Assembly: GCA_964423425.1 (NCBI GenBank)
Contig: CAYRES010000004.1
Location: forward strand, 136,256 to 200,255
DNA: 64,000 nt
Direction of reading: 5' to 3'
Source: an uncultured Gaiellales bacterium
GTDB lineage: Bacteria; Actinomycetota; Thermoleophilia; RBG-16-64-13
Shown here: positions 1 through 64,000 of the stretch, in pieces
Layout of the letters: the number at the start of each line of letters is the position of its first letter
How positions within the stretch are numbered: position 1 is the first letter of the stretch
The notes under the pieces: generated by a model
The model's input: the letters and a program-made list of their open reading frames with translations, nothing else
Database searches by the model: none
What the model was told of the DNA's origin: nothing
Translations under genes and position numbers: made by a program

Positions 1-2
1 TG

Positions 3-122
3 GATCTTGAGGAGCTCGCCGCCGAGGGCCCGGAGGGACTGTCGCGCTCGGCCGTGAACCACCGGCTGCGGCGCTTGGTGGCTGCGGCAAGAGATGCAGG
101 ATTGCGGCAGGGGCTATGGTAG
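3..122 (+). CDS. whiA: 3' end of a WhiA-like DNA-binding protein (partial, runs off the window start)
   Basis: Frame 3 reads ...DLEELAAEGPEGLSRSAVNHRLRRLVAAARDAGLRQGLW* (stop 120-122). The LS+SxVNHRLR+L helix-turn-helix tail resembles the WhiA C-terminus. Its position just upstream of pgk-tpiA-secG matches actinobacterial synteny. Confidence 0.5.
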   Translation, partial: DLEELAAEGPEGLSRSAVNHRLRRLVAAARDAGLRQGLW

Positions 123-297
123 AATCGGGCCCGCCCACAGGCAGCTTCGCTGTAGCGTGAGGTGGGGTCGCGCCGGGTCCACACACCCTCATCACTCGGC
201 CTCCGTCCGCCGACGTGCTTCGACTTCAAGAGCCTGTGCAGTCTTTTAGTTGGGCCGTCCTTTGAACACGCATCCGTAAGGCAGGAAGGAATCCACC

Positions 298-1485
298 ATG
301 GCAAAGAAGAGCGTCAAGGATATCGACGTAGCCGGCAAGAAGGTACTTGTCCGGGTTGATTTCAATGTCAAGCTGAAAGACGGCAGAATCAAAGACGACA
401 CACGCATTCGCGCCGCACTCCCCACTATCGAGTACCTACGTGGGCAGGGAGCCAGGCTGATTCTCGTCTCTCATCTTGGCCGGCCGAAGGGCGCAGCCGA
501 AGAAGGCCTCAAGATGGACCCTGTTGCCGCCCGGCTCTCGGAGTTGCTTGGGGCTTCCGTCAATAAAGCCGACTCTCTGGTGGGCGCCGACGTGGAGAAA
601 CTCGCGGACGCACTCGAACCCGGGGGAGTGCTGCTTCTCGAGAACAGCCGTTTCGACCCGCGCGAGAAGAAGAACGATCCTTCCCTTGCTGCAGAACTTG
701 CCGACCTGGCGGAGGTCTACGTGGATGATGCCTTCGGCACCGCGCACCGGGCACACGCGACCACCGCGGGTGTCGCCGAGCATCTGCCCGCGGTTGCCGG
801 TTTTCTCATGGAAAAGGAGATCGAGGCCCTCTCCGCGGTGGTGGTGAATCCGGGCCGCCCCTTCATCGCTGTTCTGGGTGGGGCGAAGGTGTCAGACAAG
901 ATAGGCGTCATCGAGAGGTTCTTGGATATCGCCGACGAGATTCTCATTGGTGGAGCGATGTGCTTCACCTTCATCAAAGCGCAAGGGTACGAGGTGGGTA
1001 CGTCACTGGTGGAGGAGGAGGAGGGTTTGGCGGTGGCCGGACGCATTCTCGAGAAGGCGGCGGGAGCCGGCTGTGAGCTGCATCTGCCCACCGACGTCGT
1101 GGTGGCCGAGAGGGCCGAGGAGGATGCGGCCACGCAGATCGTAGCCGCTACTGCCATCCCCGAGGGCTGGATGGGCCTCGACATCGGCCCCGAGACCCGG
1201 GCCGCCTATGCCGCCAAGATTGCCGGCGCAGGCGGCGTCTTCTGGAACGGTCCCATGGGCATGTTTGAACTCGCTCCCTTTGCCGCGGGCACCCAAGCCA
1301 TTGCCCAGGCCATGGCCGACTGCCCGGGCATGACGGTGGTGGGCGGCGGAGATTCACTGGCCGCCGTGAACTCCCTCGGCCTAGCCGACAAGATGGGTCA
1401 CGTGTCCACCGGAGGCGGGGCCTCGCTGGAGTTCATCGAAACCGGTGGAGAACTGCCCGGTGTCGCCGTCCTCCTCGACTCATGA
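298..1485 (+). CDS. pgk: phosphoglycerate kinase
   Basis: 395-aa ORF with N-terminus MAKKSVKDIDVAGKKVLVRVDFNV and the VVGGGDSLAAV motif. Full-length PGK architecture. ATGA stop/start overlap with tpiA. Confidence 0.97.
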   Translation: MAKKSVKDIDVAGKKVLVRVDFNVKLKDGRIKDDTRIRAALPTIEYLRGQGARLILVSHLGRPKGAAEEGLKMDPVAARLSELLGASVNKADSLVGADVEKLADALEPGGVLLLENSRFDPREKKNDPSLAAELADLAEVYVDDAFGTAHRAHATTAGVAEHLPAVAGFLMEKEIEALSAVVVNPGRPFIAVLGGAKVSDKIGVIERFLDIADEILIGGAMCFTFIKAQGYEVGTSLVEEEEGLAVAGRILEKAAGAGCELHLPTDVVVAERAEEDAATQIVAATAIPEGWMGLDIGPETRAAYAAKIAGAGGVFWNGPMGMFELAPFAAGTQAIAQAMADCPGMTVVGGGDSLAAVNSLGLADKMGHVSTGGGASLEFIETGGELPGVAVLLDS

Positions 1486-2258
1486 GTACGAAGAGGAAGC
1501 CGGTTGTCGCCGGCAACTGGAAGATGTACAAGACCAGCTCCGAAGGCGCCGCCTTCGTGCGCGGCCTGATCGAGGAGCTGCGGGGGCGAGCTGTCGATGC
1601 GTCGCGGGTGGAGGTGCTGGTGGCTCCGCCCTTCACCGGCCTGTTCGAGGCGGTGGCCGCGTGCGCGCGTACTCCTCTCCGTGTCGCGGCTCAGAATGTC
1701 TACTTCGAGCAAGAGGGTGCGTATACCGGCGAGGTGGCCCCTCCCATGCTGGCGGCCCTCGGGGTGCGATGGGTCATCGTGGGTCACTCCGAGCGGCGCC
1801 AGTACTTCGGTGAGACGGACGAGACCGTGGCGAAGAAGGTGCGGGCGTGTCTCGACGCCGGCCTCACGCCCATCATGTGCGTAGGAGAGTCCGAGAAGGA
1901 GAGGGAGGACGGCCTGATGGACGACGTGCTGCGGCGCCAGGTGGGTGCCGGTCTCGCCCTGCTCACGTCCGGTGAGGTCTCCGGTATCGCCGTCGCCTAC
2001 GAGCCCATCTGGGCCATCGGCACGGGCAGGACGGCCACGCCGGAGTTGGCGCAGGAAGCCTGCGCCTTTGTGCGCGCCCAGGCCGAGGCTGCAGCGGGCC
2101 CGGGGGCCGCCGGCAGCCTGAGGGTACTCTATGGGGGCAGCGTGAAGCCGGACAACGCGGAAGAGCTCTTCGCGCAGCCGGATATCGATGGGGGACTGGT
2201 AGGAGGCGCCAGCTTGGAGGTGGATTCCTTTGCCCGCATCATCGCACACGCACAGTGA
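1482..2258 (+). CDS. tpiA: triose-phosphate isomerase
   Basis: 258-aa ORF with the VAGNWKMY, VIVGHSERR and AYEPIWAIGTG motifs. Confidence 0.97.
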   Translation: MSTKRKPVVAGNWKMYKTSSEGAAFVRGLIEELRGRAVDASRVEVLVAPPFTGLFEAVAACARTPLRVAAQNVYFEQEGAYTGEVAPPMLAALGVRWVIVGHSERRQYFGETDETVAKKVRACLDAGLTPIMCVGESEKEREDGLMDDVLRRQVGAGLALLTSGEVSGIAVAYEPIWAIGTGRTATPELAQEACAFVRAQAEAAAGPGAAGSLRVLYGGSVKPDNAEELFAQPDIDGGLVGGASLEVDSFARIIAHAQ

Positions 2259-3798
2259 AGACACAGGGGGCGGCGGCAGTGGCCGCCGCCCTGTCGCCTT
2301 GGTCATCTTGGACGGATGGGGCCACGCTGAGCCCGGGCCGGGCAACGCGATAGCGCGGGGGCGGACCCCTTTCTTCGACTCGCTGCTCCAATCGTATCCT
2401 CACACACTTCTCGCGGCGAGCGGAGAGTCGGTGGGCCTGCCGCCCGGGGTGATGGGCAATTCGGAGGTGGGGCACCTCACGCTGGGCACGGGTAGGATCA
2501 ATTACCAAGACCTGTCGCGCATCAACCGGGCCATCGATGACGGCACGTTCTTCAGCAACCCGGTCTTGGGCCCGGCCATGGTGGCAGCCGCCGCGGTTGG
2601 CGCAGGAGTGCACCTCATGGGTCTCGTGTCCGACGGCGGAGTGCACTCGGCCATGAGACACATCTATGCCTTGGTCGACATGGCCAAGGACTGCGGGGTC
2701 GAGCGCCTCTATGTGCACGCGTTCACGGATGGGCGCGACACTCCACCTACGTCCGGCGCGGAATACCTGGAGGCTCTCGAGCGTCATCTCGACGAGGTGG
2801 GCCTGGGCGGTATTGTGACGGTCGCGGGGCGCTACTATGCGATGGACCGCGACAAGCATTGGGACCGAGTGAAGCTTGCGTACGACGCCTTGGTGAGGGG
2901 TCAAGGTTTGCGCGCCGATTCGGCGGTGGAAGGGCTGCGCCGCTCGTACGACGAGGGTACCACCGACGAATTTGTGCTTCCCATGGTGGTGAGCAACGAC
3001 GCCGAAGCGAGGATCAGAGACGGCGACACGGTCGTATTCTTCAACTTCCGCGCCGATCGTACACGAGAACTCACCCGGGCCATCATCAGCCGGGAGTTCG
3101 AGGGGTTCGACCGGGATGGCCCGCCGCCGAAGGTCCACTACATCGGTATGACGCGCTACGACGCCTCGTTCGATATCCCGGTGGCGTTCCCGGACACCCC
3201 ACCCCGGGCACCGCTCTCCAGGGTTGTGAGCGAGGCCGGGCTCACGCAGCTGCACATAGCGGAGACCGAGAAGTATGCCCACGTGACGTTCTTCTTCAAC
3301 GGTGGCCGAGAGGAGCCGTTCCCGGGCGAGAGGCAAGTGCTGGTGCCCTCTCCCCGCGAGGTGGACACCTACGAGGAGAAGCCGGAGATGAGCGCCTATG
3401 AGGTGGCCGACCGGTTCTGTGCCACTCTGTCCGAGGACGCACCCGACTTCACCGTGCTGAATTTCGCCAACGCCGACATGGTGGGGCACACAGGTGATCT
3501 CGAGGCGGCGGTCGCAGCGGTGGAACACGTCGACCGTTGCCTGGAGCAGGTGGTGGCGGCACTCCTTGCGCGGCAGGCTCTCGTGCTCGTGACCTCCGAC
3601 CACGGTAACGCCGAGAGGATGCTGAGTGATGACGGTGAGGCCCACACTGCCCACACCACCAACCCGGTGCCCCTCGTCTTCTTGCAGAAGGGAAACGCGT
3701 TGAGGCCGGAGGCAGGGCTCTCCGACATCGCGCCCACCGTCCTTCAGTTGCTGGGTGTGCCCATCCCGCCGGATATGACGGGCTCACCTCTGTGGTAG
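2230..3798 (+). CDS. gpmI: 2,3-bisphosphoglycerate-independent phosphoglycerate mutase
   Basis: 522-aa ORF with the LVILDGWG and GNSEVGHLTLGTGR motifs and a C-terminal TSDHGNAE. The only in-frame start upstream of the conserved N-terminus is TTG at 2230, overlapping the tpiA end, so the start is uncertain. Confidence 0.92.
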   Translation: MPASSHTHSEDTGGGGSGRRPVALVILDGWGHAEPGPGNAIARGRTPFFDSLLQSYPHTLLAASGESVGLPPGVMGNSEVGHLTLGTGRINYQDLSRINRAIDDGTFFSNPVLGPAMVAAAAVGAGVHLMGLVSDGGVHSAMRHIYALVDMAKDCGVERLYVHAFTDGRDTPPTSGAEYLEALERHLDEVGLGGIVTVAGRYYAMDRDKHWDRVKLAYDALVRGQGLRADSAVEGLRRSYDEGTTDEFVLPMVVSNDAEARIRDGDTVVFFNFRADRTRELTRAIISREFEGFDRDGPPPKVHYIGMTRYDASFDIPVAFPDTPPRAPLSRVVSEAGLTQLHIAETEKYAHVTFFFNGGREEPFPGERQVLVPSPREVDTYEEKPEMSAYEVADRFCATLSEDAPDFTVLNFANADMVGHTGDLEAAVAAVEHVDRCLEQVVAALLARQALVLVTSDHGNAERMLSDDGEAHTAHTTNPVPLVFLQKGNALRPEAGLSDIAPTVLQLLGVPIPPDMTGSPLW

Positions 3799-3901
3799 CC
3801 GGCAGCCGTGCTATGGGCTGTGGTGCTGCCCCAGGTGATTAGTGGTAATCTAAACTGATGATTTGCGTTCACCACTCATTGACGACGAGGAGACAGTCGC
3901 C

Positions 3902-4126
3902 GTGAAGGTATTCTTGGTAGTGCTCGATGCGGTCATCGCCGTCGGGCTTGTGGTTTCGATTTTCTTGCACTCGGGCAAAGACGCCGGGTTGTCCATGACG
4001 TTTGGAGGAGCCGGTGGTTCCTTCGGTGGCACCGGTGTCGTGCAGAAGAATCTCGATCGCATCACAGTGGCGCTCGCCGTTGCCTTCTTTGCGTTAACGG
4101 TCGCTTTGGGGTTTGTGATCATCTGA
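3902..4126 (+). CDS. secG: preprotein translocase subunit SecG
   Basis: Small two-TM protein with the LHSGKDAGLS...FGGAGGSFGG loop typical of SecG. The GTG at 3902 is preceded by GAGGAG (3886-3891). The ORF-track start at 3863 is probably too far upstream. Confidence 0.85.
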   Translation: MKVFLVVLDAVIAVGLVVSIFLHSGKDAGLSMTFGGAGGSFGGTGVVQKNLDRITVALAVAFFALTVALGFVII

Positions 4127-4252
4127 ACACAAGCATGTGCCGGCTTGAGCTCGGCCGCTGATCGGGCTGGCTGCCGGTGGAGGGAGGTGATACGAGCAAG
4201 GTCATCTCACGTGAAGCCACCTGAGCACGCAACAAGATGGGGAGGTTACACC

Positions 4253-5935
4253 TTGAACAAAGCAACTCGTAGTTGGCTCGGCCTGTTCTTGGCGGGGGTC
4301 CTGGTTGTAGCGATGGCTGTGTTCGCGGTCGGTTGCGGCACCAGCGAGACCACCACCACCACGGCCGGCGGCGGTGATGACACCACCACCACTGCACCCC
4401 CGGATACGGGCGATCTGGCCGAAGACCAGACGCTCATCATGAACATCAACACGGAGCCACCCAGCCTCGATCCGAACCTGGCCACCGATACCACCTCCGT
4501 CAAAGTCATCAATCAGATCTTTGAGGGCCTGGTTCATATGAACTACGACGGCACCGTGACCCCGGCTGCCGCCGAGAGCTGGGAGGTGAGCGACGACGGT
4601 CTCACCTACACCTTCACCTTCCGTGGCACCGACACGTGGTCGAACGGCGAACCCGTCACCTCCATGGACTTCAAGAACTCCTGGATCCGCATTCTCGACC
4701 CGGAGACGGCTGCCGACTACGCCTACATGCTCTACGTCATCGCAGGGGCTGAGGAGTTCAATGCCGGGGAGGGTTCGGCCGACGATGTGGCCATCGACGC
4801 CTCCGACCCCACCAAGCTGGTGGTGACTCTGGTGGGTCCGGCCCCCTGGTTTGCCGAGATGACCTCGCACCAGTCCTTCTTCCCCATCCCCTTGGCCACC
4901 GTGGAGCAGTACGGGGACAAGTGGACCGAGCCTGAGAACATCGTCACCAACGGCCCGTATCAGTTGACCGAGTGGAACCATGAGTCCGATCTCACCATCG
5001 AGAAGTGGACCGACCACCGCATGGCAGACGAGATCACCCTCGAGAGCTGCAAGATGGTCATGATCATCGAAGCGACCACCGGGGTGGCCGCTTTCGAGAA
5101 CAACGAGATCGATATCCAGTCCGACCTGCCCACGGCCGATATGGCGAGGCTGAAGCAGCTGCCTGAGTACCAGCTCTTCCCCATTCTCGGCATCTACTAC
5201 CTGGGCTACAACACTACCCGTGAGCCATTGGACAACGCCGACGTGCGCAAGGCGCTCGCCTTGGCCATCGACCGCCAGTCCATCATCGACAACGTGGCCC
5301 AAGCCGACCAGAAGCCCGCACTCGGCTTCGCTCCGGAAGGGCTGCCCGGCTTCGACGTCTTCAAGCAGAGCTTCCTGAGCCCCACGGCCGACGTGGCCGC
5401 GGCTGAGGAGCATCTGGAGAAGGCCGGCTTCCCCGGCGGTGAAGGCCTGCGGGAGATGCTCTACTACTACAACACCAGTGAAGGCCACCAGGCCATCGCC
5501 ACCGCCGTCCAGGAACAGCTCCGCCAGGTGGGGGTGAACGTCACCCTGCGCAATATGGAGTGGAAGCAGTACATCGACTACTTGGGCAACCAAGAGAACG
5601 ACTTCGACCTGTTCCGCATGGGCTGGGTGGCCGACTTCAACGACGCCTTCAACTTCTACGACGTGCTCCGCGGTGGGGGCGGCAACAACTACACCGGCTG
5701 GGTGAACGACGAGTTCGACCAGCTTCTCAACGATGCCCTCAAGGCCGACGATGAAGCAGCCCGCTGGGATATGTACAAGCGGATGGAAGAGATCCTCAGT
5801 GTCGAGGACATGCCGGTCATGCCCATCTACTGGTACACCAACCCCGAGTTGGTGAAGAGCTACGTGGAAGGCTATGAGCCCAATCCGCTGGGTGAGCTCA
5901 CCAACCTGTGGACGGTGAAGATCAAGAAGCAGTAG
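4253..5935 (+). CDS. ABC transporter substrate-binding lipoprotein, family 5 (peptide/nickel, OppA/DppA/NikA-like)
   Basis: Signal peptide plus lipobox (LFLAGVLVVAMAVFAVGC) followed by a Thr/Gly-rich linker, then a family-5 SBP body of ~500 aa. TTG start at 4253 is preceded by GGGGAGG. Followed by two permease and two ATPase genes. Confidence 0.88.
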   Translation: MNKATRSWLGLFLAGVLVVAMAVFAVGCGTSETTTTTAGGGDDTTTTAPPDTGDLAEDQTLIMNINTEPPSLDPNLATDTTSVKVINQIFEGLVHMNYDGTVTPAAAESWEVSDDGLTYTFTFRGTDTWSNGEPVTSMDFKNSWIRILDPETAADYAYMLYVIAGAEEFNAGEGSADDVAIDASDPTKLVVTLVGPAPWFAEMTSHQSFFPIPLATVEQYGDKWTEPENIVTNGPYQLTEWNHESDLTIEKWTDHRMADEITLESCKMVMIIEATTGVAAFENNEIDIQSDLPTADMARLKQLPEYQLFPILGIYYLGYNTTREPLDNADVRKALALAIDRQSIIDNVAQADQKPALGFAPEGLPGFDVFKQSFLSPTADVAAAEEHLEKAGFPGGEGLREMLYYYNTSEGHQAIATAVQEQLRQVGVNVTLRNMEWKQYIDYLGNQENDFDLFRMGWVADFNDAFNFYDVLRGGGGNNYTGWVNDEFDQLLNDALKADDEAARWDMYKRMEEILSVEDMPVMPIYWYTNPELVKSYVEGYEPNPLGELTNLWTVKIKKQ

Positions 5936-5978
5936 CGAAGGGATGTCTGATATCCGGTCGCGGTCTACGCGTCGGATG

Positions 5979-6030
5979 AGAAGAGACAGGGGCGGCGCGG
6001 GGGAAACCCGGCGCCGCCCCTGTCTCTTCT
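5979..6030 (+). terminator. GC-rich hairpin terminator after the substrate-binding protein gene
   Basis: Inverted repeat AGAAGAGACAGGGGCGGCGC...GCGCCGCCCCTGTCTCTTCT with ~20-bp arms, 44 nt after the stop codon. No clear U tract. Confidence 0.6.
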
Positions 6031-6174
6031 TCCCGGTCCACCTTGGCGGGGGTTCTTTTTCAGTGAGACGCGTGGGATAATCACGGCGCGTTCTTCGGCC
6101 GTCCGCCGGGTTGTCGAGGTGGCGCCGGGCGCCTTGCGGTTGACACGTTCGGCTCAGCAGGGAGCGAGTGGCGA

Positions 6175-7092
6175 GTGTTCAAGTTCATCATACGGCGTGT
6201 GCTATGGGCCATTCCGGTCATCCTGCTGGTCATTCTCTTCACATTCCTCCTCATGAAGGCGATTCCTGGGGGTCCGTTCACGCAGGAGAAGCGCCTTCCG
6301 GCGGAGATCTTGGCCAATCTCAATGCGAAGTACGGCTTGGATTCGCCGTGGTACGTGCAGTACGTGAGGTATGTCTGGCACACCTTTCAGGGTGATCTCG
6401 GCGTCTCCATGACGCAGAAGGGCCGCACGGTGGTTGAGATCATCGGTAACGCTTTTCCCGTATCCATGCAACTGGGCGGTATGGCTTTTCTACTTGCCAT
6501 GCTCATAGGCGTGCCGGCCGGAGTCATTGCCGCCCTGCGCCATAATTCGTGGATCGACTACACGGCCATGTTCTACTCCACGGTGGGGTGGGCCATACCG
6601 GTGTTCATCATCGGACCCATCCTCATACTCATTTTTTCCTTGCAGCTGGGCTGGTTTCCCACCTCGCGCTGGGAGGGGCCGAAGTACTGGGTGTTGCCTG
6701 TAGTCGCCCTGGGCACGGGGCTGTCGGCCTACTTCGCTCGCCTTACCCGGGGCAGTATGCTCGAAACACTGCAGCAGGATTACGTACGAACGGCACAGGC
6801 GAAGGGCCTCGCCTACCGCACGGTTGTGTTCAAGCATGTGCTGCGCAACTCACTTATCCCCGTGGTGACGCAGGCGGGGCCACTGCTGGGTTTTGTCATC
6901 ACGGGGAGCTTTCTCACCGAGTACATCTTTGCCATCCCCGGTTTGGGCAAGTTCTATGTGACCAGTGTATCGAACCGTGATTACTCGGTGGTCATGGGTC
7001 TCGCCGTGCTTCTTTCTGGCGTCATTGTGGTGGCGAATCTCATCGTCGACATCATCTACGGTTTTCTCGACCCGCGTATCCGCTACGAGTAG
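6175..7092 (+). CDS. ABC transporter permease (OppB/DppB-like)
   Basis: 305-aa polytopic membrane protein. N-terminus MFKFIIRRVLWAIPVILLV and the YVRTAQAKGL motif are typical of the first permease of peptide/nickel ABC importers. Confidence 0.9.
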   Translation: MFKFIIRRVLWAIPVILLVILFTFLLMKAIPGGPFTQEKRLPAEILANLNAKYGLDSPWYVQYVRYVWHTFQGDLGVSMTQKGRTVVEIIGNAFPVSMQLGGMAFLLAMLIGVPAGVIAALRHNSWIDYTAMFYSTVGWAIPVFIIGPILILIFSLQLGWFPTSRWEGPKYWVLPVVALGTGLSAYFARLTRGSMLETLQQDYVRTAQAKGLAYRTVVFKHVLRNSLIPVVTQAGPLLGFVITGSFLTEYIFAIPGLGKFYVTSVSNRDYSVVMGLAVLLSGVIVVANLIVDIIYGFLDPRIRYE

Positions 7093-7101
7093 CGAGCCAT
7101 C

Positions 7102-8037
7102 GTGACAGAAGAAGGCTCCTCACATCAAATCGATCGGACTGTGGTGATACCGGAGTCGCTTGACGCCGGTGCCCCCCTGACGTTGAAGCAGTCCACCCTA
7201 TGGGGCGATGTCATACGCCGTTTCGTGCGTAACCGAGCCGGCATGGCCGGCCTCATCGTCATTGTCATCTTCATCATCTACTCCACGATAGGGCCCTTGA
7301 TCCGCCCGTACGGGTTCTCCGAGCAGGACTTCTCCGTGGCCTACCAATTGCCGAACGCACAGCATTGGTTCGGCACCGACATGTTTGGCCGCGACCTATT
7401 CGTGCGTGTTGCCATGGGAGGTAGAGTCTCGCTGCTTGTCGCCTTTGCCGCCACCGGTGTGGTCTTGGTGGTGGGCATTCTCTACGGGTCGATCTCCGGC
7501 TTTGCGGGGGGCATCACCGACAACGTGATGATGCGTTTTGTCGATGTGCTGTACGGGCTGCCCTATTTGCCGTTTGCGATCATCATGATCGTGCTCCTCG
7601 GCAGTGGGGTCGTTCCCATGCTGCTTGCGCTGGCAATCGTGTCGTGGCTCACACCGGCGCGTCTGGTGAGAGGCCAAATACTCACCCTGAAGCAGAATGA
7701 GTATGTCGAGGCGGGGCGGGCCATGGGTGCATCGCGAGGGCGCCTCATCTTCCGGCACCTGCTGCCGAACACACTCGGCATTATCGTGGTGGCGATGTTC
7801 CTCGAGGTGCCGGCGATGATCCTGGGGGAGGCCACGCTGTCCTTCCTGGGCCTGGGCATCTCCGCTCCGAACGCCTCCTGGGGCACGCTGGCCGAGGAGG
7901 GGTGGAAGGCCCTGCGTTCCCATCCCTGGCTCATCATCCTCCCCGGCTTGTTCATTGCCATTACCGTGCTGGCCTTCAACTTCGTGGGTGACGGTTTCCG
8001 CGATGCCATCGATCCGCGCACGAAGGAGACCAAGTGA
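7102..8037 (+). CDS. ABC transporter permease (OppC/DppC-like)
   Basis: 311-aa polytopic membrane protein with the [11 protein letters not shown] motif. Overlaps the downstream ATPase gene by 4 nt. Confidence 0.9.
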
Positions 8038-9026
8038 GCCCTCTGCTCGAAGTGAAGAACCTGAAGACGCAGTTCTTCACCCGCGAAGGTGTGGTGCATG
8101 CGGTCGACGGTGTGAGCTACTCCGTCGACACGGGCAAGACGCTCGGCATCGTGGGCGAGAGTGGCTGCGGTAAGAGCGTGAGCGCTCTGTCGATCATGCG
8201 GCTCATACCCGACCCTCCGGGCAGGATCGTCGAGGGCAGTATCTTGTTCGACGGCAAAGAGTTGACCATGTTGCGGGAGAGGGAGATGCGTTCTATACGC
8301 GGCAATCACATCTCCATGATCTTCCAGGATCCCATGACCTCGCTCAACCCGGTGCTGAGGATCGGCACCCAGATGACCGAGGCCATCCGTCTTCACCTGG
8401 GCTTGTCGAAAAGGGAAGCCGCCGACCGGGCGGTAGAGCTTCTCGAGGCCGTGGGCATGCCTGACGCGCGCAGGCGCCTGCGGGATTATCCGCATCAGTT
8501 CTCGGGTGGCATGAGGCAACGAGTGATGATTGCCATGGCACTCAGTTGTGATCCCAAGCTTCTTATTGCCGACGAGCCGACCACAGCGCTCGATGTGACC
8601 ATTCAAGCCCAGATACTCGATCTACTCGAACGCCTCCAGGATCGCTTTGGGATGTCGATACTTCTCATCACCCACGACTTGGGGGTCGTGGCCGGGGTAG
8701 CCGATCATGTGGTGGTCATGTACGCGGGCCGAATTGTGGAGCAGGCTGATACCAATGAACTCTTCGCCAATCCGCAGCACCCCTACACGGAGGCGCTGCT
8801 CGCCTCCATTCCCCGGCTTGATGACACGGAGCGCGGGGCTCTGGCGAGCATTCCCGGCATGCCTCCCGATCTGGTCGATCCACCGCCCGGTTGCCGCTTC
8901 AGCCCGCGTTGCCGCCATGCGACAGCCTTGTGCCGCGAAAGGGAGCCGGAACTCCAGTCCTTCAACGGCACCCCCCATCTCGTCTCCTGTCTCACGCCGA
9001 GCAACGAGCGGGAGGGAGCAGCATGA
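8034..9026 (+). CDS. ABC transporter ATP-binding protein (OppD/DppD-like)
   Basis: Walker A GESGCGKS, signature FSGGMRQRV, Walker [13 protein letters not shown], and the C-terminal oligopeptide-type extension with a PPGCRFxPRC motif. Confidence 0.93.
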
Positions 9027-10066
9027 CTCAGGTGACGAGAGAAGCCACCCCGGTCGCCCCCGGCTCCGGCACATGGAGCGGTCCTCTGCTCCAGGTCGAT
9101 CACTTGGTCATGCACTTTCCCATAACCTCAGGCGTGATCATCCAGCGCACCATCGGTATCGTTCACGCGGTGGAGGACGTGAGTTTCGAGATAGCGAGCG
9201 GGGAAACGCTGGGCTTGGTGGGCGAGTCGGGCTGCGGCAAGACCACGACCGGTCGTTGCATCCTCATGCTGCACAAGCCCACGTCCGGCAGCATCAAGTT
9301 CGAAGGCAAGGAACTCACCACTATGCGCGGCCAGCGGCTGCAGGCCATGAGGCGCAATATGCAGATCGTCTTCCAGGATCCATACGCGTCGCTGAACCCG
9401 CGCATGACGGTGGGCACCATTGTTGCCGAGCCGCTCAACATCCACCGCATCGGTACGAAGCCTGAGCGCAAGGAGCGGGTGAGGGAGCTACTCGATGTGG
9501 TGGGTCTCAATCCACAGTTCACCAATCGCTATCCGCATGAGTTCTCCGGCGGGCAAAGGCAGCGCATCGGCTTGGCACGTGCCCTCGCACTCAACCCAAG
9601 CCTCATTATCTGCGACGAGCCCGTGTCGGCCCTCGATGTCTCCATTCAGGCGCAGATGTTGAATCTCTTGGAGCATCTCCAGGGGGAACTCAATCTGACG
9701 TATCTCTTCATCGCGCACGATTTGTCGGTGGTACGGCACGTCTCCGACCGGGTGGCGGTCATGTACTTGGGCAAGATTGTGGAGGTCGCCCCCAGTGTCG
9801 ATCTCTACAAGAATCCGCTTCACCCTTACACCTTCGGCCTGTTGTCCGCGATTCCCATTCCCGACCCGCAGGTGGAGAGTCGACGCAAGCATCAGGTGCT
9901 CGAAGGTGATGTACCCAGCCCGTCCAATCCTCCTTCGGGGTGCGTGTTCCATCCTCGCTGCTTCAGAGCCAAGGAGGTATGCAGCCAAGAGGTGCCGCCC
10001 ATGGAAGAATACGGTTGCGGTCACTCTGCCGCCTGCTTCTTCCCCCTCTCCGGTCCCGCTTCCTAG
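9023..10066 (+). CDS. ABC transporter ATP-binding protein (OppF/DppF-like)
   Basis: Walker [10 protein letters not shown], signature FSGGQRQRI, Walker [14 protein letters not shown]-terminal [13 protein letters not shown] at 9023 overlaps the upstream stop (ATGA). The ORF-track start at 8891 lies inside the previous gene. Confidence 0.93.
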
Positions 10067-10076
10067 CCGGGGGCGC

Positions 10077-10085
10077 TGGTATACT
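10077..10085 (+). promoter_or_regulatory. putative extended -10 promoter element (TGGTATACT) for rnpB
   Basis: TGnTATACT lies 7-8 nt upstream of the predicted RNase P RNA 5' end (G10093). No good -35 hexamer is seen. Confidence 0.4.
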
Positions 10086-10092
10086 CGTTTGT

Positions 10093-10458
10093 GCAGCCCA
10101 GGCAGCCGCGGAGATGCACTTCGCAAGAGGTGCGGTCTTCGAGGAAAGTCCGGACACCGCAGAGCGGGGTGCTGGATAACGTCCAGCAGGGGAAACCCTC
10201 GGGAAAGTGCCACAGAAAAGACACGGCACGCGCAGGACCAGTGCGTCCGGCGCTGCAAAGGTGAAATGGTGCGGTAAGAGCGCACCGGCGTCGTGGTGAC
10301 ACGGCGGCCTGGTAAACCCCACCCGGTGCAAGGCCTCATAGGGAGGCGATTGAGGGTTGCTCGCCCGATGCCTCCGGGTTGGCCGCATGAGGCGTGCGGC
10401 AACGTGCGTCCCAGATGGATGGCTGCCCTCGACAGAATCCGGCTTATCGGGCTGCTGA
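10093..10458 (+). ncRNA. rnpB: RNase P RNA, bacterial type A
   Basis: Universal P4 motif GAGGAAAGTCCGGAC at 10141-10155. Other conserved blocks are ACAGAAAA, GGTAAGAGCGCACC, GGTAAACCCCACC and ACAGAATCCGGCTTATCGG. The 5' GCAGCCC (10093-10099) pairs with the 3' GGGCTGC (10449-10455) as helix P1. Ends are approximate to +/-5 nt. Confidence 0.9.
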
Positions 10459-10461
10459 CAC

Positions 10462-10491
10462 GACGGCCCGCCCGGGATCGGGCGGGCCGTC
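10462..10491 (+). terminator. hairpin terminator after rnpB
   Basis: GACGGCCCGCCCG-GGAT-CGGGCGGGCCGTC, a perfect 13-bp stem directly after the rnpB 3' end. Confidence 0.6.
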
Positions 10492-10598
10492 GCCACTCAT
10501 GAAGGGTGCCGCAAGTGGCGGGGAAAATCCAATCCCGGCGTGTATGATGGGAGCAGCTGCATACTGCATTGCGGTTATGCGATACGAGGAGGCATGCG

Positions 10599-11933
10599 TT
10601 GGCAGGGCGTCGGATAGTGATCATGGGGGCCGCAGGGCGGGACTTTCACAACTTCAACATGGTCTTCCGTGGCGACCACGCGTATGAGGTAGTGGCCTTC
10701 ACGGCTACGCAGATCCCAGGCATCGAGGGGCGGGCATATCCATCGGTACTGGCCGGACCGTTGTATCCGCAGGGCATTCCCATATTTCCGGAAGAGCATC
10801 TCGAGCGACTCATCGCCGATGAGGGCGTAGATGAGATTGTGTTCGCCTACAGCGACGTCTCGCATGAGTATGTGATGCACCAGGCCTCCCGGGCTCTCGC
10901 CGCGGGGGCGGACTTCTGCCTGCTCGGTCCCGAGAGGACGATGGTGCAGGCCTCGGTGCCTGTGATCTCCGTGTGTGCAGTACGAACGGGAGCGGGAAAG
11001 AGCCAGACATCGCGGTTCGTGGCCGATTACCTCCTTGAGAGAGGCATCACACCGGTGGTGATCCGCCATCCCATGCCTTACGGTGATCTGGGGCGGCAGA
11101 GGGTGCAGCGCTTCTCAACACTCGAGGACCTCGACCTCCACGAGACAACCATCGAGGAGCGCGAGGAGTACGAAGCACATGTGCTGAAGGGATTGGTGGT
11201 GTACGCGGGTGTGGACTATCAGGCCATCACGTTGCAGGCGCAGGCGGAGGCCGATCTGTTGATATGGGACGGCGGCAACAACGACTTCTCCTTCCTACGC
11301 CCGGATCTCGAGTTGGTGGTCGCCGACCCCTTCCGGGTGGGCCACGAACTCTCCTATCATCCGGGGGAGCTGAATCTCCGGCGCGCCGATGTCGTGGTGA
11401 TCAACAAGGTCAACTCGGCGCCGGTGGAAGATGTGGAGCGTCTGCGACGCATAGTGCAGAGCGTGAACCCTCAGGCGGGAGTGGTGCTCGCCGACTCGAT
11501 CATCACGTGTGATGAAGGTGCGGACATCGAGGGGAAGAGGGTGTTGGTGGTCGAAGATGGGCCCACGCTCACCCACGGTGGTATGGCGACCGGTGCCGGT
11601 GCAGAGGCCGCACGTTCGATGCGGGCGGCAGAACTGGTCGATCCCCGTTCCTACGCGGTGGGTGACCTCCGCGCGGTGTACGCCAAGTACACGCACCTGG
11701 GGCCCATACTGCCGGCTGTGGGCTACTACGCTGAGCAGTTGCGCGATCTGGAGGCTACCATCGACGCCGTGCCTGCCGATCTCGTGCTGGTCGCCACACC
11801 TGTCGATCTCACCCGCGTCCTGCAGGTGAACAAGCCCATCGTGCGTGTGCAGTATGAACTGAAGGAACGGGGCGTGCCAAGCGTGAGCGAGGCGCTGGAA
11901 GGATTCCTGGCGCGCGTGAAGCTCGGAGTCTGA
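10599..11933 (+). CDS. COG2403-family P-loop protein (database annotation usually 'cyclic 2,3-diphosphoglycerate synthetase' or 'predicted GTPase')
   Basis: N-terminus ...RRIVIMGAAGRDFHNFNMVF and the internal P-loop VRTGAGKSQTS match what I recall for this family. About 445 aa. TTG at 10599 lies 8 nt after GGAGG; the alternative starts at 10569 and 10617 are not excluded. Confidence 0.7.
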   Translation: MAGRRIVIMGAAGRDFHNFNMVFRGDHAYEVVAFTATQIPGIEGRAYPSVLAGPLYPQGIPIFPEEHLERLIADEGVDEIVFAYSDVSHEYVMHQASRALAAGADFCLLGPERTMVQASVPVISVCAVRTGAGKSQTSRFVADYLLERGITPVVIRHPMPYGDLGRQRVQRFSTLEDLDLHETTIEEREEYEAHVLKGLVVYAGVDYQAITLQAQAEADLLIWDGGNNDFSFLRPDLELVVADPFRVGHELSYHPGELNLRRADVVVINKVNSAPVEDVERLRRIVQSVNPQAGVVLADSIITCDEGADIEGKRVLVVEDGPTLTHGGMATGAGAEAARSMRAAELVDPRSYAVGDLRAVYAKYTHLGPILPAVGYYAEQLRDLEATIDAVPADLVLVATPVDLTRVLQVNKPIVRVQYELKERGVPSVSEALEGFLARVKLGV

Positions 11934-12033
11934 GGGACCCCGTTCAAGGGAGGGTGTGCGAGCGGACCGAGCGAAGTGGCCACAAGCCGCGCAAGGCGGC
12001 CCGCCTGTCGTTGCGGGACGGTCGCCGCCCCTC

Positions 12034-12573
12034 CTAGCCGGCCCGGCCGGGTGCAGCTGCGCGGAGGGTACCGACGACGGCCGCCATGAAGGCCGGCAGG
12101 TCGTCGGGCGTGCGCGAGGTGACCAGGTTCCTGTCCACCACCACCTCCTCATTCACCCAGGTGGCGCCTGCGTTGACGAGATCGTCCTTTATCGCCCCCA
12201 CTGAGGTCACCGTGCGGCCGTGCAACATGTTGGCCGAGACCAAGACGGACCCACCGTGGCAGATGGCGGCCACCAAGGAGCCTCGCGCGTCCACTGCCCC
12301 CACGAAGGCGTTGATGTCCTCATGGCGGCGGAGGCGGTCGGGCGCCCAACCCCCAGGGACTACCACCCCGTCGACGGACTGGATGTCGAGCTCCGCCACC
12401 GTGGCGACGGCCGTGGCCGGGTAGCCGTGTTTCGATTCATACGTCCCTCGGCCGGGAGCGACGGCAGTGACCTGCGCCCCTTCTTCGAGCAGCCGCAGCT
12501 TGGGGTACCAGAACTCAAGGTCCTCGTAGTCTCTCTCGAGCAGGATGACCACGTGGTAACCGTGCAAAGACAT
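12034..12573 (-). CDS. DJ-1/PfpI family protein (PfpI-type intracellular protease/deglycase)
   Basis: 179-aa ORF with the nucleophile-elbow motif AAICHGGSVL and the PGGWAPD motif. Typical PfpI length. Confidence 0.88.
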   Translation of the reverse strand: MSLHGYHVVILLERDYEDLEFWYPKLRLLEEGAQVTAVAPGRGTYESKHGYPATAVATVAELDIQSVDGVVVPGGWAPDRLRRHEDINAFVGAVDARGSLVAAICHGGSVLVSANMLHGRTVTSVGAIKDDLVNAGATWVNEEVVVDRNLVTSRTPDDLPAFMAAVVGTLRAAAPGRAG

Positions 12574-12858
12574 GCCGGCCTCCTTGGGAGTGTGCCTCGG
12601 GGCGTGGGTGGCGTGTAGTCATATGACATGGTTCCTCAAGGAACGGGGCCCCAAACCGGGAAGCGGTGCTCCCAGCTGGCGAGGGGGTCTCCCAAGCGGT
12701 AGGAGGGACTTCCGACCGGCGGGAGAGGCACCACACCGGGGCTGCGGACCGGTTGTTTTGCTGAAGCCGGCGGAGGGTACGTAGCCGTTGACCCCGTCGA
12801 CTATGGCATCCGTCGCCCCACCACAGGGGCCGGGTGCTTTGACCACAAGGAGAGACTC

Positions 12859-13446
12859 ATGGCCTTCACGCTTCCCGACCTTCCTTATGCGGCTGATGCC
12901 TTGGGGCCGCACCTCAGCGCGGAGCAGCTCGAATTCCATCATGACAAGCATCACGCCGCCTACTTCAACAACCTCAACGGCCTCATCGAAGGTACCGAGC
13001 ACGCCGATAAGTCCCTTGAGGACATCATCGCGGTCGCAGAGGGCGGCCTGTTCAACAATGCGGCCCAAGCCTGGAACCATACCTTCTACTTCAACTGCAT
13101 GAAGCCGGGAGGTGGGGGGGCACCTTCAGGAGATCTGGCGGCGGCTCTCGAACGCGATTTCGGATCGTTCGACACCTTCCGCAAAGACTTCGTACAGGCC
13201 GGGGTCACCCAGTTCGGTTCCGGATGGGCTTGGCTCGTACTGGAACAGGGGCGGCTCAGGGTCACGAAGACCGCCAATGCCGATCTGCCGCTCGTGCACG
13301 GCCAAGTGCCGCTTCTCACGGCCGACGTGTGGGAGCATGCCTACTACATCGACTACCGCAATCTGCGTCCGAAGTACCTGGAGGTATTTGTCGACAGCCT
13401 CGTGAACTGGGACTTCGTGGCGGCCAATCTCGCCGACGCGGGTTGA
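12859..13446 (+). CDS. Fe/Mn-family superoxide dismutase
   Basis: 195 aa with LPYAADALGPHLSAEQLEFHHDKHHAAY, AQAWNHTFYF and DVWEHAYYIDYRN, which contain the metal-ligand His/Asp motifs. The sequence flavour is more Fe-type, but metal specificity is not assigned. Confidence 0.93.
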   Translation: MAFTLPDLPYAADALGPHLSAEQLEFHHDKHHAAYFNNLNGLIEGTEHADKSLEDIIAVAEGGLFNNAAQAWNHTFYFNCMKPGGGGAPSGDLAAALERDFGSFDTFRKDFVQAGVTQFGSGWAWLVLEQGRLRVTKTANADLPLVHGQVPLLTADVWEHAYYIDYRNLRPKYLEVFVDSLVNWDFVAANLADAG

Positions 13447-13493
13447 GCTGGTGACGGCCGCCTGAGGCGGCGGCCGCAGACGTGAAGAAGGGT

Positions 13494-13521
13494 GGCCGGG
13501 GGGGCGGAGGCCCCCCCGGCC
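13494..13521 (+). terminator. hairpin terminator after the sod gene
   Basis: GGCCGGGGGGG-CGGAGG-CCCCCCCGGCC, an 11-bp G/C stem 48 nt after the stop codon. Confidence 0.55.
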
Positions 13522-13525
13522 GTCG

Positions 13526-14788
13526 GTGCTAGAATGGCGAATCGTGGGCACACTCGAGACGGAAACGGTGGTTGTAGAAGAGCAGCGTACCTTGAGCGCA
13601 AGGGTGTACGTCACCGTCGCCACGCTCGGTTTCTCCACGGCGATCTCCGTCATCACCACCTACCTGCCGCTGCTCCTCAGCCGTCATACCTCGTCTGCGG
13701 CGCTGGTCGGTCTCGCCATTGGGGGGGAGGGAGTGTTCGCTCTTGCCATCCCGCTGGTGGCCGGCATTATCAGTGACCGGATCTGGACGAGATGGGGAAG
13801 GCGCCGGCCCTTCATGATCGCGTCGGCTCCTTTCATGGCCTCCGCCCTCATCATCGCTCCGCTTCAACCAAGCTATGTGGGCATGGCGCTCGCCACCTTC
13901 GTCTTCTTCGGCGCCTATCATTTCTACGTGTCTCCCTACCAATCGCTGGTGTCGGACGCCAGTCCGGTGGATGCGCAGGGACGGGTGCAGGGCATGCAGA
14001 CAGTCATGCGCGGATGCGGCATGTTTCTGGGCATGGTGGTGGCCGGCGTGCTCTTTGCCCGGTGGAATCCGCTTCCTTTCGTGCTTTCGTCCGTCCTCAT
14101 CATTGCGACCACCTATGTCACCGTGGCGTTCGTCAAGGAGAGGGAACCCACCTACCTGATCGCCGCGTCCAGCTCCAGCCTGGTCAGGGAGCTGCGTTCC
14201 ACCTGGCGGACGATGCGCAAGGAGCCCATGGTCAAACTACTGCTGGTAGGCAACTATCTGTGGGAGTTCACCATATCCGGCTTCAGGCCCTTCGCCATGC
14301 TGTACTTCATGGTGGTATTGGGAGCGAGCACGGAACAGGGTGCGCTGGTTCTCGCCATCCTCGGCGGTACATACGTGGTCGCGGGACTCGCCAGCGGCTG
14401 GCTGGCCGACAGGTGGGGCCGGAAACAGGTGATGTGGGTGGGACTCTGGATATACATGGCGGGCTGCCTCAGCGGCTTCTTCGTGCGCGATCTGGGGCTC
14501 GCCATGATCCTTTTGGTGCTCTTCGGTCTCGGCGGCTCGACTGTACTCACCCTTCCCTACGCCATTCTCATGCGCATCATGCCGAAGGAACGGGTGGGCC
14601 AGTTCACCGGTCTCTTCACCATGACCCGGGGGTTTGCCGCCCTCACCGGCCCGATCATCATGGGGCTTGCCATCGATGCCGCGGCGCCCTTCATTCCCGA
14701 GACGGGAGGGTACGTCATCATGTGGCCGCTCTCAGGTGTGGCCCTCGCCATCTCCATGCTGGTCTTCAGGAAGATACGGGTCGAGTAG
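13526..14788 (+). CDS. MFS transporter
   Basis: 420-aa ORF with about 12 predicted hydrophobic helices and a loop motif (SDRIWTRWGRRRPF) typical of sugar/GPH-like MFS carriers. Start is uncertain (GTG 13526 or GTG 13544). Confidence 0.85.
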   Translation: MLEWRIVGTLETETVVVEEQRTLSARVYVTVATLGFSTAISVITTYLPLLLSRHTSSAALVGLAIGGEGVFALAIPLVAGIISDRIWTRWGRRRPFMIASAPFMASALIIAPLQPSYVGMALATFVFFGAYHFYVSPYQSLVSDASPVDAQGRVQGMQTVMRGCGMFLGMVVAGVLFARWNPLPFVLSSVLIIATTYVTVAFVKEREPTYLIAASSSSLVRELRSTWRTMRKEPMVKLLLVGNYLWEFTISGFRPFAMLYFMVVLGASTEQGALVLAILGGTYVVAGLASGWLADRWGRKQVMWVGLWIYMAGCLSGFFVRDLGLAMILLVLFGLGGSTVLTLPYAILMRIMPKERVGQFTGLFTMTRGFAALTGPIIMGLAIDAAAPFIPETGGYVIMWPLSGVALAISMLVFRKIRVE

Positions 14789-14905
14789 CGGCGGAGTCTC
14801 GAGCGGAGCGCAGCCTGCGGCTGACACACGCGGGTGCACATTTCTCGCGGGCAGAGACGCGATGGTTCCACAAGGGGGCGTTTGGCGGGTGCTGCGTGTG
14901 GGAAG

Positions 14906-15253
14906 ATGCTCTACATGGCTTCACTACACGAACAAGAGGCACCGGGGCGGGGCCCTACGGCGGCGGAAAGCGGCCGGCATGTGGGCTACGTCTCCTCGGG
15001 TCGCGGTGAGGAGCTGGAGTGCTCACCGGCCGGCGCAGGCCGAAGCGAAGAGGCCCGGCTGGTGTTCAGTCTGCTGAGCGACCACTGCCGCGGTCTCACC
15101 CTCGGCCAGCTGAGAGCACGCACCGGCCTGTCCGCCGACACCCTGCACATGGCTCTCGATGAGTTGAGGCGGGATGGGCTGGTTGTGCGGCTGAACACGT
15201 TGCTGGAAAGCTACGTCTGCCGCTTTCCGGGTATCAGGGTGGACGACTCGTAG
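14906..15253 (+). CDS. small putative winged-helix DNA-binding protein (hypothetical)
   Basis: The C-terminal part ARLVFSLLSDHCRGLTLGQLRARTGLSADTLHMALDELRRDGLVVRLN looks like a MarR/ArsR-like wHTH. The N-terminal half is low complexity and the start is uncertain (ATG 14906/14915 or internal). Confidence 0.4.
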   Translation: MLYMASLHEQEAPGRGPTAAESGRHVGYVSSGRGEELECSPAGAGRSEEARLVFSLLSDHCRGLTLGQLRARTGLSADTLHMALDELRRDGLVVRLNTLLESYVCRFPGIRVDDS

Positions 15254-15310
15254 GTCTCGCTCTCGGTCATCTGCGGGGATGGTTCCCGTCTCTGATAGAA
15301 TCCTTTCGCG

Positions 15311-16252
15311 ATGAGCGAGACGCCGAAGGATTCCCCAAGCGATATGCCTCTCACCATTCCCTTTGCCGACACCCCGGCGGTCGACGAGCGGCCCATAGGA
15401 GTGTTCGACTCCGGGGTGGGGGGCCTCACCGTGCTGCACGAATGCCTCGTCAGCTTGCCGCACGAGGACTTCGTGTATCTGGGCGATACTCTCAATTTCC
15501 CCTACGGTTCGCGCAGCGGTGAGGAAGTCCGCGGGCTGGCTTTCTGGAACGCCTCCTTCCTCGTGGAGTTGGGCGTGAAGCTGATTGTGGTGGCCTGCAA
15601 CAGCGCCACCGCCGTCGCTTTGCCTGAGCTTCAAGCCTCGCTGCGCACGCCGGTGATAGGCGTGATCATGCCTGGTGCTCGAGTGGCGGCACAGGTCACC
15701 CGCAACCGGCGGGTCGGCATACTGGGCACCGAGGCCACGGTGCAGTCGGCCAGTTATCAGCAGGCTCTGCAAACGCTCGATGCCGGCTGTGAGACGGTGG
15801 CCGTGCCGTGCCCACGGCTGGCCGCGCTCATCCAGGAGGGTGATGTCTTCTCGGAGGAAGTGGACGGCGCGGTCCGTTCCTACGTGGCTCCCCTCAAGGA
15901 GGCGGGCGTCGATACCGTGATCCTGGGTTGCACCCATTACCCCCTCATCACGCCCATGCTGCGCCGGCTTCTGGGGCCTGCGGTTTCCTTGGTCAACTCG
16001 GCGGAGGAGATCGCCCGCGAAGTGGCCGAGACACTGGAGCGCAAAGGCATCACCAACCGGTACGGCCGGGAAGGCACCTACACCTTCTACGCGACAAGCG
16101 ATCCCGAGGGCTTCAGGTCGGTGGGGGCGCGCTTTCTCCAGTTGCCCATCAAGCACGTGGCCCTGCGTGATGACGGTACCCCAGCTCTTGCCGCCTGCGG
16201 GCAGGGGACGGGCGGGCATGGTGCTGCACAGAGGAGCGCACGTGGGCACTGA
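15311..16252 (+). CDS. murI: glutamate racemase
   Basis: [20 protein letters not shown] and ILGCTHYP motifs, which include both catalytic Cys. Confidence 0.93.
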
Positions 16253-17003
16253 GGCCCGGACCGGTGACAGGGCTCCCACGGAGCTGCGTCACCTGACCAT
16301 CACCCCCGACTTCGTGGGGTCCGCCGACGGCTCTGTGTTGTTCGAGCTGGGCAGCACCCGCGTGCTCTGTACCGCGGTCGTTGAAGATGGGGTGCCCCGC
16401 TGGCGCCGAGGCTCGGGCTCGGGCTGGGTGACCGCCGAGTACTCGTTGTTGCCCGCCTCCACCCGCGGCCGTTCACCGCGTGAGGCCGTCCGGGGCCGGC
16501 AGGGAGGCCGCACCGTTGAGATTCAACGGCTCATAGGCCGAAGTCTCCGGGCCGTGGTCGACCTCGCCGCACTGGGGGAACGGAGCGTCTATGTGGACTG
16601 CGACGTGTTGGAGGCGGACGGCGGCACTCGTTGCGCGGCTGTGAGCGGTGGCTATCTGGCCCTCCACATCGCCCTCAAACGGGCCACCGATGCCGGCAGG
16701 TTGAGGGTGTTCCCCATCACCGACTCGGTGGCGGCGGTGAGCGTGGGAGTGGTCGGAGGCATGCCTCTTCTCGACCTCAACTACGCAGAGGATTCAGCCG
16801 CCGATGTGGATATGAACGTGGTGATGACCGGGGCGGGAAGATTGGTCGAAGTGCAGGCGACGGCCGAGATCGTGCCCTTCTCCCGCGAGGAGCTCGATCA
16901 TCTGCTCGACGTGGCCGTGGACGGCATTGCCCAAGTGACGGAACGCCAGCTCGAAGTTGTGCGCTGGATCTATCATGCTCGTAATCACGCTGGCGACCAG
17001 TAA
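16242..17003 (+). CDS. rph: ribonuclease PH
   Basis: [22 protein letters not shown] and [14 protein letters not shown] motifs. GTG at 16242 is preceded by GAGGAG; ATG at 16218 is an alternative. The murI-rph-rdgB order is classical. Confidence 0.92.
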
Positions 17004-17610
17004 CCGCGGCAAGGCGAAGGAGTTCGCACGGTTGTTCGGGGCGGGCTACTCGGTGCGGGCTCTTGCTCCCCACATCACTCTTCCCGTGGAGACCGGAGAC
17101 ACCTTCGCGGCCAATGCCCGCCTGAAAGCGGAGAGCGTCTTTGCCTCCCTGGGTGGCACCAAGGCCGTGCTGGCTGATGATTCAGGGCTCGAGGTGGGAG
17201 CCCTCGGAGGCCTCCCGGGAGTGCGTTCGGCACGCTATGCGGGCCCGGAGGCCGGCGATGAGGAGAACGTGGCCCTACTGATCGCGGAGCTCGAGGGCCA
17301 GACCGACCGGAGGGCGCGCTTCGTGTGTGAGCTCGCTCTCGTATTGCCGGGCGAGGGCAAGGGCTTCGGGCCTCGGCTCGTGACGGCCCGGGGGGAGCTT
17401 CGCGGCCGCATCAGTGAGTGTCGACGCGGCGACGGGGGCTTCGGTTATGACCCTGTGTTCGTGCCCGACGGGTGGGAGCGGACGCTCGCCGAGGTGGAAG
17501 CGGGCGAGAAAGACCGCGTGTCTCATCGGGGGGCGGCGGTGCAGGCTCTACTGCGGGAGCTCCACACACAGGTGGGTGGGGAGCTCGCGCACGGTAGGGG
17601 GAAGGGCTGA
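16975..17610 (+). CDS. rdgB: non-canonical purine NTP pyrophosphatase (RdgB/HAM1 family)
   Basis: [18 protein letters not shown]-terminus and the GFGYDPVF and SHRGAA motifs. Overlaps the rph end. Confidence 0.9.
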
Positions 17611-17614
17611 GACC

Positions 17615-17992
17615 ATGGACGAGGAGCGCTTCGAACGACTGGTCGATGAGGCCATGGCGGAATTGCCGGAGGAGTTCATCGACAGTCTCGAGAACCTCGA
17701 GATCGTGGTGAAGGAGTGGCCCTCTGCCGAGGAGCTGCGGGAAGCCGGTCTCGACCCGCACAGCCGGGCAGGGTTGCTGGGCTTGTACCGGGGCGTGCCC
17801 CTCACCGAGCGGGGCGCCCACTACGCCTGGGTCGCTCCCGACATCATCACTCTCTACCAGGGGCCCATCGAGAGGGCGGCCGGCCGATCCGACGAGGCTG
17901 TGAGGCGACAGGTGAGACTCACCCTCATGCACGAGATAGGTCACTACTTCGGTATCGACGAGGATCGTCTCGAGGAGCTCGGCTGGGCCTGA
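17615..17992 (+). CDS. zincin-like metallopeptidase family protein (small, actinobacterial-type)
   Basis: 125 aa with a C-terminal HEIGHYFG (HExxH) motif and an acidic N-terminus. Confidence 0.75.
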   Translation: MDEERFERLVDEAMAELPEEFIDSLENLEIVVKEWPSAEELREAGLDPHSRAGLLGLYRGVPLTERGAHYAWVAPDIITLYQGPIERAAGRSDEAVRRQVRLTLMHEIGHYFGIDEDRLEELGWA

Positions 17993-18018
17993 GCCGGGTC
18001 CAGTTGAAGCCGGCCGCT

Positions 18019-18726
18019 TCAGGAGAGCGAGAGCAGCGTGAAGGCAAACGCGTTGTTGAGCGCGTGGGCGATCACCGGTACCCACAGATCTCCGGTGCGC
18101 CGGTAGCCTTCGGCGAGGATCATGGCCCCGAGCATGATGGGCAAGAAGGCGGGAAGATTGAAGTGAACCACGCCGAACAACAGTGAGCTGTAGATGAGGC
18201 CCCGTGTGCGCCCCTTGAGGGCGCTCATGGCCCGGTAGAGGTAGCCGCGAAAGAATATCTCCTCGGTGACGGGGGCGAACACCACGCCCGCCACCCAGAT
18301 GGCAGCGAGGCCGCCCCCTGTTGCGTTCTCGATGGGGAACTGGGCCGCCTGCGTCTGCTCTATGCCCAACGCATTGAGAATGATGCCCACGGCAGCGGCG
18401 GCAATGACGAAGAGCACGCCGAAGAGCACCCCGTAGCCGAGGGAGCGTAACGAGAGTGTGCGGGTGAAGCCCATCTCGCTCCAACTCGTGACGCCGCTCC
18501 TGATCAACAGCAGGTACACGATGGCCAAGAGAACGGCGTCCTCCACCGCTATGAGCACGAACAGGGCCCAAGGGTTGGCCAGTATGTTGGTGCCGGAGAA
18601 GCTGATGATGACCGGCAGCGAGAAGACGGTGGCGAGCATCACCGCCCCTAGGAGAACCCCGATGACGATAGGCCACGATCCATAGCGGGCCAGCCGCGGA
18701 TTGGTGCGCAGGCGGTCGTTGCTCAC
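18019..18726 (-). CDS. CPBP family intramembrane glutamic endopeptidase (CAAX protease/Abi family)
   Basis: Polytopic 235-aa protein with the three signature motifs EEIFFRGYL, FGVVHF and HALNN. Confidence 0.86.
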   Translation of the reverse strand: MSNDRLRTNPRLARYGSWPIVIGVLLGAVMLATVFSLPVIISFSGTNILANPWALFVLIAVEDAVLLAIVYLLLIRSGVTSWSEMGFTRTLSLRSLGYGVLFGVLFVIAAAAVGIILNALGIEQTQAAQFPIENATGGGLAAIWVAGVVFAPVTEEIFFRGYLYRAMSALKGRTRGLIYSSLLFGVVHFNLPAFLPIMLGAMILAEGYRRTGDLWVPVIAHALNNAFAFTLLSLS

Positions 18727-18736
18727 GGTGCCGTGA

Positions 18737-19135
18737 CTATCTCATCAGCCGGCGGGCCACATCCAAGAGGAGCCTGCGATCCGCCGGTCGAAGCCGTCGG
18801 GTGAGTTGCGCCAATTCCCGCTCTTCCTGCTCGCTCAGGACGTCGGCTTCCAGAGAGAGCTGCTCGGGCTCGAAGAAGGGGTCGTCTTGATCGAGCGCGG
18901 CGTGATAGAGCAGGCGCCGGGGTGGGACGGAGAGGGCGGTGGCAATGGCCTCGAGGACGTCGGTTGTCGGATTCTTCCTGCCCTTCTCGATGTCGCCCAG
19001 GTAGCTCTTGGAGATCCCCGACTCATCGGCGAGTGCCTGCAGAGTGAACTCCTTGTCCTGCCTCAGGCGGCGGACCGTCATGCCGATGTAGTCGGCAAGT
19101 CGCTTGTCGTCTGGTGAATCGTTGGGAAGGCTCAT
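18737..19135 (-). CDS. XRE-family helix-turn-helix transcriptional regulator
   Basis: The ATG at 19135 gives 132 aa. The HTH is TLQALADESGISKSYLGDIEKGRKNP. It lies 10 nt upstream of the CPBP protease gene on the same strand and is divergent from larC. Confidence 0.85.
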   Translation of the reverse strand: MSLPNDSPDDKRLADYIGMTVRRLRQDKEFTLQALADESGISKSYLGDIEKGRKNPTTDVLEAIATALSVPPRRLLYHAALDQDDPFFEPEQLSLEADVLSEQEERELAQLTRRLRPADRRLLLDVARRLMR

Positions 19136-19218
19136 GGCAGGATCCCCGCAACCGTCGCGCCTTACCGCAGTGTAAGAGGTGCTTCGGCAGTTTGCAACAT
19201 TGGGATACACTGTGCCCC

Positions 19219-20514
19219 ATGCCAATCGTGTCCTTACCGCTCTTGTATATCGATCCGTGGGCAGGTCTCTCGGGTGACATGTTGCTGGCGGCACTGGTCG
19301 ATCTTGCGCTTGACGCGGGGGCCAAGCCTGTGGAGATCGAGGCCCGGCTCGAGGGGGTGATCGGGGCCCTCGCCCTGCCGGACACAAGCATCCGGGTGGA
19401 GGAGGTGGTGGAGCGGGGCATCGCCGCGCGGCGGGTCACGGTGGAAGACGGGGGAGGAGCCGAATTCCGGAGACTGTCGGAGATCGAGGCACTGCTTGCG
19501 GGAGTGGCATCGGAGTTGGCTCCGGGGGTGGCCGAGCGGGCCGGGAGGGCAATCGGCCGCTTGGCCGAGGTGGAGGCCCGCATCCACGGCGTATCGCCCG
19601 AAGACATCCATTTCCATGAGCTTGGGGCGGCGGACACCATTGTCGACGTGGTGGGATTCTTCTCCCTGATACACCTCTTGGGCGTGGAGGAGGTGGTCCA
19701 CGGCACCATTCCGGTGGGAAGCGGCCGAGTCGAGTGTGCGCATGGTCGTCTCGGGGTGCCGGCGCCGGCCACGCTGGAACTCCTGCGGGGCAGACCGGTC
19801 ACCGGCGGCGATGAGGAGTACGAGGCCACCACGCCCACGGGGGCGCTGCTGCTTGCCGAGTCGGCCTCGTCGTGGGGCCCACTGCCGCTCATGACCGTAC
19901 AGGCACGGGGTTATGGTGCGGGGAGCGCGGCCTTTCTGTCCGGTGCGAACGTGGTCAGAATCATCGGCGGCGAGAGACTCCGCCTGGCGCAGACGGAGGA
20001 GGGTCCGGCGGGCGGGCCCGGCGGGCGGGTGGTCCTCTTGGAGACGGTGCTCGATGACGTGGACGGGGAGACGGCAGGCTACGTGGTCGCCGGACTATTG
20101 GCCCAGGGGGCTCTCGATGCCTGGTTGCGCCCGGTGGTCATGAAGAAAAGTCGTCCCGGTGTGGAACTGTGTGTCTTGGGGAGGATCGAGGATGAGGCCG
20201 GTCTCACTCTCACCCTCATCCGTGAGACGGGAACCCTGGGTGTGCGGCGGCGGGTGGTGGAGCGTGCCGAAGTATCGCGGAGGTGGGTGCAGGTCGGCTT
20301 CCGGGAGCACGAGATACCGGTGAAAGTGGGGTACCTGGGCACGGAGATCGTGTCGGTGAAACCCGAGCACGAAGCGGCCGCCGCTGCAGCGCACGCGACC
20401 GGGGAGCCGCTCAGGCATGTCCTGCGGGTTGCCAGCGAAGCTGCGCACTCTATAATAGCGGGCCATGCCCCTTCGCCGGGGTGGTCCCAGTCGTCCAAGA
20501 CCACGGGGTGTTGA
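19219..20514 (+). CDS. larC: LarC-family nickel insertion protein (DUF111; nickel-pincer cofactor cyclometallase homologue)
   Basis: N-terminus MPIVSLPLLYIDPWAGLSGDMLLAALVDL is the typical LarC/DUF111 start. 431 aa. The stop TGA (20512-20514) overlaps the fhs ATG (20514-20516). Confidence 0.85.
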   Translation: MPIVSLPLLYIDPWAGLSGDMLLAALVDLALDAGAKPVEIEARLEGVIGALALPDTSIRVEEVVERGIAARRVTVEDGGGAEFRRLSEIEALLAGVASELAPGVAERAGRAIGRLAEVEARIHGVSPEDIHFHELGAADTIVDVVGFFSLIHLLGVEEVVHGTIPVGSGRVECAHGRLGVPAPATLELLRGRPVTGGDEEYEATTPTGALLLAESASSWGPLPLMTVQARGYGAGSAAFLSGANVVRIIGGERLRLAQTEEGPAGGPGGRVVLLETVLDDVDGETAGYVVAGLLAQGALDAWLRPVVMKKSRPGVELCVLGRIEDEAGLTLTLIRETGTLGVRRRVVERAEVSRRWVQVGFREHEIPVKVGYLGTEIVSVKPEHEAAAAAAHATGEPLRHVLRVASEAAHSIIAGHAPSPGWSQSSKTTGC

Positions 20515-22202
20515 TGAAGCACGATCTCGAGATTGCTCAGGAAGCCGCTCTTCTGCCCATCGGTGAGGTGGCGGAGAAGCTGGGTCTGGTTCCGGAGGAG
20601 ATCTCTCTTCACGGCAGCCACAAGGCGAAGATACACCTCGACGTGTTCGATTCCCGCCGCGCACAGCCCGACGGCAAGCTGGTGCTGTGTACGGCCATCA
20701 CCCCCACGCCCGCCGGTGAGGGCAAGACCACAACCACGGTGGGCTTGTCCATGGCCCTCAACCGCTTGGGCAAGAGTGCGGTGGCCGCTCTCCGCGAACC
20801 GTCGCTCGGGCCGGTGTTCGGAGTGAAGGGTGGGGCCGCCGGCGGGGGTTACTCGCAGGTCCTGCCCATGGAAGACATCAACCTGCACTTCACCGGGGAT
20901 CTTCACGCGGTGGCCGCGTCTCACAACCTGCTGGGCGCGATGATCGACAATCACCTCTTCCACGGCAACGACCTCGACATCAATCCCGAAGACATCTCTT
21001 GGCCGAGAGTGCTCGATGTGAACGACCGCGCACTGCGCAACATCACCATCTCCCAAGGGGGTGATGGGCCGGAGAGGCGCACGCGTTTCGACATCACGGC
21101 GGCTTCCGAAGTCATGGCCATCCTGTGCTTGTCGCTCGACGTTGAAGACCTGAAGGCAAGGCTCGATCGAGTCATCGTGGCAAGCACCCGGTTCGGGCGC
21201 AAGGTCACCGCGCAGGACGTGCGTGCCTCGGGGGCCATGGCCGTGTTGCTCAAGGATGCCCTGCAGCCCAATCTGGTACAGACCATCGAGAACACGCCCG
21301 CCATCGTGCACGGGGGTCCCTTCGCCAACATCGCCCATGGGTGCAACTCCGCCATGGCCACACGGATGGGGCTGCGCCTGGCTGACTACTGTGTAACCGA
21401 AGCCGGCTTCGGCGCCGATCTGGGGGCGGAGAAGTTCTTCGACATCAAGTGCCGCTCTGCCGGCCTGAAGCCCGACTGCGTGGTACTCGTGGCGACGGTG
21501 AGGGCGCTCAAGTACCATGGGGGCCAAGCGCTGGAACGGGTGGGGGAGCAAGACCTCGAGGCGCTGCGCAAGGGCATGGCGAATCTCAAGAAACACCTGG
21601 AGAACCTGGGCCTGTTCGGGGTTCCGTGCGTGGTGGCCATCAATCCTTTCGCAAGCGACAGCGAGGCCGAATTGGCCTTGTTGAAAGAGGAGGCGTCGGC
21701 GTACGGGGTCCCGGTCGTTGTCTCCGACGTGTTCGCCCGCGGGGGAGAGGGAGGCCTCGAGTTGGGTGCCGAGGTGGTCCGCATCTGCGATAACGGAGCG
21801 GGTACGTCAGCCCCGGAGGAGACGGACGGCGGGTTCCGGTATCTGTACGACCTGGGCCTTTCCCTGCGCGAGAAGGTGGAGATCATCGCCACCCAGATCT
21901 ATGGAGCGGAAGGCGTCGACTACGTGTACGACGCCCGCACGGCCATGGAGAGGTTTGAGCGGATCGGTTACGGTATTCTTCCCATATGCATGGCCAAGAC
22001 GCAGTACTCGTTCACTGATGACCCCGCCAAGCGGGGGAGGCCGCAAGGCTTCCGGCTCACGGTGAGAGAGGTACGGCTCTCGGCCGGGGCACGGATGATC
22101 GTGCCGGTGTGTGGAAAGATGACGACCATGCCGGGGCTGCCGGCTCGACCGGCGGCCGAGCGTATAGATCTACTCGATCACGGTATCGTCGGTCTCTTCT
22201 GA
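20514..22202 (+). CDS. fhs: formate--tetrahydrofolate ligase
   Basis: 562 aa. MKHDLEIAQEA...PIGEVAEKLGL N-terminus, the P-loop TPAGEGKTTTTVGL, and full-length similarity to FTHFS. Confidence 0.97.
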   Translation: MKHDLEIAQEAALLPIGEVAEKLGLVPEEISLHGSHKAKIHLDVFDSRRAQPDGKLVLCTAITPTPAGEGKTTTTVGLSMALNRLGKSAVAALREPSLGPVFGVKGGAAGGGYSQVLPMEDINLHFTGDLHAVAASHNLLGAMIDNHLFHGNDLDINPEDISWPRVLDVNDRALRNITISQGGDGPERRTRFDITAASEVMAILCLSLDVEDLKARLDRVIVASTRFGRKVTAQDVRASGAMAVLLKDALQPNLVQTIENTPAIVHGGPFANIAHGCNSAMATRMGLRLADYCVTEAGFGADLGAEKFFDIKCRSAGLKPDCVVLVATVRALKYHGGQALERVGEQDLEALRKGMANLKKHLENLGLFGVPCVVAINPFASDSEAELALLKEEASAYGVPVVVSDVFARGGEGGLELGAEVVRICDNGAGTSAPEETDGGFRYLYDLGLSLREKVEIIATQIYGAEGVDYVYDARTAMERFERIGYGILPICMAKTQYSFTDDPAKRGRPQGFRLTVREVRLSAGARMIVPVCGKMTTMPGLPARPAAERIDLLDHGIVGLF

Positions 22203-22233
22203 TGCGTCACCTCCTACGCGTTCACATGGTCCA

Positions 22234-24201
22234 GTGAGCAAAGACGGTCACACCGTAATCTTTGAACCGGGTGATATCGCGGTGCCTCTCGTACCCGAAG
22301 GGCAAACGCTGCAACGGGTTGCGCTCGACGCCCGTATCGACGTGGCCTCTCCCTGCGGGGGTGCCGGAGCCTGCGGCCGCTGCAAGGTCGAGGTGTTGTC
22401 GGGCCGGGTCGAGGCGGAACGGTCTGTGCATCTATCGGCCGAGGAGTGGGAGGCCGGGGTGAGACTGGCCTGTCGCTGCGTGGTCCGGGGCGACGCCGAG
22501 GTACGTGTGCCGCCCGGCTCTCGGGTGGAAGGGTCGGGGCCGCTTCAGCACACACTGGCGGGCGATCAACCCGGGACGACGCTTGCCGCTCGTGACCCAG
22601 TTCCTCCGCTCGCTCCCGGCGAACTCACGCCGGTGGGGCACAAGGTGACCCTTGAGCTTCCGCCCCCCTCCGAGCGCGACAATCTGAACGACCTGGCCCG
22701 CTTCAAGCGAGCTCTGCGCAACCAGTACGGCCTCACCGGGGTGTCGGTGGACTCCATCTGGGTGCGCAACATGCCGGCGGTACTGCGAGAAGAGAACTGG
22801 CTGGTCACGGCCACACTTGTGGAGACGCCCTATGGCCACAAGGTGATCAACATCGAGCCCGGAGCACAGTCGGAGGAGTCGTTCTGCGTGGCACTCGATA
22901 TCGGCACGACCACGGTATGGGGCGAACTGCTCGATATGAACAGCGGGGAGGTGTTGGCTCAGTCCTCCTCCTACAACCGGCAGATCCGCTTCGGTGAGGA
23001 CGTGATCAGCCGGATCATCTACGCCTCCGATGTGGAGAGCCGCGAGCATCTCCAGAACGCCGTGGTCGAGACCATCAACATCATCATCGACGACATGGTA
23101 GCCGCCGCCGGCATCGTTCGCTCCAAGATCGCCCATATCCAGGCGGCCGGCAACACCGCCATGACCTGCTTCGTCCTCGGCATCGACCCCCGCTATCTTC
23201 GCCTCGCCCCGTATGTGCCGCCGGTGGACTTCGTGGCGCCGGTGCGGGCGGTAAACCTGGGGGACGGCGTTCGCGTGGGCCGTCATTGCCACATGTACTG
23301 TTTCCCGGCGGTGGCGAGCTACGTGGGGGGCGACATAGTGGCGGGTATCGCCGGCTCGGGGGTGTCGACGACCGAGATGATCACCCTCTACATCGATGTG
23401 GGCACCAACGGTGAGGTGGTCATCGGTAACCGCGAGTGGCTGATCGCCGCCTCCTGTTCGGCCGGTCCGGCTTTCGAGGGTGGTGGAATCGCCTGTGGGG
23501 TGAGGGCCACCGCAGGCGCGGTCGAGAGCGTGCGGGTGGATCCGGTGTCCCATGCGCCTTCGGTGGCGGTCATCGGTGATAGGCCGGCCTTGGGCATCTG
23601 TGGATCGGGCATCATCGATGCGGTTGCCGAGCTGCTGCGGACGGGAGTCATCGGGCAAGATGGGCGCTTCCGGCACGAAGCCGGAGGCCACGTACGTATG
23701 AACGAGGGCAGGCCGGAGTACGTGCTCGTTCCCTCCGCGTACACGGCCAACGGAGCCGACATCATCGTGAGCGAGAGCGACATCGAGAATGTCATGCGGG
23801 CGAAGGCGTCGATCTTCGCCGGCATCCAGACCCTGCTCGACAGCGTGACCCTGGAATGGGGCGATCTCGAGCAGATCGTCATTGCCGGCGGCTTCGGCCG
23901 CTCGCTGCGCATTGAACAGGCTCAGATCATCGGCCTCTTTCCCGAGGTGGATCGAGACAAGTTCATCTTCATCGGTAATGGGTCGTTGTTGGGCGCCCGC
24001 CGGGCCTCATTCTCCAAGAATGTGTTGAAGTCGGCCCATCAGGTCGCGCAGATGATGACCAACATCGAGCTCAGTGACAACCAGTCCTTCTACGATAACT
24101 ACATGGCCGCTCTGTTTCTTCCACACACTGACCTCAGGCTGTTCCCGCGCATGCAGAGCCTGCTGGCGACGGTGGGGAAGGACGGAGAAGAGCAGGCATG
24201 A
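22234..24201 (+). CDS. acsV: corrinoid activation/regeneration protein (RACo-type: N-terminal [2Fe-2S] ferredoxin + ASKHA ATPase)
   Basis: N-terminal plant-type ferredoxin motif CGGAGACGRCKV...LACRC followed by an ASKHA fold (ALDIGTTTVWG, DVGTNGEV, GGFG). 655 aa, as expected for RACo proteins. Confidence 0.88.
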   Translation: MSKDGHTVIFEPGDIAVPLVPEGQTLQRVALDARIDVASPCGGAGACGRCKVEVLSGRVEAERSVHLSAEEWEAGVRLACRCVVRGDAEVRVPPGSRVEGSGPLQHTLAGDQPGTTLAARDPVPPLAPGELTPVGHKVTLELPPPSERDNLNDLARFKRALRNQYGLTGVSVDSIWVRNMPAVLREENWLVTATLVETPYGHKVINIEPGAQSEESFCVALDIGTTTVWGELLDMNSGEVLAQSSSYNRQIRFGEDVISRIIYASDVESREHLQNAVVETINIIIDDMVAAAGIVRSKIAHIQAAGNTAMTCFVLGIDPRYLRLAPYVPPVDFVAPVRAVNLGDGVRVGRHCHMYCFPAVASYVGGDIVAGIAGSGVSTTEMITLYIDVGTNGEVVIGNREWLIAASCSAGPAFEGGGIACGVRATAGAVESVRVDPVSHAPSVAVIGDRPALGICGSGIIDAVAELLRTGVIGQDGRFRHEAGGHVRMNEGRPEYVLVPSAYTANGADIIVSESDIENVMRAKASIFAGIQTLLDSVTLEWGDLEQIVIAGGFGRSLRIEQAQIIGLFPEVDRDKFIFIGNGSLLGARRASFSKNVLKSAHQVAQMMTNIELSDNQSFYDNYMAALFLPHTDLRLFPRMQSLLATVGKDGEEQA

Positions 24202-24340
24202 CGGCGCACTGTGTTTCAAGGCGGGTGCTGGGCTCAGATGAGGGAATTCGAGCCGACGGAAGAGGCGTGGGCGTCAAGGGGAGCGCGGGCAGGGTTATCA
24301 GTCGATGGTCATGTCGGCCGAGAGCGAGGAGAGGTAATCC

Positions 24341-24964
24341 GTGGTCAAGGGTACGCTGAGAGAGTTCTTGGATGCATTGGCCTCACGGGCGCCTGTTCCC
24401 GGTGGCGGAAGTGCGGCTGCTCTGGTAGGAGCGCTCGGCGCTGCACTGACGAGTATGGTGGCTGCCTTGACGGTCGATTCGCCTGCCTACGCCGATGTGG
24501 CGGCGTCCATGAAGGTGCTTCTCGGGCGTTCCGAGGCTCTGCGGGAGGAGCTTCAGTCACTGGTGGAGCAAGATTCACGTGCCTATGGGGGAGTAGCGGC
24601 CGCCTTCAGGATGCCGAAGTCCACGGCGGCGGAGGAAGAGGCGAGAGGCCAAGCGCTACAGCAGGCGCTCGTGGGTGCCACCGAGACTCCCCTTCAGGTG
24701 CAACGTGCGGCCTACACTGTGGCTGAGTTGGCGGCAAGGGCGGCGGAGCAGGGTAACCGGAACGTGGTGAGCGACGCCGGCGTGGCTGCGCTCCTCGCCG
24801 AGGCCGCATGCCGGGCGGCCGCCCTTAATGTGCGGATAAACACGCCCTATCTCGCCGACGGGGCTGCGGCCCAGGCATATCGGGCCGAGGCGGACGAGTT
24901 GGTGAAGAGCACGAGTCGGCTCGCAGCCGAGGCCCTCGCTCTCACCGACGAGGTGCTTGAGTGA
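24341..24964 (+). CDS. fchA: cyclodeaminase/cyclohydrolase family protein (FchA-type methenyl-THF cyclohydrolase)
   Basis: 207-aa all-helical protein with LREFLDALASRAPVPGGGSAAALVGALGAAL, the hallmark N-terminus of the FTCD C-terminal/Fch family. Confidence 0.85.
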   Translation: MVKGTLREFLDALASRAPVPGGGSAAALVGALGAALTSMVAALTVDSPAYADVAASMKVLLGRSEALREELQSLVEQDSRAYGGVAAAFRMPKSTAAEEEARGQALQQALVGATETPLQVQRAAYTVAELAARAAEQGNRNVVSDAGVAALLAEAACRAAALNVRINTPYLADGAAAQAYRAEADELVKSTSRLAAEALALTDEVLE

Positions 24965-25085
24965 CCGATCTGAGGAGTGGCGGATTGGGGAGGTCGGGTC
25001 GATCGGCCTGCAGGCCTCGGCGGAGAAGTGGGCTGCATGAAGGCGTGCACAAGAGGAGTCTGCGGAGCGTGGGGAAGGAGCGCGC

Positions 25086-26066
25086 ATGACGGCGCTGTTG
25101 ATAGACGGAAGAGCGGTGTCCATGCAGCTGCGGCAAGAACTCACCGCTGAGCTGGAGCACCTTGCCACCATGGGGATAGTACCGAGTCTAGCCACGATAC
25201 ATGTGGGCGGGGATGCCGGTGCAGCAGTGTACCAGCAGGCCTTACAGGCATACTGCGAGAAGTTGGGTCTGGGGTACAGGCATGTGGCCTTTCCTTCCCA
25301 GGCAGAAGCGGGCGAGGTACTCGCCTGCGTGCGTGAACTGAACGCGAATGAAGAGGTCTCGGGAGTGCTCCCCCTGCGTCCCTTCCCCGACGTGTCCTTG
25401 GAGCGTGAAGTTCTCGCGGCGCTCGATGTGCGAAAAGATGTCGATTGCCTCCACCCTTGGTCGTTGGGCGAACTGGCACTGGGTCGCCCCACCTTCGTAT
25501 CCGCCACCCCAGCGGCCTGCATGGAACTCCTGGATCATCATCTGCGCCTTCAGGGCCTCGACCCCGATACCGGGTTTGAGGGGGCGTCGTTCTGTGTGGT
25601 CGGCCGTTCGAGCAGTGTGGGTAGGCCTCTGGCTCTTCTGGCCCTCAACCGCAATGCCACGGTGACTATCGTGCACACGGGCACGGGCAGAGCCGGCACA
25701 CTCGCGACGCATACTTCCGGCGCCGATTACTTGGTGGTGGCGGCGGGAGTGCCCGGCTTCATCGGTGCAGAACACGTGAAGCCCGGTTCCGTCGTGCTCG
25801 ATGTGGGCATCAATCAAGTGTGGTCGTGCCCTCATTGCGGCTACGCCGACCGGAATCCGGAGGGTCCCTGTGCCCGTTGCGGCGGCGACCTCGATGGAGC
25901 CGAGTCGTCAATCGTGGGCGACGTGAGATTCGATGAAGTTAGGGAGAAAGCGGCCGCTGTGAGCCCGGTTCCCGGTGGTGTGGGCGCAGTGACCAACGCC
26001 ATGCTGGCGCGAAACGTCATCCGGGCGGCTGCCGCCCTCCGCCGGGCCGGAGAACGGGAGGGTTGA
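25086..26066 (+). CDS. folD: FolD-family methylene-THF dehydrogenase (atypical: no YxxxK lysine, 4-Cys insertion)
   Basis: IDGRAV..., DVD(C)LHP, VVGRSSSVGRPLALLL, VLDVGIN...GDV and SPVPGGVGAVT motifs. 326 aa versus ~285 for typical FolD. See findings. Confidence 0.88.
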   Translation: MTALLIDGRAVSMQLRQELTAELEHLATMGIVPSLATIHVGGDAGAAVYQQALQAYCEKLGLGYRHVAFPSQAEAGEVLACVRELNANEEVSGVLPLRPFPDVSLEREVLAALDVRKDVDCLHPWSLGELALGRPTFVSATPAACMELLDHHLRLQGLDPDTGFEGASFCVVGRSSSVGRPLALLALNRNATVTIVHTGTGRAGTLATHTSGADYLVVAAGVPGFIGAEHVKPGSVVLDVGINQVWSCPHCGYADRNPEGPCARCGGDLDGAESSIVGDVRFDEVREKAAAVSPVPGGVGAVTNAMLARNVIRAAAALRRAGEREG

Positions 26067-26082
26067 GGGTGCAGAGCACGTC

Positions 26083-27042
26083 GTGCGGAGCAGGGAGGAT
26101 TGGGTAGTGAGCTTCGAGCCTTCCGGGGAAAGGTACAAGGGTCGGATTCGTGAGGTGCGGTTCGCCGGCTTGGTCCTGGGGGGAGAGGAAGCCTTTCCCT
26201 TCCACTACTTCGACGGCGCCATGCCGCATGTGCCCGCAGTGGGCTTCGAGGTGTGGGACACGCGTCCAGAGGAGTGGCCGCCGGCGCTGATGGACGCCTA
26301 CGGTGAGGCGCTCGCCGATCCTCTCGCCTGGACACGCAAGGTGGTGGAGGAGTTCGGCGCCGAAGCTCTGTATCTACGGCTCATGAGTGCCGATCCGCAC
26401 GGAGAGAATCGGCCCCTCGACGAGGTCGTGACCGGTGCCGTCCGAGTAGTGGCCTCAGCCAGGGTGCCGGTCATCGTCTCCGGCCCCGGCGACCCCGACA
26501 CCGACGTGGAAGTGCTACAGGCGGTGGCAGAGGCGCTGAAGGACACTCCGGTTCTCCTTGCTTCGGCTGAGGAGTCCAACTACCGGGCTGTTGGTGCTGC
26601 CGCCCTGGCATACGGCCATGGTGTGGTGGCTTTCAGCCCCATCGATGTGAACCTCGCCAAGCAACTCAACGTACTCTTGGCCCGCCTGGGCGTATCCGAG
26701 GACCGGATTCTCATGGATCCCACCTCGGGAGCTCTGGGATACGGACTCGAATACTCCTATACCGTGTTCGAACGGAGCCGGCTCGCCGCGCTCACCCAGA
26801 ACGACACCGCCATGCAGGCTCCTATCGTCGCTGTGGTCGGTCCCGATGCCTGGAAGGTCAAGGAGGCGAGGGCGGGCCGTGAAGAGCTCCCGGGCACGGG
26901 TGACCCCGAGCTCCGAGCCGTCATGTGGGAGGCACTCACTGCCGTGCCTCTGATGCTGGCGGGCGCTGAGCTCCTCATCGTCCGACATCCCCGGTCCGCG
27001 TGGCTGGTGCGCGAGGTTGCCGGTTTGATGGCTGGGGAGTAG
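26083..27042 (+). CDS. acsD: corrinoid/iron-sulfur protein small subunit (AcsD/CdhD family)
   Basis: 319 aa with TIM-barrel CdhD/AcsD-type sequence (YLRLMSADPHG, DPTSGALGYGLEYSY). Sits next to acsB and acsC. Confidence 0.9.
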   Translation: MRSREDWVVSFEPSGERYKGRIREVRFAGLVLGGEEAFPFHYFDGAMPHVPAVGFEVWDTRPEEWPPALMDAYGEALADPLAWTRKVVEEFGAEALYLRLMSADPHGENRPLDEVVTGAVRVVASARVPVIVSGPGDPDTDVEVLQAVAEALKDTPVLLASAEESNYRAVGAAALAYGHGVVAFSPIDVNLAKQLNVLLARLGVSEDRILMDPTSGALGYGLEYSYTVFERSRLAALTQNDTAMQAPIVAVVGPDAWKVKEARAGREELPGTGDPELRAVMWEALTAVPLMLAGAELLIVRHPRSAWLVREVAGLMAGE

Positions 27043-27046
27043 ACCG

Positions 27047-29242
27047 GTGCCCTGTCTTGCCGAACAGGGCACGTGCCTTTCGACAGGGGGTGGCGCTGGG
27101 GTACTTTACGCTCTTCTCGAACAGGCACGCCTCTGCCTTGACGAGTTCGAGTCAGCACCACCTACAGCGTCTGAAGCCGGCCCTGTGACCCACACGGAGT
27201 TCCTGCCGGTGGCTTCGGCAGTCTCGGGGATCGAGATTCGGACTCCCGGTGACGCGGAGAAGGCGCTCTCCCAGCTGGAGAGAAGAGCGAGACGTTCGCT
27301 TGACCGGGGAGCTTTGAATCGGGTCCGGGAGAGGGACTTTGATGGATGCGACGAGCGCCTGGGCCTGGTGGGTCTGGCGGCTGCCGAGATCATCGCGGCC
27401 GCATGGGTTGGCCGCGGCGCTGTGCGGGAAGCTGGATGTGGGTCGGAAGCGGGAGATCGGTGGGAACCGGGACTCCTCGACGACCGCCTGGTGCGGTCGT
27501 GGACCATGGAGCTCCTGCAGGGCAGGAAGGCCGGAACCGCACTTCTCATCGGTGAGGCCGCGCGGGGCGACGGTGGAGCGGCCGTCGCCCGTGCTCTCAG
27601 GGCGGCGTCACTCATCGTGTTCTCGGCCGCCCCCTGCAGTTCCCTGTTTGACCCGGGGCCGAGCCGAGAGCCGGGCGGGAGGTCCCCGAGCCGGAGTGAA
27701 GCTTTCTTCGCCGGCTTCGCTCTGCGCTTCGCCGCCCTTGCCGGTGGCCCAGCGGCGTTTGGCCCAGCGGCCCTGGCGGCGTGGATGCGAGGGCGGGCGC
27801 CCTTCTTCGCGCTACTTCTCGGTCCTGTGGGCGACAGGGAAGCTCTTCTTCTTTCGGGACTCCACAGTCTGGGCATTCCCATCATCCGGCGTGACGCGAT
27901 CGGGCCGCTCGGTAGGGGCGAGTGCCCGGGCGAGGAGCGCAGCAGCACACCCAACTCGTGGGTGCGTTCTGTGCTGCGGGAGGGCGGCATCCAGGTGCCT
28001 GTCGACCCACCGCGTATGCCGGTGGCCTGCGGCCCCGAGTTCGGGGGGGAGCGCGTGGTCGGAAGGGAGGTGTGCTGGCAACTCGGTTCTCCGCACTGCA
28101 ACGGGGTGGAAGTCGTGATCGTATCGCGGAACGTGGGCGAGGATGGAGTGAGGCTGATACCCACCGGTGCGGACAGGGAGATCGCTGCCGGTGCCCGGCT
28201 GCCGCTGGGTCTCATGGTGGAAGTGTCGGGCAGAGAGATGCACGACGACTTCGCTCCGCTCATGGAGCGCCGACTGCACGAAATCCTGAATTCCGTGCGT
28301 GGCCTCGTACACATGGGAGGCAGAGATGATACAGGCCTCGTCGTCTCCCACGACTCCTGGGCGGCCGGACTGACGCTGGAGCATGTGGCCCTGTATGTTC
28401 ACGCACGACTGCACTCCCTCTTTGCGCCTGTCGTCGACTGCATCCGGGTCACCGCCACGACGGAGGGCCGCGCAGTGGAAGAGCTCGCCGGCCGGGCGCG
28501 CACATTGTTCGAGAAGCGCGACCGCCGCGCGTGCTCCCTCCGAGACGAGGACGTGGACGAGTTCTATTCGTGCGCCATCTGCCAGAGCATCGTTCCGTTC
28601 CACGTGTGCGTGCTGAGCCCGGAGCGTCCCGGCCCCTGCGGATGCTTTACGTGGGTAGACGCGCGTGCCGGCTATCGCCTCGACCCTACCGGTCCCCACC
28701 GGCCCATATCGAAGGGGGTGGTGCTCGATGCGAGGCTTGGCAGATTCGCCGGGGTCGATTCCTTCCTGCACCGGGCTTCTCAAGGGCGGGTGAATGCAGC
28801 GGGCTTGTATTCCCTCATGCATGATCCGGTGAGTTCCTGTGCCTGTTTCGAGCTTGTGACCGGGATCCTGCCGGCGTGCGGCGGGGTTATGGTGGTGGGC
28901 TCACGTGACGAGGGGCCTACCCCAATCGGTCTCAGCCTGTCCGAGCTCCGGGAGATCGTGGGCGGGGGAACCTCCACGCCGGGTTGTGTGGGTCACTCCA
29001 AGCGTTACCTGGTGAGCCGGAAGTATCTGGCCGCCGAGGGGGGCATCGCGAGGGTGGTGTGGATGCCGGAACGCCTGAAGAACGAGATGGCTCGGGCGTT
29101 GGAAGAGGCCGCAGGAAGGGCCGGATGCGCCGGGCTTCTGGAGAAGATCGCCACCGAGGCGGTCACGGTGGAGGAAGCCGAACTTCGGGCCTATCTGGAG
29201 CACGTGCAGCACCCGGCCCTCACGATGCCGCCTCTGTTGTGA
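27047..29242 (+). CDS. acsB: acetyl-CoA synthase catalytic subunit (AcsB / CODH-ACS beta, A-cluster protein)
   Basis: A-cluster motifs FYSCAICQSIVPFHVCVLSPERPGPCG and SSCACFE, then GGGTSTPG, GGIARVVWMP and a C-terminal HPALTMPPLL, all colinear with Moorella AcsB as I recall it. The N-terminal ~300 aa are diverged but retain AAEIIAA and ALLIGEA-type blocks. GTG start at 27047 is uncertain. Confidence 0.92.
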   Translation: MPCLAEQGTCLSTGGGAGVLYALLEQARLCLDEFESAPPTASEAGPVTHTEFLPVASAVSGIEIRTPGDAEKALSQLERRARRSLDRGALNRVRERDFDGCDERLGLVGLAAAEIIAAAWVGRGAVREAGCGSEAGDRWEPGLLDDRLVRSWTMELLQGRKAGTALLIGEAARGDGGAAVARALRAASLIVFSAAPCSSLFDPGPSREPGGRSPSRSEAFFAGFALRFAALAGGPAAFGPAALAAWMRGRAPFFALLLGPVGDREALLLSGLHSLGIPIIRRDAIGPLGRGECPGEERSSTPNSWVRSVLREGGIQVPVDPPRMPVACGPEFGGERVVGREVCWQLGSPHCNGVEVVIVSRNVGEDGVRLIPTGADREIAAGARLPLGLMVEVSGREMHDDFAPLMERRLHEILNSVRGLVHMGGRDDTGLVVSHDSWAAGLTLEHVALYVHARLHSLFAPVVDCIRVTATTEGRAVEELAGRARTLFEKRDRRACSLRDEDVDEFYSCAICQSIVPFHVCVLSPERPGPCGCFTWVDARAGYRLDPTGPHRPISKGVVLDARLGRFAGVDSFLHRASQGRVNAAGLYSLMHDPVSSCACFELVTGILPACGGVMVVGSRDEGPTPIGLSLSELREIVGGGTSTPGCVGHSKRYLVSRKYLAAEGGIARVVWMPERLKNEMARALEEAAGRAGCAGLLEKIATEAVTVEEAELRAYLEHVQHPALTMPPLL

Positions 29243-29361
29243 GGGGTGGACACCCCGGGCGAACTGTGGCTTCCGGTGTGGCGGACGGCAGGACGTCCTA
29301 GTTCCCGCCCTCACGGTCGGCTATCCTTGGGGGAGGAGATGGAACGAGAAAGGAGACCGCC

Positions 29362-30717
29362 GTGGCCCTGAGTGGGCTACAGATCTTCAAGCTGCTTCCA
29401 AAGACGAACTGCAAAGACTGCGGGTATCCCACCTGCATGGCTTTTGCCATGCAACTCGCCGCCGGCAAGGTCCGCGTGGAGGCGTGCCCTCATCTCCCCC
29501 AGGAAGCGGGAGCACAGCTCTCCGACGCTGTCTCTGCCCCTGTGTCCCGGGTCACAGTGGGGTCAGGGGCAAGCGCTCTGGCGATCGGTGAAGAAACGGT
29601 GTTGTACCGGCACGAGAAGCGCTTCGAACACGCTCCCGGGCTGGCGGTTCTTGCCGGCGGCTCCTTGAGCGACGTCGAATTTGCGGAGCGCCTCGAGGCT
29701 TTCTCCGCGCTCACTTTCGAGCGGGTGGGCGAACCGCTTCGCCCGAACATGCTTGCTATCAGCGCCTCCGACGGCGCCGTACTGGAGGCGCGGGTGGCCC
29801 GCGCTGCGTCTTTGGATGCAGCAGTGAAGGCGGCCCTCATCGTGATGCACGACGACCCGGCCGTCCTGCGGCGTGCCTGCGCGCCTGTGGCCGACGGGCG
29901 TCCGCTCCTGTATGCGGCCGATCCCACGAACTGGCGTGATATGGGGGCTCTCGCCCGCGATCTGGGGGCGCCGCTTGCGGTGAAGGCCGCGGGCATAGAA
30001 GAGCTCATCGGGCTGGTGGAGAAGCTCTCCGGAGCCGGGGTGGAGCAGCTCGTGCTCGATTCGTCCCCCGTCGATGTGCGGGCCGCTGTGCGAGACCAGG
30101 TGTTCGCCCGCCGGGCGGCGGTCAAGAGTCGCCTGCGCTCTCTGGGCTACCCCACGATCGCCTTTGCCTGCCGTCTTGCCTCCGACCCGGCATTGGCTGC
30201 GGTCGTCGCCGGGGTTCTCCTCTGTCGCTACGCCGGCATCATCGTGCTCGACACCGTGGATCCGGCGCTCTGGCTTCCCCTGTGCGTGCTGAGTCAGAAC
30301 ATCTACACCGATCCCCAGAGACCCATGCAGGTAGAAGAGGGCGTCTACCCCATCGGGGAGCCGGGCCCGGACAGCCCGGTGCTCGTCACCACCAACTTCT
30401 CGCTCACCTACTTCACCGTCTCCGGCGAGGTGGAGGCCAGCCGGGTGCCGAGTTGGCTGCTGGTGATGAACGCGGAAGGCCAGTCGGTGCTCACGGCGTG
30501 GGCGGCGGGCAAGTTCGTGCCGGAGGCCATCGCCGCCTTCATCCGGCGGAGCGGTATCGAGGAGAAGGTGGGCCATCGTCGGCTCGTCATTCCCGGTTAC
30601 GTGGCCCAGATAAGCGGGGAACTGGCCGAGGAACTATCGGGGTGGGATATCGAGGTCGGGGTGCGGGAAGCAGTGGATATCCCCCGCTACCTTCGTTCAC
30701 TGGTGGGTTCGGGATGA
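29362..30717 (+). CDS. acsC: corrinoid/iron-sulfur protein large subunit (AcsC/CdhE family)
   Basis: N-terminal [4Fe-4S] motif KTNCKDCGYPTCMAFAMQLA...CP, followed by TIM-barrel and Rossmann-like corrinoid-binding regions. 451 aa. Confidence 0.92.
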   Translation: MALSGLQIFKLLPKTNCKDCGYPTCMAFAMQLAAGKVRVEACPHLPQEAGAQLSDAVSAPVSRVTVGSGASALAIGEETVLYRHEKRFEHAPGLAVLAGGSLSDVEFAERLEAFSALTFERVGEPLRPNMLAISASDGAVLEARVARAASLDAAVKAALIVMHDDPAVLRRACAPVADGRPLLYAADPTNWRDMGALARDLGAPLAVKAAGIEELIGLVEKLSGAGVEQLVLDSSPVDVRAAVRDQVFARRAAVKSRLRSLGYPTIAFACRLASDPALAAVVAGVLLCRYAGIIVLDTVDPALWLPLCVLSQNIYTDPQRPMQVEEGVYPIGEPGPDSPVLVTTNFSLTYFTVSGEVEASRVPSWLLVMNAEGQSVLTAWAAGKFVPEAIAAFIRRSGIEEKVGHRRLVIPGYVAQISGELAEELSGWDIEVGVREAVDIPRYLRSLVGSG

Positions 30718-31394
30718 TCATCGCCAGGCAGAAACCCTTTACCGAGGTGCTGGAAGCCCTGGGTGATGCGCGCCGCGTCTACATCGTGGGTTGCGGCGAG
30801 TGTGCCACGCAGACGGCCACCGGGGGCGCGGAGGAGGTCGCCGATCTGGCGAGGCGTTTGGAGGAAGAGGGCAAGTCGGTGGTCGCGGTCGATGTGGCCC
30901 ACAGTGTGTGCCAGGAGCTCGACATCAAGCGTCTGTTTCGGGCGCACGGGGAGGCCGTGGAGGCTGCCGATGTGTTTCTCGTGCTTTCGTGCGGTGCCGG
31001 CTCACAGGCCGTGATCGAAGCCACGGAGAAGAGGGTGGTAGCGGGTACAGATACGCTCTTCTTGGGCAATGTGAGGCGCCACTTCGACTACCAGGAGAAG
31101 TGCTCCCTGTGCGGTGACTGCGTCATCGATCGTTTCGGCGGCGTCTGCCCGGTCGTGCGTTGCAGCAAGGGCCTGCTGAATGGACCCTGCGGAGGCGCCA
31201 ACCACGGGCGGTGTGAGGTGGACGATGCTCGGGAGTGCGCTTGGACGATCATATACCGTCGCTTGGAGGCACAGGGACGTCTCGATGACCTGCGAACCAT
31301 TCACGGCCCCAAGGCGTGGGATGGTGTGCAACGCCCCGGCCGGGCCGACTGGCGGGCGGAGAAGAAGGAGAAGAGGCGACGGAGCGGGGAGTGA
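30714..31394 (+). CDS. metV: methylenetetrahydrofolate reductase C-terminal-domain protein (MetV, Fe-S/zinc-ribbon subunit)
   Basis: 226 aa and Cys-rich (GCGECATQ, CSLCGDCV, CPVVRCSKGLLNGPCGG, CE...CAW). ATGA overlaps with acsC upstream and with metF downstream. Confidence 0.88.
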   Translation: MIIARQKPFTEVLEALGDARRVYIVGCGECATQTATGGAEEVADLARRLEEEGKSVVAVDVAHSVCQELDIKRLFRAHGEAVEAADVFLVLSCGAGSQAVIEATEKRVVAGTDTLFLGNVRRHFDYQEKCSLCGDCVIDRFGGVCPVVRCSKGLLNGPCGGANHGRCEVDDARECAWTIIYRRLEAQGRLDDLRTIHGPKAWDGVQRPGRADWRAEKKEKRRRSGE

Positions 31395-32359
31395 ACACCT
31401 TTCGATGGGCGCTCGAGGCGGGCCGGTTTGTCGTCACCGGCGAGGTCGGCCCCCCCAAGGGCACCGACGTCCGGCAGATGCAGGACACACTCGACCTCCT
31501 CATTCCCGCGGTGGACGCCCTCAATGTCACCGAGAACCAGAGCGCCGTCATGCGCATGGGCTCCCTCGCCGTCTCCCACGAAGTGGTGCTCAGGGGGGGT
31601 GAGCCCATCTGCCAGGTGGCGGGCCGGGATCGCAATCGGCTTGCACTGCAGAACGATCTCCTGAGCGCCCATTTCTTGGGCATACGTAACGTGCTTTGCC
31701 TCACCGGAGACCACCCTCTGCTGGGCGACCACAAGGCGGCCAAGCCCGTCTACGATTTTGATTCGGTGAACCTGGTGCAGTGCGTGAAGAATCTGAATGC
31801 GGGCCGCGATTGGGCGGGCAATGAACTCCAAGGTGCCACCGACTTCTTCGTGGGCGCCGTGGTGGCCCCCGACGCCGATCCTCTTGAGCCCCAGTTCATG
31901 AAGTTCCAGAAGAAGGTCGAGGTGGGCGCCGACTTCTTCCAGACCCAGGCGGTATACGACATGGAGGCATTCGCCCGATTCATGGAGCGGGTGCGTAGCC
32001 TGGTTGATGGCGGGCGGGTGAAGGTTCTGGCCGGTTTGGTGGTCTTGGGCAGCGTGGGTATGGCGCGCTACATGAACGACAGGGTCTCCGGCATCCGGGT
32101 GCCGCCCGCCGTCCTTTCGGAGATGGAGGATGCCGGCAAGGAGGGCGCACGTGCGAAAGGCATGGATATCTGTGCCCGCCAGATCCGTTTCTGTCTGGAC
32201 AACCGTGTGTGTGACGGAGTACACATCATGGCTCCCGGACGGGAGTCTCTCATTCCCGACATCCTTGCCCTGGCAGGCATCGGTGGGCCGAGTCTGGCAC
32301 TCGGGGCTGAGGCCCCCGACGATTGCGAGAGGCGAGACGCAGCGAAAGGATCCCGATGA
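31391..32359 (+). CDS. metF: methylenetetrahydrofolate reductase
   Basis: 322 aa. GEVGPPKG..., NVTENQSA and LCLTGDHP motifs of the acetogen-type MetF. GTG at 31391 overlaps the metV stop. Confidence 0.9.
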   Translation: MNTFRWALEAGRFVVTGEVGPPKGTDVRQMQDTLDLLIPAVDALNVTENQSAVMRMGSLAVSHEVVLRGGEPICQVAGRDRNRLALQNDLLSAHFLGIRNVLCLTGDHPLLGDHKAAKPVYDFDSVNLVQCVKNLNAGRDWAGNELQGATDFFVGAVVAPDADPLEPQFMKFQKKVEVGADFFQTQAVYDMEAFARFMERVRSLVDGGRVKVLAGLVVLGSVGMARYMNDRVSGIRVPPAVLSEMEDAGKEGARAKGMDICARQIRFCLDNRVCDGVHIMAPGRESLIPDILALAGIGGPSLALGAEAPDDCERRDAAKGSR

Positions 32360-33750
32360 GCGACACACCTCGCATTGTCATTCTGGGGAGCGGTCCCGGT
32401 GGCTACGTGGCCGGCATCAGGGCCGGGCAGCGAGGCGCCGAGGTCACAGTTGTCGAGAAGGACCTACTCGGCGGCACCTGCCTCAACTGGGGTTGCATCC
32501 CCACCAAAGCTCTTCTGGCGAGCGCCGAGGCACTGCACAAGGCCCGCTCCGGAGAGGAGTACGGGTTCACCGTGAGCGGTGACATACAACCCGATCTGGG
32601 GCGGATGATGGAGCGCAAGGATGCCGTGGTCACGCAGCTTCGTGACGGCATCGCCAAGTTGTTCCGAGCTCACGGCGTGACGCTGGTCCGGGGCAGGGGC
32701 AGGTTGATCTCACGGGGAGTGGTGGAGGTACAGGGAGAGGAGGGCACCACCACGCTGGAGGCCGACCGGGTGATTCTGGCCACGGGATCGGGGGCGGCGG
32801 AGCCGCCGTTCTTCGACTTCTCCCAGCCGACTGTGCTCACGTCGAAGGAAGTCTTCTCGCTGCGTGAGATCCCCGCCTCCATACTGGTGGTGGGTGCCGG
32901 AGCCATCGGCTGCGAGTTCGCCTCCTTCTTCAGGGAGCTGGGCGTAAAGGTGACGCTGGTCGACATCATGCCGCAGGTGCTCCCACAGGAAGACACCCGG
33001 CTCGCCCGGCAGTTCCAGCAGGTGCTGCGGAAGCGGGGGGTGGAGGTGCTCGTCAAGACCAAGGTCGAGCGGATCATCGACTACGGGCCGGACCGCGTCA
33101 CCGTGGAGTTGACCGAAGGCAAGGAGCTCAGCGCGGCGGCGATCCTGGTTTCGGTGGGCCGCCAACCCAATTCGGCCGGGCTCGGCCTTGAGGAGGCCGG
33201 GGTGAAGACCGACGAGCGTGGTTACGTGCTGGTGAATGAGCGGCTGGAGACGAGCGCCCCCGGTGTGTACGCCATTGGTGATCTCAACGGTGGTCTTCTT
33301 CTTGCCCACGTCGCTTCCTACGAAGGGCTGGTGGCCGTGGAGAACTGCCTGGGCGGAGAGAGGGAGCGCGACCTGCGAGCGGTGCCTCACTGCGCCTACT
33401 CCTTCCCGGAGATCGCGAGCGTGGGCCTCACCGAGGCACAGGCCCGAGAAGAAGGTTTGAAGCCGCTCACCGGTACGTTCCGCTTGGGCGCATTGGGCAA
33501 AGCCCTTGCTCTCGGCGAAGCGGCCGGCTACGTGCAGGTCGTGGCCGATGCCGAGTCTGATCGAGTGTTGGGCGCGAACATGATGGGGCCTCACGTGACT
33601 GATCTCATCCACGAAGCGGCGCTCGCCATACGTATGGGCTTGACCACGAGAGACCTGGGCGATACGGTACACGCGCACCCGACCATCGCGGAGGCGCTCA
33701 TGGAGGCCGCGCATGACGTTCACGGCGAGTCTGTTCACGTCGCCGGTTGA
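32356..33750 (+). CDS. lpdA: dihydrolipoyl dehydrogenase (E3-type pyridine-nucleotide disulfide oxidoreductase)
   Basis: GSGPGGY FAD motif, redox disulfide GGTCLNWGCIPTK, NAD motif VVGAGAIGCE and C-terminal HAHPT(I)AE. The ATG overlaps the metF stop (ATGA). Confidence 0.92.
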   Translation: MSDTPRIVILGSGPGGYVAGIRAGQRGAEVTVVEKDLLGGTCLNWGCIPTKALLASAEALHKARSGEEYGFTVSGDIQPDLGRMMERKDAVVTQLRDGIAKLFRAHGVTLVRGRGRLISRGVVEVQGEEGTTTLEADRVILATGSGAAEPPFFDFSQPTVLTSKEVFSLREIPASILVVGAGAIGCEFASFFRELGVKVTLVDIMPQVLPQEDTRLARQFQQVLRKRGVEVLVKTKVERIIDYGPDRVTVELTEGKELSAAAILVSVGRQPNSAGLGLEEAGVKTDERGYVLVNERLETSAPGVYAIGDLNGGLLLAHVASYEGLVAVENCLGGERERDLRAVPHCAYSFPEIASVGLTEAQAREEGLKPLTGTFRLGALGKALALGEAAGYVQVVADAESDRVLGANMMGPHVTDLIHEAALAIRMGLTTRDLGDTVHAHPTIAEALMEAAHDVHGESVHVAG

Positions 33751-33808
33751 CTGAGCTGCGGCGGCCGCAGGCGCCGGCCGGCACGACAGAGGTACTAGCT
33801 GACAGCGC

Positions 33809-34792
33809 ATGCCCGACTCCGTCTCTCGTTCGACATCGGACCGCCTGCCGGTCCCTCACACGCGCAAGCCGCCCTGGCTGAAGAAGAAGCTGCCTCGCCC
33901 GGGGGCCGTTGGCTCTATGCGCGCCCTTCTGCGCGAGGAGAGGCTGCACACTGTCTGCGAGAGCGCCTTGTGCCCGAACCTGGGGGAGTGCTTCGCCCGC
34001 CACTGCGCCACCTTCATGATCATGGGCGCCGTGTGCACGCGTGACTGCAGGTTCTGTGCCGTTGGGGGAGGTGTCCCTGCAGCGCTCGACCCCGAGGAGC
34101 CGCGTCACGTGGCCGATGCGGCGGCCAGGCTGAATCTCAGCCACATCGTCGTCACCTCAGTGACCAGGGACGACCTCGCCGACGGGGGTGCAGCCCACTT
34201 TGCCGCCACCATCCGGGCCGCGAGAGAGGCGGTACCCGGCTCCAGCGTGGAGGTTCTCATCCCCGACTTCAAGGGAGAGGAGAGCGCACTGCATGTGGTG
34301 CTGGCTGAGCAACCCGACGTGGTCAATCACAACGTGGAGACGGTCCCGAGGCTCTACCGGGAGGTTCGTCCGCAGGCCGACTACGGCCGTTCGCTGGACG
34401 TACTCGCCGCCTGTGCCGCTTCTGGATCGTGCGTGACCAAGACCGGCCTCATGGTGGGGCTCGGGGAGACCCGGACCGAGGTGCGGGAGGTGTTGCGCAA
34501 CGTCGCGGACAGGGGGGTCGATGTGGTCACCATCGGCCAATACCTGCAGCCTTCGTCCGCCCACCTGCCGGTGAGGGAATTCGTGTCCCCCGAGGTGTTC
34601 TCCGGGTACGCGCAGTGGGGGCAGGAGACGCTGGGGCTGATTGTGGAGAGCGGTCCCTTCGTGCGGAGCTCTTTCCGTGCCGGGGAGTCTCTCGCGCGAG
34701 TGAGGAAGAGACATGGTGAACGCCTTTCTGCCGAAGGAAGCGGGCGGAAGGCACGTACTGAGGGCCGTGCCCCCGAGACTCAGGGTTCGTGA
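33809..34792 (+). CDS. lipA: lipoyl synthase
   Basis: N-terminal auxiliary-cluster motif CESALCPNLGEC and radical-SAM motif CTRDCRFCAV. Carries an extra ~30-aa basic C-terminal tail. Confidence 0.93.
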   Translation: MPDSVSRSTSDRLPVPHTRKPPWLKKKLPRPGAVGSMRALLREERLHTVCESALCPNLGECFARHCATFMIMGAVCTRDCRFCAVGGGVPAALDPEEPRHVADAAARLNLSHIVVTSVTRDDLADGGAAHFAATIRAAREAVPGSSVEVLIPDFKGEESALHVVLAEQPDVVNHNVETVPRLYREVRPQADYGRSLDVLAACAASGSCVTKTGLMVGLGETRTEVREVLRNVADRGVDVVTIGQYLQPSSAHLPVREFVSPEVFSGYAQWGQETLGLIVESGPFVRSSFRAGESLARVRKRHGERLSAEGSGRKARTEGRAPETQGS

Positions 34793-34803
34793 GAGGAGCC
34801 GTC

Positions 34804-35631
34804 TTGCTGGCTATCGCTGAGAACATCAACATCACCAGCCGGGCCGTGGCGCAGGCGCTCGACGCGCGGGACGTCGCCTTCATCGCCGGGTTGGCCCGAC
34901 GCTGCGAAGAGGCGGGTGCCGACGCTTTGGAGATCAACGTGGGATCGGCCCGCAAGAATGGGCCCGAGATCATGAGGTTCGCCGTCGATGCGGTGGCCGA
35001 GGCCTCGCGGCTTCAGCTGTGTCTCGACACCACCAACCCCGCCGCCATGGAGGCCGGTATCGTACGGTGTCTCGAGCTCGGTTTGCCCCGGCCCATTGTG
35101 AATTCTTTTTCCGCCCAGCCAGACAAGATCAGCTCGATTCTCCCTTTAGCTTCCACGTATGAGTGTGAAATAATTGGGCTCGTGATGGGGCAGGCCGTTC
35201 CCCTCGATACCGAGGAGAGGCTTGCCACAGCGTACGAGCTCGTGATGGCAGCCAACGAGCTCGGTATCCCAAATGAGAGGATATTCATAGATCCTATTGT
35301 CTTGCCAGTGGGGCTCGATGTGGGCCAGCAGCACGCGGTAGCCGTGCAGGAGGCCATACGTTCGGTGGGCGAGATGTTCGACCCACCGGTGAAGACCACC
35401 TGCGGTCTCTCCAACGTCTCAAACGGTGCCCCGCGGGAAGTGCGGTCGGCCCTGAACAACGTGTTTCTTGCGATGCTGAGTGCTCAAGGCATCAGCTCTG
35501 CGATAGTCGATGTACTCGATCCGGCGCTCATGCGAACGGTGAGGCTTGCGAGAGCCTTCCGCAATGAGAGTCTCTATTCGGTGTCAGACGCAGAACTCGG
35601 TCACCCCCCCAATCCGGAGGTCCGCACATGA
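34804..35631 (+). CDS. acsE: methyltetrahydrofolate:corrinoid/iron-sulfur protein Co-methyltransferase (MeTr)
   Basis: Pterin-binding TIM barrel colinear with Moorella MeTr as I recall it (AENIN, LEINVG, LCLDTTN, IVNS, IDPIVLPVG, GLSNVS). TTG at 34804 is preceded by AGGAG. GTG at 34789, overlapping the lipA stop, is an alternative start. Confidence 0.88.
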   Translation: MLAIAENINITSRAVAQALDARDVAFIAGLARRCEEAGADALEINVGSARKNGPEIMRFAVDAVAEASRLQLCLDTTNPAAMEAGIVRCLELGLPRPIVNSFSAQPDKISSILPLASTYECEIIGLVMGQAVPLDTEERLATAYELVMAANELGIPNERIFIDPIVLPVGLDVGQQHAVAVQEAIRSVGEMFDPPVKTTCGLSNVSNGAPREVRSALNNVFLAMLSAQGISSAIVDVLDPALMRTVRLARAFRNESLYSVSDAELGHPPNPEVRT

Positions 35632-36197
35632 CGAACGGCCAACAGCCGGGTGGCGCCACCGCGGAGGCTTTTGACTACGCCCCCGTTGAGGAGCTGCTTG
35701 ATAAGTACCGCGGTACGAAAGGCGCGCTTATTCCGCTCTTGCAGGGAACGCAGGCCGCTTACGGATTCCTGCCGAAAGAAGCCATGGTGAAGATCTCCGA
35801 GGATATCGGCGAGCCTCTGGCCAGTGTTTATGGAGTGGCGACGTTCTATGCTCAATTCCGCCTCATACCGCGGGCGAAGAACGTGGTGCGTGTGTGCCAC
35901 GGCACCGCCTGTCACGTGTCGGGTGCTCCGCTGGTGAGCCTCGAGGTGGAGCGGCATCTGGGTATCGGTGACGGAGAGAACACTGAAGACATGATGTTCA
36001 CGCTCGAGGCTGTTGCCTGCTTGGGCGCGTGCGGCATGGCGCCCGTCATGATGATCAATGACCGCACCTACGGCAAGCTCTCCCCCGACAAGGCGGTGAA
36101 GGCCATCGTGGACTTCCGGAAGGCCGAGAGTAACGGCGGTGGCGAGGCTGAAGCCGCGGTACCCGCGGCCGAGGCCGAGGGTGGGGAGGAGGCTTAG
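35628..36197 (+). CDS. NuoE/HydC-like [2Fe-2S] thioredoxin-fold subunit
   Basis: Motifs VCHGTACHVSG and ACLGACGMAP (C-x4-C...C-x3-C). 189 aa. Overlaps the acsE stop. Confidence 0.9.
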   Translation: MTNGQQPGGATAEAFDYAPVEELLDKYRGTKGALIPLLQGTQAAYGFLPKEAMVKISEDIGEPLASVYGVATFYAQFRLIPRAKNVVRVCHGTACHVSGAPLVSLEVERHLGIGDGENTEDMMFTLEAVACLGACGMAPVMMINDRTYGKLSPDKAVKAIVDFRKAESNGGGEAEAAVPAAEAEGGEEA

Positions 36198-38087
36198 ATG
36201 GCGAACACGACTGCTCTCAAAAAGCCTGAGCCCCGGCATCCCCGGTTGGGTGTGCCGAAAGTCGAGATAGGCATCTGCATGGGTACGGGTGGTATTGCCG
36301 CCGGGGCGGAAGACGTACTCACCGCCTTCGAGGAGGGTCTGGCCAAGACCGAGGTGTACGGCATCATCAAGCCCAGGGAGTGCGCCTGCGATGAGGGCAC
36401 CGGGTCGAGCATCACCGCCACCGGTTGCCGGGGCATGTGTGCCATGGACGTGCTGGTCGACGTCACCACACACACCAACGGGCAGGCTCGGACGGTCACC
36501 TACGGCACGGTGACACCCGCGATGGTGGAGAAGATCATCGAGGAGCACATCGTCGGTGGAGAGCCGGTCCACAAGTGGATCGTGCTATCGGCCGAAGAAC
36601 CCACATCTCACAACGAGTTCTATGAGCATCAGGAGCGCTTGGTTCTGCGCCACTGTGGGCACGTGGATCCCGAGGATATCGACGACTACATTGAGCAAGG
36701 GGGCTACCTGGCGCTCCACAGGGTGCTTTCGGGCATGAGCGCCGACGAGGTGATAGAAGAAGTGCTCGCTTCCGGCCTGCGCGGCCGGGGGGGCGCCGGC
36801 TTCCCCACCGGGCTGAAGTGGCGCTTCGCGCGTAACGCAGAGTCCCCTGATGGCCAGAAGTACTTCATCTGCAACGGTGACGAAGGCGACCCGGGCGCGT
36901 TCATGGACAGGTCGGTTCTCGAGGGCGATCCACATGCCGTGTTCGAAGGCATGGCCATCGGTGGCTACGCGATCGGCGCGAGCGAAGGCTATATCTACGT
37001 GCGCGCCGAGTACCCCCTCGCGATCAAGCGTTTGAAGATTGCGCTCGAGCAGGCGCACGAGCGTGGGGTCATGGGCGACAACATCATGGGCTCCGACTTC
37101 TCCTTCCATATCAAGATCAAGGAAGGGGCAGGAGCCTTCGTCTGCGGCGAGGAGACGGCCCTCATGGGGTCCATTGAGGGGCGTCGGGGCATGCCCAACC
37201 TGCGCCCGCCTTATCCGGCGGAGTCCGGGCTCTGGAAGCGGCCCACCAACATCAACAATGTGGAGAGCCTCGCCTGTATCCCCTGGATCATAAGCAACGG
37301 CGCCGACGCCTTCGCGGCCCGAGGTTACGAGAAGTCAAAGGGTACGAAGGTCTTCGCCCTCACGGGTAAGATCAACCGCTCGGGCCTGGCTGAAGTCCCC
37401 ATGGGTCTCACTCTGCGTGATGTCATTTACAATATCGGCGGGGGCATCAAGAAGGGTAAGGCGTTCAAGGCCGTGCAGATGGGCGGCCCGTCGGGTGGTT
37501 GTTTGCCGGAGAGAATGCTCGACACTCACGTTGACTACGAGGAACTCGACGCCACAGGTGTCATCGTCGGCTCGGGCGGCATGGTTGTCATGGACGAGGA
37601 CAACTGTATCGTCGACACGGCACGGTACTTCTTGGAGTTCACCCAGGCAGAGAGTTGTGGCAAGTGTGTCCCCTGCCGGGTGGGCACCAAGCGTATGTTG
37701 GAGCTGCTCGGGCGCATCTGCGAAGGCAAGGGCCAGGTCGGCGACATTGAGCTCCTCCTGGAGTTGTCAGAGAACATCAAAGATGGCTCTCTGTGTGCCC
37801 TGGGCGGCACCGCACCCAACCCGGTGCTGACCGCGATCAAGTACTTCCGGGAGGAGTTCGAGGAGCACATCTACGAGCACAAGTGTCGCGCCGGCGCCTG
37901 TGCCGCTCTCGTCACCTACTACATCGACGCCGAAGCCTGTACGGGCTGTCGAGCCTGCTCGCGCGCCTGTCCGGTACAGGCCATCACCGGAGAGAAGAAG
38001 CAGACGCATTCCATCGACTCGGAGGTCTGCATTCGGTGCGGTGCCTGCTATGAGAAGTGTAGGTTCAACGCTGTGAGGAGGAAGTGA
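36198..38087 (+). CDS. NuoF/HydB-like NAD(P)H-binding FMN/Fe-S flavoprotein subunit with a C-terminal 2x[4Fe-4S] ferredoxin domain
   Basis: GRGGAGFPTGLKW, CNGDEGDPGAF and ESCGKCVPCR (N3 cluster) motifs. The C-terminus has CTGCRACSRACP and CIRCGACYEKC. The N-terminal thioredoxin-like domain is degenerate (see findings). Confidence 0.9.
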   Translation: MANTTALKKPEPRHPRLGVPKVEIGICMGTGGIAAGAEDVLTAFEEGLAKTEVYGIIKPRECACDEGTGSSITATGCRGMCAMDVLVDVTTHTNGQARTVTYGTVTPAMVEKIIEEHIVGGEPVHKWIVLSAEEPTSHNEFYEHQERLVLRHCGHVDPEDIDDYIEQGGYLALHRVLSGMSADEVIEEVLASGLRGRGGAGFPTGLKWRFARNAESPDGQKYFICNGDEGDPGAFMDRSVLEGDPHAVFEGMAIGGYAIGASEGYIYVRAEYPLAIKRLKIALEQAHERGVMGDNIMGSDFSFHIKIKEGAGAFVCGEETALMGSIEGRRGMPNLRPPYPAESGLWKRPTNINNVESLACIPWIISNGADAFAARGYEKSKGTKVFALTGKINRSGLAEVPMGLTLRDVIYNIGGGIKKGKAFKAVQMGGPSGGCLPERMLDTHVDYEELDATGVIVGSGGMVVMDEDNCIVDTARYFLEFTQAESCGKCVPCRVGTKRMLELLGRICEGKGQVGDIELLLELSENIKDGSLCALGGTAPNPVLTAIKYFREEFEEHIYEHKCRAGACAALVTYYIDAEACTGCRACSRACPVQAITGEKKQTHSIDSEVCIRCGACYEKCRFNAVRRK

Positions 38088-40801
38088 TGGCGGCCGTTCC
38101 TGAGACCGAGGAGAAGACCCTCACTCTGACCATCAATGGTCAGGAAGTTACGGCCTCTCCCGGCCAGACGGTGCTCGAAGCGGCGAGGAGTGTGGGTGTG
38201 GAGATCCCCACGCTGTGCCACGATCCGCGCCTCGAGCCGTACGGCGCCTGCCGCCTCTGCCTGGTGGAGATCGAGGGAGCCAGGGCGCCCATGCCCGCCT
38301 GCGCCGCGAAAGTCAATGACGGTATGGTGATACACACCAACACCGACAAGGTGCGCAAGCTCCGCAAGTTCGTGATCGAACTGCTGCTGAGCTACCACCC
38401 ACTCGATTGCCCGGTGTGCGAAGCGGCCGGAGACTGCCGGCTGCAGGATTACGCATACGAATACGGCGTGAGCGAGTCACCTTGGGGCTGGCACCCCTTG
38501 GACTTCCCTACACGCGACGACCACCCCAACGTGGCTCGCAACCCCAATCGGTGCATCCTCTGCGGTCGCTGTGTGCGCATCTGCCGTGAGGTGATGGGCA
38601 TCGGCTGTTGGGGTTTCAGCAATCGCGGATACGATACCATCATCGATACGCCCTACAACATGAGGCTCGAAGAGGTCGACTGCGTGTCGTGCGGGCAGTG
38701 CATCAGCACCTGTCCGGTCGGTGCCCTGAACATGAAGCGCAGCCGGCACGAGGCCCGTCACTGGCAGGTCAACAAGACGGTCACCACTTGCGGGTACTGC
38801 GCAGTGGGGTGCGAGCAACTCATGAGCACCTTCCGAGGTCGGCTCGTACGCGTGAGCGGGAAGATCGGCGAAGGCGTGAACAACGGCAACCTGTGCGTGA
38901 AGGGCCGTTTCGGGATGGACTACGTCAACTCCACTGAGCGCCTCACTGTGCCTTTGGTGCGCAATGAAGCCGGTGAGCTGGCTCCGGCCTCGTGGGACGC
39001 GGCGCTCGCGAGGGCGGCCGAGGGTCTGGCGGCAGCCAAGAAGAGTGGTGGCAAGAGCATCGCCGTGCTCGCGTCAGCCCGCTGCACCAATGAGGAGAAC
39101 TACCTGCTACAGAAGATGGCGCGGACGGTTCTAGGTACCCCGCACATCGACAGCGGCGCCCGCTTGGGTCAGGCTGCTGCCGTGGCCGGTCTGAGGTCCA
39201 CGCTCGGCTACGGGGCCATGTCGAACTCCATAGCCGACATCGCACAGTCCGACGTGATCTTCGTCATCGGCGCCAATGTGACCGAGGACCACCCCGTTCT
39301 CGGGCTCCAGGTGATACGGGCGCTTCGAGGCGGAGCCCGTGTGATCGTGGCCGAGCCTCGTCGCACCGACATCGCCAAGAGGGCAACGGCGCATCTCGCC
39401 CTCAATCCCGGTACCGACGCGGCCTTGCTCAGCGGCATGATGCGCCACATCCTCGACTCAGGTCTGGAGAACAAGGCCTTCATCGCTGAGCACACGGACG
39501 GTCTCGAAGCCCTGCGCGAGTCGCTGAGCGGCCTTACTGTGGAAGCGGCAGCGGAGGCCTGCGGCATTCCGGCCGCCGACATCCGCGACGCGGCCGAGGT
39601 GTATGCCGGCGCCGCCTCCGCGAGCATTCTCTTCGCTGCGGGCGTCACGCAGCAGGAGCAAGGCTTCACCAACGTGCAGGCACTGGCCGACCTCGCCCTC
39701 CTCACCGGCAATCTGGGCCGGCCCGGCACGGGAGTGAATGCTTTGTCCGGGCAGGCAAACGCGCAGGGAGCCTGTGACATGGGGGCGCTCCCCGATCTCC
39801 TTCCGGGCTATCGAGCCCTCGATGATGCCGAGGCCGTCAAGCAGGTGGAGAGTGTCTGGGGTTCCCGCATCGCGGACAAGAATCCGGGTAAGACGGTGAC
39901 GGAAGTCCTCGATGCCATAGAGGCAGATGAGATCAAAGCCATGTATGTGGTAGGAGAGAACCCTGTTCTCTCTGATGCGGGTCAAGAAAGGGTGCGGGCG
40001 GCCTTGAAGAAGCTCGGATTCCTCGTGGTCCAGGAACTCTTCCTCTCCGAAACCGGTGAGTTGGCTGATGTGGTGCTACCCGCGGCATCCATCGTGGAGC
40101 GAGAAGGCACCTTCACCAATACCGAGCGGCGCGTGCAACGGGTACGCCGGGCGCTCGACCCGGTTGCAGACAGCATGCCTGACTGGCAGATCATTCAGAT
40201 GCTCGCGCGCAGGCTGGGCGCATCGTGGGAGTACCCTTCGCCGCAGGAAGTATTTGCTGAGATAGCCAGGGCTGTGCCCCAATATGCCGGCATGAGCTAC
40301 GAGAGGCTGGAAGAGGGTGGCCTGCAGTGGCCGTGTGAGTCGGCCGATGATGAAGGCACCGCTGTGCTCTACGCCGACGGCTTCCCCGAGGGCAAGGCGT
40401 CGTTTGCGCCGGTGAACTACGTCCCTCCCTCTTTGCAGACCGACACGGCCTACCCCATCATGCTGCTTACAGGCTGCGAACGCGTACACTGCAGCACGGG
40501 CACCCGTTCGAGTCGTGCCCCCGGGCTCACGGGTCTCATCAACAGGGGTCGTCTCGAAGTGAATCCCAACGACGCGGAGCCCTTGGGCCTTGCTTCAGGG
40601 AGCATGGCACGTGTGACGAGCGAAGTTGGGACCATCGGCGCGGAGGTGTGGGTCACTCCGCAGGTGCCGCCGGGTGTTGCCTTTCTTCCCATTCACTTTG
40701 TTGACGCGGCGGCAAACACCCTGCTGCCCGCACGAGCCGATGCGGTGGTGAAGACTCCAGCGCTGAAGGCGGTACCGGTGAGGATAGAAGTCGCGGGGTA
40801 G
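38084..40801 (+). CDS. formate-dehydrogenase-alpha-like molybdopterin oxidoreductase subunit (NuoG-type Fe-S N-terminus + MopB domain); catalytic residues not conserved
   Basis: N-terminus: [2Fe-2S] CHDPRLEPYGACRLC, CPVCEAAGDCRLQ, CILCGRCVRIC and CVSCGQCISTCP. MopB domain: TTCGYCAVGC...C, TNEENYLLQKMAR, QGACDMGALPD, and a C-terminal beta-barrel. The active-site columns read ARLGQ and LSGQ instead of AR(V/L)(U/C)H and VRGQ. No in-frame TGA. Confidence 0.85.
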   Translation: MMAAVPETEEKTLTLTINGQEVTASPGQTVLEAARSVGVEIPTLCHDPRLEPYGACRLCLVEIEGARAPMPACAAKVNDGMVIHTNTDKVRKLRKFVIELLLSYHPLDCPVCEAAGDCRLQDYAYEYGVSESPWGWHPLDFPTRDDHPNVARNPNRCILCGRCVRICREVMGIGCWGFSNRGYDTIIDTPYNMRLEEVDCVSCGQCISTCPVGALNMKRSRHEARHWQVNKTVTTCGYCAVGCEQLMSTFRGRLVRVSGKIGEGVNNGNLCVKGRFGMDYVNSTERLTVPLVRNEAGELAPASWDAALARAAEGLAAAKKSGGKSIAVLASARCTNEENYLLQKMARTVLGTPHIDSGARLGQAAAVAGLRSTLGYGAMSNSIADIAQSDVIFVIGANVTEDHPVLGLQVIRALRGGARVIVAEPRRTDIAKRATAHLALNPGTDAALLSGMMRHILDSGLENKAFIAEHTDGLEALRESLSGLTVEAAAEACGIPAADIRDAAEVYAGAASASILFAAGVTQQEQGFTNVQALADLALLTGNLGRPGTGVNALSGQANAQGACDMGALPDLLPGYRALDDAEAVKQVESVWGSRIADKNPGKTVTEVLDAIEADEIKAMYVVGENPVLSDAGQERVRAALKKLGFLVVQELFLSETGELADVVLPAASIVEREGTFTNTERRVQRVRRALDPVADSMPDWQIIQMLARRLGASWEYPSPQEVFAEIARAVPQYAGMSYERLEEGGLQWPCESADDEGTAVLYADGFPEGKASFAPVNYVPPSLQTDTAYPIMLLTGCERVHCSTGTRSSRAPGLTGLINRGRLEVNPNDAEPLGLASGSMARVTSEVGTIGAEVWVTPQVPPGVAFLPIHFVDAAANTLLPARADAVVKTPALKAVPVRIEVAG

Positions 40802-40842
40802 ATCCCCGAAGAGAGTCGCCACCCCCGGCGGCGAGCGCGTTT

Positions 40843-40894
40843 CTGTGAACATCAGAGGGGGGCGGCATATGCCGCCCCCCTCTGATGTTCACAG
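40843..40894. terminator. 52-nt perfect palindrome, probable bidirectional terminator
   Basis: CTGTGAACATCAGAGGGGGGCGGCAT|ATGCCGCCCCCCTCTGATGTTCACAG, with 26-nt arms and no mismatch. Lies between the convergent fdhA-like (+) and response regulator (-) genes. Confidence 0.65.
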
Positions 40895-40956
40895 ATGCCC
40901 ATCACGGACCGCGATTGGCCACACACTGTTGAAGGCGCAGTTGCAGCGCCGGGCTC

Positions 40957-41628
40957 TCAGTGCTGGCTGATGAGATGGAGTTCGAGCGCCTTCATGACCG
41001 CTTCGGTGCGGCTCCCCACTTGAAGTTTGCGGTAGATGTTCGATATGTGATTCTGGACTGTCTTGGTGGAGATACCGAGCGATAGCGCCAGTTGCTGGGG
41101 GGTGGAGGGCGTGGCAAGGCCGGTGAGTATCTCGAGCTCCCGGTCGGTGAGGTGGAGTTTCTGCTGCTCTATGCTGCGGTGGTCGTAGCCCATGTCTCGG
41201 ATACCGGCGAGCAGGCGGGGGGTGATGGAGGGATCGATGAACGCTCCGCCTTCTGCCACAAGCCTGATGGCGCGCAGAAGGTCACGGGGGTCACAATCCT
41301 TGAGCGCATAGCCCTCGGCGCCGGCTTTGATGGCGGCGAACAGTGTGTCGGAGTCGTCGAGGGCGCTGAGGGCAAGCACGCGGGCGGGCGAGCCGCGTTC
41401 AGCAAGGAAACTCGTGGCTCGGATGCCGTCTATGGAAGGCATGGAGATATCCATGAGGACCACGAGGGCGGTGCCCGGAACACCGCTGTAGGCCGCGGCC
41501 AAGCTGAGGACCTCCTCGCCGGTGGAGGCCTGGCCGACCACGTGCATGTCAGCCTCAGCGGAGAGGAGGCGGCACAGACCTTCGCGGAAGAGAACGTGGT
41601 CGTCTGCCACGATGACGTCGATAGGCAT
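40957..41628 (-). CDS. NarL/LuxR-family response regulator
   Basis: The ATG at 41628 gives 223 aa. REC domain (VIVADDH..., VVLMDISMPSIDG) plus a LuxR HTH (LTDRELEILTGLA...TVQNHISNIYRKL). Confidence 0.9.
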   Translation of the reverse strand: MPIDVIVADDHVLFREGLCRLLSAEADMHVVGQASTGEEVLSLAAAYSGVPGTALVVLMDISMPSIDGIRATSFLAERGSPARVLALSALDDSDTLFAAIKAGAEGYALKDCDPRDLLRAIRLVAEGGAFIDPSITPRLLAGIRDMGYDHRSIEQQKLHLTDRELEILTGLATPSTPQQLALSLGISTKTVQNHISNIYRKLQVGSRTEAVMKALELHLISQH

Positions 41629-41653
41629 AGCGGCCCCTGTCAATTGGATCGTA

Positions 41654-42769
41654 CTATTTTTTCTTCGCAGGTGCGTCCCACAAGAGATACAACACCGCGC
41701 GCAGGATTTCCTCCTGGGAGAAGGGCTTGGCCAGAAAGAGGGAGGCCGCCTCACGCCCCAGGAAGGATGAGGGTAGGTGTGTGGGCGGCGCGTCCGAACC
41801 AGATATGAGGAGGGCTGGCACCGGATCGAGCCGCCCGGCCAGGGAAGCCCCGTCCAGACCGGGCAGTCCGACGTCGGTGATGAGCACGTCGATACTCTGC
41901 CGGCCGGTGGCAGCGAGGGCCTCCTCGGCCTTGTCGGCTTGGAACACCGTGGCGCCCAAGGCCTCGAACTGCCGTGCCAGAAGGCGGCGGAGCGTGGGCT
42001 CATCGTCAACAACGAGTATGCGGGCACCGGTCACGAGTGAAGGTGCGAGATGGGGGAGCTCGATCTGGAAGGCGGCTCCGTGTCCGGGGAGGTTACGGTA
42101 GGTGAGGATGCCTCCCACCGTGGCCAACGTGCATCGAACCCGAAACAGGCCGAGGCCTCGGTGCCCGGGTTTGGTGGAGAAGAAGGGCTTGGTGAGATCA
42201 AGGAGCTCGCCTGTGGGTCCGCAGGGCAGATCGGGTCCATAATCGGTCACGGTGAGGGCTACCCGCCCCGTACTGGGGTAGGAGTACTCCACCAGGGGAG
42301 AGGACTTCGGGCCGGGTTTGATTTCCGAAGCGGCTTCGGCCGCGTTCTCCAACAGAGCCGCAACCAGATCCTCCAGAGGCTTTCGCAGAAGGGGAACAAA
42401 CACAGGAGCGTCTGCAGGGGGAGAGCCGGAAGCACTGAGGCCGAGGGACGTGATGACGGCGGCCGTGACCTCTGCGAGGTCCGTCCAGGGTGGGGGACCG
42501 GCGAGGGTAGGAGTGGGAAGGTCGGTGTCGACGAGCTCGCCACGCAGGGAGGAGAGCACCGAGAGCATGGCGTCTACCTCCATGAGTATGATCTCCCCCG
42601 CGCGAGCGGTCTCAGTGTCAACGCTTCGAGTAAGGAGACCCGCTTGGAGCTTGATGGAGGCAAGAGGATTGCGTATCTCGTGGGCCAGACGGGCGGACAG
42701 GCGCGTGAGAGCCGCCAGCAGTTCAGTATCTTCATCGACAGGGTTGGGCCGCCGCGTGGTGTGTCTCAT
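41654..42769 (-). CDS. soluble hybrid histidine kinase (HisKA-HATPase-REC, no sensor or TM domain)
   Basis: The ATG at 42769 gives 372 aa. H-box LAHEIRNPLASI lies only ~30 aa from the N-terminus. HATPase N/G boxes (LLENAAEA, HRGLGL). C-terminal REC (ILVVDDEP..., LITDVGLPGLDG). Confidence 0.85.
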   Translation of the reverse strand: MRHTTRRPNPVDEDTELLAALTRLSARLAHEIRNPLASIKLQAGLLTRSVDTETARAGEIILMEVDAMLSVLSSLRGELVDTDLPTPTLAGPPPWTDLAEVTAAVITSLGLSASGSPPADAPVFVPLLRKPLEDLVAALLENAAEAASEIKPGPKSSPLVEYSYPSTGRVALTVTDYGPDLPCGPTGELLDLTKPFFSTKPGHRGLGLFRVRCTLATVGGILTYRNLPGHGAAFQIELPHLAPSLVTGARILVVDDEPTLRRLLARQFEALGATVFQADKAEEALAATGRQSIDVLITDVGLPGLDGASLAGRLDPVPALLISGSDAPPTHLPSSFLGREAASLFLAKPFSQEEILRAVLYLLWDAPAKKK

Positions 42770-42902
42770 GTGATGTGCCTCATCCGGTACCTCTCTCCCT
42801 GGGGAGCGGCGCGTGAGAGCCCCAGCAATGTTGTGTTCGTCGTGCCCTTCACCTATCTTATAGTAGGAAGATGCGTGGCAGGAGCGAATATACGAGTCGG
42901 GT

Positions 42903-44042
42903 ATGGAGAGTTGGCCGGTCGCACGGGGGGTGAGTGGTACGGGTATGGACTTCGGGTCTGAACGTATCATGGTGGTGGACGATGAGCCCGGTGTGCGCCG
43001 TTTTCTCGCCCGGGCAATCAGGTCGCGGGGCTACGTGGCGGACGAGTCGGGAGAGGCAACAGAGGCACTCGACCGACTGAAGAGCGAAGACTACGCCGTC
43101 GTACTGGCCGACATTCGCATGCCCGGCCACGACGGTATCTGGCTACTCGACCACGCTTTGGAGACCGACGCCGAATTGGCGGTCATCATGGTCACCGCGA
43201 ATGCCGACACCAAAGTGGCCGTCAAGTGCCTCACCCGCGGCGCCACCCACTATGTGATTAAGCCGGTGAAGCCGGACGAACTACTCGAGGTCGTAGACCG
43301 AGCGATCGAGGGCAGGCGCCTCAAGATCGAGAACCGAGTGTACCGGGAGGAGTTGGAGCGCTTGGTCGATGAGAGGACAGCCGACCTACAGAAGGCTCTC
43401 GAGGATCTCACTGAGGCCAAGAGTGCTGTGGAGGGCGCCTATCGGGAGAGCATCTACCGGCTGGCGACCGCTGCCGAGTATCGGGATGAGGAGACCGGCA
43501 ACCACATTCATCGCATCGGGCAGTATTCGCGAATTCTCGCGGAGGCAATGGGTTGCGACGGGGAGTACAGCGACCTCATCGAGTTGGCGAGTCCTATGCA
43601 TGACGTGGGAAAGATCGGCGTCCGGGATTCCGTACTACTGAAGCCCGGGCCCCTCACTCCGGCAGAGTTCGATGAGATCAAGCGCCACACCGTCATCGGC
43701 GGGCGCATACTCTCCGGTTCCGCGTCGATGTTGCTGCAACTGGCCGAGGAGATCGCCCTCAACCATCACGAGCGCTGGGACGGGTCGGGGTATCCCGAAG
43801 GCAAGAGAGGCAAGGACATACCCTTGGGGGGACGAATCGCAGCACTGGCCGACGTGTTCGATGCTCTCACCAGCAACCGCGTGTACCGTCCGGCATACTC
43901 GATTGAGCACGCACTGAGGATCATCGAGGCCGAGGAACACCGGTACGACCCGGAGATACTGGCCGCATTCCACTCCTGTCTGGCTAGAATCCGCGAGATC
44001 CGAAAGACATATGGCGACAAGGAAGCCGTCATCTCGGCATAG
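42903..44042 (+). CDS. response regulator with HD-GYP output domain (RpfG-like, putative c-di-GMP phosphodiesterase)
   Basis: REC domain (IMVVDDEPG, VLADIRMPGHDG, KP) plus an HD-GYP domain (HIHRIG, HDVGKIG, HHERWDGSGYPEG). The start could instead be ATG 42945. Confidence 0.88.
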   Translation: MESWPVARGVSGTGMDFGSERIMVVDDEPGVRRFLARAIRSRGYVADESGEATEALDRLKSEDYAVVLADIRMPGHDGIWLLDHALETDAELAVIMVTANADTKVAVKCLTRGATHYVIKPVKPDELLEVVDRAIEGRRLKIENRVYREELERLVDERTADLQKALEDLTEAKSAVEGAYRESIYRLATAAEYRDEETGNHIHRIGQYSRILAEAMGCDGEYSDLIELASPMHDVGKIGVRDSVLLKPGPLTPAEFDEIKRHTVIGGRILSGSASMLLQLAEEIALNHHERWDGSGYPEGKRGKDIPLGGRIAALADVFDALTSNRVYRPAYSIEHALRIIEAEEHRYDPEILAAFHSCLARIREIRKTYGDKEAVISA

Positions 44043-44095
44043 GCCTTTCGCGCCGCGAGAAGGCGGAACATGGTGAGGGCAGGTTCGGAAGAAGG

Positions 44096-44132
44096 GGATG
44101 CCGGAGGCCGCTGCAGGCGGCCTCCGGCATCC
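44096..44132. terminator. bidirectional hairpin terminator
   Basis: GGATGCCGGAGGCCGC-TGCAG-GCGGCCTCCGGCATCC, a perfect 16-bp stem between convergent genes. Confidence 0.6.
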
Positions 44133-44192
44133 GAGCGTGTGTGAGCCTCAGTTCGAGGGTGTCACTCGAGATGGCGTCCTGTGTGCGCGGCT

Positions 44193-46724
44193 CTACTCCT
44201 CTTCCCGCTCATCATCTTCTGGAGGGGCGGGCGGGTTCTTGGTGCTGCGCTTGGTCTTCGTCTCCTTGTCCTTGCCCTGCGCAGCGAGCTCACGCGCCTT
44301 CTCTGCCAATTCGGCCAGACGGTCGGCTACGAGACGGTTCACGGTACCAGTGGGGTAGACGCCCTCCCGGTCTGCTTCACCTGCCTCGACGCCGGTGAGG
44401 ATGGCGATGCCCTCATCAATGGTGGACACGGGATAGATGTGGAAGGTGCCGGCCTCTATCGCGTCTCGCACTTCTTGCTTCAGCATGAGGTTGGGGACGT
44501 TGGTGGCAGGGACGAGCACGCCCTCATCTCCTTGAAGGCCCTTTCCCTGGCAGGTGGCGAAGAAACCTTCAATCTTCTCGTTCACGCCGCCTATGGCCTG
44601 CACCTGCCCTCTCTGGTTGACGGAGCCGGTGACGGCGAAGCGCTGATGGATGGGAAGCCGCGACAGGGCGGAGAGGAGCGCGTAGAGTTCCGTGGATGAG
44701 GCGCTGTCGCCCTCGACTCCTCCGTAGGACTGCTCGAAGACCAGGCGGGCGTTGAAGGAGAGAGGCCCCTCCGAGGCGTACTTGGCACCCAGGTAGCCGG
44801 CAAGGATGAGCACACCCTTGGAATGGATGGGCCCACTCATCTCCACTTCGCGTTCGATGTTGACCACCTCGCCGTCGCCGAGACGGGTGGTCGCCGTGAT
44901 ACGGCTGGGCACGCCAAAGGAGTAGTCGCCTGCACCCGTGACGGACAGGGCATTGATCTGGCCCACAATGGCTCCGGCTGTGTCGACCATGATGGTGCCG
45001 TCGGTTATGACCTCGCGCAGCCGCTCCTCGAGGCGATTGGAGCGGTAGGTGTGGTGCTCTATGGCCTTCTGCACATCGGCCGCCGTGACGAGCGTCCCTT
45101 GCTCGCCACCGTTGCCGCGAAGCGCCCAGAACGCCGACTCCCGGATGAGGTCGGCAATGTCGAGAAAGCGGACCGACAGTTTGCGCTGGTCGCCTATGAG
45201 GCGAGAGCCCTGCTCCACGATGCGGGCGACGGCCGGCCCGTCGAAGTGCGGCAGGTGCTCCGTTTCGCAGACGTGGGCCACGAAACGGGCATACAGCTGC
45301 TCATTTGCATCATCGCGATCGGCCATGACGTCGAAGTCGGCTTTCACCTTGAAGAGCTCGCTGAAGTCGGGATCGTAGGCTGAAAGGAGGTAGAAGAGCA
45401 TGGGTTCCCCGATGAGTACCACTTTGGCCGCATAGGGAAGGGGTTCCGGGTCGAGAGTGGCCGTGGTCGCCCAGCCGACCTGTTGGCCCATGTCCTCGAT
45501 GCGAATCTCGCAGGTCTTGAGCGCTCGTTTCAGGGCATCCCAGGCATAGGGTTTCATGAGCAGTTCGCGGGCTTCCATGATGAGAAAGCCACCGTTGGCG
45601 CGGTGTATGGCCCCCGCCTTGATCATGTTGAAGTCGGTGACCAGGGCTCCGAACTGAGCCATGTGCTCCACCCGCCCCACGAGGTTCTGGAAGGTAGGGT
45701 TGTGCTCCTTGACGATGGGCGCACCCTCGAGGTGGGAGTTGTCTACGATGACATTGACACGGTACTTACGGAAGGTGCTCTCGGCTCCGTCGCGTCCGGG
45801 TAGGGCAAGTCCCATCATCTGCATCGGATTCTCGTCATCGCTCTTGCGGAAGTCCTGGGCATTCTCAACCACGTCTTCGAGCACCGCGTCCAGGTACTCG
45901 GGAATCTCCTCTACCTCGCCCCACTGTGCTTTGAGATCGTCTATGAGGTGTTGGGCGGCGTAGCGGGATATCTCTTTGTCCAGATCTCGCAGCGATTCCC
46001 TCCCTGCCTTCTCTTCCGTGCGTACCTGGCGCATGACCTGTTGGAGTTCCTCGTTCAGCTCCTCCAAGCCGGCATTGATCTGCGCTTGGCGGTCATCCGG
46101 CAATTCGTTGAACAGCTCGCGTGACATGGGTTGGCCGTCGGCGGTCTTGGGAGCGAAGGCCAGACCGGAGGGTGAGCGGAGGATGGTGTAGCCCTTGGCC
46201 TCGGCCTTGTCGCGGAGCTCCTTGAAGCGGCTTTCCTGTTGCTCGCCCACCTTCTGCGTGATCTTGCGCTTGTGCTCCTCGTACTCCTCACCCTCGAAAG
46301 CCTGGTTGATCTCGATTTGCAGGTCCTCCACCAGCTTGTCCATATCGCGGCGGAAATCGCAGGCCCTGCCGGGGGGGAAGCGGATGGCGTTGGGGATGTG
46401 CGCCTGTTCGAAGTTGTGGACGTAGACCCAGTCGGGAGGGGTGGGCATGGAGGCCGCTTCCCGCTCGAGGAAGGTGGAGATGGTGCGAGACTTGCCGGTA
46501 CCGGGAGGGCCGAGAGCGAAGATGTTGTAACCGTTGCTCTGAATCCCGATGCCGAAGTCCACTGCCGAGACGGCGCGTTCTTGGCCTATGATCTCGTGAA
46601 GCACGGGAAGGTCGGCCGTGGTCTCGAAGGAGAATGAGCCCGGGTCACATATGCGGTACACTTGGCTGGCTGCCAACTCATTGGGTGCGGCGGCTGCCTT
46701 TGTCTTCACCGGCTTCTTGGCCAT
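44193..46724 (-). CDS. Lon-like (LonC-type) protease: AAA-like module with a long coiled-coil insertion + Lon Ser-Lys protease domain
   Basis: 843 aa. Walker A GPPGTGKS, then a ~250-aa charged helical insertion, then the block AGAIHRANGGFLIMEARELL at the position corresponding to Walker B. The C-terminal Lon_C domain carries GDSASST (Ser) and GGVNEKIEG (Lys). Confidence 0.88.
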   Translation of the reverse strand: MAKKPVKTKAAAAPNELAASQVYRICDPGSFSFETTADLPVLHEIIGQERAVSAVDFGIGIQSNGYNIFALGPPGTGKSRTISTFLEREAASMPTPPDWVYVHNFEQAHIPNAIRFPPGRACDFRRDMDKLVEDLQIEINQAFEGEEYEEHKRKITQKVGEQQESRFKELRDKAEAKGYTILRSPSGLAFAPKTADGQPMSRELFNELPDDRQAQINAGLEELNEELQQVMRQVRTEEKAGRESLRDLDKEISRYAAQHLIDDLKAQWGEVEEIPEYLDAVLEDVVENAQDFRKSDDENPMQMMGLALPGRDGAESTFRKYRVNVIVDNSHLEGAPIVKEHNPTFQNLVGRVEHMAQFGALVTDFNMIKAGAIHRANGGFLIMEARELLMKPYAWDALKRALKTCEIRIEDMGQQVGWATTATLDPEPLPYAAKVVLIGEPMLFYLLSAYDPDFSELFKVKADFDVMADRDDANEQLYARFVAHVCETEHLPHFDGPAVARIVEQGSRLIGDQRKLSVRFLDIADLIRESAFWALRGNGGEQGTLVTAADVQKAIEHHTYRSNRLEERLREVITDGTIMVDTAGAIVGQINALSVTGAGDYSFGVPSRITATTRLGDGEVVNIEREVEMSGPIHSKGVLILAGYLGAKYASEGPLSFNARLVFEQSYGGVEGDSASSTELYALLSALSRLPIHQRFAVTGSVNQRGQVQAIGGVNEKIEGFFATCQGKGLQGDEGVLVPATNVPNLMLKQEVRDAIEAGTFHIYPVSTIDEGIAILTGVEAGEADREGVYPTGTVNRLVADRLAELAEKARELAAQGKDKETKTKRSTKNPPAPPEDDEREEE

Positions 46725-46790
46725 GCGGTCCTCCCGTGTGTGGCGTGGATGCTGAATGTCGGTATCTGTATGGAGTGAGGCATACCGAGT

Positions 46791-48059
46791 CTAGCGCTTC
46801 CTCTGGTACATGCAAAAGGTGGGGAGTACTCCCAGGCGGCGTCCTGCTTGGATGAACGACACCACCGCCCCATCCAGCTCTGTGGTGTAGTGCGCCGCCG
46901 ACAGTTTGACTCGCAAGAAGGAAGGCCCGGAGCTGTTGCTGTTCGTCTTTGCACCGAGGATACTGGTGACGGGCCGGACCACGATGCGGTCAGCCAACAG
47001 TGCAGCGGCCATCTTGTGAGCGGAGGCCTCGTCCGGAAGCTCGACTGCAAGAAGCGGATGGGAGCCTGATCTCACCGAGAAAGCGGCCGTCTCAAGGCGT
47101 GTGCGGAAGTAGGCCGCACTTTCAAGGACCTGTGTGCGTGCGGCGTCGCCTCGCACAGCGAGGTGGAGATAGTGAGCGGCCGCCGAGAGCGCATCCTGTG
47201 TACAGGCCGAAGGGCCGGTAAGAGATGCGGCGTGGAAGCGGACGGCCTCCATGACTTCGCGGTCCCCCGCCACAAAGCCCCACTTCGCCGGCCCGAGCGC
47301 TCCGCTTGCCGAACCGGTGAGCAGAAACGGGGATTCTCCCGACCCCAGGGAGGCAGCTGAGCCTCGGCCACCGGGGCCGAGAACGCCCACGCCCTCCGTG
47401 TCGTCGAGCAGCAGGAGTGCCTCATGGTGTCGGGCCAGGCCGGCCATCTCAGCGAGCGGCAGAGGTACGCCGTCGAGGGAGGACACGGCCTCGGTGACAA
47501 GTAGGCGAAGCCGCCCCGGGTGGCCGGCGCTGAGAGTGGAGGCCAGGGCCTCGAGATCTCCCCGTGGTACATGCACCACGTCGGCGGGCGCAAGCTCTGC
47601 GGCCGCATGAAGCGGGGCGGGACAGGGGTCGGTCAGAATGACCAAGTCGTCGGGGGCGAGGAGCGCGGTAAAGAGCACCAGCGCCGCTTCAAAGGGGGAA
47701 GGCAGAATAACGGCCTCGTCGGACCGTAGGAATGCAGCGAACTCGCCCTCCAGTTCCCGAAAGGTCGGGGGATCGCATTCTGGTGGCGCCGGGACGGATG
47801 GCCTGGACGGCCCGGCGGATGGTGCACTATGACGGTCGGCCGCGGGTGCAGATGAGTTGTCGGAGTGCAGGCTCTCGGGCTGCGTGTCCGCTCGTCCGAG
47901 GTAGTCGGGGTCGGCCAGGTTGAGAACGGGTGCCCCCATGCTGGAGGATACAGACGCATGCGCGCTACCAGGAATGGGGACGGTGAGCGAACAGGCACGC
48001 GCTTCCATGTTGCCCGGCCTCTTGAGTCGAGAACGAAGAATGCGGGAAGTCTTCTGCAT
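46791..48059 (-). CDS. degenerate alpha-oxoamine synthase (BioF/Kbl)-like protein, probable pseudoenzyme
   Basis: Colinear blocks with AONS/KBL: LNLADPDYLG (cf NFSSNDYLG), FRELEGEFAAFL, HAA, LLVTEAVSSLDG, LLLLDDTEGVGVLGPGGRG (cf VDDAHGxGxxGxxGRG), LRVKLSAAH. PLP-site residues are not conserved (see findings). ATG at 48059 is preceded by AGGAG. Confidence 0.7.
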   Translation of the reverse strand: MQKTSRILRSRLKRPGNMEARACSLTVPIPGSAHASVSSSMGAPVLNLADPDYLGRADTQPESLHSDNSSAPAADRHSAPSAGPSRPSVPAPPECDPPTFRELEGEFAAFLRSDEAVILPSPFEAALVLFTALLAPDDLVILTDPCPAPLHAAAELAPADVVHVPRGDLEALASTLSAGHPGRLRLLVTEAVSSLDGVPLPLAEMAGLARHHEALLLLDDTEGVGVLGPGGRGSAASLGSGESPFLLTGSASGALGPAKWGFVAGDREVMEAVRFHAASLTGPSACTQDALSAAAHYLHLAVRGDAARTQVLESAAYFRTRLETAAFSVRSGSHPLLAVELPDEASAHKMAAALLADRIVVRPVTSILGAKTNSNSSGPSFLRVKLSAAHYTTELDGAVVSFIQAGRRLGVLPTFCMYQRKR

Positions 48060-48214
48060 GCGCTCCTGCGTGCGGCCGCGGACGTAATCAGGTAGTAGGC
48101 TACCCAGAATGGTGGGTGGATCGAAACATCAGGCTGACGGTAGGTGTCGCCGGAAGAGAGCAGAAGATACGCGGAGGACTTCGGGGGGGATAAGGTGCCC
48201 CACGGAGTGGCTGA

Positions 48215-48299
<85 letters not shown>

Positions 48300-48321
48300 A
48301 CGGCTGCGTAAAGCACGACGG

Positions 48322-48350
48322 AGTATAGAGGCAACCCCCAGCGGAGTCAA
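48322..48350 (-). promoter_or_regulatory. sigma-70-like promoter for tRNA-Leu (TTGACT-17-TATACT)
   Basis: On the minus strand: TTGACT (48350-48345), a 17-nt spacer, then TATACT (48327-48322). This lies ~23 nt upstream of the tRNA 5' end. Confidence 0.6.
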
Positions 48351-48396
48351 CGGCAGCGAGCTGCGCAGTGGGTGTCCGCGGTGCCGCGCAGACATC

Positions 48397-48425
48397 TTGT
48401 TCCAAGCGAACGAATGTTCTATACT
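48397..48425 (+). promoter_or_regulatory. putative lexA promoter (TTGTTC-17-TATACT)
   Basis: -35 TTGTTC at 48397-48402 and -10 TATACT at 48420-48425. It overlaps SOS box 1. Confidence 0.5.
48407..48420 (+). promoter_or_regulatory. LexA operator (SOS/Cheo box) 1: CGAACGAATGTTCT
   Basis: Matches the Gram-positive/actinobacterial consensus CGAAC-N4-GTTC(G/T). Overlaps the promoter spacer and -10. Confidence 0.75.
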
Positions 48426-48428
48426 GCG

Positions 48429-48442
48429 TGAACAAATGTTCT
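48429..48442 (+). promoter_or_regulatory. LexA operator (SOS/Cheo box) 2: TGAACAAATGTTCT
   Basis: GAAC-N4-GTTC core at 48430-48441, just downstream of the -10 and 19 nt upstream of the lexA GTG start. Confidence 0.7.
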
Positions 48443-48460
48443 GTAGCGGAGGGCGGTGGA

Positions 48461-49084
48461 GTGGACGACTTGTCCGACAGGCAACGGGCAATACTTGACA
48501 CGATCATGAATGCTGTGGAGACCCACGGGTACCCGCCCACCGTGCGCGAGATCGGTGAGGTGGTGGGACTCTCTTCGCCCGCTTCGGTTCACAATCATCT
48601 GCGGGCCCTGGAGGAGCGCGGCTACATTCGTCGTGGCGCATCCAAGCGGCGGGCGCTCGAGGTGCTCGACGGCGTGGGGCACCATGCACCCGGCCGTAGC
48701 GAGCAAGGAAGCTCCGAACTGCTCCCGTTGGTGGGCAGGGTGGCTGCCGGAAGGCCGATTCTTGCCGAGCAGAATGTGGAAGACATGGTCGAAGTGCCGG
48801 GCTATCTCGCCCCGACGCCGGACTGCTTTGTGTTGAGGGTGAGAGGTTCTTCCATGATGAAGGCCGGCATCATCGACGGCGACCTGGTCGTCGTGAGGCG
48901 ACAGCAAGACGCCGCAAACGGAGATGTGGTGGTGGCGCTTCTCGACGATGAGGCCACGGTCAAGCGCTTCTTTCGGGAAGCCGACTTGGTGCGCCTCCAG
49001 CCCGAGAACGATGCCATGGAGCCGCTCCTGGTTCGCGATCCACGCATCCTCGGGAAGGTGGTTGCAGTCATGAGGAGGTTGTAG
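48461..49084 (+). CDS. lexA: SOS repressor LexA
   Basis: The GTG at 48461 gives 207 aa. N-terminal wHTH (LSDRQRAILDTI...GYPPTVREIGEVVGLSSPASVHNHLRALEERGYI). The S24 peptidase domain carries the catalytic Ser (VRGSSMMKAGI) and Lys (ATVKRF). Confidence 0.93.
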   Translation: MDDLSDRQRAILDTIMNAVETHGYPPTVREIGEVVGLSSPASVHNHLRALEERGYIRRGASKRRALEVLDGVGHHAPGRSEQGSSELLPLVGRVAAGRPILAEQNVEDMVEVPGYLAPTPDCFVLRVRGSSMMKAGIIDGDLVVVRRQQDAANGDVVVALLDDEATVKRFFREADLVRLQPENDAMEPLLVRDPRILGKVVAVMRRL

Positions 49085-49086
49085 CG

Positions 49087-49344
49087 ATGAGCACAGCGTT
49101 GAAAGGGGCCACACTGGATTACTGCCTATCTGCGCCACCGCGCCCGCATGACGAAGGGCCAAGTCTTGCCGACCTGTTGCTGGAGCTCGAACCCGGTTCA
49201 GTGTGTTTCTCGTGCGGGGGCAGGCTCGAGCAGTCGAGGTCGATCGAAGCTGGAAGCATGGCTGTGAGTTGTGGTCGATGCGGGGCGTCGATAGCACGTC
49301 ACTCGGGTCGATGCGGTCCACCCGTCTCAGGAAGAGGTGGTTGA
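49087..49344 (+). CDS. hypothetical small protein with CxxC...CxxC zinc-ribbon signature
   Basis: 85-aa ORF starting 2 nt after the lexA stop. Contains CFSCGG-x17-CGRCG. No recognisable family, so coding status is unproven. Confidence 0.35.
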   Translation: MSTALKGATLDYCLSAPPRPHDEGPSLADLLLELEPGSVCFSCGGRLEQSRSIEAGSMAVSCGRCGASIARHSGRCGPPVSGRGG

Positions 49345-49368
49345 AACGGTCGCGCCATCAGATATACT
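49341..49368 (+). promoter_or_regulatory. sigma-70-like promoter for tRNA-Asn (TTGAAA-16-TATACT)
   Basis: TTGAAA at 49341-49346 and TATACT at 49363-49368, 17 nt upstream of the tRNA 5' end. Confidence 0.5.
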
Positions 49369-49385
49369 TCACGGCGCTGTGACCA

Positions 49386-49457
49386 TCCTCGGTAGCTCAA
49401 TGGCAGAGCACCTGGCTGTTAACCAGGGTGTTGCAGGTTCGAGTCCTGCCCGAGGAG
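49386..49457 (+). tRNA. tRNA-Asn (anticodon GTT)
   Basis: Acceptor TCCTCGG/CCGAGGA, anticodon stem CCTGG/CCAGG with loop CTGTTAA, and T-arm GCAGGTTCGAGTCCTGC. Confidence 0.92.
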
Positions 49458-49494
49458 CTGTATACCGAACTGCTACACGCACCTGTTGAGGTCT

Positions 49495-49535
49495 GGGGCC
49501 AAGCTCCGGCGGGTTTCCCGCCGGAGCTTGGCCCC
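49495..49535 (+). terminator. strong hairpin terminator after tRNA-Asn
   Basis: GGGGCCAAGCTCCGGCGGG-TTT-CCCGCCGGAGCTTGGCCCC, a perfect 19-bp stem with no U tract. Confidence 0.65.
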
Positions 49536-49740
49536 CTCTGGGTGATCCTCTTACTCCCGAACGGCCCAGCGGTCTCCGTCGCGTTGCGGTTCAGCGGGCG
49601 CGGTTGCGCGTGCTCCGTGGTACCATGGCGCGCAGTAAGGGAGCCCCGGCGGCAGTGTTGCCCGGTCAGGTGCGGTGGTTCACTGCGCGGCCGCGAGGAG
49701 CTCCCGGCCACACATCCGCGCGAGAGCTAGGCGTTCCACC

Positions 49741-52662
49741 ATGTCCGAAGAGAAAGACGGGGGGAAGAAACCCCTCCCACGTCCGGCCCGACGTGAAGGG
49801 GATACCGGGTTCCACGAATGGCACGTTCTTCCCGTAGATGAGGTGGCACGGCGCCTAGAGGTTGACCTCGACACGGGTCTTTCCTCGGAGCAGGCTTCCT
49901 CGCGCCTGGAGGCATCGGGCCCCAACGAACTGAGAGGCGGGGGTCTCAGCACTCCGGGGTTCATCCTACGCCGTCAGGTCACCTCCCTCATGGTGGTCAT
50001 CCTCGCCCTCGCCGCCGCTATCTCCGCTATTCTCGGTGATTACATCGACTCGATTGCCATCGCTGCCATCTTGGTGCTGAATATCGCGCTAGGTTTCCGC
50101 CAGGAGTATAGGGCCGAGCAGGCGATGGCCGCACTTCGCCGTCTCGCCGTTCCACACGTCCGAGTGCTGCGTGAGCACGCGCAGATGGAGATATCGGCTG
50201 CAGATATGGTTGCCGGTGACGTCGTGTTCGTGGAAGCAGGTAATCTGGTGCCGGCGGACTGCAGAGTCGTCGAAGCGACTCACCTGCGTATCGACGAATC
50301 CGCTCTGACCGGAGAATCCGTACCGGAGGACAAGGCGGCAGACACTCTCGACGATCCAGGGACGCCGCTGGCCGACCGCACCAACATGCTGTACATGGGC
50401 ACTCTGGTCACTCATGGCCGGGGCCGGGCGTTGGTGGTGGGTACGGGCATGCAGACCGAGCTTGGTGGTATCGCGGAGCTACTGCAGGGAGTACGGGACG
50501 AAGATACACCACTGCAACGCCGTCTCAATCAGCTGGGCCGGTGGCTGGCGGCCGCGGCGCTCGTGTTGGTGGCCATCGTCTTCGTGGTGGGGTTGGTGAG
50601 GGGCGAGGATCTGCGCCTGATGTTCCTCACTGCGGTGAGTCTGGCTGTCGCAGCGGTTCCCGAAGGACTGCCGGCGGTAGTCACCATCACCTTGTCGTTG
50701 GGGGCGCAACGCATGCTCAAGAGGCGCGCGCTCATTCGCAGTCTCCCGGCGGTCGAGACGCTGGGGTCGGTGACCACCATCTGCTCCGACAAGACCGGAA
50801 CTCTCACTGCGAATGAGATGACGGTGGCGGTGATGCAGGTCGCCGGACGCCGACTCGACTTCGAGGAGGGGCAGACCGATGTCGACTGGCAGGGCGTGCT
50901 GGTGCCGGGGCGGCCTGCCGACGAGCCGGGTAAGGCCATGGCGTTGCTCTTGTCGGCGGGAGCTCTGTGTAACGATGCGGTGCTACAGGTGGAAGCGGAG
51001 CCCTCGCGAGAGGTGGGCCGGTTGTCTGCCGTGGGCGATCCCACTGAAGGTGCGTTGGTCGTGGCCGCCACTCTGGCCGGCACCGGGAAGGAGGAACTCG
51101 ATCATCGTCTCACCCGCGTGGCCGAACTGCCCTTCGATTCCACACGCAAGCGGATGACGACCGTACACGAGGTGCCGCTCGACGCCTCTGGACTGCCCCC
51201 GGCTCTGGCCGAGGGTTTGGAAGTGATGCTCTCTGTCGCTTATGGAGGCGCAGAGACGGAGTCCGGACGTGACCCCTCGGCAGATGGTTGTCCCTTAGCA
51301 CCCGACCATGGTGCCGGCCGCTACGTGGCCTTTGTGAAGGGGGCGGTGGACGGACTGGTGGAGAAGTCCACCTTGGTGTGGGGAAGCAGTGGGCCGGAAC
51401 CCTTGAACGACGAGTGGCGTGAGCGAGTGCTCGCTGCCAACGACGGTCTGGCCGAGGAAGGTATGCGCGTGCTCGGAGCCGCCGCCCGTGGTCTCGCCTT
51501 CGTTCCGGAGGGACTCGAGTCTGCGGAGACAATCGAGAACGACTTGGTGTTCTTGGGGCTGTTCGGCATGATCGATCCGGCGCGTCCGGAAGCGGCGGAG
51601 GCGGTGGCCACCTGCAGGAGTGCCGGCATCCGTCCGGTGATGATCACCGGCGACCACCCCTTGACGGCTCTGGCCATAGCCCGCACTCTCGGTATCGAGT
51701 CCGAGGTGGTCGTCACGGGCAGGGAACTGAGCGAAGCCCCGGACGATGAGCTGGCGGAGCTTGTAGACAGGGTGAGCGTCTACGCGCGGGTCGCTCCCGA
51801 GCAGAAGCTCAACATCGTCCAGGCCCTCCAGGAATCGGGTGAAGTGGTGGCCATGACCGGTGACGGTGTAAACGATGCACCAGCGCTGCGCAAGGCCGAC
51901 ATCGGGGTGGCCATGGGCATCACCGGCACCGATGTGTCGAAGGAGGCCTCGGACATGGTGCTGCTTGACGACAACTTCGCGACTATAGTGGCTGCCGTCA
52001 AACAAGGCCGGGTCATCTTCGACAACATCAAGAAGTTCATCCGTTACATCCTGTCCAGTAACACCGGTGAACTGGCCGTCATGCTGGCCGCGCCGTTCCT
52101 GGGAATGCCGCTTCCCCTGCTGCCGCTGCAGATCCTGTGGATCAATCTCGTCACCGACGGGCTGCCCGCTCTCGCTCTGAGTGTAGAGCCGGAAGAGAAG
52201 GACGTCATGGAGCGTCCACCTCAGGCGCCTTCGCGCGGTATTTTCGCCGAGCGTGTGGGCGCCCACGTACTGCTCGCCGGTCTTCTCATGGCGGTGGTTG
52301 CCCTCGGTCTCGGCTACTGGTATTGGCGAAGTGGCAGTGAGGCATGGCAGACCATGATCTTCACGAACATCACCCTGGCTCAGCTGGGTCTGGCCCTCGC
52401 CGTACGTTCTCCCCACGAGCTGCTCGTGTCACGGGGACTCTTCGGGAATCCGGCGCTCATGGGGTCGTTGGCGGCCACGTTCGTGCTGCAGATGGCAGTG
52501 GTGTATCTGCCTTTCATGCAGAGCATATTCAGGACCGTGCCTCTCAGTGCACCCGACCTCTTCATCTGTGTCGCCTTCAGTAGCATAGTCTTCTTCGGAG
52601 TGGAGTTCGGAAAGCTCTTTGCTGGAGGAAAGGGGGCCCGTGAAAGGGGAAGCCGGAGCTGA
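49741..52662 (+). CDS. cation-transporting P-type ATPase (P2-type, Ca2+/Mg2+-like)
   Basis: 973 aa from ATG 49741. N-terminal Cation_ATPase_N (WHVLPVDEVARRLEVDLDTGLS), TGES, CSDKTGTLT, MITGDH, MTGDGVNDAPALRKADIG, and 10 TM segments. Confidence 0.93.
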   Translation: MSEEKDGGKKPLPRPARREGDTGFHEWHVLPVDEVARRLEVDLDTGLSSEQASSRLEASGPNELRGGGLSTPGFILRRQVTSLMVVILALAAAISAILGDYIDSIAIAAILVLNIALGFRQEYRAEQAMAALRRLAVPHVRVLREHAQMEISAADMVAGDVVFVEAGNLVPADCRVVEATHLRIDESALTGESVPEDKAADTLDDPGTPLADRTNMLYMGTLVTHGRGRALVVGTGMQTELGGIAELLQGVRDEDTPLQRRLNQLGRWLAAAALVLVAIVFVVGLVRGEDLRLMFLTAVSLAVAAVPEGLPAVVTITLSLGAQRMLKRRALIRSLPAVETLGSVTTICSDKTGTLTANEMTVAVMQVAGRRLDFEEGQTDVDWQGVLVPGRPADEPGKAMALLLSAGALCNDAVLQVEAEPSREVGRLSAVGDPTEGALVVAATLAGTGKEELDHRLTRVAELPFDSTRKRMTTVHEVPLDASGLPPALAEGLEVMLSVAYGGAETESGRDPSADGCPLAPDHGAGRYVAFVKGAVDGLVEKSTLVWGSSGPEPLNDEWRERVLAANDGLAEEGMRVLGAAARGLAFVPEGLESAETIENDLVFLGLFGMIDPARPEAAEAVATCRSAGIRPVMITGDHPLTALAIARTLGIESEVVVTGRELSEAPDDELAELVDRVSVYARVAPEQKLNIVQALQESGEVVAMTGDGVNDAPALRKADIGVAMGITGTDVSKEASDMVLLDDNFATIVAAVKQGRVIFDNIKKFIRYILSSNTGELAVMLAAPFLGMPLPLLPLQILWINLVTDGLPALALSVEPEEKDVMERPPQAPSRGIFAERVGAHVLLAGLLMAVVALGLGYWYWRSGSEAWQTMIFTNITLAQLGLALAVRSPHELLVSRGLFGNPALMGSLAATFVLQMAVVYLPFMQSIFRTVPLSAPDLFICVAFSSIVFFGVEFGKLFAGGKGARERGSRS

Positions 52663-52663
52663 G

Positions 52664-53743
52664 GTGGTTGTCGCGATCATGGCCGGAGGTGCGGGTACGC
52701 GCTTCTGGCCGCTCAGTACGGAAGAGAAGCCCAAGCAGTTCCAGCGTCTCTTGGGCAACCGGAGCCTACTCGAAGAGAGTTACCTGAGGGCGAGGGCTCT
52801 GGCCCCGGCCGAGCGGATCATGGTGCTCACCGCCGAGACATATCTCCCGCTTGTGCGGGAACAACTACCCGAGCTTTCGGCCGAGAACGTGGTTGGTGAG
52901 CCAATGCGAAGGGATACTGCGGCTGCGGTTGCCTTGTCGGCACTCCTGTGCGACACACGTTTCGGTGACTGCGTGATGGTGATTCTCACGGCCGACCACT
53001 TCATCGAACCGCTGGACAAGTTCGTCGGTGCGGTCCGGTCCGCGGTCCGAGCGGCTGCAGAGAGCGAGACCTTATACACCTTCGGTGTCCTTCCCACCTA
53101 TCCGGCCGTCTGCTACGGCTACCTGCGTCGCGGCACGGCGCGGACTGATGAAGAGGGTGTCGAGCATTGTCGCGTGGAGTCGTTTCGGGAGAAGCCTGAC
53201 CTGGAAACCGCCTCGGGCTACTTCGAGTCCGGCTGCTACTGTTGGAACAGCGGTATGTTCGTGTGGAGGGTCTCGCGCATCCTGGAGGAGTTCGCGACCC
53301 ATCTGCCCGGGCATTTGCATCTTCTGCGGCCGGCCGTGGAGCCGAGTGGGCTGCTGAACTATCAGCGGCTGCGACAGGCGTTCAGTGCACTGCCCGCCGT
53401 GTCCGTCGACTTCGGCATCTTGGAGAAGGCGGCCGATGTACGCATGGTGGCGGCACCCTTTGCCTGGAGTGATGTGGGAGGGTGGGAGGCGTTGGCCGGT
53501 TTCCTGGAGGAGGACGGTAGTGGGAATCGGTACCGGGGGCGGCTGGCCGCCCTTGAGGCGAGGGGCAATGTGGTATATGTGGAGAACCCGGAGGAGATTG
53601 TGGCCCTGGTGGGTATAGACGACGTGATAGTGGTTCGCGCCGGCGGGCGCACTCTCGTGGCTGCGCGCGAGCGCGCCGACGATATCAAGCGCCTTGTCGC
53701 ACAGCTGAGACATGCGGAGCAAGGGGAGGAGGGCTCCACGTGA
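52664..53743 (+). CDS. mannose-1-phosphate guanylyltransferase (nucleotidyltransferase domain only)
   Basis: VVAIMAGGAGTRFWPLS N-terminus and the FREKPD motif. GTG at 52664 lies 6 nt after GGAG and directly after the ATPase stop. The ORF-track start at 52619 overlaps the ATPase gene. Confidence 0.85.
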   Translation: MVVAIMAGGAGTRFWPLSTEEKPKQFQRLLGNRSLLEESYLRARALAPAERIMVLTAETYLPLVREQLPELSAENVVGEPMRRDTAAAVALSALLCDTRFGDCVMVILTADHFIEPLDKFVGAVRSAVRAAAESETLYTFGVLPTYPAVCYGYLRRGTARTDEEGVEHCRVESFREKPDLETASGYFESGCYCWNSGMFVWRVSRILEEFATHLPGHLHLLRPAVEPSGLLNYQRLRQAFSALPAVSVDFGILEKAADVRMVAAPFAWSDVGGWEALAGFLEEDGSGNRYRGRLAALEARGNVVYVENPEEIVALVGIDDVIVVRAGGRTLVAARERADDIKRLVAQLRHAEQGEEGST

Positions 53744-55134
53744 ACGCCTCGTCATTCGACCCGAGCATCTTCAAAGCGTATGACATCAGGGGCCGTGTTC
53801 CCGAGGAGCTCGATGAGGCGACGGCCCGCCTCATCGGGGGGGCGGTGGCCCACCTCATCCGGCCGAAAGTGGTGATAGTGGGGCGCGACATGCGCCTCAC
53901 CGGTGAATCGCTGGCGTCCGCCCTCACGCAAGGCTTGTGCGAGAGTGGAGTGGACGTGGTCGACATCGGCATGGTCGGCACCGAGGAGGTGTACTTCGCC
54001 ACCTTCTCTCTCGAGGCGGACGGCGGTGTGATGGTGACGGCGAGCCACAATCCGGCCGACTACAACGGCATGAAGGTGGTGCGCGAGAAGGCCATTCCTG
54101 TGAGCGGCGACACCGGGCTCATGGCGATGCGCGACTGGGTGGGCGAAGCCGCCGTCGGCCGGGGTCCACTTGCGGGCTCGTGTGTGAGTTCGGTCCCAGG
54201 CCGGGTGTCTCGGTGCGACATCAGTGAGGCTTACGTGGAGCACGTTCTCTCCTATGCCGACCTGGGCAAGCTCAAGCCCCTACGCATCGTCGTGAACGGA
54301 GGCAACGGCATGGCCGGCCCGGTTGTCGAGAGGATCGCGAGCCGTCTCCCCTTCGACGTCATTGTGCTTCAGGGTGAACCGGACGGCACCTTCCCGAACG
54401 GCGTACCCAATCCCTTGCTGCCGGAGCGCAGGCGCGCCACGTCGGAGGCCGTACGCGATCATGAAGCCGATCTCGGAGTGGCTTTTGACGGTGATTTCGA
54501 CCGTTGCTTCTTCTTCGATGAGACGGGCGCATTCGTGGAGGGCTACTACCTGGTGGGCCTCCTGGCGCAGCAGGCGCTCCTCTCGTCTCCCGGCGGTGCC
54601 ATCGTTCACGATCCCAGACTCGTGTGGAACACGATCGAGCTGGTGGTCGAGGCGGGCGGCCGGCCGGTCATGAACAAGAGCGGGCATGCCTTCATCAAAG
54701 AGCGGATGCGCCGTGAGGATGCCGTGTATGGGGGAGAGATGTCGGCGCACCACTACTTCCGGCGTTTCTCCTACTGCGACAGCGGCATGATTCCTTGGTT
54801 GATGGTCGCTGAACTGATGTGTACCTCCGGGCGCTCCTTGTCGAGCCTCGTGGGGGAGCGGCTCGCGCGCTACCCGGTGAGTGGGGAGGTGAACCTCGAA
54901 CTGGGGCAGCCCGAGGCGGCGCTGGCTGCATTGCGGCGTGACTACGGCCGGGAGGCCTCGTCGGTGGATGACACCGATGGTGTGAGCCTCGACTTCGGTT
55001 CCTGGCGGGTCAACGTGCGCGCCTCGAACACGGAGCCGGTCGTACGGGTCAATCTGGAGTCCCGCGGCGACCGGGCGCTTCTCGACGCCAAGACACAGAA
55101 GGTGCTCGATTTCCTGCGGACGGCGGGAGCCTGA
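53740..55134 (+). CDS. phosphomannomutase/phosphoglucomutase
   Basis: Active-site loop TASHNPADYNGMK, metal loop FDGDFDRC, and sugar loop GGEMSAHH. GTGA overlap with the upstream gene. Confidence 0.92.
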   Translation: MNASSFDPSIFKAYDIRGRVPEELDEATARLIGGAVAHLIRPKVVIVGRDMRLTGESLASALTQGLCESGVDVVDIGMVGTEEVYFATFSLEADGGVMVTASHNPADYNGMKVVREKAIPVSGDTGLMAMRDWVGEAAVGRGPLAGSCVSSVPGRVSRCDISEAYVEHVLSYADLGKLKPLRIVVNGGNGMAGPVVERIASRLPFDVIVLQGEPDGTFPNGVPNPLLPERRRATSEAVRDHEADLGVAFDGDFDRCFFFDETGAFVEGYYLVGLLAQQALLSSPGGAIVHDPRLVWNTIELVVEAGGRPVMNKSGHAFIKERMRREDAVYGGEMSAHHYFRRFSYCDSGMIPWLMVAELMCTSGRSLSSLVGERLARYPVSGEVNLELGQPEAALAALRRDYGREASSVDDTDGVSLDFGSWRVNVRASNTEPVVRVNLESRGDRALLDAKTQKVLDFLRTAGA

Positions 55135-55141
55135 GTTTCTG

Positions 55142-56875
55142 ATGCGCATAGTGCTCGCCCAGATCAACTCCGTGGTGGGGGACCTTGCCGGCAACGCTCG
55201 CCACATCTCCTCGTGCGTCGAAGCGGCCGCGCGTGCGGACGCAGACCTTGTGGTCTTCCCTGAGCTGGCCGTATCGGGCTATCCACCCGAAGATCTGCTC
55301 CTGAAAAGACATTTCGTGAGGCGCTGCTACCACTCGCTCCTTGAGATCGCGACGGCGTGCCTTGACATCGTGGCGGTGGTCGGGGTCCCACTTCAGGATG
55401 GAGAAGTGGTCTTCAACGCGGCGGCGGTGCTGGCCGGGGGTAGGGTGCAGGCGGTGCATCGTAAGATCTGGTTGCCCAACTACGCGGTGTTCGACGAGAA
55501 GCGCTACTTTGCCGAAGGTCGTGACGTCTTGGTGCTTCGCCTCCCCCGGGGGCGGGTGGGCGTGAACGTGTGTGAAGACATCTGGCACGCGGCGGGGCCA
55601 AGCGAGGAGGCGGTGCTGAGTGGGGGGGCGCAGATGGTGGTCAACATCTCCATGTCGCCCTACCACGTGGGCAAGGTCGGGGGGCGGGAAGCGATGCTGT
55701 CGGAGCGGGCGGTGGACTGCGGGGCCTGGATCGTGTACCTGAACGGTGTGGGCGGGCAGGACGAGCTGGTGTTCGACGGTCACTCCGCCGTGGTGTCTCC
55801 GCATGGAGTTGTGGTAGCCAGGGCGCCTCAGTTCGAGGAAGCGCTCCTCGTGCACGATCTCCCCCTCGACGCGCCGCGTCCGGCCCCGGCTGCCGGTCTC
55901 GCTCCCGGTTTCTGGCCGGTGAACGAGGTGCAGATCACGGGGCCGACATACTGTCCCAACTGCATGGGGACGGCGCCTGCCGGCGCGCTGCGGGTGCGGA
56001 GCGTGGACCTTGAACCTCGGCTCGCTGAGGAAGAGGAGGTGTACCGCGCGCTCGTTCTCGGTGTGCGCGACTACGTGGAGAAGAACGGCTTTGCCCGGGT
56101 GGTGATCGGCCTGAGCGGAGGCATCGATTCGGCGCTGGTGGCCGCCATAGCCGTGGATGCTCTGGGGCCGGCCCGTGTTGTCGGGGTTTCCATGCCGTCC
56201 CGGTATTCGTCCACGGCGACGCAGGACGACGCCCGGATGCTCGCAGAGAACCTGGGCATCGAGTTCCACGAGATAGCTATCGAGGCTGTGTTCGCGGCCT
56301 ATCTATCTGCACTGGAATCGGTTCTCGAGGGGCGCGAACCCGACGCCACGGAAGAGAACATCCAGGCCCGCATCCGGGGCAATTACCTGATGGCGCTGTC
56401 GAACAAGTTCGGCTATCTGGTACTCACCACCGGTAACAAGAGTGAGGTGGCTGTGGGGTATGCCACACTCTACGGCGACATGGCGGGAGGGTTCGCCGCC
56501 GTCAAGGACGTTCCCAAGACTATGGTGTATGCTCTGTCACGCTATCGGAACCGGGTAGGTTCGGGAGACGGGCCTATCCCGCCTTCCACCATCGAGCGGC
56601 CTCCTTCGGCGGAGCTCAGGCACGGCCAGCTCGATCAGGACTATCTTCCCCCGTACGACCTTCTTGATCGCATCATCGAAGCGTACGTGGTGCGTGACGA
56701 GAGCGTTGAGGAGATGGTTGAAGCGGGGCTGGACCGCAAGGAGGTGGAACGCGTGGTGGCGATGGTCGATGGCAATGAGTACAAACGCCGTCAGGCGGCT
56801 CCCGGTGTTCGCATCACGCCCAAGGCCTTCGGCAAGGACCGGCGCCTGCCCATCACGAACCGGTTCAGAGGGTAG
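55142..56875 (+). CDS. nadE: glutamine-dependent NAD+ synthetase
   Basis: N-terminal CN-hydrolase (glutaminase) domain (FPELAVSGYPPED, CEDIW) plus a C-terminal synthetase domain with PP-loop GLSGGIDSA. 577 aa. Confidence 0.93.
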   Translation: MRIVLAQINSVVGDLAGNARHISSCVEAAARADADLVVFPELAVSGYPPEDLLLKRHFVRRCYHSLLEIATACLDIVAVVGVPLQDGEVVFNAAAVLAGGRVQAVHRKIWLPNYAVFDEKRYFAEGRDVLVLRLPRGRVGVNVCEDIWHAAGPSEEAVLSGGAQMVVNISMSPYHVGKVGGREAMLSERAVDCGAWIVYLNGVGGQDELVFDGHSAVVSPHGVVVARAPQFEEALLVHDLPLDAPRPAPAAGLAPGFWPVNEVQITGPTYCPNCMGTAPAGALRVRSVDLEPRLAEEEEVYRALVLGVRDYVEKNGFARVVIGLSGGIDSALVAAIAVDALGPARVVGVSMPSRYSSTATQDDARMLAENLGIEFHEIAIEAVFAAYLSALESVLEGREPDATEENIQARIRGNYLMALSNKFGYLVLTTGNKSEVAVGYATLYGDMAGGFAAVKDVPKTMVYALSRYRNRVGSGDGPIPPSTIERPPSAELRHGQLDQDYLPPYDLLDRIIEAYVVRDESVEEMVEAGLDRKEVERVVAMVDGNEYKRRQAAPGVRITPKAFGKDRRLPITNRFRG

Positions 56876-56881
56876 GCTTCC

Positions 56882-58054
56882 ATGAGCGATTACAGCATCG
56901 ACGCGCAGGTATCTGAGAGCTCTGTGGGGATGGTGGAGACCAAGTTCGCCCGTTTCGAGTCTCTCCCCCTCGACTCCGGTCTGATGCTGTCGCCCGTGAC
57001 GCTGGCCTACGAGACCTACGGAGAGTTGAACGCCGAACGCACCAACGCGGTCTTGGTGCTTCATGCGCTTTCGGGCGACGCCCACGCGGCCGGTTACCTG
57101 CCGGGCGAGGTGCGTCCGGGCTGGTGGGACATCCTCATCGGCCCCGGCCGGGCTTTCGATACCGACAAGTACTTCGTGGTCTGCTCGAACGTCATCGGAG
57201 GGTGCAAGGGCAGCAGCGGCCCCTCCAGCATCAACCTGGACACCAACACTCCCTACGGCCTGCACTTCCCGGTGGTGACTGTGCCCGACATGGTGCGGGC
57301 TCAGAAGATGTTGGTCGACCACCTGGGCATCGCGCGCCTGCTGGCGGTGTGCGGAGGCTCGATGGGGGGCATGCAATCACTCGAGTGGGTCGTCTCCTAC
57401 CCCGAGATGGTGACGTCGTGCATTCCCATTGCCGCCACCCACCGGCATTCTCCCATGCAGATCGCCTTCAACGAGGTGGGCCGGCAGGCCATCATGAAGG
57501 ATCCGCGCTGGCGGGAAGGCGACTACTACGATGTCGAACCTCCCGACTCCGGGCTCGCCGTTGCCCGCATGATCGGGCACGTGACCTATCTCTCCGACGA
57601 ATCGATGCATACCAAGTTCGGTCGTCGCCTGCAGGACCGCATAGCCTACGGCTACGATTTCTTCACCCGCGACTTCGAGGTGGAGAGTTACCTCCAGCAC
57701 CAGGGTGAGGTATTCACCAAGAGGTTCGACGCCAACACCTATCTCTACATCACCAAGGCGCTCGACTACTTCGACTTGGCCAACGGTCACGGCAGCCTCG
57801 TGGAGGCCTTCGCCGAGGTGCAGCCCGACACTCGTTTTCTCGTGATAGCATTCTCGAGCGATTGGCTGTACCCTGCCTACCAATCCAAAGAGATCGTGAG
57901 GGCGCTTCGCTCCAACATGCTCGACTGCACCTTTGTGGAGATACATTCATCCTTTGGCCACGATTCCTTCCTGATCGAAGTCGGCCAGCAGACCCATCTC
58001 ATCAAGAACTTCCTCGAGGTGACGGCGCGGGTGGGAGGGGTGAAGATTGGCTAG
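56882..58054 (+). CDS. metX: homoserine O-acetyltransferase
   Basis: [12 protein letters not shown] and the nucleophile elbow GGSMGGMQ. Alpha/beta hydrolase of 390 aa with the C-terminal SSFGHDSFL motif. Confidence 0.93.
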
Positions 58055-58676
58055 CACCATCGCCCGGGCGCCCACCGGCGAGCGTCTCGACCACCTCTTC
58101 ATCGTCGACACGGTGGAACCCGGTTCCCGGGTTCTCGACTTGGGCTGCGGCCGTGGCGTGCTGCTCAAGCTCTTGGTCGACCGCAAGAACGTGCGAGGCA
58201 CCGGCGTGGAGATCGCGGAGGAGAGGGTGTATGAGGCGGTGGCGCAGGGGCTCTCCGTGTACCACGGAGACATCGACGAGGGTTTGTCGGACTATCCGGC
58301 TGGCATGTTCGACTATGTGATCATCAGCCAGACGCTGCAACAGGCCCGGCGCACCGTATTCGTGATGGAGGAGGTCTTGCGGGTGGGCAGACGCATCGTG
58401 GTGAGTCTGCCGAACTTCGCTCACTGGAAGGCTCGTGCCCAGCTGCTCGTGCGGGGGCGTGCTCCGGTCACGAAGGCGTTGCCCTACGAGTGGTACGATA
58501 CACCGAACATCCACAGTGTGAGCATCAAAGACTTCCGTCACTTTGCTCGCGAGCACCACATGCGAATTGTGCGTGACTTCTACCTCGGCGCCTCGGGAGA
58601 GATTCGTATCTGGCCCAATCTTCGGGCCGAGAATGCGGTGTTTGTGGTGGAACGGGTGGCCTCCCAGCGCGGGTAA
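58047..58676 (+). CDS. metW: methionine biosynthesis protein MetW
   Basis: SAM-methyltransferase-like fold motif [12 protein letters not shown] plus conserved MetW blocks ([26 protein letters not shown]). TTG at 58047 lies 6 nt after GGGAGGGG and overlaps the metX end. Confidence 0.88.
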
Positions 58677-58736
58677 GCTGTCTCTCGGGGCGCGGAGGGC
58701 GCCGCCTTCGGCTACAATGGATGAGAAGAACGGCCG

Positions 58737-58810
58737 GGGCCCATAGCTCAGTTGGTTAGAGCAGCCGACTCATAATCGGCCGGTCGCAGGTTCGAGTCCT
58801 GCTGGGCCCA
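58737..58810 (+). tRNA. tRNA with CAT anticodon, most likely tRNA-Ile2 (lysidine-modified) rather than elongator Met
   Basis: Acceptor GGGCCCA/TGGGCCC and anticodon loop CTCATAA. The D-arm and anticodon-stem sequence (TAGCTCAGTTGGTTAGAGCAGCCGACTCATAATCGGC) closely resembles E. coli ileX as I recall it. Confidence 0.88.
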
Positions 58811-58840
58811 TGATCTCACTACGACAGCCAGGAGTAGGAG

Positions 58841-60469
58841 ATGCTGGTCGAGGATCTGGAAGGCGTACTGGAAGAACTTGCTCCCACCCATGTGGCCGAA
58901 TCGTGGGACAACGTGGGCCTACTCGTGGGGCGTCGTGGCAACGAGGTGGAGAGGGTGCTCGTCGCCCTCGAGCTGACGCCGGAGGTGCTGGTGGAGGCCG
59001 TCGCTGAAGGTTTCCACGCCATCGTCACCCATCATCCGCTGCTGTTCAGGCCGCTGTCGGCCGTGGTGGATGACTCGCGTGTGGGTACTCTGCTCCAGCA
59101 GCTCGTCAAGGCGGATATCGCGTTGTTTGCCTGCCATACGAATCTGGACGGGGCACGGGGAGGCCTGTGCGACATTGCCGCCGCTGAGCTGGGGCTGGTG
59201 GACGCGAAACCCCTTCGGCACGGGTCGGCATCCCAGCGCAAGCTCGTGGGGTTCGTGCCCCCCGCCTCTCTTGAGCAGGTGAAGGCGGCTGTGTACGAGG
59301 CCGGGGCGGGCCGTTTGGGTGCGTATGAGGCGTGCGGCTTCGGTGTTGCAGGCCGGGGTGAGTTCCGGCCGTTGCCGGGGGCGCATCCGGTGGTGGGGCG
59401 GGTCGGGCGTGCCGAAACGGTTGAGGAGGTCCGGTTCGAAACGCTTGTCCCGGAGTCGCGTGTCGCTGCGGTGGTGCGGGCCTTCGTCGCGGCTCACCCC
59501 TACGAGGAGCCCGCCTTCGACGTCTACCCGGTGGAGAACCGACTCGTCTCGGCGGGTACGGGACGGGTGGGGCGCACCCGTGTCACTCTCTCCCTGGTGT
59601 CTTTCGCCGAGACCGTGGCCGAGGCCTTTGGCCTCGACCGGATGCAGTATGCCGGTGATCCCGACCGTATGGTCGATCGAGTCGCCGTGGTGACCGGGAG
59701 CGGCGCCGGGCTCATTGAGTCGGCGGCCGAGGTCGCCGATGTGCTGGTCACGGGCGACCTCACGCATCACGATGCGGAGAGGGCCCTTGATCGCGGCGTC
59801 GCCGTTGTGGCCGTCCCTCACTTCGACATGGAAGCCGTCTCTCTCGGCATATGGTGCGATCGGCTGGCCGGCAGACTGGAGGAGTACGGCGTCCCCGTGG
59901 TGTTTGCCCGCAGCTCCCGCTCCCCCTGGAGGACCGTGTTCAGTCTGGAGGCCGGCGAGCGCGTGGGTGGGAGCCTAGCACTCTTCGACTTGGAGCATGT
60001 GGAGGGCGGTGACGCATCGCCGGGTGCGATGAGGGTGCAGGCGGCGGAGGGCCGTGAGGAGGCGGAGCCCACCTATCTGTTGCGTGTCGACGGAGGGTCT
60101 CGGGGCAATCCTGGGCCCAGCGCCATAGGGGTGGTCCTGGAGGATTCCGAGGGTGTCGTACTCGAGGAGATCGGGGCACCCATCGGCCAGGCTACAAACA
60201 ACGTGGCCGAGTATCAGGCACTCATCACCGGATTGGAGACGGCACTCGATCGTGGGGTCAAGCGAGTGCTCATTCACTCCGATTCGGAACTCGTGGTAAA
60301 ACAGTTGCGCCATGAGTACAAGGTCAAGAATGCGGATTTGAAGGAGTTGTTCCTCCAGGTCTCCGGGCTCGTTCACCGCTTCGACCACGTCGAGATACGG
60401 CACGTGAGCCGGGAAGAGAACGCTGCTGCTGACAGGCTTGTGAATCTGGCTCTGGACGGCACCTTGTAG
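58841..60469 (+). CDS. Nif3-family dinuclear-metal protein fused to a C-terminal RNase HI domain
   Basis: N-terminal ~365 aa are Nif3/YqfO-like (ESWDNVGLLVG, AIVTHHPLLF, CHTNLD, TGDLTHHD) with an inserted PII-like domain. The C-terminal ~130 aa are RNase H type 1, with DEDD residues in RVDGGSRGNPG, NNVAEYQAL, IHSDSELVV and AAADRLVN. Confidence 0.85.
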   Translation: MLVEDLEGVLEELAPTHVAESWDNVGLLVGRRGNEVERVLVALELTPEVLVEAVAEGFHAIVTHHPLLFRPLSAVVDDSRVGTLLQQLVKADIALFACHTNLDGARGGLCDIAAAELGLVDAKPLRHGSASQRKLVGFVPPASLEQVKAAVYEAGAGRLGAYEACGFGVAGRGEFRPLPGAHPVVGRVGRAETVEEVRFETLVPESRVAAVVRAFVAAHPYEEPAFDVYPVENRLVSAGTGRVGRTRVTLSLVSFAETVAEAFGLDRMQYAGDPDRMVDRVAVVTGSGAGLIESAAEVADVLVTGDLTHHDAERALDRGVAVVAVPHFDMEAVSLGIWCDRLAGRLEEYGVPVVFARSSRSPWRTVFSLEAGERVGGSLALFDLEHVEGGDASPGAMRVQAAEGREEAEPTYLLRVDGGSRGNPGPSAIGVVLEDSEGVVLEEIGAPIGQATNNVAEYQALITGLETALDRGVKRVLIHSDSELVVKQLRHEYKVKNADLKELFLQVSGLVHRFDHVEIRHVSREENAAADRLVNLALDGTL

Positions 60470-60481
60470 GGAAGGTATAAT
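60453..60481 (+). promoter_or_regulatory. putative promoter for the tRNA-Gly/tRNA-Cys pair (TGGACG-17-TATAAT)
   Basis: Consensus -10 TATAAT at 60476-60481 with a weak -35 TGGACG at 60453-60458. It overlaps the 3' end of the preceding CDS. Confidence 0.4.
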
Positions 60482-60529
60482 CCTTCGCGCCGAGGCGGAG
60501 GTTGGTCCGTGGTTCGGCAGGGGTTACGT

Positions 60530-60603
60530 GCGGATGTAGCTCAGTTGGCTAGAGCGTCTGCTTGCCATGCAGAAGGTCGAGGGTTCGAATCCCTTCATCC
60601 GCT
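60530..60603 (+). tRNA. tRNA-Gly (anticodon GCC)
   Basis: Acceptor GCGGATG/CATCCGC, anticodon stem TCTGC/GCAGA with loop TTGCCAT, and T-arm GAGGGTTCGAATCCCTT. Confidence 0.92.
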
Positions 60604-60650
60604 CTTCCAAGATTCAGCTGCCGGGGCCTTTGGCCCCGTTGGTTTTTCGG

Positions 60651-60722
60651 GGCGCCGTGGCCGAGTGGCTGAGGCACGGGTCTGCAAAACCCGATACACC
60701 GGTTCGATTCCGGTCGGCGCCT
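60651..60722 (+). tRNA. tRNA-Cys (anticodon GCA)
   Basis: Acceptor GGCGCCG/CGGCGCC (7/7 Watson-Crick pairs), anticodon stem CGGGT/ACCCG with loop CTGCAAA, and T-arm ACCGGTTCGATTCCGGT. Confidence 0.92.
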
Positions 60723-60739
60723 TCCCTTTTGCGCCTCAG

Positions 60740-60762
60740 ACGTGCCGCCATGGGCGGCACGT
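60740..60762 (+). terminator. hairpin after tRNA-Cys
   Basis: ACGTGCCGCC-ATG-GGCGGCACGT, 10-bp arms. Confidence 0.45.
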
Positions 60763-60931
60763 GCCATCTACATGCTGCCCGTCCCATGAGGCGTGTCCGT
60801 AACGGGGGGGATTGTGCGCCTGAGGCCATTACCAACCGATGAGGTTCCGGGTAGAATTCCCTGAGCGATCAGCCGGCACATCACCACACAGAGGAGCAGC
60901 TTCCGTGCGATTCGCGCCTTCTGGCTTTCGT

Positions 60932-62233
60932 ATGATGATCGAGGTTGTTCGCCAAAACAGGCACGGCCGGCTTGTGGCACTCTTGTTCGTGGCTACCATG
61001 TGCGGCGCGCTGCTGTTGTCCGCACCCGATCCCGCTCGAGCCGCTTCCTTCAGTGACGTCGGCGCCGGCGACTGGTTCTACCAGGCGGTCGGTGAACTCT
61101 CCGATGCCGGAGTCATCAACGGCTTCTCCGACGGCACCTTCCGTCCTTACCAGACGGTGACCCGGGCTCAGTTCGCGGCCATGGTGGCGCGAGCGCTCGC
61201 TGTTCCGGCCGGTTCCGCGGTCCCGTTCACCGACGTGTACTCGAGCGACTGGTTCTTCGGGGCGGTAAGTGGGCTGCACAACCTCGGTCTCGTGTCCGGT
61301 ACCAGCGCCACGACGTTCTCACCTCAAGGTGCTATGGAGCGCCAGCAGGCGGCTTCTCTCATCATCAGGAGTGTGGGCTATCGTCTGCAGCAGGAGCCCA
61401 TCGAAGGCCTCGGCCTCGACCTTGCGGAAGAAGAGACGGCGGCTTGGCTGCAAGGATTCAAAGACCGGAGTTTCATTGCCCCAGTGCACCGGCCTGCGGT
61501 TGCCAACGCTTTTAGGCTGAACATCGTGAGTGGATATGAGGATGAGCGATTCTACCCCATCATCACTCTCACTCGAGCCCAGGCGGCGGGCATCATCCAC
61601 CAGGGCCTCTATCGCTCCCTCGTCGTCCGGGGGGCGCCCCCGGAGCCGGTTTCCGCGGAGGAGAGCTACCCCTCGCAGCGGGTTGGCTCCACCGGCCCGC
61701 TGGTGTCGATGCTCGAGACCAAACTGGCCGCTCTCGGCTATCAGCCGGGAGTCGTTGACGGCGTGTTCGATCAGAAGACCCGAGAGGCCGTGATCGCTTT
61801 CCAGAAGGTGGAGAGGCTCTCTCGCGACGGGGTTGCCGGTGCCGAGGTATGGAACAGGCTGAGTTCCGCCCGCCGCCCGGTGCCGCGGGCATCGAGAGCC
61901 GGCGCCCGCATCGAGATCGATCTCACCAGGCAGGTGCTCTTCTACATCGAGGACGGCACGGTGACGCGCATCTATCCGGTTTCCTCGGGCAGGTCGGGCC
62001 GGCTCACGCCGACGGGCAGCTATTCCGTCGTCAGGAAGATCCCCGGCTGGCGCGAGAGTTACCTGGGCTTCCTGTATAAGCCCGCATACTTCTACGGTGG
62101 CTATGCCGTGCACGGCTCCCACTCGGTACCGACATACCCGGCGAGTTCAGGGTGCGTGAGGGTATCGACGTGGACCATGGACGTGCTGTACCCGCTGCTA
62201 CCCATCGGCACGCGCGTCAACATCTACTACTAG
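60932..62233 (+). CDS. secreted L,D-transpeptidase (YkuD) with N-terminal SLH repeats and a PG_binding_1 domain
   Basis: Signal peptide (LVALLFVATMCGALLLSAPDPARA). SLH-like repeats (FSDVGAGDWFYQAV...GFSDGTFRPYQTVTRAQFAAMVARAL; FTDVYSSDWFFGAV...). PG-binding repeat (LAALGYQPGVVDGVFDQKTREAVIAFQK). Catalytic motif HGSHSVPTYPASSGCVRV. Start uncertain (ATG 60932/60935 or further upstream). Confidence 0.85.
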   Translation: MMIEVVRQNRHGRLVALLFVATMCGALLLSAPDPARAASFSDVGAGDWFYQAVGELSDAGVINGFSDGTFRPYQTVTRAQFAAMVARALAVPAGSAVPFTDVYSSDWFFGAVSGLHNLGLVSGTSATTFSPQGAMERQQAASLIIRSVGYRLQQEPIEGLGLDLAEEETAAWLQGFKDRSFIAPVHRPAVANAFRLNIVSGYEDERFYPIITLTRAQAAGIIHQGLYRSLVVRGAPPEPVSAEESYPSQRVGSTGPLVSMLETKLAALGYQPGVVDGVFDQKTREAVIAFQKVERLSRDGVAGAEVWNRLSSARRPVPRASRAGARIEIDLTRQVLFYIEDGTVTRIYPVSSGRSGRLTPTGSYSVVRKIPGWRESYLGFLYKPAYFYGGYAVHGSHSVPTYPASSGCVRVSTWTMDVLYPLLPIGTRVNIYY

Positions 62234-62394
62234 CCCGCAGCTCCGACCCACGGTCGTATGCCCCAGCCGTAGCTCCTGCCCGAGGTCACGGCCCAGGGTT
62301 ACGCACCTGAGCCGCTGAGTGTCTCGTACTTGGCCGGGTCTCTCCGGCGCGGGGGACCGCGGTAGGCCGTTGTGGACACCTGCCGCCGGCTCTA

Positions 62395-62423
62395 TTGATA
62401 GTCCGGGATTGTGCGGGTATCAT
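62395..62423 (+). promoter_or_regulatory. sigma-70-like promoter for tRNA-Val (TTGATA-17-TATCAT)
   Basis: TTGATA at 62395-62400, a 17-nt spacer, and TATCAT at 62418-62423, 14 nt upstream of the tRNA 5' end. Confidence 0.55.
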
Positions 62424-62437
62424 ACGGGCACCTCAGT

Positions 62438-62512
62438 GGGCGCTTAGCTCAGGGGGAGAGCGCTTCCTTGACGCGGAAGAGGCCATAGGTTCAAATCCTA
62501 TAGCGCCCACCA
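62438..62512 (+). tRNA. tRNA-Val (anticodon GAC), CCA encoded
   Basis: Acceptor GGGCGCT/AGCGCCC, anticodon stem CTTCC/GGAAG with loop TTGACGC, T-arm ATAGGTTCAAATCCTAT, and 3' ACCA. Confidence 0.92.
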
Positions 62513-62526
62513 TTGTGGCACTCGGT

Positions 62527-62557
62527 CCCCCCAAGACGTACTTCTCGTCTTGGGGGG
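62527..62557 (+). terminator. hairpin terminator after tRNA-Val
   Basis: CCCCCCAAGACG-TACTTCT-CGTCTTGGGGGG, a 12-bp stem followed by the T-rich ATTCTTGTTGT. Confidence 0.65.
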
Positions 62558-62607
62558 ATTCTTGTTGTCTGTCCTGCGCGCGAAGGCATTGTATGCTTGT
62601 GAGCTGA

Positions 62608-63630
62608 GTGACTCAAATGGACGGCGGGCGGAACAAGGAGCACCGGGCTGTGCGCATCGTGAAGTCGACTCTCTGGGAACGGCTCTGGGGGCACCTCGGC
62701 GTCCCCCTGAGAGGACTGAGGGCACTGGTGCGCTTCCTCTACGAGACGGGGGATACGTACGGGCGCAACCAGAACGGTCCTCGGGCTGCTTCTCTCGCTT
62801 TCTTCGGTTTTCTGTCGCTCTTCCCCCTCTTGCTTCTGTTGGTGGCGACGGCCAGCATCTGGATCGACGACGTGGAGGCGCGCAACCGGGTGCTCGAGCA
62901 GCTGTCGGCATATCTTCTTCCGGCGGCGGTCGATCTGGTCCGAGACAATCTGGAAACGGTCCTGCGCATCCGTGGCACCGTGACTCTGGTGGCAGGGGTG
63001 GGCCTCTTGTACTCAGCGTCGGGGTTCTTTGCCTCTCTTGCCGGCGGGCTCGATCGCATATGGGTGGAGGAGAGCGGCCGGCGCTTCTATACCCATCGCC
63101 TTCTTGCGTTTCTACTGGTGGTGGGTGTCATCGTGGCTTTTGCCCTGACCTCCGTTCTGAATGCCGCCTTGGGTATACTGCCGGCCTTGATTGAGGAGGT
63201 AGTTCCTGGTGTGGCGGCGTTTCTCGCAGCAGTGTGGCAGTACGTCGTGAGGGCGGTGCTCCTCATGCTCGACATAGGGATGATAGCGGTGTTGTACCGC
63301 ATGGTCCCCTCAGAGAGACCTCCCTGGAGGGACGTGCTCCCGGCGGCCGCCTTGGCGGCGGTGGGGCTCAACGTCTTGAAGTGGGGCTTCTCTCTGTATA
63401 TAGCCCAGTTCGCCCGGTACGGATTCGTGTACGGTACCCTGTCGACCATCGTGGTGCTGCTGTTGTGGGTGTACTTCAGCGCCATCGTCTTCCTCTTCTG
63501 TGCCGAGTTGGGTGCGTCCTTCATGAGGCGCTCACGGGTGGACTCCTCGTCGGCGCCCGCAGCCTGCGCGGGTGGGTCGCCGGCGGCGGGCGGCACCGAC
63601 GAGGAGAGGCGCGCGGGCCTCTGGGAGTAG
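62608..63630 (+). CDS. YihY/virulence factor BrkB family membrane protein
   Basis: 340 aa. N-terminal cytoplasmic segment followed by about 6 TM helices, with the family block AASLAFFGFLSLFPLLLLLV and a C-terminal YFSAIVFLFCAEL. Start at GTG 62608 or ATG 62617. Confidence 0.82.
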   Translation: MTQMDGGRNKEHRAVRIVKSTLWERLWGHLGVPLRGLRALVRFLYETGDTYGRNQNGPRAASLAFFGFLSLFPLLLLLVATASIWIDDVEARNRVLEQLSAYLLPAAVDLVRDNLETVLRIRGTVTLVAGVGLLYSASGFFASLAGGLDRIWVEESGRRFYTHRLLAFLLVVGVIVAFALTSVLNAALGILPALIEEVVPGVAAFLAAVWQYVVRAVLLMLDIGMIAVLYRMVPSERPPWRDVLPAAALAAVGLNVLKWGFSLYIAQFARYGFVYGTLSTIVVLLLWVYFSAIVFLFCAELGASFMRRSRVDSSSAPAACAGGSPAAGGTDEERRAGLWE

Positions 63631-63693
63631 CAGGCGCCTGCTATACTGAGGTGCCGTTCTTCCATATGTAGCACAGTGTCTGTGAGGTCTTCC

Positions 63694-64000
63694 ATGAACG
63701 TCACCCTGCCGGATGGTACCGATCTTGCCGTGGACGATAAGGCCACCGCTCGGACGGTGGCTGAGACCATCGGACCCCGGCTGGCCAAGGTGGCGGTCGC
63801 TGCCGAGATCAACGGCAAGGTGAGCGACCTGGACTCTGCGCTGTCGGAGGGCGATCGGGTGAGTATCATCACGGCTACGAGCGAAGAGGGCCTCGAGGTG
63901 CTTCGTCACTCGGCCTCCCACGTCATGGCGGAGGCGGTCACACGTGTCGTACCCGGCACCAAGGTGGCCATTGGCCCCGCCATCAAAGACGGCTTCTACT
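63694..64000 (+). CDS. thrS: threonine--tRNA ligase, 5' part (runs off the window end)
   Basis: My own translation from ATG 63694 gives [82 protein letters not shown]..., which is the TGS domain plus the start of the second additional domain. GAGG lies 6 nt upstream. Confidence 0.88.

Follow-up and report, generated by a model that had tools for sequence, protein, structure and literature searches.

Organization of the locus

The window analysed in this work is a 64-kb stretch of DNA that carries an actinobacterial Wood-Ljungdahl (WL) cluster. The last gene of this cluster codes for a protein of the formate dehydrogenase (FDH) alpha subunit type, designated here FdhA*. Genes and sites relevant to the analysis are listed below; residues of FdhA* are counted from its GTG codon.

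19114..30717, + strand: other WL genes, namely LarC, Fhs, RACo, an unknown 171-aa ORF, FolD, AcsD, AcsB and AcsC
30282..32359, + strand: MetV and MetF, methylene-THF reductase of MetVF type, candidate partner
32323..33750, + strand: dihydrolipoyl dehydrogenase (Lpd)
33809..34792, + strand: lipoyl synthase LipA, adjoining NuoE-NuoF-FdhA* even in WL-less relatives
34789..35631, + strand: AcsE-like methyltransferase, pterin-binding, with 4-nt overlaps with LipA and with NuoE
35628..36197, + strand: NuoE-like [2Fe-2S] thioredoxin-like subunit (BfuC)
36198..38087, + strand: NuoF-like flavoprotein of bifurcating BfuB/HydB/NfnB type, its stop overlapping the FdhA* start
38084..40801, + strand: FdhA*, FdsA/FdhA-type (BfuA/NuoG-like), without FDH active site, 905 aa from GTG
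38114..38932, + strand: N-terminal Fe-S region of FdhA*, residues about 11-283 (Pfam Fer2_4, NADH-G_4Fe-4S_3, Fer4_Nqo3, Molybdop_Fe4S4)
39155..39172, + strand: former "CARxUH" loop, now G358-A-R-L-G362-Q363 (GGC...GGT CAG; TGC...TGA CAC in Sec-form relatives)
39653..39655, + strand: H524Q (CAG) in the "TQH" motif of FdhA*
39740..39763, + strand: former "NPLRGQNNV" block, now N-A-L-S555-G-Q-A-N-A560 (Arg to Ser, Val to Ala, Pro to Ala, Asn to Ala)
40475..40477, + strand: R798C (TGC) of FdhA*, in the "TGR" motif where the cap domain begins

MetV, MetF, Lpd, LipA, AcsE, NuoE, NuoF and FdhA* form a run on one strand, with three genes between MetF and NuoE. The true start of MetV is probably near 30.7 kb; in gene calls of relatives this protein has 246-276 aa. 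Overlapping start and stop codons suggest translational coupling from LipA through to FdhA*. Pfam and NCBIfam scans of the window ORFs detected no second FDH, CODH, Moco or Sec genes, and neither Moco biosynthesis or Mo/W transport genes nor a tRNA-Sec were found within the 64 kb. There is no FdsD or FdhD gene near FdhA*. ORF scans of the window also revealed no nuoA-D or nuoH-N, suggesting that the NuoE-NuoF-FdhA* module is soluble. LipA and LarC were considered as functional partners of this trio and set aside, synteny being all that spoke for them.

Architecture of FdhA*

The FdhA* ORF is continuous, with no in-frame stop. Its start is likely to be ATG 38087, since this codon is preceded by an SD-like GGAGGA (38077-38082) and an identical database protein from an independent ENA record (P0001) has 904 aa; residue numbers may therefore be one lower. 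HMMER alignments with alpha subunits of NAD-dependent FDHs, among them 9wxb_B (E=9e-203) and Rhodobacter capsulatus FdsA (6tg9_A, E=7e-199), cover the whole length of FdhA* and are gap-free around the sites discussed below. FdhA* scores 715 bits with the FDH-alpha equivalog TIGR01591 (cut-off 666) and 435 with the NuoG equivalog TIGR01973 (cut-off 470). Superposition of its AlphaFold model (pLDDT 90.6) gave TM values of 0.94-0.96 with solved FDHs (0.96 to RaFDH; TMt 0.92 to FdhH). Pfam domains, TIGR01591 and TM values all indicate a four-domain MopB fold with a proximal [4Fe-4S] cluster, in agreement with the complete FdhA/FdsA architecture proposed in the preliminary description.

All Fe-S cysteines of FdhA* are invariant in an alignment of 38 relatives. 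They belong to a [2Fe-2S] site (C45/56/59/73), a His/Cys3 [4Fe-4S] site (H105/C109/112/118), two further [4Fe-4S] clusters and the proximal [4Fe-4S] site of the MopB part (C236/239/243/271).

Loss of the active site

Residue correspondence was taken from R. capsulatus FDH (RcFDH) as reference. FdsA "DTCARVCHSPTGYGL" aligns to a 15-residue stretch of FdhA*, and FdsA "GVNPLRGQNNVQG" aligns to FdhA* "GVNALSGQANAQG". By count, Gly362, Gln363, Ser555 and Ala560 of FdhA* correspond to Cys386, His387, Arg587 and Val592, which are given as the RcFDH active site (PMC7171172). The column of the Mo/W ligand (Cys386 in RcFDH, Sec140 in FdhH) is thus occupied by glycine; codons are GGT CAG at 39167-39172 and TCC at 39746-39748. 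Absence of all three catalytic residues (Cys/Sec, His, Arg), as first described, is in agreement with these alignments. The loss is nevertheless wider than that: C358G, H524Q, V560A and R798C replace further canonical-invariant residues, and P553A and N558A are changed as well. A missed selenocysteine, discounted already in the preliminary description, was rejected together with frameshift and sequencing error, because TGA is absent, the ORF runs without interruption, the ENA protein is identical and seven substitutions are coordinated.

Canonical-invariant columns were used as a proxy for MGD-contact residues. FdhA* retains 81 of 91, including Lys273 (Fe-S-to-pterin relay) and His871 and Lys895 of the cap domain, with which it may still hold a cofactor and support some chemistry. 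The replacement residues differ among close relatives in the clade of FdhA* itself (N/G; Q/H/A/E; A/S; I/C/R). Such variability fits an unselected former active site.

It might be argued that FdhA* still works as FDH or CO2 reductase with an unusual active site, providing formate for the methyl branch. It occupies the position of a true Sec-FDH in relatives, passes the NCBIfam FDH-alpha equivalog cut-off and is the only FDH in the window. Moreover, active Bacillus subtilis ForC has Cys-Gln at the ligand and His columns, so that His to Gln alone is tolerated and not diagnostic. However, the four RcFDH active-site residues and C358, H524 and R798 are all replaced, the replacements are not conserved between close relatives, and equally dead copies are kept by relatives without WL genes. 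In addition, E. coli FdhH Sec140Ser is inactive and Arg and His variants of RcFDH are severely impaired. We consider a working FDH very improbable.

Selenoprotein relatives and dead clades

Four Sec-form relatives (L009, L010, L089, L090) are 59-65% identical to FdhA*. Their codons at the seven sites are TGC/TGA/CAC/CAC/CGC/GTG/CGC, from which the FdhA* codons are mostly single-nucleotide steps away. The order MetF-Lpd-LipA-AcsE-NuoE-NuoF-FdhA is kept in L010 and L090; L009 and L089 are short contigs with NuoF and FdhA only. A SECIS-like hairpin (GUCGCC-GGUCU-GGCGAC) lies 15 nt past the UGA in L009, L010 and L090. A relic SECIS in the window is not demonstrable, as the retained GGUCUG merely codes for conserved Gly-Leu. 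Of the Sec-form loci, L090 has heme-synthesis genes and L009 a LuxR-type regulator on the 3' side, and fdhD is present in neither. These comparisons indicate that FdhA* descends from a Sec-containing NAD/ferredoxin-linked FDH ("Type 1 Fdh-Bfu") with selenoproteins as direct ancestors, and that selenocysteine and the rest of the active site were apparently lost recently.

We asked whether dead forms go together with WL genes, as the preliminary description had raised. Active-site residues are all lost in some relatives with the same WL gene order, and equally in some without WL genes. Clade B/C retains LarC-LipA-NuoE-NuoF-FdhA*, and within 10 kb neither MetVF nor any other WL gene is present, so the role of the trio does not depend strictly on the WL pathway. 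A motif newly conserved in this clade, "IDHxEQAASE", places Glu/Asp in the ligand column. In total, at least nine clusters of clade A and over 60 of clade B/C show the dead state. In the 166 loci the residues are either all present or all lost; intermediates, such as Cys at 362 or retained His/Arg, were not found.

NJ trees of the full-length protein and of the MopB part alone display a single loss basal to all dead actinobacterial forms (100%). This is contradicted by the N-terminal-domain tree, which groups clade A with Sec forms in 49/50, and by the NuoF tree, in which clades A and B/C group in 0/200. Grouping of dead forms in the MopB tree is a probable long-branch or convergence artefact, and we tentatively favour two separate losses.

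Selection and rate of evolution

Members of the clade share 84% identity in the N-terminal half and 64% in the MopB half, compared with 87% for the MopB half of canonical pairs at equal N-terminal identity. Against 22 canonical outgroups, scores of the N-terminal and MopB parts are 0.51 and 0.57 for the Sec sister and 0.50 and 0.47 for FdhA*. The ratio dN(MopB)/dN(N-terminal) is 2.6-5.9 in dead forms versus 0.6-1.75 in canonical pairs. Relative to the Fe-S half, the MopB half has evolved since the loss at about three times the pace seen in true FDHs. The view that the cofactor scaffold is well conserved is therefore right as to the invariant columns but not as to rate. The MopB half nevertheless remained under purifying selection, with dN/dS of 0.08-0.25; corresponding values are 0.03-0.11 in the N-terminal half and 0.04-0.13 in NuoF.

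The accelerated MopB half might suggest a pseudogene in early decay, in which loss of the TGA-encoded residue could follow loss of Sec machinery, or else a sequencing or assembly artefact. Such explanations are extremely improbable. All 905 codons are intact (out-of-frame ORFs in the region have at most 190 aa), P0001 from an independent record is identical, the same state recurs in clades A and B/C, dN/dS is far below 1 (0.09 in a pair with dS 0.05), and the seven substitutions are coordinated. That the gene is not a decaying one, as was originally argued, gains further weight from the ORF being intact in more than 70 protein clusters.

Purifying selection is also compatible with a repurposed molybdo- or tungsto-enzyme, in which bis-PGD would be bound without protein ligand and another reaction would be fed by NuoEF. 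Bis-PGD held without protein ligand is known from arsenite oxidase. The surviving invariant columns (Lys273, His871 and Lys895 among them), the invariant proximal [4Fe-4S] ligands, the low MopB dN/dS, the complete predicted fold and the clade B/C motif with its acidic residue at the ligand column are all in line with this possibility. On the contrary, the lining of the old site differs between close relatives, Lys273 is replaced by Arg in P0008, P0009 and P0268, the MopB speed-up is lineage-specific, the clade of FdhA* has no new conserved ligand-type residue, and the window lacks Moco biosynthesis and Mo/W transport genes. A ligand-less Mo/W site with new chemistry, one of the roles suggested at the outset, is argued against by the variable replacements, and we regard such an enzyme as quite unlikely.

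NuoE and NuoF partners

The NuoF-like protein has an N-terminal extension, FMN and [4Fe-4S] sites and a conserved C-terminal 2x[4Fe-4S] ferredoxin domain. Its best match is NfnB (9bov_B, E=9e-240 over residues 72-627), and NfnB/HydB matches span residues 21-627 with E=1e-190 to 1e-240. In contrast, non-bifurcating FdsB reaches just 1e-128, and FdsB and Nqo1 matches end at about residue 554, the Fer4 domains being located at residues 574-625. Both extras of BfuB, i.e. the N-terminal thioredoxin-like domain and the C-terminal 2x[4Fe-4S] domain, are present, and by these sequence features the protein is classed as bifurcating-type BfuB. It is encoded together with BfuC ([2Fe-2S], NuoE-like) and BfuA (NuoG-type Fe-S N-terminus). 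A third-substrate site or subunit was not found in the trio: the pterin site has lost its catalytic residues and no domain has been added to FdhA*. The trio would thus represent a soluble module of BfuABC/NuoEFG type that lacks a third catalytic site. Gene context and Fe-S N-terminus agree with the original proposal of a NuoG-like subunit operating alongside a NuoE/NuoF-like flavoprotein. All known Bfu enzymes use a third substrate (PMC9304861). A bifurcating-type NuoEF core of this kind needs a partner.

The module might also act alone, as NADH:ferredoxin (or NAD(P)H) oxidoreductase or electron buffer with no dedicated partner, its WL link being historical. In relatives without WL genes the trio is still found by LarC and LipA at this locus, the ferredoxin domain of NuoF is conserved, and an "overflow electron pool" was suggested for the dead-end A2-A4-A5 branch of NfnA (PMC11829005). 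We consider this unlikely, given the third substrate of all known Bfu enzymes; moreover, NADH to ferredoxin alone is uphill, and purifying selection on some 670 MopB residues would be left unexplained.

Comparison with known systems

R. capsulatus FdsA (6TG9) and Type 1 Fdh-Bfu (Schut et al. 2022, PMC9304861) share domain order, length and five Fe-S sites with FdhA* (38-39% identity, TM 0.95-0.96). They likewise have NuoE/NuoF-like partners just upstream, and the Sec ancestors of FdhA* were of the same kind. FdhA* differs by absence of Cys/Sec, His, Arg and Val and of nearby FdsD/FdhD; the window NuoF differs from FdsB by its bifurcating type with C-terminal 2x[4Fe-4S].

Complex I NuoG/Nqo3 is also an FDH-derived MopB subunit that lost its catalytic residues and serves as Fe-S scaffold with NuoE/NuoF. 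Some full-length NuoG proteins are among the nearest 50%-identity cluster representatives of FdhA*, such as P0137, a non-canonical relative from a Nuo-Bfu complex I operon. In Mycobacterium smegmatis NuoG (8E9G), a GTP-like moiety occupies the old MGD site (PMC10068793). In contrast to NuoG, the FdhA* module is without membrane-arm nuo genes, and FdhA* misses the NuoG equivalog cut-off while passing the FDH one, lies much nearer to true FDHs and arose much more recently.

NfnA/StnA of NfnABC (Nfn-Bfu; 9BOV, 8OH5) is the A subunit of another Bfu-type complex and has a Fdh/NuoG-like domain. Its pterin site is incomplete, without pterin density, and was called an "evolution remnant" (PMC11829005). 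Unlike FdhA*, which keeps all four MopB domains and has no extra one, NfnA has a truncated MopB part and an added NfnL-like FAD/NADP(H) domain as third substrate site.

Dehalococcoides DET0187/OmeA, an FDH-like CISM protein, is an FDH homologue with its Sec/Cys ligand replaced, in this case by Ser; it has no FDH activity, and a part in electron transfer has been proposed for it (PMC5736913). It is a distant, periplasmic/membrane FdnG-type protein without NuoG-type N-terminus or NuoEF partners.

MetVF as candidate partner

A parallel in gene content is the "X type" methylene-THF reductase with NuoEFG homolog (Yi et al. 2021, PMC8515935), which was described and left unstudied, with bifurcation speculated. 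It combines a dead FdhA-like NuoG homolog and NuoE/NuoF with MetV-MetF in organisms of WL type. It is represented in Chloroflexota, whose dead-FdhA family forms a lineage of its own, shows a conserved Tyr-Ser...Gln pattern and is non-canonical in 120/120 cases. All four contexts (L168, L170-L172) read FdhA*-NuoE-NuoF::GltD-MetV-MetF, five abutting genes in which NuoF carries a fused GltD-like NAD(P)H/FAD domain. These operons make MetVF the best candidate partner, and together with the published remark they give independent support to a previously suggested role as electron-transfer scaffold for MetFV.

Several points limit this parallel. Chloroflexota NuoF, with its GltD-like fusion, has no C-terminal ferredoxin domain, which counts against it; in the window NuoF has a ferredoxin-like C-terminus and three genes part MetF from NuoE. 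This separation by Lpd, LipA and AcsE predates the loss, as the order is the same in relatives with real FDH, so the MetVF linkage may simply be inherited. Finally, MetVF cannot be the universal partner, because clade B/C keeps the trio without it.

The role of FdhA* is predicted to be, most likely, that of an iron-sulfur scaffold like NuoG. Overall, we consider it probable that FdhA* is a dead FDH kept as such a scaffold, with MetVF as best candidate partner here. The Mo site of FdhA* is devoid of the Sec/Cys ligand, of His, Arg and Val, and of three more invariant residues, all of which are present in the Sec-form relatives. After the loss, the molybdopterin half drifted faster, yet stayed folded and constrained, the five Fe-S sites and NuoE/NuoF partners remaining highly conserved. 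FdhA* may now represent an Fe-S "Y-junction" scaffold, like complex I NuoG or the remnant Fdh-like domain of NfnA. Through the module, electrons would pass between NAD(H), ferredoxin and some partner enzyme instead of going to CO2/formate. With MetVF of the same gene run as partner, it would constitute an NADH- (possibly ferredoxin-) linked methylene-THF reductase of X type.

A more specific version, possible but doubtful, is that FdhA* and BfuB/BfuC form the electron-input module of MetVF in a Bfu-type bifurcating methylene-THF reductase, with the putative reaction 2 NADH + Fd_ox + CH2-THF -> 2 NAD+ + Fd_red + CH3-THF. If true, this would be the long-sought energy-conserving step of the WL pathway, caught just after an FDH became its scaffold.

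Implications

FdhA* passes the curated FDH-alpha threshold and its relatives are named "formate dehydrogenase subunit alpha", so pipelines make wrong FDH calls. Claims of a complete WL methyl branch in these Actinomycetota and in the large Chloroflexota family may count an enzyme predicted to be formate-inactive. The locus replays, recently and probably repeatedly, the FDH-to-NuoG transition, which originally gave a core subunit of complex I, and living selenoprotein sisters allow comparison across such a NuoG-like transition. Recurrent linkage of dead FDH with MetVF is a testable candidate for the electron donor system of MetVF-type methylene-THF reductases.

FdhA* and the loss of its active site

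The protein studied here (FdhA*) is of FdsA/FdhA type, and its reading frame and codons proved to be as in the preliminary description:

38084..40801, + strand, FdhA* open reading frame, seen in the window sequence
39167-39172, codons GGT CAG
39746-39748, codon TCC

Since GGAGGA (38077-38082) lies ahead of ATG 38087 and the identical database protein P0001 has 904 aa, ATG 38087 is suggested to be the real start; residue numbers used here might therefore be one lower.

The full FdhA/FdsA architecture proposed previously is borne out by Pfam domains (Fer2_4, NADH-G_4Fe-4S_3, Fer4_Nqo3, Molybdop_Fe4S4, Molybdopterin and Molydop_binding, the full FdsA/NuoG layout), by the score against TIGR01591, the NCBIfam equivalog of formate dehydrogenase (FDH) alpha subunits (715 bits, cut-off 666), and by end-to-end HMMER alignment with NAD-dependent FDH alpha subunits of known structure (9wxb_B, 9e-203; R. 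capsulatus FdsA 6tg9_A, 7e-199). Superposition of the AlphaFold model (pLDDT 90.6, pTM 0.90) gives TM 0.94-0.96 with solved FDHs and target-normalised TM 0.92 with E. coli FdhH.

The surroundings of the active site align without gaps: in the HMMER alignment FdsA DTCARVCHSPTGYGL stands opposite a 15-residue stretch of FdhA*, and FdsA GVNPLRGQNNVQG opposite FdhA* GVNALSGQANAQG. Counted along this alignment, Gly362, Gln363, Ser555 and Ala560 correspond to Cys386, His387, Arg587 and Val592, named as active site in the structure paper on R. capsulatus FDH (RcFDH; PMC7171172). Gly, Gln and Ser thus do occupy the Cys/Sec, His and Arg columns, as the preliminary description had it, but its count of three replaced residues was too small. 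Ninety-one columns of the molybdopterin (MopB) half are at least 93% invariant among 91 canonical (Cys-His-Arg) relatives; FdhA* keeps 81 and departs at ten (G240A, C358G, C362G, H363Q, H524Q, P553A, R555S, N558A, V560A, R798C). Nine of these changes fall in five conserved blocks (CARxCH loop, TQH motif, NPLRGQNNV block, TGR motif, first Cys motif), and columns 358, 362, 363 and 560 align with named RcFDH active-site residues or their neighbours. Loss in FdhA* reaches beyond three residues. Replacement of His by Gln is by itself not diagnostic of a dead enzyme, since B. subtilis ForC/YjgC, an active FDH, has Cys-Gln with Arg kept. Judged from its sequence, FdhA* cannot be a standard FDH.

NuoE and NuoF partners

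Stops and starts of LipA, AcsE, NuoE, NuoF and FdhA* overlap or abut. The NuoF-like protein (629 aa), encoded just upstream of FdhA*, is matched over almost its full length, C-terminal 2x[4Fe-4S] domain included, by bifurcating BfuB subunits: Csac NfnB (9bov_B, 9e-240), T. sibiricus NfnB, S. ovata StnB, NiFe-HydB and several HydB. Matches of non-bifurcating FdsB and Nqo1 end at about residue 554, with 1e-128 or worse. The NuoE-like, NuoF-like and FdhA* proteins (the trio) make up a predicted BfuABC module as this term is used by Schut et al. 2022 (PMC9304861), whose Type 1 Fdh-Bfu is defined by a BfuA with pterin site.

Dead clades and selenoprotein sisters

Cys-His-Arg is present in only 45 of the 120 best database homologues, and among the 149 nearest cluster representatives at 50% identity only about 46 are canonical. 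The group nearest to FdhA*, clade A (P0002-P0009, 60-67% identity), has Asn or Gly at the first catalytic site, Gln, His, Ala or Glu at the second and Ala or Ser at the third. A larger actinobacterial group, clades B/C (about 50% identity), carries the motif IDHxEQAASE or AASDQALKK.

Because TGA-containing genes are hidden in protein databases, DNA of related loci was translated. Four loci, L009 (Thermoleophilia MAG), L010 (Actinomycetota MAG), L089 and L090, encode forms 59-65% identical to FdhA* that read DHCARL-TGA-HSSTVAGL and keep His524, Arg555 and Val560, as well as Arg798 where the contig extends. L010 and L090 share the window gene order AcsC/MetF-Lpd-LipA-AcsE-NuoE-NuoF-FdhA. The hairpin GUCGCC-GGUCU-GGCGAC occurs 15 nt 3' of the in-frame UGA of selenoprotein FdhA in three loci, within these SECIS-like regions:

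L009, 3209-3268
L010, 8909-8968
L090, 9084-9143

This conserved hairpin is consistent with a bacterial SECIS. Its loop is that of the E. coli fdhF SECIS, so the UGA-carrying sisters are real selenoproteins. Comparison with these relatives shows FdhA* to descend from a Sec-FDH of a bifurcating-type complex. Five of the seven window substitutions are single-nucleotide steps from Sec-form codons (TGC to GGC, CAC to CAG twice, GTG to GCG, CGC to TGC), and two are two-step changes (TGA to GGT, CGC to TCC). In none of 166 loci did we find an intermediate state: each locus is either canonical at every one of the seven sites or replaced at every one.

Neighbour-joining trees of the full protein or the MopB half unite clade A with B/C to the exclusion of the Sec forms (100% bootstrap). 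The tree of the N-terminal (Fe-S) half places clade A with Sec forms (49/50), and the NuoF tree places it with L009, L010 and L020, B/C being apart (A+BC in 0/200). We favour two independent losses within the actinobacterial group, the MopB grouping being a putative artefact of shared acceleration. The dead family of Chloroflexota, sister in 0/50 bootstraps, is certainly independent. A further, separate dead form occurs at L085 (10001-12544), where a Chloroflexota FdhA-like protein (32% identity) has the ligand and His columns deleted and Trp at the Arg column; its gene still follows NuoE and NuoF.

Selection on the two halves

Of the two halves, MopB is the more conserved in canonical FDH pairs (87% MopB identity at 80-90% N-terminal identity); in clade A the relation is reversed (N-terminal 84%, MopB 64%). 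Compared with 22 canonical outgroups each, Sec sister L009 has relative-rate scores of 0.51 (N-terminal) and 0.57 (MopB), FdhA* 0.50 and 0.47. The ratio dN(MopB)/dN(N-terminal) is 2.6-5.9 in clade A versus 0.6-1.75 in canonical pairs. Conservation of the cofactor scaffold, claimed earlier, thus holds for most invariant columns, but the MopB half is accelerated relative to the Fe-S half. Nevertheless, MopB dN/dS is 0.08-0.25 (0.09 for one pair with dS of about 0.05), compared with 0.03-0.11 for the N-terminal half and 0.04-0.13 for NuoF, and the MopB half clearly remains under constraint. The Fe-S half and the NuoEF partners are strongly conserved, and the MopB half is relaxed yet maintained; it follows that the gene is not a pseudogene, as already argued in the preliminary description, and does not encode a normally constrained enzyme either. 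Residues filling the old site vary among close relatives, and Lys273 of the Fe-S-to-pterin relay is Arg in three clade members, which disfavours new selected chemistry at this site.

Locus organization and Wood-Ljungdahl genes

The Wood-Ljungdahl (WL) cluster of the window comprises LarC, Fhs, RACo, FolD, AcsD, AcsB, AcsC, MetV, MetF, Lpd, LipA, AcsE, NuoE, NuoF and FdhA*. Among ORFs scanned in the 64-kb window we found no CODH catalytic subunit (CooS/AcsA), second FDH, Moco biosynthesis gene, formate transporter, Sec machinery or tRNA-Sec; AcsB, AcsC, AcsD, AcsE and RACo are present without CooS/AcsA. Further features are:

30282-31394, MetV as listed (370 aa), overlapping the AcsC end (30717), Pfam match from residue 254
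24211-24726, + strand, 171-aa ORF between RACo and FolD, no Pfam match
40957-44042, regulatory block between FdhA* and Lon: LuxR-type response regulator (-), hybrid histidine kinase with receiver domain (-), RR-HD-domain protein (+)
12034-13446, Fe/Mn superoxide dismutase and DJ-1/PfpI protein near the WL cluster
9488-10624 (-), 10569-11933 (+), 15023-16279 (-), 17411-18676 (-), ORFs without match, maybe not genes

Given the AcsC overlap, the position of the Pfam match and the length of MetV in relatives (246-276 aa), MetV probably starts near 30.6-30.7 kb. The LuxR-type regulator probably starts further downstream, since as listed it overlaps the kinase ORF by about 370 nt; Sec-form locus L009 likewise has a LuxR-type regulator directly 3' of FdhA. 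Superoxide dismutase and DJ-1/PfpI hint at a host exposed to oxygen.

Clade A relatives share the window gene order. Clade B/C loci are flanked in the same way (MFS, racemase, RNase PH, Ham1, LarC ... Lon, LexA, PGM, NadE, MetX/MetW), and most hold only LipA-NuoE-NuoF-FdhA* between LarC and Lon and lack WL genes there. Co-occurrence of the dead MopB clade with WL genes, raised in the preliminary description, is thus not general, and the trio is kept independently of the pathway. Compared with WL-less loci with identical flanks (L004, L005, L011, L016, L017), the WL genes at 19114-35631 fall into two blocks, one running from Fhs to Lpd between LarC and LipA and the other consisting of AcsE between LipA and NuoE, which points to either insertion in the window or clean deletion in relatives. 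Between LarC and Lon the P0030 sub-group (L006) retains AcsC, Lpd and AcsE; it is intermediate, with AcsC-Lpd-LipA-AcsE kept and a dead, clade-B-like FdhA.

Chloroflexota operons and wider family

In the family headed by cluster representative P0129 (Chloroflexota/Dehalococcoidia) 120 of 120 members are non-canonical, mostly with Gly358, Tyr362, Ser/Asn/Gly363 and Gln555; NCBI labels members of this family "formate dehydrogenase subunit alpha". All four readable contexts contain five abutting genes:

L168, L170, L171, L172, about 8001-15900 in each, FdhA*, NuoE, NuoF fused to a GltD/NfnB-like domain (Fer4_20+Pyr_redox_2), MetV, MetF

Response-regulator and GAF-histidine-kinase genes are the usual neighbours. 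The arrangement matches what Yi et al. 2021 (PMC8515935) called an unstudied "X type" methylene-THF reductase that might bifurcate; in Dethiosulfatarculus and "widely in Desulfobacterales and Chloroflexi" they noted NuoEFG-homolog genes 5' of metFV. Another non-canonical cluster representative, P0137, is NuoG in a NuoE-NuoF(622 aa)-NuoG-NuoHIJKLMN operon, a predicted Nuo-Bfu complex I.

Possible function and annotation

Precedents exist for modules of this type whose pterin domain is dead. The pterin site of Csac NfnA is incomplete and shows no pterin density, an "evolution remnant" (PMC11829005), M. smegmatis NuoG has a GTP-like moiety at the would-be MGD place (PMC10068793), and a Dehalococcoides FDH-like protein with Ser at the ligand position has no FDH activity (PMC5736913). 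FdhA* is somewhat likely to be a NuoG-like Fe-S scaffold in a soluble NuoEFG/BfuABC module, through which NAD(H), ferredoxin and a partner would exchange electrons. Where genomes carry WL genes, MetVF is the best candidate for this partner, but the coupling is rather doubtful; the main argument against MetVF as general partner is the existence of WL-less relatives.

FdhA* is not categorically new, since NuoEFG-type modules with dead FDH homologues are already known and the NuoEFG-MetFV idea is published. The novelty lies elsewhere: FdhA* is a full-length Type-1 Fdh-Bfu subunit without replacement catalytic domain; it arose from selenoprotein FDHs demonstrably recently, and probably repeatedly, inside a single actinobacterial lineage; it is kept where the WL pathway is absent; and its change in constraint has been quantified. 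TIGR01591, although a curated equivalog, accepts dead FdhA*, and many dead relatives (P0007, P0271, P0277, P0344 and others) bear the NCBI label "formate dehydrogenase subunit alpha". This is systematic over-annotation, and the error touches WL pathway calls.
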